A stretch of DNA of 24,259 bases from an uncultured Deferribacteres bacterium (GCA_964014485.1 CAXHAT010000121.1:1-24259); one strand, 5' to 3'; shown: positions 1 through 24,259, numbered from the stretch's first letter. Numbers and translations are program-made. The notes: a model not told the origin generated them from the sequence alone.

Positions 1-319
1 CAAGAAAAAGGGGGATCAATCAATTCGAACTACTGCTCGAAGGCGTCATGAGCAGAAACGTCTCCTTTTAAAAAACTCAATAAATCTAACAGGTCGGGAG
101 AGAGACTGAACAGTTACATCGAATGCGATCTATTGTATTGTTTTTATTAAAGCTTAAGCAGCTTTCTCGAAGTGGGGAATGTTAGTTCTCAAGCTTATGA
201 ATTTTAATATATTCATTTGCAAACCGCCTGCTTTAGGGTTCAAAAAATCATGTACAAGAAACATCTACTGTAGATCATGACTGCCGTACATCTTAACCAT
301 ACCGCGCCTTGGGTTCGTT

Positions 320-2446
320 TCAGCTATAAAAGCGCCCATTCTTTTTCACCGTCTTTTCCAACAATTCCGCGGGCGTGAAGCGGGCGCCGAAGCGGTCTTG
401 GTATTTTTTGAACAGGTCGAGCATTTTGTCCGCGCCGAGGGAATCGATGTAACGGAACGGGCCGCCGAGGAAGGGCGGGAAGCCGAGACCCAGAATCGCG
501 CCAAGATCGCCGTCTTCGGGGGATTTGATGATGCCTTCCTGCAAGCAGTGCAGCGCTTCGTTAATCATCATCAGCGACAGACGTTCCTGCATTTCTCCTT
601 TCGGCAGTTCCTTTCGCGCCGGGCCGCCGAAGAAGCGGTAAATTTCCAGATTCACTTCCTTCTTTCTGCCCTTTTTCTTGCCGGATTGTTCGTATTGATA
701 AAAGCCCTTGCCGTTCTTGCGGCCCAGAAAACCGGCTTCGTAAATCTGTTTGTGAATGCTCGAAGGCTCGCCGCCGCGCGCCTTGAACATCGGCGCGAGA
801 ATGTCGGAAACGTGCGCGCCCACGTCAATCCCGACTTCGTCCATCAAGGCCACCGGCCCGACCGGGAAACCGAATTGCCGCATGGCGCGATCCAGCACTT
901 TGATGTCCGCGCCTTCGGAGAGCACTTCAATGGCTTCGTTCATCAGCGGCGCGAGAATGCGCGTGGTGTAAAACCCCGGCCCGTCCTTGACCACGATCAC
1001 CGTCTTGCCCTGCCGAATCCCGACTTCGAACGCCGTCGCCGTCACCCAGTCCGCCGTCTTCTCCGTTTCAATGATTTCGAGCAGCGGCATTTTGGGCACG
1101 GGCGAAAAATAATGCATCCCGACGACCATCTCCGGGCGTTTGGCTTTCGCGGCAATGTCCGTGATTGGCAAGGATGATGTGTTGCTGGCGAAAATGCAAT
1201 TCTCGTGCGTCGCCTCTTCGCAATCGGCGAGCACTTTGTGCTTCAGGTCGAGGTCTTCAAAGACCGCCTCGATCACCATGTCCGCCTTGTGGAAGGTTTT
1301 GTAGTCGATTACGCTGGAGATGCGGCTGAAAATCTGGTCGCGCTCAAACCGTGAGATGATGCGTTTGCGCGCCTTGCGGTGGAGATCGCGCCAAATGCCT
1401 TTTTCCGCTTTGCCGAGCGCTTCGTAACTCACGTCTTTCAGCAGAACGTCCACGCCTTTGTCCGCGCTGATCTGGGCGATGCCCGCGCCCATCAAGCCCG
1501 CGCCCAAAACGCCGATTTTGTTGACCGGTTTGACTTTTTTCGGCGCCGGATTTTTCTTCTTCGCCGTCATCGCGAAAAAGAGATTGATCAGTTGTCGCGC
1601 TTGCGGCGTGAACATCAATTCAACGAAGCTGCTGCGCTCCAAATCCTTGCCGACCTGCGCGGTTTTTTCCATCGCCGCTTCCACGCAGTCGATAATCTTC
1701 AGCGGAGCGGGATAGTTGCCGAGCGTTTGCTTCTGGGCGATTTCGCGCGCTTTTTTGTAAATCATGTTGCGGCTGAACGAGGTGCTTTCCAAAACCTTGT
1801 ACGGCGCCGGCCGCCGGTCTTTGCGCTTGAATTGTTTTTTCAGCAGCATCCTGGCCGCGCCTTTCGCGGCGTCAAGCAAGGCGTAAGGATGGGTGACCAT
1901 ATCAACCAGGCCCATTTTTTTCGCGGGATAAGGGTAGACGTTTTTGCCGGTTGTCATCAATTCCAGCGCGCGCTGCACGCCGACGAGTTTGGGCAAGCGC
2001 TGGGTGCCGCCGCCGCCGGGCAGCAAGCCCAATTTCACCTCGGGCTGTCCCATCACCGTGCTCGGATCGTCCGTGCAAACGCGGTAATGGCAGGCCAGCG
2101 CGACTTCCATGCCGCCGCCCAATGCCGGGCCGTGAATCGCCGCCACAATCGGCTTTTTTGATTCGGCCATGCGGTCGAGCATGGCGTTGCCGTTCTTATT
2201 CATCGTCTCAATCTCGCTCGGCTCGGTCACTTTTTGGAAAAATTCAATGTCCGCTCCGGCGATAAAGCCGTTTTTTTTGCCGCTGGTAATGACGACGGCT
2301 TTAACTTCGTCGTCTTTTTCCAATTCGTCAATCGCCTTCTCAAATTCTTCAAACAAATCGGGAGAAATAACATTGTATTGACGACCGGGTTGGTCGAGCC
2401 AGAGAACGGCGATTTCGTTGTCCTTTTCAATTCTTGTCGCTGACAT
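320..2446 (-). CDS. fadJ: Fatty-acid oxidation complex alpha subunit (enoyl-CoA hydratase / 3-hydroxyacyl-CoA dehydrogenase)
   Basis: Crotonase motifs FIAGADI, ALGGGMEVALACHYR, PEVKLGLLPGGGGTQRLP; Rossmann GVLGAGLMGAGIA; IEAVFED, FASNTSSLPI, GMHYFSPV. Start moved from 2533 to ATG 2446 (MSATRIE), which follows an AGAGGAG RBS. Confidence 0.93.
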   Translation of the reverse strand: MSATRIEKDNEIAVLWLDQPGRQYNVISPDLFEEFEKAIDELEKDDEVKAVVITSGKKNGFIAGADIEFFQKVTEPSEIETMNKNGNAMLDRMAESKKPIVAAIHGPALGGGMEVALACHYRVCTDDPSTVMGQPEVKLGLLPGGGGTQRLPKLVGVQRALELMTTGKNVYPYPAKKMGLVDMVTHPYALLDAAKGAARMLLKKQFKRKDRRPAPYKVLESTSFSRNMIYKKAREIAQKQTLGNYPAPLKIIDCVEAAMEKTAQVGKDLERSSFVELMFTPQARQLINLFFAMTAKKKNPAPKKVKPVNKIGVLGAGLMGAGIAQISADKGVDVLLKDVSYEALGKAEKGIWRDLHRKARKRIISRFERDQIFSRISSVIDYKTFHKADMVIEAVFEDLDLKHKVLADCEEATHENCIFASNTSSLPITDIAAKAKRPEMVVGMHYFSPVPKMPLLEIIETEKTADWVTATAFEVGIRQGKTVIVVKDGPGFYTTRILAPLMNEAIEVLSEGADIKVLDRAMRQFGFPVGPVALMDEVGIDVGAHVSDILAPMFKARGGEPSSIHKQIYEAGFLGRKNGKGFYQYEQSGKKKGRKKEVNLEIYRFFGGPARKELPKGEMQERLSLMMINEALHCLQEGIIKSPEDGDLGAILGLGFPPFLGGPFRYIDSLGADKMLDLFKKYQDRFGARFTPAELLEKTVKKNGRFYS

Positions 2447-2495
2447 CAAAACTCCTCTTTTCTCTAAAAAATATTGGGTGAAATTCTGATCTTTT

Positions 2496-2521
2496 AGATT
2501 CCCGCCTGCGCGAGAATGACG
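2496..2521. repeat. REP-like palindrome of the GTCATTCCCGCG..GCGGGAATC type (dRS3-like core)
   Basis: ATTCCC-GCCTGCGC-GAGAAT at 2498-2517 is one mismatch from ATTCCC-N8-GGGAAT; minus strand reads GTCATTCTCGCGCAGGCGGGAATCT. Confidence 0.65.
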
Positions 2522-2555
2522 AAAAATGTACAATTTTGTCGTTTAAATGGTTAGA

Positions 2556-2582
2556 TCGGAGCGCGACGCATTGCGCCCCGAC
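2556..2582. repeat. REP-like GC-rich hairpin
   Basis: TCGGAGCGCGA-CGCA-TTGCGCCCCGA, arms match 9/11; immediately downstream of the GNAT-BKACE stop; resembles GTAGGGGCG..CGCCCCTAC-type REPs. Confidence 0.55.
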
Positions 2583-2588
2583 GTCACG

Positions 2589-3995
2589 TTAATGTAAATT
2601 CAAAGTGCGCCGGGTTTCTTCGGGGGAAGAAATCTCCCGGCCAATTTCTTTGGCAAAACTCGCCAATCTTTTGACCAATTGCTCGTTTGTTGCGAGCCGT
2701 GTGCGGTTAGAGTCAAAATAGAGATTGTCTTCCAGACCGACGCGCACATGCCCGCCCTTTATAATCGCCGCCAGGTTGATCGGGAGTTGAAATCCGCCGA
2801 CGCCCGTCGCGCCCCAGGCGGCATTTTCCGGCAGCGTTGCAATCAAATGATCCAAATCTATAAGTCGCGCCGGAATCGTTCCGAGACTGCCGAGCAGAAA
2901 ATTGAAATAAAAAGGCGGTTTGAGCCAGCCTTTTTTGCTGAGATATTTGCCATAATTGATCATGCCGGTTTCGAAGATTTCCAACTCTGGCTTGACGGCT
3001 TCTCGGAGCATTTTTTGAGCAAGTCCCTGAATCATTTCCGGCGAATTGACGCTGGCTTGCTTGGGAAAATTGTTTGAGCCCAACGTCAGGCTGGCCATGT
3101 CAGGTCTCGAGTCGCTGGTCAAATTCAGAACTTCGGAACGGGCTTCGAACGTGTTGAAATCGCGGCCGCTCGTGGTGATGTTGATGATCACGCCGGGACA
3201 GCGCCGTCGAATTTCAGGTACAAATTCTTTGTAGGCCTCAGCTTTGTACGTCGGGTTTTCTTCACCGTCGCGGGCGTGAAGATGCAGAACCGCCGCGCCA
3301 GCATTGAAACAGACTTCGGCGTCCGCAATGATTTCTTCCGGTGTGATCGGAACATGCGGCGAATCCGCCTTGCGCGGCACCATGCCGGTGATTGCTGCGG
3401 TGATGATCAATTTTTGATCGAGTACTGGGCGAATCTCTGACAAATCGCCAAAGCCTTCCTCGGCAAACCAATCGACGTCGAGATCGTCTCGGCTGTCAAT
3501 CAGGCGCTTTAGATTTCGCTGGTCGCGCCATTTCTTGAGATCGGCTTCGAGCAGTGTGAACGTATCAATCGCAGGGTCTCCAAAGTCGCTTTCCTTGCGG
3601 CGTGTGTGCAGCTTTTTGTAGCCAAACTTGCGGCAGTACCAGTTGATGTTTTGCGGCGTATCGGTCTCGGTGAAAAGCTGCTCCACGCCCATCGCAACCA
3701 ATCGCTTCATACGAGCGATTTGCAATTGATAGCCGACGCCCTTGCCGCGAAATTCCGGAATCACAGCCAACGAGCCGGTCTCGGCCTGACGATTGTTGAT
3801 GGTCAACTTACTTTCGCCGTCAAGCAAAAAAGCCGCGCAGCCGACGATTCGCGAGTCAACTTTTGCAACTGTAAAATGTTCGATTTTCGGCATAGCGTTA
3901 CGCTCGGCGTGGCCGAAATTTCCCATATTGTATTCTGAAAGAATCTCAATGATTCGGGGTTTGTCAGAAAGCTTGGCGGGTTCAAGATGAATCAT
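2589..3995 (-). CDS. GNAT acetyltransferase fused to a beta-keto acid cleavage enzyme (BKACE/Kce, DUF849) domain
   Basis: N-terminal GNAT motif A (LAVIPEFRGKGVG); C-terminal BKACE motifs LIITAAITG, PITPEEI, GAAVLHLHAR, PDMASL, KPELEIFE, GGHVRVGLEDN. Start taken at ATG 3995 (MIHLEPA); the extension to 4103 runs through a palindromic repeat. Confidence 0.85.
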   Translation of the reverse strand: MIHLEPAKLSDKPRIIEILSEYNMGNFGHAERNAMPKIEHFTVAKVDSRIVGCAAFLLDGESKLTINNRQAETGSLAVIPEFRGKGVGYQLQIARMKRLVAMGVEQLFTETDTPQNINWYCRKFGYKKLHTRRKESDFGDPAIDTFTLLEADLKKWRDQRNLKRLIDSRDDLDVDWFAEEGFGDLSEIRPVLDQKLIITAAITGMVPRKADSPHVPITPEEIIADAEVCFNAGAAVLHLHARDGEENPTYKAEAYKEFVPEIRRRCPGVIINITTSGRDFNTFEARSEVLNLTSDSRPDMASLTLGSNNFPKQASVNSPEMIQGLAQKMLREAVKPELEIFETGMINYGKYLSKKGWLKPPFYFNFLLGSLGTIPARLIDLDHLIATLPENAAWGATGVGGFQLPINLAAIIKGGHVRVGLEDNLYFDSNRTRLATNEQLVKRLASFAKEIGREISSPEETRRTLNLH

Positions 3996-4056
3996 ATTTT
4001 TTTGAAAAGCTCTCGTCAGTTCTTTGTCATTAAATCTGGAAATAGAGTATCGCGAA

Positions 4057-4120
4057 GGAGTGCAAAGCTTGCTTTGCTTTCCATCCTTTTGGCGGAATCG
4101 CAAGGCAAGCTCTGCACTCC
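4057..4120. repeat. Inverted pair of 21-bp REP-like units (REPIN-like)
   Basis: GGAGTGCAAAGCTTGCTTTGC (4057-4077) versus the reverse complement of 4100-4120 (GGAGTGCAGAGCTTGCCTTGC): 19/21 identical, 22-bp spacer; each arm also has an internal hairpin. Confidence 0.8.
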
Positions 4121-4129
4121 AATTTTGGA

Positions 4130-5434
4130 TTAGTTCAATCTTTCAAGAATCATAGCGCATCCGTGCGCTCCGGCGGCGCAGGAAGCGGTGAGTCCGAGCG
4201 TGCCGTCTTCCTTGATTAAGCGATCCGCCGTGGTTGCGACAAGACGCGCGCCGGTTGCGCCGAAGGGATGACCGATTGACAAAGAACCGCCCCAGAGATT
4301 CAGTTTTTCCATCGGCACTTCGCCGACTTTTGAGCGCCTTCCCAAATTGCTTTTGCCGAACTCGGTCGAATTCAAGCAATTTAAATTCGCCAATAATTGT
4401 CCGGCAAAGGCTTCGTGAAATTCGAAAACGTCGATGCTGTTAAAGCGGACGCCGGTCTTTTTTATCGCTTTTGGCGTAGCGTAGGCGGGGCCGAGCAAAA
4501 GTTCTTCGCCGGGGTCTTGCGCCGTAAAAGCATAGCCGCGAAAAGCCGCTTTCGCTTTGTACCCAAGCGCCTTTGCGACGTCTTCAGACATGAGGAGACA
4601 AACGGCGGCGCCGTCGGTCAAAAATGATGAATTTCCTGCTGTGTGCGTGCCGTAAGGCTTGACGAAAGCCGGCCGCAGCTTTGCCAGCTTTTCAACCGTC
4701 GTATCGCCGCGAACGCCGTTGTCTTTTTCGATGTTGGCGAATTTGGGCGGAATGCGCGTCGGCATGATTTGATCATCGAAATAACCGTTTTCAGCCGCTT
4801 TGGCCGCTGACGTGTGAGAGCGCGCTGCGTATTCGTCTTGCTCTTCGCGCGTCACGCCGTATTTTGCGGACATGCGATCGCTGTCCTGGCCCATCGTCCG
4901 ACCCGTTGAGTATTCCGAAATTGACGGCACGTCCGGCAGAAGATCGGCGGGACGCAGACCGCGCAAGAATTTCAGATAATCCCAGGCTTTTTTATATTTT
5001 TGCGTCTCGACCAACTTTTTCCTGAATTTCTTGCGAAACTGGATCGGCACATCCGACGAACTTTCCGTGCCGCCGGCGATAACGACGTCCGCTTGGCCTG
5101 ACTGAATCAATTCAATGGCATTGGCAATGGCGGCGTTGGCGGAAACGCAGGCCATCGTTACGGTGTGTGCCGGGGTGGAGCGGGGAATGCCTGCCGCCAG
5201 CGCGGATTCACGCGCCACATTGCTGGTCGCCAGATTCTGCGCGACCGTGCCCATGATCACCTGATCGATTTTTTCCTTCTCGATTTGCGTTTTATCAAGC
5301 AACCCTTTGATCGCCATGCGGCCAAGATCGTAAGTTGTCATGTCGGCAAAATCGGTGTTGGATTTCAGAAAAGGGGTTCGGCAAGCGTCGACGAGGACAG
5401 CGCGGCGGCTGGGCGCGGCGGTTCGTTTGGCCAT
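4130..5434 (-). CDS. fadI: Acetyl-CoA C-acyltransferase (3-ketoacyl-CoA thiolase), beta subunit of the FA oxidation complex
   Basis: TVTMACVSA (catalytic Cys), GNSSFLTDGAA, FEFHEAFAGQ, GGSLSIGHPFGATG, ASCAAG; HEAF and LLLGP signatures fit the FadI/HADHB type; GGAG RBS. Confidence 0.93.
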   Translation of the reverse strand: MAKRTAAPSRRAVLVDACRTPFLKSNTDFADMTTYDLGRMAIKGLLDKTQIEKEKIDQVIMGTVAQNLATSNVARESALAAGIPRSTPAHTVTMACVSANAAIANAIELIQSGQADVVIAGGTESSSDVPIQFRKKFRKKLVETQKYKKAWDYLKFLRGLRPADLLPDVPSISEYSTGRTMGQDSDRMSAKYGVTREEQDEYAARSHTSAAKAAENGYFDDQIMPTRIPPKFANIEKDNGVRGDTTVEKLAKLRPAFVKPYGTHTAGNSSFLTDGAAVCLLMSEDVAKALGYKAKAAFRGYAFTAQDPGEELLLGPAYATPKAIKKTGVRFNSIDVFEFHEAFAGQLLANLNCLNSTEFGKSNLGRRSKVGEVPMEKLNLWGGSLSIGHPFGATGARLVATTADRLIKEDGTLGLTASCAAGAHGCAMILERLN

Positions 5435-5483
5435 GGATTAGACACTCCTGTTTATGATAAATGGAATCTGTTTTTGCCAAAGC

Positions 5484-5514
5484 TTTATATGAGCAATTTA
5501 GAGCAAAGAGTCAA
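5484..5514 (-). promoter_or_regulatory. Possible sigma70-type promoter for the fadI operon
   Basis: Minus strand TTGACT followed 19 nt later by TATAAA in the divergent intergenic region; spacing is non-ideal. Confidence 0.25.
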
Positions 5515-5679
5515 GCCAAGCGCGTTCCAATGACGTACTGGTGCAGCTGAATTTTCGGAACGCTGCTTCACTCAAGCGAACTCATAATTTTGTCTGCAAT
5601 TCGTTGCGCCTTGCTCGCGGCTTCTTTATGCATCGGTTGATCAGCACTTCGTAAAATCCAACAAACAGGGAAAATCCTG

Positions 5680-6294
5680 ATGGGTAAAAAAGACCCCCGC
5701 GTCGGCGGCTACATTGAAAATGCGCAGCCGTTCGCCAAACCGATCCTCGAACACTTGCGCAAAGTCGTTCATAACGCTTGTCCTGAGGTGGAAGAGACGA
5801 TGAAATGGCGGTTCCCGCATTTTGATTATAAAGGCATGCTCTGCAACATGTCCGCTTTCAAAAACCACTGTACTTTTGGCTTCTGGAAAGGAACGCTTCT
5901 CAAGGACGATCGGAAACTGCTTGTGAAAATTGGCGATACGGCGATGGCGCATTTTGGCAAAATCACCCGGATTTCTGATTTGCCCGATGAAGCAATCTTG
6001 AAGGCGTACATTCTGGAAGCCGTGAAGTTGAACGATGAAAACATTCAAACTCCCAAACCCGCGACTAAGAAAAAGAACGCGAAAAAAGAGCTGGAAATAC
6101 CCGCATTTATGCTGGACGCTATTCGTCAAAATCCGCAAGCGCTGAAAACCTTCGAAGAATTTAGTTACAGCAACAAAAAAGAATACGTTGAGTGGATTAC
6201 TGAAGCCAAGACTGAAAAAACGCGCGATAAGCGGTTGACGACAACCGTTGCGTGGCTGTCCGAAGGCAAAGTGAGAAACTGGAAATACCTTTAA
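5680..6294 (+). CDS. YdeI/OmpD-associated family protein (DUF1801 + OmdA-like domain)
   Basis: DPRVGGYI..AQPFAKPILEHLR, EETMKWRFPHF, AFKNHCTFGFWKG; C-terminal FEEFSYSNKKEYVEWITEAKTEKTRDKRL..WLSEGKVRNWKY. Confidence 0.88.
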   Translation: MGKKDPRVGGYIENAQPFAKPILEHLRKVVHNACPEVEETMKWRFPHFDYKGMLCNMSAFKNHCTFGFWKGTLLKDDRKLLVKIGDTAMAHFGKITRISDLPDEAILKAYILEAVKLNDENIQTPKPATKKKNAKKELEIPAFMLDAIRQNPQALKTFEEFSYSNKKEYVEWITEAKTEKTRDKRLTTTVAWLSEGKVRNWKYL

Positions 6295-6306
6295 TCTGCT
6301 CAAAAG

Positions 6307-6336
6307 ACCGTTCGTCTCCCTCATTCTGCCATTTAT
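6307..6336 (+). promoter_or_regulatory. LytTR-type direct-repeat operator
   Basis: ACCGTTCGT (6307-6315) and GCCATTTAT (6328-6336): 9-mers with a 12-bp spacer; ACCGTTCGTC matches the AlgR site; lies upstream of an operon encoding a LytTR regulator. Confidence 0.65.
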
Positions 6337-6421
6337 CAGGCCGCGTGTAAAGAAACGTCCTTCCCGCCGTACATTTCTCGCCAGACAGCCTGCCATTCAG
6401 TGAAAAATGAAGGAGATGAAA

Positions 6422-7111
6422 ATGTTAGAGAAATTGATGACGGGAATACTTTGGCTGCACATCGCCGCCGGATTTGGGGCCTTTTTTATCGCGCCGGTTG
6501 TGATGATCGTCAAAAAGGGCGGGAAGACGCACCGCCAATGGGGAATTTATTACTTGTACGCCATGACGGTTGTGGCTGTATCGGCGATTTTGCTCACTTT
6601 CTATCGACCCAACCTGTTTCTGTTTTTTATCGCGATTTTCAGTTATTATTTTGCCTTTTCCGGCTACCGCGTGCTGCGCAGAAAACGCCCGGACAAAGGT
6701 CAAAAAGCGGAGCGTCTCGATTGGAGCGTCGCTCTCGCTGCGCTTGCCGTATGCGCGGGCATGGCCGTTTGGGGCGTGAGTTTGATTGTGAGCGATAATT
6801 TCGGATTTGCCGCAATTTTGTTGACATTCGGCGTCCTGGGCGGCGTCGGCATTGGCAGCGACGTGCGCAAGCTTGCACGTCCCTCGCTCGAAAAAAACGC
6901 CTGGTGGTTCGATCACATGGGCGGCATGGTAGGTTCATACATCGCAGCCGTGACGGCTTTTTCCGTGCAGAATTTTACATTCATGCCGCCGATTCTGCGC
7001 TGGCTCTGGCCGACGGCAATCGGCGCGATTGGACTGACGGTTTGGATTCGATATTATCGCGCTAAATTTTCACGAAGCAAAAAGACGGCGGTCCTTGAAC
7101 CCGCCGCATGA
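6422..7111 (+). CDS. DUF2306-like polytopic membrane protein
   Basis: About 7 hydrophobic segments; LHIAAG, KKGGKTHRQWG, WWFDHMGGMVGSYIAAVTAF motifs; AAGGAG RBS before ATG 6422. Confidence 0.75.
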   Translation: MLEKLMTGILWLHIAAGFGAFFIAPVVMIVKKGGKTHRQWGIYYLYAMTVVAVSAILLTFYRPNLFLFFIAIFSYYFAFSGYRVLRRKRPDKGQKAERLDWSVALAALAVCAGMAVWGVSLIVSDNFGFAAILLTFGVLGGVGIGSDVRKLARPSLEKNAWWFDHMGGMVGSYIAAVTAFSVQNFTFMPPILRWLWPTAIGAIGLTVWIRYYRAKFSRSKKTAVLEPAA

Positions 7112-8196
7112 GTTTGACGTCGATGAACGAATTGAAGAATACAATTGTGCGCCGTTTGTCGCCTTGCTTTCAACGACGGAACCTGTTGACGCTTGCAGGC
7201 GTCTGCGCCGTGATTGCCTTATTGCTGACAGGGCTCTCAACTGGTTCGAAAACAGGTGACTTGCTGTTGAACTTTGCGATCAATTTTATCTTCTCGTTCG
7301 CTATCGGCATGTCCATATTTCTGTTCATCCAGTTGACCAACGCAACGACGGCGCCGACCGTTCTAAAAAAGGGCGCTTTCCTCACCGGCTCTTTCGTATT
7401 TGGCGGCGTTTTAGGTACGATCATCGCCGTCGGCTTGTTGAAAGCGATCTGGCAAGAACAGGCTGTGATCGAGAATTTTGCAGACCTTTTGACGACGAAT
7501 ATTTTTCTTGCCGTCATTTTCGGCGTTATCGTCACAAGCTACTTTGTCTTGCACGATAGATTCCATGAAGCGGCGGCGAAACTGGCGGCAAAGGAAATCA
7601 ACGAGCAGCGCCTGCTGCGTTTGAAAACCAAAGCCGAGCTTGAAGCGCTTCGTGCGAAGATCAACCCGCACTTTCTCTTCAATACGCTCAACTCCGTCGC
7701 CAGCTTGATTCCTGAAAATCCGACCAAGGCCGAGGAAATGGTGCAAAAACTTGCGCACGTTTTCCGTCATACTTTGGATGCGAGCAACAAGGAATTCGTT
7801 ACGTTAGCCGAAGAATTGGAGACAATTCGGCAATACCTGGACATAGAAAAAGTCAGATTGGGGAAACGCCTGACATTTGAAATTGCAGCGGAAGAAGAGC
7901 TTGGCGAAACTGAAATTCCCGGCCTGTTATTACAGCCTTTGGTCGAGAATTGTATCATTCACGGAATCTCAGACACGCGATCAGGCGGCAAGATTTATGT
8001 CAATTGTTCGCGTAGCAACGGGTTTTGTAACATTGAAATTTGCGATTCGGGCAACGGATTTCAGGAAACCGAGACAACGGAAGGATTCGGGCTTACAGCG
8101 GTGAAGGATAGATTATCGTTGGCCTATAGTGAAGAGCATTTGCTGAGTTTGGAAAACGACGATGGATTCAAAGTAACGGTGAAAATTCCGCTATGA
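7108..8196 (+). CDS. LytS/YehU-family membrane sensor histidine kinase
   Basis: N-terminal TM helices; LEALRAKINPHFLFNTLN H-box; TLAEELE..YLDIEKVRLG; LLQPLVENCIIHG; DSGNG, GFGL; ATGA overlap with upstream gene. Confidence 0.93.
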   Translation: MSLTSMNELKNTIVRRLSPCFQRRNLLTLAGVCAVIALLLTGLSTGSKTGDLLLNFAINFIFSFAIGMSIFLFIQLTNATTAPTVLKKGAFLTGSFVFGGVLGTIIAVGLLKAIWQEQAVIENFADLLTTNIFLAVIFGVIVTSYFVLHDRFHEAAAKLAAKEINEQRLLRLKTKAELEALRAKINPHFLFNTLNSVASLIPENPTKAEEMVQKLAHVFRHTLDASNKEFVTLAEELETIRQYLDIEKVRLGKRLTFEIAAEEELGETEIPGLLLQPLVENCIIHGISDTRSGGKIYVNCSRSNGFCNIEICDSGNGFQETETTEGFGLTAVKDRLSLAYSEEHLLSLENDDGFKVTVKIPL

Positions 8197-8951
8197 AATT
8201 CAAAACAATATTGGTGGATGACGAAGAACTAGCGGTCAAACGATTGCGGCGATTGCTGGAACCGCACTCAGGAGTTGTTGAAATTGTTGGTTCTGCTAAC
8301 GACGGTTTTGAAGCGATCCAAAAAATTGAGCAATTGCGACCGAATGTGGTTTTTCTCGATGTTCAAATGCCCGAGTTGAACGGGTTCGAAGTGATTGAGC
8401 GGCTGAATCATCCTCCCATTATTGTTTTTGTCACCGCCTACGACGAATATGCGCTCAAGGCGTTTGAAACCACAGCCGTTGATTATTTGCTTAAACCCGT
8501 TGAACCTGAACGGCTCGCGCAATCCATTCAAAAACTCCGCCGATTGTACGATAATCAAGATGGAGCGGCTTCCAACTCAACGCAGGAAAAGATTGACGCC
8601 TTGCTTGCGGCTGTCAGTACTCAGCCTTTAAAACGTTTACAGGTTCGGATTGGTGACCGCATCCGTTTTGTGGATGTGGATCGAATCTGTTTTTTTCGCG
8701 CCGCCGACAAATATGTCGAAGTTCACCTTGAGCGGGAACATTTCCTGATCACAGATTCTTTGAACGCTCTGGAATCGAAGCTCCCTACGGATGATTTTGT
8801 CCGCGTTCATCGTTCGACCGTCATTAATTTGAATTATCTCGGCGAATTCATTCGCAGCGGAGCGGGCGCATACCGCGTTCAAATGCGAAACGCTTCTAAA
8901 ACAATCCTGCCGGTCAGCCGCGCTTCAAAAAGAAAGCTTGGTTTGAGCTAA
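8193..8951 (+). CDS. LytR/AlgR-family response regulator (REC + LytTR)
   Basis: ILVDDE, FLDVQMP, FVTAYDEYALKAFE, DYLLKP; LytTR motif FVRVHRSTVINL..PVSR; ATGA overlap with the kinase. Confidence 0.95.
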   Translation: MKFKTILVDDEELAVKRLRRLLEPHSGVVEIVGSANDGFEAIQKIEQLRPNVVFLDVQMPELNGFEVIERLNHPPIIVFVTAYDEYALKAFETTAVDYLLKPVEPERLAQSIQKLRRLYDNQDGAASNSTQEKIDALLAAVSTQPLKRLQVRIGDRIRFVDVDRICFFRAADKYVEVHLEREHFLITDSLNALESKLPTDDFVRVHRSTVINLNYLGEFIRSGAGAYRVQMRNASKTILPVSRASKRKLGLS

Positions 8952-8985
8952 CCTTGCTGGTTTTTTGTCCGAGAAATCCGTCTAC

Positions 8986-9019
8986 AAAAAAAGCGCGGCC
9001 TGTATTCAGACCGCGCTTT
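8986..9019 (-). terminator. Rho-independent terminator between convergent genes
   Basis: Minus strand AAAGCGCGGTCTG-AATA-CAGGCCGCGC followed by T7; a shorter T run on the + strand suggests possible bidirectional use. Confidence 0.8.
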
Positions 9020-9046
9020 CAAAACTCAGTTCATAATCAACCCGAC

Positions 9047-11011
9047 CTACTTCATCAACATAAGCTTCTTCTGTTGGACAAAATCGTTCACGGTCAATCT
9101 GTACAAATACAAACCGCTGGCGACCGGCCGCTCGCCGTCGTCGCGCGCGTCCCAGGTGACGTTGTAAAGCCCTGGTGAATATTCGCCGGAGACGAGGGTG
9201 CGGACGAGTTGGCCTGCACTATTGAAGATTCGCAGCGAAACCTCGCCCGATTGCGGCAGAGCGAAACGAATCTGCGTGCTCGGGTTGAACGGATTGGGGT
9301 AGTTTTGGTGCAGCGCATATTCCGTTGGCGTTGCGCTGCTCAATTCAGCAATGGCTTCAACACTGACCGGGATTTTTGCGTTGCCAGGGCCAAGCAGCGC
9401 GCCCGGCGAGTTGTGGCCAATGAAAAGACAGTCGCGCTCGATTTCGATACTTTTCGCGCAGATCGCACCGCGCAGTTGCGTGTTTTTCTTGAGAACAACG
9501 TCGGCGTTCGGCGCCAGGAGCGTACCGAGAAAATACGCTTCTTTGCCTAACTCCAATTCGTCGGATTGCAGTGTGCAAAAGAGAACCTGGTCGCTGTCGT
9601 CTTCGTCGTCAGGTAAGCGGATTTCGACTTCCGGGCCAAGTTCAAGATTGTCGGTGACATTGATCGCGATTGGGCCGCCGGAAACGTCGAGATCAAAGAC
9701 GGCCTCCTCTTCTTCGTAGCGGATTTCTTCAAAAAAGTACTCGCCGCTGGAGAGTTGAATTGTCGCTTTGTCTTCCAACGTCAGCACGCCGTAAGTGCCT
9801 GGGGCGAGGCTAAGCGAACCTTCTTCCGGCACGGTGTGATTTGCGCCGCCGGCTGAGAAAGACTTGCTCCCAAGCGTGATTGCGCTCACCGAAATGGTGG
9901 TTTGCGAACCGTTGATCGTGGCGTCGCCGGAAATGTCGAGGCTCGACGCTTCGAGATCACCATTAATGGTGTTTTCCTTTTCAACTTCGATCTCGCCGAC
10001 CGCCGTGAAATTCACGTCATACTCGCTGGGATCGCCTTTTTCGACAGTAATGTCGCCATTTGAAAAAACGCTTCCTTCAGGCGTTTCATGCTTGGTTTTG
10101 TTCAATACAAAATCTCCGTCAGCCAGAAAAACGAAATCGAAAACCGTGACGGTAACTTGATCCGTATCAGTGCAGCCGTTCGCGTCGGTGACTTCAACGG
10201 TGTAACTTGTGGTCGCCGCCGGACTGGCGTTGGGATTTTGGGCGGAAGGATCGTCGAGTCCCGTCGTGGGCGTCCAGTCGAAAGTGAAAGGCCCTTGCCC
10301 GCCGCTGACGTTTGCCGTCAAGCCGACTGTTTCGCCGACACACATGCCATCGCCAGTCGCCGTCGAGCCTGCGGTAACGGTCGGTTCATCGAAATTGTCG
10401 ACGTTTTCGGAAAACGAGTCATTACTGGAGTTGGAATCGCCGGTAAGATCAGTCGACGCAGTGACGGTGTAACTTCCGCTGGTCGAAAGATTTGCACTCG
10501 TGCTGAACGAATGCGTAGCCGAGCTCATTGCGGCAATCGTGCCGGCAAAAGATTCCGTTACAGGGCCGGTTCCAACGGGGCCGGTGACTTCAAAAGTCAC
10601 GTCGAAATTACTCGCTGGCACGGTGCTGAAATTCATGATTTGAATTTGCACAGTTTCGGCGTTACCCAGACCGCAGCCGTCGACGGGAGACAAAATTGCC
10701 GTGACGCCGACGTCGCCTTGTTTGACCTCAGTGCAAGTCGGATCGGCACTGCTTGTTGCGTCGTCAGGATCATCCGTATTGAGATCGGAAAAATTTGTCC
10801 CGGAAACCGTGCCCTGGTTGCACACTTCCATCACCGAAGGGGCGAGGCCGCTATTTACGGTGACTTCAAAGCAAACGACGATGCTGTCGCCGGGATTGAT
10901 CGTGCCGATAGTCATCGGCGTACTCGGAAATTGCGCCAGGGCCGGGCTCGCTACGGTAAAAGCGAGCAACACCGACAGCAGGGCGATCTTGAATGCATTT
11001 TTATTGTTCAT
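9047..11011 (-). CDS. Secreted multidomain protein: half DUF11-like domain, CARDB-like, PKD/SprB-like, acidic beta-solenoid and FlgD-Ig/T9SS type A-like C-terminal domain
   Basis: GGAGA RBS then signal peptide MNNKNAFKIALLSVLLAFTVASPALA|Q; GDVGVTAILSP..DSNSSND (CARDB-like); WTPTTGLDDPSAQNPNASPAATTSYTVEVTDANGC; C-terminal YALHQNYPNPFNPSTQIRFALP..WDARDDGERPVASGLYLYRL..KKLMLMK. Confidence 0.85.
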   Translation of the reverse strand: MNNKNAFKIALLSVLLAFTVASPALAQFPSTPMTIGTINPGDSIVVCFEVTVNSGLAPSVMEVCNQGTVSGTNFSDLNTDDPDDATSSADPTCTEVKQGDVGVTAILSPVDGCGLGNAETVQIQIMNFSTVPASNFDVTFEVTGPVGTGPVTESFAGTIAAMSSATHSFSTSANLSTSGSYTVTASTDLTGDSNSSNDSFSENVDNFDEPTVTAGSTATGDGMCVGETVGLTANVSGGQGPFTFDWTPTTGLDDPSAQNPNASPAATTSYTVEVTDANGCTDTDQVTVTVFDFVFLADGDFVLNKTKHETPEGSVFSNGDITVEKGDPSEYDVNFTAVGEIEVEKENTINGDLEASSLDISGDATINGSQTTISVSAITLGSKSFSAGGANHTVPEEGSLSLAPGTYGVLTLEDKATIQLSSGEYFFEEIRYEEEEAVFDLDVSGGPIAINVTDNLELGPEVEIRLPDDEDDSDQVLFCTLQSDELELGKEAYFLGTLLAPNADVVLKKNTQLRGAICAKSIEIERDCLFIGHNSPGALLGPGNAKIPVSVEAIAELSSATPTEYALHQNYPNPFNPSTQIRFALPQSGEVSLRIFNSAGQLVRTLVSGEYSPGLYNVTWDARDDGERPVASGLYLYRLTVNDFVQQKKLMLMK

Positions 11012-11057
11012 TGAGTTTTCTCCAAATAATTTGATCAACATTTCGCTGTCAGTGTGA

Positions 11058-14000
11058 TTAGTTAGGCTCAGTACAATTCGCGTTGTTATTGTTTGAGACT
11101 GTTTGGTCCGGGAAAACAAAATTTCCAGTGTTATTGTGTGGAGCGCCTTGCATTTGTGCTTCTGTCACGGCGCCAGTTCCGCTCCCTTCAACTTGAATCG
11201 TACTGCCGGAAGCCTCATCCAGGACCCATTCCTCGTTTGCGCTCGTGGCGCAGGTGTTATTCTTCAAATCCAGACAAATGCTCGCAGTGTCGAGAGTCTG
11301 AAAAGTAACCGGGGCCGAACTCGAGCTTGCGAAATTATTATTCGTCACGGTTGCGTTTATAATGCTAGTGTCATCAGATTCAACTTCCATAATCTGGTCA
11401 CCACTGTTGGCGTTACCGGTGTTGTCCGAGCGAATGTCATTGCCATTGGCAACGCTGCCGCCTATAAGCAAATTCATCGTGCCAGACCGATTTTCGATAA
11501 AGACGCCATCCCGCGTGCCGCCAATGTTATTGGCCGTGGTACCTGATATTGCGCCGGTCCCGAAATCATTGCGCGTGATGGTGACGTCAAAGGTCGTGAC
11601 CGTAGACCGGTTTGAGATGTACAGCGCTTCCCGGTTGCCTATGTCATCAATCGTATTGTTATCAATGAGTAAATCCATCGACGTGACGGTTGTTGATTGC
11701 TCATTGACAATATTGATTCCGCGACGATGATCGATGCTGGAGGCGTTTGTAGCAGAAAGTGAGTTCCCGGAAATCGTCAAGTCCAGCGATGTGCCGCCGC
11801 TGACTGTTGATGCGCCGTAGCCTGCATTCAAAAGACCGGCATTGAAGTTCCCTGCCTTCGCTAAATCCCTGTATGTGTTATTCGAAATGACAAATGTCGC
11901 AACAACAGAGCCTCCATTCGAATGATTGGTATCACCTGTGCCAACCGCTGTCGAATTCTCGATAAGGTTGTTGGTGAAATTGTGGTTGAGCGTTCCAGAG
12001 GTCTGCGTGCCGCTGCCTTCATATGCGTCAATTTGAAACGAAGCCGGATCGTTGTTATTCCAGCGGCTGTCTTCCACGTTCACCGTCGTTGTACCAATGT
12101 TGCCTCGGAACTGTACGAGCACGAGCGATTGCCCGGTGGTTGAGTTGTTGAAAAACGAATTATCGATTGTCAGGTTCAGTCCCATAGTCCCGGTGAAGTT
12201 ATGAGCAACGATGGCGCTTGTGCCGGCATTATCAACGTCGGTAATTGTGAGCTGATCGAGCAGGCAAGTCCCGTCTACTTCATCCATATCGATGGCGTCG
12301 CCGCCAGGATCGAGAATGTTCATATCCGTCAAGCTCAACGCCCGCGAGTCGTCGACGTCGATGGCGTCGCCTGTCGTGTTTTGGATCGTGCCGCCGGAAG
12401 CGTTGCCGCCCTGGGTGACGCCGCCGCCATCCCCTGTGACGGTCAAGCCGCCGTTAGAGCCTGTCGTGTTCAACACGATTGCATTTGCCGGTCCACTTGC
12501 GCCGGTTCCTGCAGAGATGCTTTCGAATGTCAGACCGGGATTAATCGTGGTACTAGTGACATTTAGCGCCGTTCCCGTCGTTGTCAAAATAGAATTACCG
12601 TTGCCGCTGACGTTCAGCGCACCAAAGGTATTGCTCGTGGCGCTGAAGCCGGTTCCACTGGTTGCGTCGATGTCCAAGCCGCCATTGGAGAAGGTGACTG
12701 TCGTGGTCGCGTTGCCGGTCACCGTCACGGCTATATTCGCGCCTGTATTCAGGACTTTCGAAGTGCCGCTAAATGTTACAGGACTGGACGTGTTGTTCGA
12801 GACGTTTATGCCTGTTGCGCCCGCTGCGCTATTGGAAAGTGCGCCGCTGAAGGTGATGGCGCCGCCGGTTTTGTTGGTGATCTCGATCAAGCGTCCGGCG
12901 TTGTTCTTGGTAACGCTGCCGGGGTAGGTCATCGCCACGGAGCCGGTATTCACCAAAACCGCCGTCCCGGTCGGATTGCTGATCGTCCCGGAAGTCACAA
13001 ACAGATTGCCTGATACGCCGACAAGATTAATCGCTTGCGCGGCAGCATTGGTCGAAGAGAGCGTATTGAAAGAAACCGCCGAGCCAAAACTCCCGCTGGT
13101 CGAGATATTGAGCGCGCCGCCAGTGCCTGTCACGTTTACCGTATTGATTGTTGGCGAGCCGACTGCACCGCCATTGAAGCCGAAGCCCGTTGTGTTGCCC
13201 ACATTGAGTCCGCGCACCGTGTTGCCGCTGGCGAGATCAACGCCGTGATTGGTTCCGCCTGTGGTTGAAATGACCGGAGCCGCCATTGTGCCGCTTGCGA
13301 AAGTCGCGTATGCACTGATACTGTTGGCGTTAGCCGTGAACTCGGTGTTAAAAGCTACGGCTTCGCCAATCAATTCTTGCGAATTCCGCAGATTAATGCC
13401 GTCGGTCTCGGAATATGCGCCGCTTCCTCTTTGCAGACTGATGTGATCGCCGTTTTTGGGATCGGGCACTGCGCCGGTTCCTGCATTTGCCGTGTTGAAG
13501 CTGGCGATGCTTGTAAAGGGATCGTTAAACGTGCCGCGATTATTTCCGCCGCCGCTGTTGCTGATAAACCAGGCCATGTCGGAAACCGTGATCGTTACCG
13601 TCGCATTTGAGGAATTACCAAAACCGTTGCCAACGGCATAGGTAAAAGAGTCGCCGCCTTCGTAGCCTGGGGGCGGATCGTAGGTGAAGCCGCCGTCCGC
13701 GTTCAAGGTAACGAAACCAGTTACGCCGCCGCGACCGGTTGCAGTCGTTGCGGTTGCTGAGCCTACGTTGGCTAACAAGCCGTTAACGAGGGTGACGTCG
13801 ATTTGATCTCCGCCGTCCACGCCTGAGCCGTTGTTGGCATGAATCGCTCCGGCGCTATGTTCAATGGCAATATTTCCCGTCGCTGTGAACGCGTCGGCGA
13901 CAGCGTCTGGTCTCAAGCCGACCGCTACTGTAACCGTGCCAACACTGCTGCCCGCCGTATTTTGAAGCGTGTAGGTAAATTGATCCGTTCCCGTAAAAAT

Positions 14001-15605
14001 TGCGGAAGGCGGCGTGTAGGAAAAACTGCCGTTTGCGTTGACAACCACCGTTCCGCCCTGCGTAGATGTTGCGTCAAAGGCGGAAATCGTCGCTACGGGA
14101 AAGCCTAAGGCGTCATTCGCCAAGAGATCGTTCGCGCCGTCAGGTACGTTAAGTGTCGTGTTGATGGCTGTGTGATAGGGGTGCGCCGTCGTGCTGTTCG
14201 CGGGCAAGCCGCCGTTGGGATCGTCCACCGCGACGGGCGGGCCGTTCACCTGCACGTCAAAAGAGCATTGCGCCGAAAGATCAACCCCGCTGTTGGCCGT
14301 GCCGCCGTTGTCCTGAACTTGAACCGAGACGGTTGCTATGCCCGCCATGCCGGAAAGCGTGTAGCTCAAGTCGCCGTTGGTCAAATTAACGGTGGGCTGA
14401 GCGCTGAAGAGCGCATTGTTGTTATTACTGATAATCAGAGAAAGCGTCTGTCCTGATTCATCCGCGGGGCCGGTTGTGATACCTGTCGCCCAGCCGTTCA
14501 CAGTAATCGCCGGGCCGTCTGTATTGTTGTGCGTCTGATTACCGCCGCAAGTTATCGTCGGCGCGTCATTGACCGGGGTGATTGTAATATCCGCCGTCCC
14601 TTCTTCTTCATTGCCGTCATCATCGACAACTTTGAATTTAAAAGTATCAGGGCCGTTTTCATTGGCGTTGGGTGAATAAGTCACGCTTGCATTGTTCGGC
14701 GGGTTTTGCGTGAATGCGCCTATAGAGCCTTTCGTCGGCGAGGTCGTTGAGCTGAACGTCAGATTGTCTCCGTCCGGGTCGACGCCGTCAAGGCTGAGTG
14801 CGGTTGGCGTGTCTTCTAGAACAGTGAAAGATTCGTTTTGCGCCAGCGGCGTCGTGTTCAGCGATCCAGCGACATACGTCGTGTTGGCGTCGATCAAATC
14901 CGCGTACTCGGCGCCGGTTGCATCCATATTTCCGGTGTTTTTGATTTTGACCGTGTACTTGATGGTCTCGCCGGGCGTCGCAGCGCCGTCGCTGTCTGTG
15001 TCCGGCTTGACTTCGTCGATCTTGGTCGCTTCCATAGTCACGGCTTGCAGCTTCAAGTCGCGATCGCCTGCGTTTTCCGCATTGTTGTCGGAAATGCGAC
15101 GCTTGCTGAAATGGTTTTTGAAGCTGAGAATTAACGTTCGCGAGGGATCATGCTCCGCCACGCTGACGCCAAGGCCGCCGTTGGGGTGAGCAGCAAAGCT
15201 TGCGTCAAGAAGCGTTTGCTTACCTTCCAAATCGACTTGCACGGCTTGCAAATCAGCGAGCTGTGTGCGTAAATCGCCGCTCAGGAATTCTACGCGTTCA
15301 TTTTCTATAGTAAATTGATTTTTTCGGGGGAGTTTGAATTGAATGACGGAAAGATCAACATGCGGCTTGATCGTAAGATTGGCATTCATACGAACGCCGG
15401 AACCGAAGAAAACGGCGTTAACGCCAGGGAAAACATCTTTTTGAACGGTGCTGCCTTTCGTCGGCAATTCGGCGCGCCAGGTCAGCAAATCCACGCCCGC
15501 GGATTCGCCTTTTTGCTCACTCGCGCCTTTGAAACCGGTGAGCGCTACCGCCGTCATGGCAAGCGCAATTAGCCGGTGACTGCGAAATACTCTCCTTTTC
15601 TCCAT
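11058..15605 (-). CDS. Large secreted adhesin-like protein (~1515 aa): four cadherin/Big_9-like Ig repeats plus a long right-handed beta-helix
   Basis: Basic-then-hydrophobic N-terminus from ATG 15605 (GAGGGA RBS); Ig repeats with LEDTP..DPDGD, PVNDAP, PVAVDD..LLAND, GSFSYTP, DQFTYT; beta-helix entry motif WFISNSGGGNNRGTFNDPFTSI then T/G/N/S-rich solenoid repeats; no recognisable C-terminal anchor. Confidence 0.82.
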   Translation of the reverse strand: MEKRRVFRSHRLIALAMTAVALTGFKGASEQKGESAGVDLLTWRAELPTKGSTVQKDVFPGVNAVFFGSGVRMNANLTIKPHVDLSVIQFKLPRKNQFTIENERVEFLSGDLRTQLADLQAVQVDLEGKQTLLDASFAAHPNGGLGVSVAEHDPSRTLILSFKNHFSKRRISDNNAENAGDRDLKLQAVTMEATKIDEVKPDTDSDGAATPGETIKYTVKIKNTGNMDATGAEYADLIDANTTYVAGSLNTTPLAQNESFTVLEDTPTALSLDGVDPDGDNLTFSSTTSPTKGSIGAFTQNPPNNASVTYSPNANENGPDTFKFKVVDDDGNEEEGTADITITPVNDAPTITCGGNQTHNNTDGPAITVNGWATGITTGPADESGQTLSLIISNNNNALFSAQPTVNLTNGDLSYTLSGMAGIATVSVQVQDNGGTANSGVDLSAQCSFDVQVNGPPVAVDDPNGGLPANSTTAHPYHTAINTTLNVPDGANDLLANDALGFPVATISAFDATSTQGGTVVVNANGSFSYTPPSAIFTGTDQFTYTLQNTAGSSVGTVTVAVGLRPDAVADAFTATGNIAIEHSAGAIHANNGSGVDGGDQIDVTLVNGLLANVGSATATTATGRGGVTGFVTLNADGGFTYDPPPGYEGGDSFTYAVGNGFGNSSNATVTITVSDMAWFISNSGGGNNRGTFNDPFTSIASFNTANAGTGAVPDPKNGDHISLQRGSGAYSETDGINLRNSQELIGEAVAFNTEFTANANSISAYATFASGTMAAPVISTTGGTNHGVDLASGNTVRGLNVGNTTGFGFNGGAVGSPTINTVNVTGTGGALNISTSGSFGSAVSFNTLSSTNAAAQAINLVGVSGNLFVTSGTISNPTGTAVLVNTGSVAMTYPGSVTKNNAGRLIEITNKTGGAITFSGALSNSAAGATGINVSNNTSSPVTFSGTSKVLNTGANIAVTVTGNATTTVTFSNGGLDIDATSGTGFSATSNTFGALNVSGNGNSILTTTGTALNVTSTTINPGLTFESISAGTGASGPANAIVLNTTGSNGGLTVTGDGGGVTQGGNASGGTIQNTTGDAIDVDDSRALSLTDMNILDPGGDAIDMDEVDGTCLLDQLTITDVDNAGTSAIVAHNFTGTMGLNLTIDNSFFNNSTTGQSLVLVQFRGNIGTTTVNVEDSRWNNNDPASFQIDAYEGSGTQTSGTLNHNFTNNLIENSTAVGTGDTNHSNGGSVVATFVISNNTYRDLAKAGNFNAGLLNAGYGASTVSGGTSLDLTISGNSLSATNASSIDHRRGINIVNEQSTTVTSMDLLIDNNTIDDIGNREALYISNRSTVTTFDVTITRNDFGTGAISGTTANNIGGTRDGVFIENRSGTMNLLIGGSVANGNDIRSDNTGNANSGDQIMEVESDDTSIINATVTNNNFASSSSAPVTFQTLDTASICLDLKNNTCATSANEEWVLDEASGSTIQVEGSGTGAVTEAQMQGAPHNNTGNFVFPDQTVSNNNNANCTEPN

Positions 15606-15879
15606 AAGAGTCCCTCGTGTGTTAGATGATCGATTGTTTTCGAAAAAGCAGGTTATAGCGTAAAAACGCGAAGTTATTATCAGAAAAGAAAAATGTGGTG
15701 GAGGGTCCGTCCTCAAAACGCCGCATCTTCCTTGACGCGATCGTTAGAGCGTTAAAACTTCTTCGCCCCTTAAACATACAGTTGGAATACATGCGCCTCA
15801 TAAAAAATGAGCAGAAAAACATTCAGGACGAGAGCTGATTTTACATTCGAGAAATGCTCGATTGGCAAGCGCGGCTTAA

Positions 15880-16179
15880 TCAATTGAACATCGCTTCATA
15901 GACATAGCCGTCCGGCTCATCGTAAATAGGCACGAGAAACAAGCCGAATTCCCCCATTTCCTGGTGAGAAATTTTGTAAAGCTTTTGCTGAAGAAAAACG
16001 GACTTGTCAGTTTTGAGGAGTAGAGAGAAAGGTCGGCGCGTTTGTTCGTAAACATGCTCCCGGTCGTCGCGGCCCAAGTCTTTAGCCTCAATGAGACGCG
16101 CGTCCAGCCTTGTTTGATCGTCCGCTTCGATAGAAAAGTTTTGTTCGATGTATTGGGTAAAATCGTCCAGTTTTAGCAT
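15880..16179 (-). CDS. DUF6916-like small protein (copy 3, canonical end)
   Basis: RRPFSLL, LQQKLYKISHQEMG, LFLVPI, terminal YEAMFN; AAGGA RBS. Confidence 0.8.
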   Translation of the reverse strand: MLKLDDFTQYIEQNFSIEADDQTRLDARLIEAKDLGRDDREHVYEQTRRPFSLLLKTDKSVFLQQKLYKISHQEMGEFGLFLVPIYDEPDGYVYEAMFN

Positions 16180-16204
16180 TTAAGTTCCTTTGAATTCCTC
16201 AGCT

Positions 16205-16672
16205 TCACTTTGGTCGCCATTCCATCAAATCGTAAACGCCTTGATCTTCGAGCTTCTCAAATCCAAGTCGATGATAAAGCCGCATGGCCGGGTTATTTTT
16301 TTCGACGTGGATAGTGACCGGCGCATTCCTGTTTTGGCCCTCAGCGAGAATATCTTTCATCAATTTTTTGCCCAGCCCTTTGCCGCGATGCTCCGTGAGC
16401 AAGGCGATGTCGATCAAGCGAATTTCGTTCTCACGATAATCAATATAGAGCCGACCGACAGGTTCGCCATCCAGCAAAATTATTTGAAACCGCGCTTGTT
16501 TGAACTGCTCCATATAGTATTGATGCTGTGCGTCGAACTGTTGTTGCAAAAATTCGCTTTTTTGCTGCGGCGTCCAGGGCACGGCGGCAAGCTCCATTTC
16601 GCGCGTGCTGGCGTATACTCGCGTCAAAAAAGCACTGTCGGATTCTGTGATTGGGCGAAAAGTCAAATCCAT
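16205..16672 (-). CDS. GNAT N-acetyltransferase of the type linked to tail-collar gene triads
   Basis: VYASTREMEL..FLQQQFDAQHQYY; IRLIDIALLTEHRGKGLG; HVEKNNPAMRLYHRLGF. Confidence 0.9.
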   Translation of the reverse strand: MDLTFRPITESDSAFLTRVYASTREMELAAVPWTPQQKSEFLQQQFDAQHQYYMEQFKQARFQIILLDGEPVGRLYIDYRENEIRLIDIALLTEHRGKGLGKKLMKDILAEGQNRNAPVTIHVEKNNPAMRLYHRLGFEKLEDQGVYDLMEWRPK

Positions 16673-16678
16673 TTGTGA

Positions 16679-17110
16679 CTAATATTTTTCTTTTTCAGAT
16701 GATTTCGGCTTCTCCAATTTGATCAACGGCATGGTCCCGGTTTCCTGGACTTCAAGCATATGGGGTTCGTCATGCGCTATATTCGGGGTGAAATTAAAAA
16801 CCGCTTCATACTGCCTCCCGCCGTGCTCGAGATCAACCGGCGTTAAAAAAAGCTGGCCTTTGCCGAGTTTCTTATGTTTGACCGTGTAAGTGTTCTGTTC
16901 CAGCTTGTGCGATTTTGCCGTCCGAAAAAGCAGTGAGAAGCCGCGTCTAGGCAGGCTTGCGCCGTGGCTTGTATCATGCGCAAAATCTGATTGATGAATT
17001 TTAACCTCGACTAAATCCGCCGTGACTGGCCGTTTCCTGCCTTCGACTTGAATATGAAAACTCTCGCCAATCAGTGGGCCAAAATCAGAACTTTTGAAAC
17101 GATGCGCCAT
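16679..17110 (-). CDS. DUF6916-like protein (copy 2, 37-aa C-terminal extension)
   Basis: RRGFSLLFR, LEQNTYTVKH, LFLTPV, YEAVFN; GGAG RBS. Confidence 0.78.
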   Translation of the reverse strand: MAHRFKSSDFGPLIGESFHIQVEGRKRPVTADLVEVKIHQSDFAHDTSHGASLPRRGFSLLFRTAKSHKLEQNTYTVKHKKLGKGQLFLTPVDLEHGGRQYEAVFNFTPNIAHDEPHMLEVQETGTMPLIKLEKPKSSEKEKY

Positions 17111-17135
17111 TTTTATCTCCGTCTATACTTGAGAA

Positions 17136-17483
17136 TTATTCCAAAGCTGCGGAATGATCCGCGTTAAAAACCGCTTCGAATTGAGGTCGCTCTTCTTTGT
17201 CGTCTTCAATCGGCGACAGGAAAACGTCTATTTTGCCAACATCTTTGTTCTCAATAGTGAACATGTCTTGCGGCAGAGATGAGCCCTTGGAAGCGCGCAA
17301 AATGATAGAAAAGCCGCGCTTGATTTTAGTCGCCGCGTCGCTTGTATCGGTTGCGAAATCGGAGTGGTGAACCGAAACCTCGGCAAGCTCAGCTTTGACG
17401 GGCATGGCCATGCCTTCCTTGTAAATCATAAATTCGCCGCCCAAGTGCTGTGCGAAATCAACGCTTTTGATTTTATCTAACAT
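17136..17483 (-). CDS. DUF6916-like protein (copy 1)
   Basis: KRGFSIILR, LPQDMFTIEN, VFLSPI, FEAVFN; clearly paralogous to 16679..17110. Confidence 0.78.
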   Translation of the reverse strand: MLDKIKSVDFAQHLGGEFMIYKEGMAMPVKAELAEVSVHHSDFATDTSDAATKIKRGFSIILRASKGSSLPQDMFTIENKDVGKIDVFLSPIEDDKEERPQFEAVFNADHSAALE

Positions 17484-17521
17484 CTGTTCTCTCTCAAAAT
17501 TAAGTTTTGAGCGTGTTGTGA

Positions 17522-17623
17522 AATTGAGCGTTGGAGTAATGGATTATTGGATTGATGCACAAGCTCGATCATTGTCCGAGCTTAGTCGCCATTCCAAGAT
17601 TCCAAAACTCCATGACGCCAATT
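17522..17623. repeat. Inverted arrays of degenerate 8-bp TGGAnnnn repeats
   Basis: Left arm TGGAGTAA TGGATTAT TGGATTGA; right arm reverse-complemented TGGCGTCA TGGAGTTT TGGAATCT TGGAATGG; both arms begin with AATTG. Confidence 0.65.
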
Positions 17624-17629
17624 CGATCG

Positions 17630-18151
17630 TTAGCTTCGTGACGGATACAGCCCAACAAGAGCAATGATGAAATTCATAGTCAGGAAAGGTTGCATGTTGT
17701 TGTGCTCCTGAGAGCCTCCGGTTGAAGGCAAAGATTGCGTGGCCATAGCGCCGGTCGATACGCCAGTAGGAAACCGATACATATCATTCCCGGCGCCCGG
17801 CAGTCTGGCGCTGCTTGGGGTGAGAGAATCCCCGTCCTCCTGCGAAGCTCGAAGCTGGTGCGTGTGATTTGGCATTTGCGCTTCGGAGAGGGTAACGTGC
17901 TCGACTCCGCCTCTTTGTCCCAAGCGGCGCGAAGTTAAGCCCGGGCCGCGACCAGGGTGCATTGGTGCACGACCTTGTAGATTGGGCAATGCCGTCGTCG
18001 TGCGACCGTCGCCGCCGTAAGTCGTGCCGATAAGAGAAAACAAAGCGGTGTTTTGCGCAATTGGCAGCAATTGGCCGTTGCAAAACGCCCAGCCGCGCGG
18101 CGCAAAGTTCCCCGCGAAAATGCGTATTTCAGCGGTAAAAGGTTCTGACAT
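17630..18151 (-). CDS. Phage tail-collar domain protein (MdpB / short-tail-fibre-like), paralog 3
   Basis: MSEPFTAEIRIFAGNFAPRGWAFCNGQLL..ALFSLIGTTYGGDG..LPNLQGR collar motif; HTH; HNNMQP; terminal GLYPSRS. Confidence 0.92.
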   Translation of the reverse strand: MSEPFTAEIRIFAGNFAPRGWAFCNGQLLPIAQNTALFSLIGTTYGGDGRTTTALPNLQGRAPMHPGRGPGLTSRRLGQRGGVEHVTLSEAQMPNHTHQLRASQEDGDSLTPSSARLPGAGNDMYRFPTGVSTGAMATQSLPSTGGSQEHNNMQPFLTMNFIIALVGLYPSRS

Positions 18152-18174
18152 CTTTATTTCCTTTTTGTTTTGCG

Positions 18175-18690
18175 TTAATGTCTGGACGGATAAATGCCGA
18201 ATAAGGCGATAATGAAATTAATGCAGAGATAAGGCATCAAATTTGTGTGTGATCTTGAGCCGCCGACATTGGTGATAGACGCTCCATTCATATTTGCCGG
18301 GTCAAGTTGATCCGTGTAGACGTCGCCGAAGCCCTGGGCCAAGCCGTTGCCAACTGGATCACGGGTGGTAGATGCGCTTGTAGTTGCAGTTAGAAGGTGC
18401 GTGTGAGAAGGCAGTTGATTGACTGTAAGCGTTTCATTTTCGGAGCCAAACTTTGCGCCTAGCCGACGAGGGGAAAGCCCTGGACCAGAACCGGCGTGAA
18501 TCGGAATGCGACCGCGCATGTCCGGCAGGCCAAAAGTCGTCCGCCCGTCGCCGCCGTATATGGTGCCGAGCAAACTAAAGAGCGCGTCGTTTTGCGAAAC
18601 CGCCAGCAATTGCCCGTCGCAAAAAGCCCAGCCGCGCGGAGCAAAATTGCCGGCGAACATGCGAATTTCACCTACAAAAGGTTCTGACAT
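18175..18690 (-). CDS. Phage tail-collar domain protein (MdpB-like), paralog 2
   Basis: Same collar motif (GEIRMFAGNFAPRGWAFCDGQ..LGTIYGGDG..LPDMRGR); HTH; terminal GIYPSRH. Confidence 0.92.
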   Translation of the reverse strand: MSEPFVGEIRMFAGNFAPRGWAFCDGQLLAVSQNDALFSLLGTIYGGDGRTTFGLPDMRGRIPIHAGSGPGLSPRRLGAKFGSENETLTVNQLPSHTHLLTATTSASTTRDPVGNGLAQGFGDVYTDQLDPANMNGASITNVGGSRSHTNLMPYLCINFIIALFGIYPSRH

Positions 18691-18708
18691 AATTGATTCT
18701 CCTATGGG

Positions 18709-19224
18709 TTAATTGCGTGACGGAAAAAGCCCTTGCAAAGCGATGCAAAAATTGACCGCTATCGTCGGCTGCATATTGTTGTGCGCCTGCCCGCCGCCGA
18801 CATTAGCGACCGAAGAATTGTGCAACGTGACGGCGGAGCCAAAACTGGCGTATAGATTCCCCGCCGCACGCGCAAATACAGCCCCGTCCGGTTGATCGCT
18901 CAGATTTGTGCCGTCATTGGTCCCAATAAGTTGGTGATCGTGGTTCGGCATTTCAGCAGTGCTCAGCGTATGCGTTTCTTCGCCGCTTTTTTGACCTTGC
19001 TGATGAAACGTCCCGTTGGAAGAACCGACATGCATCGGTGTGCGGCCCCGTAAATCCGGCAATGCAAAAGACGTTCGTCCATCGCCGCCGTAAGTCGTGC
19101 CCAACAATGAATAGAGAGACTGGTTTTGGTTGATCGGCAAAATCTGTCCGTCGCAAAAAGCCCAACCCCGCGGTGCGAAGTTGAACCCGACGATTCTGAT
19201 TTCCGCCAAAAAAGGCTCGCTCAT
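18709..19224 (-). CDS. Phage tail-collar domain protein (MdpB-like), paralog 1
   Basis: AEIRIVGFNFAPRGWAFCDGQ..LGTTYGGDG..LPDLRGR; HDH; HNNMQP; terminal GLFPSRN; GGAGG RBS. Confidence 0.92.
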   Translation of the reverse strand: MSEPFLAEIRIVGFNFAPRGWAFCDGQILPINQNQSLYSLLGTTYGGDGRTSFALPDLRGRTPMHVGSSNGTFHQQGQKSGEETHTLSTAEMPNHDHQLIGTNDGTNLSDQPDGAVFARAAGNLYASFGSAVTLHNSSVANVGGGQAHNNMQPTIAVNFCIALQGLFPSRN

Positions 19225-19360
19225 AAAAACCTCCGTGTTTGTGGTTGTGTAAACCGGAGTTCTCCGGCTCTGCTAATTTGATGGGATTGACTAAAGAGAA
19301 GAGATGTGTGAATTGAAAGGTTTTTTGGGGAATGCATCAAAGAGCATGAAGATGTGTAGA

Positions 19361-19376
19361 TTGCGCATATGCGCAA
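19361..19376. promoter_or_regulatory. Perfect 16-bp palindrome, candidate operator upstream of the tail-collar operon
   Basis: TTGCGCATATGCGCAA is its own reverse complement, ~140 bp upstream of the ATG at 19224. Confidence 0.4.
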
Positions 19377-19567
19377 AGTATAAAGCAGCGAATAAGACAC
19401 GCTGTTTGAGCTCCGTAATATGATCAGGCAGGGGTGTTTTGCGACCGGAATCGTCGAAGCCGACGATGATTGATTCCTATCTAACAGAATGATTTAAAAA
19501 CGCAACAGGAAAAACACAACTCCGCTTCTTTTATCAAAAATTCACATTCGAACTATAATTATAACTG

Positions 19568-21865
19568 TTATTGAATTTCGTTATTTTTGGGGCCCGTTCG
19601 AAGACCTAAATGATCAATGATGAGCTTACCTTTTTTAGTCTTGTTAAATCTGAACACCACTTTTGTTATTTGGGTAAAGTCCAATTGCGAATTTTTCGCG
19701 CTGAATCTACTGATCTGGAAGGCGAAAGTTTGATAAACAGGCTCGGAAGTCGGCGTTGAATTGAACATTTCGGATTTGCTGACTTGCACGGAAATTTGCG
19801 GTTGCAGGAGTGAAAAATCGCTTAACGCCACATCAGCGGCGTTTCCCGCTTGATCAGTTAATTCGATGGTGAAATCAATCAGCTCATCCCTGCTTTCGGT
19901 ACTGTTCTTTTTGTCATTCGACGACTCTTTGTTTTTGTCGGCGGCAAGCGCGAATGTCAGCAGATCATCGCTGCTCGTGACCGGCAGGGGGTGAGGGAGG
20001 GTGATCGAATATTCCGGCGTTTTTCCGCTCTCTGTTTCCCAGCCAAGATAGACGGCGTTAGTCGCTTTGTCGCGCTGTTTGAGAGAAACGCGCTTTTCCC
20101 GCCAGGTTTTTAAATTCCTGCCGCTAATCTGACCGCCGGGAATCGTCGTCGTTGTTACATCAAGGTCTTCCTCGAACGTTTGAAAATATCGCGAATTCGC
20201 GTCGTCAAATTGTGTCAAATAAACCGTTTCGGGAAGCCAGTTTTTACCGGCGCGCGCGTCTTGAAAAAGCGGCAAGTAGGCGGCGCTTTTTGAAAGCGAC
20301 GCTTCGAGAAATGCGGAAATATAAACCTTTGCGATTTGGCGCTGCTCTTCCGCGGGCATGATGTCTCGCAGATTGAGGAAGTTCTTCCATGGATAGCTCG
20401 CGTCAGACCTTCCCCAGACCGTATTGAATTGACCGTGATTGGCGCCGTAAATGTAAAGGCTGCTTTTAAAATGATAATCGTTGCCTGAAAAAGAAACGCG
20501 CTCAAACTGGCGCGAGCCGCGAAAGGACTGCACGTCGGCGTCGTGTGAACCATGCAGCACGAAATAGTCAACGTCCTCGACGGTCGTCCACAAACCCGCC
20601 GGTTCGTAGCGATCGACCGGCGCAATGGCGATGACGCCTTGAATATTGAAGTTGTAATTAAACCTGACGTTGGCGTTGTCAGGGTAGCGCGCCATTTTGT
20701 TAAACATCGCGGCGATGGCGACAGCTTCTCCGCCGCGCGAATGGCCGATTAATCCAATTTTGGAAGTATCGACTTTGTTGAAAAACGGACTGTCCGGCGT
20801 TGCATTCCATTCATGCCACACGCGTAGATGTTCCAGAAACATCCACCCGCGAGCGTCCAGTTCTTGCGTCCAGTTTCTGCCGCGAAAGCCGTCCAAACGT
20901 GATGAATAGCTGCTGTTTAAAAAGTTCATGTCAAGGGAAACAAAAATGTAACCGCGCGAAGCCAGGAATTCCCCAAGATAGGCATAGCCGGGATCCGAAA
21001 ATTCTTCCATCGAATGATTGCCGTGAACAATCAACACAAGCGGAAAAGGGCCGTCACCCTCGGGACTCCAGACGCGCCCTTGCAACGGCATGGATTTCGG
21101 GCCGAATCCCCAAAATCGGGTGCGCGCCCAGCCCGTTCTTTTATCCCAATTTTCAACAAACGGTGATGCGTCCACCGGCTGCGTAATTAAATCTGCTTCC
21201 TTCGCAAACTCCGGACGATGCTTGTCCTTACCACTGCCGTAGGTCAAATATTTTATCGCGAATCCGCCGCTTTTCGATGGATCATCGGCGGAAATATGCG
21301 TGATTTCTACCTGTGATTTTAACGCGGCGTTGACCGGCGCTTTCCGCTTTGCGCCGTCGTTAAAAAACCAAAAAGCCGATCCAAGCAATCCGATTCCGCC
21401 AACGAAAGCCAGGGCTGTGCCGAATACCCAGCGCCGATTTTCATGGGTATGACGTGCATGCCTTTCCTTGACTAACCTCAGGCCAATCCCCAAAAATAAA
21501 GTCGGCAGAACGAAGCCCGCGATGACCGTCAGGTATCCTTCAAAGCCGCTTCGTGCGCCGAATTGAAACCACAAAAATGTCAGCGAAAAGACCACGCCAA
21601 AAGCAAGCGCCGTCGGCGCCGTCGCAAGAATTTTGATCAGCAAAAAAATGCCGACGGCGAGGAGAATCAGGTAACCCAAAAGCTGTAAAAACGCAAGCGT
21701 CACCTCGAAACTGACACTGTCTTGAAATATAACGCTGACGCCGATTGACCCGATGATAGTCGCGGAAAGCGTTAGCAAAAGTCGCCCTGCTGTGCGTAAC
21801 GGCGGACGCCCCGGAGAAATCGAATTCCAAAAAGAACGAGGAGCGCTTAGGAGTTTTTTCAGCAT
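19568..21865 (-). CDS. Membrane-anchored alpha/beta-fold hydrolase (chlorophyllase-like) with a C-terminal beta-rich domain
   Basis: About 5 N-terminal TM helices; GPFPLVLIVHGNH, GYAYLGEFLASRG, nucleophile elbow GHSRGG, HDADV, GANHGQFN (putative Ser-Asp-His triad). Confidence 0.85.
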   Translation of the reverse strand: MLKKLLSAPRSFWNSISPGRPPLRTAGRLLLTLSATIIGSIGVSVIFQDSVSFEVTLAFLQLLGYLILLAVGIFLLIKILATAPTALAFGVVFSLTFLWFQFGARSGFEGYLTVIAGFVLPTLFLGIGLRLVKERHARHTHENRRWVFGTALAFVGGIGLLGSAFWFFNDGAKRKAPVNAALKSQVEITHISADDPSKSGGFAIKYLTYGSGKDKHRPEFAKEADLITQPVDASPFVENWDKRTGWARTRFWGFGPKSMPLQGRVWSPEGDGPFPLVLIVHGNHSMEEFSDPGYAYLGEFLASRGYIFVSLDMNFLNSSYSSRLDGFRGRNWTQELDARGWMFLEHLRVWHEWNATPDSPFFNKVDTSKIGLIGHSRGGEAVAIAAMFNKMARYPDNANVRFNYNFNIQGVIAIAPVDRYEPAGLWTTVEDVDYFVLHGSHDADVQSFRGSRQFERVSFSGNDYHFKSSLYIYGANHGQFNTVWGRSDASYPWKNFLNLRDIMPAEEQRQIAKVYISAFLEASLSKSAAYLPLFQDARAGKNWLPETVYLTQFDDANSRYFQTFEEDLDVTTTTIPGGQISGRNLKTWREKRVSLKQRDKATNAVYLGWETESGKTPEYSITLPHPLPVTSSDDLLTFALAADKNKESSNDKKNSTESRDELIDFTIELTDQAGNAADVALSDFSLLQPQISVQVSKSEMFNSTPTSEPVYQTFAFQISRFSAKNSQLDFTQITKVVFRFNKTKKGKLIIDHLGLRTGPKNNEIQ

Positions 21866-21880
21866 CGTGCTCAGTCCGGC

Positions 21881-22612
21881 TTAGTTGGTTTTCCAAATGA
21901 TTTGATCGTCTATAAACGGCGGAGAAGATCGGTGGCTTTCTGTCAGTTCAATTTTTCGCGCCAGCAATTCCGGTAAATTTTTTCCATACATAAACGGCGT
22001 TTCCCCGGTTTCTGAAACGGCCATGAAATGCGTTTGGCTCGTTTCAACCAGAGTCTTCAACATTTTGACATTCTCGATCTCAAAATCAATGACCTCGTCA
22101 AGCTGACGGCGAAAATCGCGCTTTCTCATTTTCGTCGTCCATACAGCCAGCCGTAAACGTTGCCGACCCACCCGGCGACGCTGCGCATAGTTCCTGTCCA
22201 GCGGCGAAACGCGCGCAAACGGTCGTGAACATCGACAAAAACGTCGCGTCCGGAATTCGGCGAATTGGAGCGAAGCGCGTCGTCTGCCAAATGAATCGCG
22301 TGGGCTAACGGTTCCAATGCATGTGCGTCAACGCGCTCGAGGAATTTGAAGCCGCCGGCAAAATCCGCGACAGGCCGCCTTGGAGATGAGTTTGAGAAAA
22401 ATCCACTGCGAACCGTTCGGCGCATTTTTTAGAATCTCATCAAATTGCGCCTCGTCCTTTCGTAAAATCTGAATTCGAAAAGCGCCGCCGCTCCCGCTGG
22501 CAAAGCGTTTTTCAAAAAGCGCGAGAGATGTCTTTTCAACTTCAAGTGCACCGGCCGGAATAAGGAAAACGCTCGTTTTGCCGAGCGCTTTTTGCACTAT
22601 CGTTTGTGTCAT
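21881..22612 (-). pseudogene. Frameshifted remnant of a hypothetical gene
   Basis: Three overlapping fragments (22328..22612, 22126..22425, 21881..22171) each with a protein-like segment, tiling the gap between two co-oriented genes (6-bp and 15-bp gaps). Confidence 0.55.
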
Positions 22613-22618
22613 GAGCGT

Positions 22619-24259
22619 CTATTTTCGAATCGCGCGGAATGTGCCGTTCGGCTGCAGGAAAGTCGCTTCTTTCGCCGCACCTTTTTTGTCCAGATCGAAT
22701 TTCAGGCTAAAGCCGGTCAAACCCTTCAGATTGAACGTCGTTTCCTTGTAGGGCTCCAAATCATAGGTCGGCTGTCCCGGGACCGTCACGGTAATTGCGT
22801 TTTCGTCTTTCTTCGCCACAGTAATTGTCGTGCCGTTCAAATCGTATTCGCCGGTCAATTTTGACAAAAACTCGGGATCGGTGAGTTTGGATGACGGTTT
22901 GCGTTTGAAAATGATCGCGTCAACTGAGGGTTCGATGGGAATGGAAAGATGAGCCAGATCGCCCTTTTCATTGCCGGAAAAGGTGATTTTTATATTCTCG
23001 AGAATCCCGTCGGAGATTTGGAAAACGTCATAGTGCCAATGTTCGAGAGGCGAGTCGGCGCTGTTAAATTGCGCGCGCAACGTATTGTCGCTGTGCGAAA
23101 TCGTGAAAACGCCGTAGGCCGGATGCTCATATTCTCCGACAAATTCTTCCGGTTTTCGTGACGTTTTGGTTTTCGCGACGCGCTGTTCTTCTCTTTCTTT
23201 TTCCCGCTTTTTGGCGTTCGCTTCTGCGGCGTCCACCTGCGTTTTAAGTCTCGCGTGCCAATCCACCGGTTCGTTGTCCAGAAGCAAGTCCATGATGTAG
23301 TAGCTCACAATCGTCGGCAGGGGCGTGCCGCCACGATTAGTGAGAATAGTCAGCCCGATATTGTCGCGCGGCAAAAGCCCGACGTGCGCCGTAAAACCGT
23401 CGATGCCGCCGCCGTGCGTCACGCGCTTATGGCCGCGATAATAGTTCACGCCCCAACCGAGAGCGTAACCGCCGAGAGAAACTTCGTCGTATTGCTGGTT
23501 CGAGCCAATCGTTGTAAATGGCGTGTGCATCATCGCGAAACCCGGCTCGGAAATAAGCTGCTCGTCGCCAATCTTGCCTTTGTTGAGCTGAAAACGTACC
23601 CATTTCGCCATGTCTGTAACACTCGAATTGATCGAGCCCGCCGGGCCCATCTCGTCGATAATTCTGAAAGGAACGACTTTTATATTGTCGTCTTCTTCGA
23701 TGTAAGGCAATGCATGATTATCCGATTCTTGGGATTTATCAACGGAAAAATTGCTGTTTGCCATATTCAGCGGTTGAAAGATGCGCTCCTGAACAAGCGT
23801 TTCCCATGTCGAACCGGCGACTTGTCCGGAGAGATAGCCGGCGACCATAAACATCAAATTTTGATACTGGTACGTCGTTCTGAAATCCTTGCTTGGCTCA
23901 AGATATTGCAGACGATCAAATAATTGTCCGCGGGTGAGAGTAGAGCCGTACCACAAAAGATCGTGGCGCGGCAGACCGGAGTTGTGCGTGACGAGATCGC
24001 GCGGCGTCATGCGCGCGGTTGCGAATTCATCATGCAATTTGAAGGTTGGCAGATACGTTTTTACGGATTCGTTCCAGTCGATTTTCCCTTCTTCGTCCAG
24101 GAAGCCAAGAATCATGCTGGTGAAAGCTTTTGAGCAAGAGCCGATGGCGAAAAGCGTGTTTTCATCGGCGGGTAAATTTTTCTCAACGTTGCGCAAGCCA
24201 AAGCCTTCAGCGAAAATCACCTTGTCGTCCTTCACAATCGAGACGGCGATTGCCGGAAC
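22619..24259 (-). CDS. Serine hydrolase, beta-lactamase/AmpC-related family, with DUF3471-like C-terminal domain(s); 5' end outside the window
   Basis: Frame open to the window edge (VPAIAVSIVKDDKV); FAIGSCSK (SxxK), LVTHNSGLPRHD, YQYQN (YxN), HGGGIDGF; FVGEYEHPAYG..LEHWHYDVF. Confidence 0.9.
   Translation of the reverse strand, partial: VPAIAVSIVKDDKVIFAEGFGLRNVEKNLPADENTLFAIGSCSKAFTSMILGFLDEEGKIDWNESVKTYLPTFKLHDEFATARMTPRDLVTHNSGLPRHDLLWYGSTLTRGQLFDRLQYLEPSKDFRTTYQYQNLMFMVAGYLSGQVAGSTWETLVQERIFQPLNMANSNFSVDKSQESDNHALPYIEEDDNIKVVPFRIIDEMGPAGSINSSVTDMAKWVRFQLNKGKIGDEQLISEPGFAMMHTPFTTIGSNQQYDEVSLGGYALGWGVNYYRGHKRVTHGGGIDGFTAHVGLLPRDNIGLTILTNRGGTPLPTIVSYYIMDLLLDNEPVDWHARLKTQVDAAEANAKKREKEREEQRVAKTKTSRKPEEFVGEYEHPAYGVFTISHSDNTLRAQFNSADSPLEHWHYDVFQISDGILENIKITFSGNEKGDLAHLSIPIEPSVDAIIFKRKPSSKLTDPEFLSKLTGEYDLNGTTITVAKKDENAITVTVPGQPTYDLEPYKETTFNLKGLTGFSLKFDLDKKGAAKEATFLQPNGTFRAIRK

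Follow-up and report, generated by a model that had tools for sequence, protein, structure and literature searches.

The window analysed here, a 24,259-nucleotide stretch of DNA from an uncultured Deferribacteres bacterium, carries two adjoining genes on the minus strand. Gene 1 (11058-15605, translation starting MEKRR) encodes a 'head' adhesin of 1515 residues, and gene 2 (9047-11011; translation, Pfam and NCBIfam) a 'stalk/anchor' protein of 654 residues. They are separated by a 46-nt spacer (11012-11057, minus strand) in which a GGAG lies 8 nt before the gene 2 ATG and a terminator scan found no terminator-like site. An accessory cassette lies upstream on the same strand (15880-19224), where Pfam identifies three DUF6916 genes, a GNAT acetyltransferase and three phage-tail-collar-domain genes; this cassette is syntenic with the same adhesin family in other phyla.

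The gene 1 protein consists, in order, of a signal peptide, an N-terminal beta domain, the first half of a CLIPPER domain, Big_9/cadherin-like repeats, a long beta-helix-like region and a conserved C-terminal Cys. The beta-rich N-terminal domain (residues ~37-159; 15129-15497, minus strand) is DUF7948-like (PF25778, 29.6 bits against a cut-off of 27) and is modelled by AF2 with a pLDDT of ~72-95, followed by a disordered linker that leads to the half domain. Downstream of the half domain lies the module that forms the nested insert of single-chain relatives (11061-14840, minus strand; Big_9, Cadherin_5 and tandem-95 matches). Its Big_9/cadherin-like repeats start at residue 256, with a Pfam Big_9 domain at residues 287-378 directly after the DUF11 half, in agreement with the switch to cadherin-like repeats described in the initial annotation. 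The beta-helix-like region extends from around residue 677 (nucleotide 13577 downwards), and the C-terminus, ...NANCTEPN with the conserved Cys1511, aligns with '..FGVxC', the conserved terminus of the insert of single-chain homologs. Searches of Pfam and NCBIfam at E-values up to 1 gave no match to Por_Secre_tail, CHU_C or any other C-terminal sorting domain in this protein.

The gene 2 protein opens with the signal-peptide-like stretch MNNKNAFKIALLSVLLAFTVASPALA, followed by QFPSTPMTIGTINPGDS. As read from the sequence, the signal peptide comprises residues 1-26 (10934-11011, minus strand) and ends in ...SPALA before QFPS; the ...LAQ-FP junction recurs in aligned relatives. This hydrophobic start and the GGAG motif bear out the earlier proposal that the second gene has a ribosome-binding site and a signal peptide of its own. 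Then come the second CLIPPER half, a CARDB-like domain, an Ig_7/PKD-like domain, a DUF7305 beta-helix and a T9SS type A sorting domain at the C-terminus (9059-9301, minus strand; TIGR04183, 40.5 bits against a cut-off of 23, and 40.2 bits when recovered in a scan of the whole genome). The T9SS-like domain initially attributed to the partner protein is thus a genuine one. SprA (693 bits) and PorU (825 bits) are encoded in the genome with scores above the respective cut-offs, and type A sorting domains number at least 150.

CLIPPER domains are CnaA-like Ig folds that are normally self-locked by a Lys-Asn isopeptide bond. The first half identified here spans gene 1 residues 186-255 (14841-15050, minus strand), as supported by PF01345 and TIGR01451 matches and by the family alignment. 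The PF01345 (DUF11) match, on 14790-15080, scores 28.2 bits (cut-off 24.6) and covers only positions 9-55 of the 114 in the profile; the TIGR01451 match covers positions 7-49 of 53 (35.8 bits against 24). The second half forms the mature N-terminus of the gene 2 protein (residues 27-96; 10724-10933, minus strand) and contains a Cys64/Cys93 pair. Pfam gives no match within gene 2 residues 27-104, and the family profile of the second half does not reach the sequence of the CLIPPER crystal structure 9IFR, from which this half is too divergent. The connection comes instead from P0123, a contiguous DUF11-positive domain of a relative in the same class, residues 22-112 of which are covered by PF01345: the gene 1 half is 51% identical to its residues 9-74 and the gene 2 half 48% identical to its residues 102-167. 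On these identities, gene 1 and gene 2 hold the N- and C-terminal halves, respectively, of one CLIPPER/DUF11 domain, and the initial claim that the adhesin holds only the first half while the missing one opens the mature gene 2 protein holds.

Profiles of the two halves were run against all ORFs of the 8.4 Mb genome and returned one strong first-half match (108 bits) and one second-half match (92.8 bits), which are the two neighbouring genes of this locus. The arrangement is therefore not due to chance and, as far as profile searches can tell, this genome offers neither half any partner but the other.

Among relatives, 26 of the 48 tabulated loci (L028-L030 were left out of the table as possible duplicates) encode both halves in one ORF around an insert of 791-1795 aa, mostly in Acidobacteriota. 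Such homologs, with both halves in one chain flanking an Ig/beta-helix insert, were what the initial annotation had pointed to. In the remaining loci the halves are found in two ORFs (6), are contiguous (4), or are represented by the first half only (12, mostly at contig ends). The single-chain forms have a low-complexity linker of ~100-150 aa between the end of the insert and the second half. It is at this place that the window pair has the gene 1 stop codon, the spacer and the gene 2 signal peptide, and hence, unlike the 26 relatives, no nested layout in one chain. Given these 26 loci, the window pair is, on its domain architecture, a nested-insert adhesin that has undergone gene fission. 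Two adjacent genes, with a signal peptide immediately ahead of the second domain half, are present in genomes G000, G001, G003, G008 and G014; in G027 a short contig carries gene 1 alone. In a further case, L063 (a high-GC unclassified bacterium), the two genes are apart and the accessory genes lie between them.

An error in sequencing or assembly might have split what is really one gene, and the assembly is indeed fragmented (465 contigs). However, at the break lie a stop codon, 46 nt with a ribosome-binding site and a hydrophobic signal peptide of 26 residues, the last of which single-chain relatives do not have, and the layout is identical in five other assemblies. In three public runs, all belonging to one study, contigs also cover the junction (10924-11074 or more) with 0 differences and 0 gaps; one of these runs may be the source sample. 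We give this explanation almost no weight.

The halves could also be relics of a rearrangement, carried by two independent proteins that do not bind each other. The gene 2 C-terminal cassette occurs on many proteins with other heads, as would suit such a history, and the co-fold support described below falls in a weak class. Against it, the arrangement is maintained in five relatives whose gene 1 N-terminal regions share 27-43% identity among two-gene-form genomes, as well as in L063. The halves, each unique in the genome, are more conserved than the rest of their proteins (0.41 vs 0.29 in gene 1, 0.50 vs 0.39 in gene 2), and in every case aligned 6 residues separate the signal peptide cleavage site from the strand that opens the second half. 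Half a sandwich of three or four strands would moreover have no evident way to fold alone, as judged from the models. Relics of this kind are thus a very unlikely account.

Structure prediction was in line with pairing of the halves. Co-folding the two segments, as the initial annotation had proposed, gave an ipSAE of 0.58 (0.57, 0.58 and 0.59 in individual runs) against 0.02 for the best control, a score that the tool classes as 'weak support' and that halves of a split domain may reach through likeness to solved folds. In calibration, 116 of 157 solved complexes passed the mark, as did 2 of 215 mismatched pairs; scores no higher than 0.60 were obtained for only 18 of the 157 solved complexes and for both passing mismatches. 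Contacts agreed by at least 95% between runs, the partner pLDDT was at least 73, and each half reached a pLDDT of 71-75 with its true partner vs 36-37 with an unrelated one. Modelled alone by AF2, the first half forms two strands followed by 34 residues without regular structure and the second half is mostly coil; a complete sandwich within its own chain is predicted for neither, as had been expected. Since the lone first half still has a pLDDT of 69-87, the models do not clearly show it to be unfolded on its own. We are fairly confident that the two halves assemble into one domain.

If they do, the residues of the isopeptide bond would be shared between the chains. The codons of Lys195 (15021-15023) and Asp236 (14898-14900) lie in gene 1 and that of Asn65 (10817-10819) in gene 2, at the coordinates originally assigned to them. 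In the DUF11/CLIPPER crystal structure 9IFR, as described in PMC12617251, a Lys715-Asn806 isopeptide bond is accompanied by Asp748. Asp236 aligns with this Asp748, in accordance with the proposal that Lys, Asp and Asn are the isopeptide triad of the family; Lys195 and Asn65 were placed by first- and penultimate-strand motifs and co-variation rather than by the 9IFR alignment. The window domain resembles the known one in a gene 1 half that scores above the PF01345 cut-off, in the order of the putative triad (strand 1 carries the Lys, the '..D..' strand the Asp and the penultimate strand the Asn, which like the Lys is placed by motif) and in its setting in long surface adhesins of Gram-negative bacteria. 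It differs in an A-B loop that is ~8 residues longer and, above all, in being divided between two polypeptides, so that the bond, if formed, would link one chain to the other.

Of the 31 nested or split sequences in which both residues are readable, 25 have Lys as well as Asn. Lys alone is lost in 2 of these sequences, both residues in 4 and Asn alone in 0 (hypergeometric probability of the joint loss ~5e-4, with relatedness ignored), while Asp is lost in only 3 of the 31, all among the four that have neither Lys nor Asn. That the triad is kept or lost as a unit points to a working isopeptide bond where it is present. Its loss is nevertheless commoner in split than in nested forms (3 of 25 nested). 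Three of the six two-gene pairs (G003, G008 and L063) have no Lys, G008 and L063 have no Asn or Asp either, and L061, a possible seventh pair, has neither Lys nor Asp; the complete triad is retained by the window pair, G001 and G014. The split form thus endures where no bond can form, and covalent locking is not what generally keeps it.

These losses fit a reading in which the halves reassemble and hold the proteins together by non-covalent contacts only, the triad being inherited from a single-chain ancestor and unreactive between chains: pairs without the triad retain intact genes and signal peptides. The full triad in the window pair, G001 and G014 and its behaviour as a unit across the 31 sequences speak against this reading, as do the engineered halves of RrgA D2, which bond in trans in the experiments described in PMC5333627. 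We regard purely non-covalent docking as unlikely for the window pair, though it deserves serious consideration. With Lys195 and Asp236 intact on chain 1 and Asn65 on chain 2, the joint in this pair would probably be sealed by an inter-chain bond; taking everything together, we rate the chances of a covalent Lys-Asn bond between the chains as about even.

Nested and split isopeptide domains have precedents. CnaA folds accommodate loop insertions, as noted in PMC12617251. RrgA D2 and GBS104 (3TXA) resemble the 26 single-chain relatives in that two segments flank a large adhesive insert and are clasped by a Lys-Asn bond. The insert in these two is a vWFA domain, unlike the cadherin-like repeats and beta-helix seen here, and RrgA carries both Asp and Asn in its C-terminal segment, whereas here it is the N-terminal segment that carries two of the three, Lys and Asp. 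Unlike the hosts of the Gram-positive pilus adhesins, the organisms considered here are diderm and have no sortase pili, and in the window the chain is broken. The halves of RrgA D2 on either side of the insert, when expressed as separate proteins, reassociate and bond covalently according to PMC5333627; this is the Jo-In pair which, like SpyTag/SpyCatcher and DogTag/DogCatcher, consists of two separate proteins that each hold part of an isopeptide domain, and which shares with the window pair the position of its halves around a nested insert. Those pairs were made in the laboratory, in contrast to two natural genes with their own signal peptides and a predicted bond. No naturally split isopeptide domain turned up in our literature searches, in keeping with the initial annotation, which knew of no description of one.

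With its signal peptide and a type A domain above the cut-off, in a genome with SprA, PorU and many such tails, the gene 2 protein resembles T9SS type A cargo. Gene 1 differs in having no such domain, and its product would have to travel attached to that of gene 2. This piggy-back export, proposed by exclusion because the adhesin has a signal peptide but no sorting domain, has in our estimate an even chance of being right. The halves might also pair without the adhesin being carried by the T9SS, either because it stays in the periplasm or because it leaves by another exit and meets the gene 2 protein at the surface. This would agree with our literature searches, in which no protein was found that passes through the T9SS on the sorting domain of a partner for want of its own. 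It would also agree with a split locus, L063, whose gene 2 relative ends without a T9SS tail, L061 being a possible second example. It sits less well with the Sec signal peptide of gene 1 and the absence of any sorting signal recognisable by Pfam or NCBIfam, with a periplasmic role that is not obvious for a cadherin/beta-helix adhesin, and with the handling of folded, very large cargo by the T9SS (PMC9251779, for the cargo described there). We consider this reading distinctly improbable.

The explanation that we favour is that of a covalently sealed, reassembled domain displayed by the T9SS. The two genes would be fission products of an ancestral adhesin whose cadherin-like repeats and beta-helix were nested in a loop of one CLIPPER/DUF11 domain. 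Sec would export both proteins. Once in the periplasm, they would build one sandwich from the strands in gene 1 residues 186-255 and gene 2 residues 27-96, joining the head to the stalk/anchor. An autocatalytic inter-chain bond would probably seal this joint, as it does in the engineered Jo-In pair derived from RrgA, and the complex would leave through the T9SS by means of the gene 2 C-terminal domain, for display at the cell surface. We put the probability of this explanation as a whole at roughly 55%.

With one domain half on each protein, the two proteins of this locus probably snap together, perhaps covalently. A bolder reading is that the pair is a naturally encoded Tag/Catcher, in which a bond formed between chains in the periplasm is both the head-stalk joint and the ticket for T9SS export, with relatives that have no triad docking non-covalently; we advance it tentatively, at somewhat less than even odds. 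If it is true, the pair would be a natural counterpart of the engineered Tag/Catcher protein glues, and an isopeptide bond would double as the export route for an adhesin that has no sorting signal.

Both genes lie head to tail on the minus strand of the window. Gene 1 (11058-15605) encodes an adhesin of 1515 aa with a signal-peptide-like start, followed by a beta-rich N-terminal domain (DUF7948, 29.6 bits against 27) and by a segment that matches positions 9-55 of the 114 of the PF01345 profile (28.2 bits, cut-off 24.6) and positions 7-49 of the 53 of TIGR01451 (35.8 bits against 24). Directly after this segment comes a Big_9/cadherin-like repeat, and downstream of it a long beta-helix-like region that runs to a C-terminus reading NANCTEPN; a scan with Pfam and NCBIfam found no sorting domain of any kind in this protein. 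The spacer to gene 2 is 46 bases long, carries a GGAG ahead of the gene 2 start and contained no terminator-like site when scanned. Gene 2 (9047-11011) encodes 654 aa, with a signal peptide (ending SPALA, then QFPS), about 70 residues without a Pfam name and, in order, a CARDB-like domain, an Ig_7/PKD-like domain and a DUF7305 beta-helix. It ends in a T9SS type A C-terminal domain (TIGR04183, 40.5 bits against 23), which bears out the T9SS-like terminus proposed in the initial annotation. Three public runs, all belonging to one study, have contigs that reproduce the junction between the two genes with 0 differences and 0 gaps; one of these runs may be the source sample.

The same annotation had proposed that a single DUF11-type domain is divided over these two secreted proteins. 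As a reference for the undivided domain we used P0123 and P0124, two natural relatives in which it is contiguous. In P0123, a protein of the same-class relative G036, PF01345 covers residues 22-112; the gene 1 segment (14847-15035) is 51% identical to residues 9-74 and the mature N-terminus of gene 2 (10724-10933) 48% identical to residues 102-167. At the level of sequence, these identities confirm the two segments as halves of one domain and show that their coordinates were right, and the codons assigned to Lys195 (15021-15023), Asp236 (14898-14900) and Asn65 (10817-10819) were correct on re-reading. Pfam gave no DUF11 match to the second half alone, and searches of the PDB with the P0123 sequence and with the second-half profile returned chance matches only. 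When profiles of the halves were run against all ORFs of the genome (8.4 Mb), each found one strong match (108 bits for the first half, 92.8 bits for the second), and these are the two neighboring genes of the window; the remaining DUF11 repeats of the genome reach 7-13 bits.

The closest named relatives are recorded as candidate division KSB1. When one genome per species was scanned with a four-sequence alignment, 42 loci were returned, mostly from Pyrinomonadaceae and other Acidobacteriota. A metagenome scan gave 3 loci, of which one is a nested form and the other two are short, KSB1-like fragments of gene 1. The initial annotation suggested looking for homologs in which both halves flank the insert within one chain, and these were found: in a table of 48 loci (L028-L030 were left out as possible duplicates of other tabulated loci), both halves lie in one ORF, 791-1795 aa apart, at 26 loci. 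They lie in two ORFs at 6 and are contiguous at 4, and at the other 12 the first half stands alone, mostly since the contig ends. On these counts the typical member of the family has a CLIPPER (DUF11) domain, one loop of which holds a large nested adhesive module. The Ig-like stalk domains that come after the nested CLIPPER domain vary (HYR, Calx-beta, Big_9, PKD, DUF7933). In the single-chain proteins the insert closes with a conserved stretch that contains a Cys (..FGVxC) and aligns with the last residues of gene 1; about 100-150 aa of low-complexity linker then lead to the second half. In place of this linker the window has a stop codon, followed by the spacer and a signal peptide. The two genes represent a nested-insert CLIPPER adhesin that has undergone gene fission. 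We also ran the second-half profile against a representative library, where it matched 3942 proteins at E <= 0.001, the best 150 of which are mostly giant proteins with many contiguous repeats and are of no use for counting split forms.

Two further observations concern the architecture of these proteins. In the same-class relative G036, locus L025 (G036:C38, 2840-3400 and downstream) is one ORF of 1353 aa, unsplit and un-nested, in which a contiguous CLIPPER domain precedes the same DUF7305 beta-helix and T9SS tail as in gene 2, likely a picture of the state before insertion. Gene 1 Cys1511 (11073-11075) is kept at the insert end in nearly all single-chain relatives and is accompanied by an upstream Cys in an LC.D..GN motif (in gene 1, Cys1444 and Cys1452 lie at 11250-11285); together they probably form a disulfide that caps the beta-helix.

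The two-gene form has persisted among relatives. Of 167 genomes from the phylum, 6 contain a gene 1 relative, and these represent four genera of a single order; G016 and G023, both unpublished, are counted in the 167, but neither matched and no claim depends on them. In G001, G003, G008 and G014 the adjacent next gene encodes a signal peptide, and the second half starts no more than a few residues after it; in G027 the contig stops before the next gene. The gene 1 N-terminal region is only 27-43% identical to that of these relatives. Mean pairwise identity is 0.41 for the half domain of gene 1 against 0.29 for the rest of the protein; in gene 2 the corresponding values are 0.50 and 0.39. Locus L063 of a high-GC unclassified bacterium also has two genes, with accessory genes between them, and L061 is a possible further two-gene form recognized by eye, whose second half the profile missed and which is uncounted. 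Four further candidates from a collection of 5.8 billion proteins (P0009, P0275, P0276, P0277) carry a signal peptide and second half and then a T9SS tail; P0276 matched the 167 same-phylum genomes through the shared C-terminal cassette alone.

The predicted mature N-terminus of gene 2 is Gln27 (10931-10933). A Gln is found there too in G001 and G014 (..LAQ-FP..) and in P0009, P0275 and P0276, and P0277 reads ..LAQ-GP... Only about 6 residues separate this N-terminus from the first strand of the half domain in gene 2 and its relatives.

Structure predictions agree with a reassembled domain. Co-folding the two segments, each with its own alignment (25 and 24 rows), gave ipSAE values of 0.57, 0.58 and 0.59 against 0.02 for the best control, with contacts agreeing at >= 95% between runs and a partner pLDDT of at least 73; each half reached a pLDDT of 71-75 with its true partner against 36-37 with an unrelated one. 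The result was graded as weak support: among 157 solved complexes 116 attain its mark, as do 2 among 215 mismatched pairs, and scores <= 0.60 comprise only 18 of the 157 solved complexes and both mismatches that passed. We take the co-fold as consistency and not as proof, because the halves of a split domain may pass through their likeness to solved folds. In AlphaFold2 models neither chain completes the sandwich alone. In gene 1 residues 25-355 the half domain is modeled as two strands and then 34 residues without regular structure, at a pLDDT of 69-87, fairly high for the first half, so that disorder of the lone segment does not follow from the model. In gene 2 residues 27-240 the second half is mostly coil (pLDDT 63-80) and is followed by the beta-rich CARDB-like domain. 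Searched against the PDB with Foldseek, the N-terminal model of gene 1 gave generic Ig-like matches only, with TM < 0.3 over the whole model. It is by the comparisons among relatives that reassembly of the halves into one domain is well supported.

To our knowledge, self-forming isopeptide bonds of CnaA/CnaB-type domains are known within a single chain only. Laboratory cutting of such domains has produced the protein glues SpyTag/SpyCatcher, DogTag/DogCatcher and Jo-In. RrgA D2 and GBS104 each hold an insert between two clasping segments that are locked by a Lys-Asn bond, a layout that the single-chain relatives resemble. Jo and In, the halves of RrgA D2 made as separate proteins, are described as reassociating with a loss of 17 Da, and their bonding as abolished by mutation of Lys, Asp or Asn (PMC5333627). 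The pair in the window would be their natural counterpart, with the difference that the first chain provides Lys and Asp and the second Asn; in RrgA, by contrast, Asp and Asn share one segment. We found no natural split isopeptide domain in the open-access literature, subscription-only papers being outside the scope of the search.

DUF11 has been renamed CLIPPER and described as a CnaA-like domain, with a Lys715-Asn806 bond and Asp748 documented by crystallography (9IFR) and by the loss of stability in K715A; the same report notes that CnaA and CnaB folds accept domain insertions in loops (PMC12617251). The first-half profile matches 9IFR weakly (E 0.02), with Asp236 aligned to Asp748; Lys195 lies in the first-strand motif and Asn65 in the penultimate-strand motif. 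The Lys and Asn positions are both readable in 31 nested or split sequences, of which 25 keep both, 2 have lost Lys alone (L023, L072), 4 have lost both (L022, L051, L063, L065) and 0 have lost Asn alone; Asp is lost in L022, L051 and L063 only. The chance that all 4 Asn losses fall within the 6 Lys losses is about 5e-4 if losses are assumed independent and kinship is ignored. This pattern fits Lys, Asp and Asn acting as one functional unit, as in a bond. The full triad is kept in the window pair, G001 and G014. Its loss is commoner in split forms (3 of 6) than in nested ones (3 of 25): G003 lacks the Lys, and G008 and L063 lack all three residues, so that, judged from these sequences, the split form needs no bond and the architecture is independent of it. 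A covalent joint between the chains is plausible in the genome of the window. Cys64 (10820-10822, CNQG, just before the Asn) and Cys93 (10733-10735, DPTC) co-vary, relatives in the second-half alignment having both or neither, which suggests a disulfide from the penultimate to the last strand beside the putative isopeptide.

Gene 1 has a signal peptide and lacks a sorting tail, and the genome encodes SprA (693 bits) and PorU (825 bits), both above cut-off. The gene 1 protein would join the gene 2 protein in the periplasm and ride out on its T9SS tail; because gene 1 has the signal peptide but no tail, such piggy-back export, reached by exclusion, is the most economical reading. The T9SS is described as carrying folded and very large cargo (PMC9251779). 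A search of the open-access literature, with subscription-only papers outside its scope, found no T9SS cargo riding on a partner. The 8.4 Mb genome has at least 150 type A tails above cut-off, a very large secretome for an organism outside Bacteroidota.

Upstream of gene 1 (15880-19224, minus strand) lies a cassette made up of three genes with a phage-tail-collar domain (PF07484), DUF6916 genes and GNAT acetyltransferases, the last numbering one or two from locus to locus. This cassette adjoins nested or split adhesin genes across several phyla (L036, L038, L040, L043, L044, L046, L051, L062, L063), and in L063 three collar-domain genes and a GNAT lie between the two half genes; it may modify the adhesin or help its assembly. 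Gene 2 residues about 291-654 (9047-10141), the DUF7305 beta-helix and T9SS tail, mostly with a preceding Ig_7/PKD-like domain, form another cassette that is joined to many heads, including YWTD propellers, FG-GAP and an endonuclease. It is strongly expanded in the phylum, in 27 of 167 genomes at E <= 1e-60 (G016 and G023 counted) and often in several copies. The flanks at 320-5434 and 7108-8951 look ordinary, one with a set of fatty-acid oxidation genes (FadB-like, thiolase, BKACE fused to GNAT) and the other with a LytTR-type two-component pair.

With the 26 single-chain relatives, the nested-insert layout seen in pilus adhesins of Gram-positive bacteria extends to Acidobacteriota and further diderm phyla. 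If the joint is real, such pairs would be a source of new and possibly orthogonal ligation pairs, with the triad-less relatives as built-in non-covalent controls. The pair would also offer the first testable case of a protein crossing the outer membrane through the T9SS on its partner's sorting domain, and it would mean that evolution uses split isopeptide domains to build surface structures from separately encoded heads and stalks.
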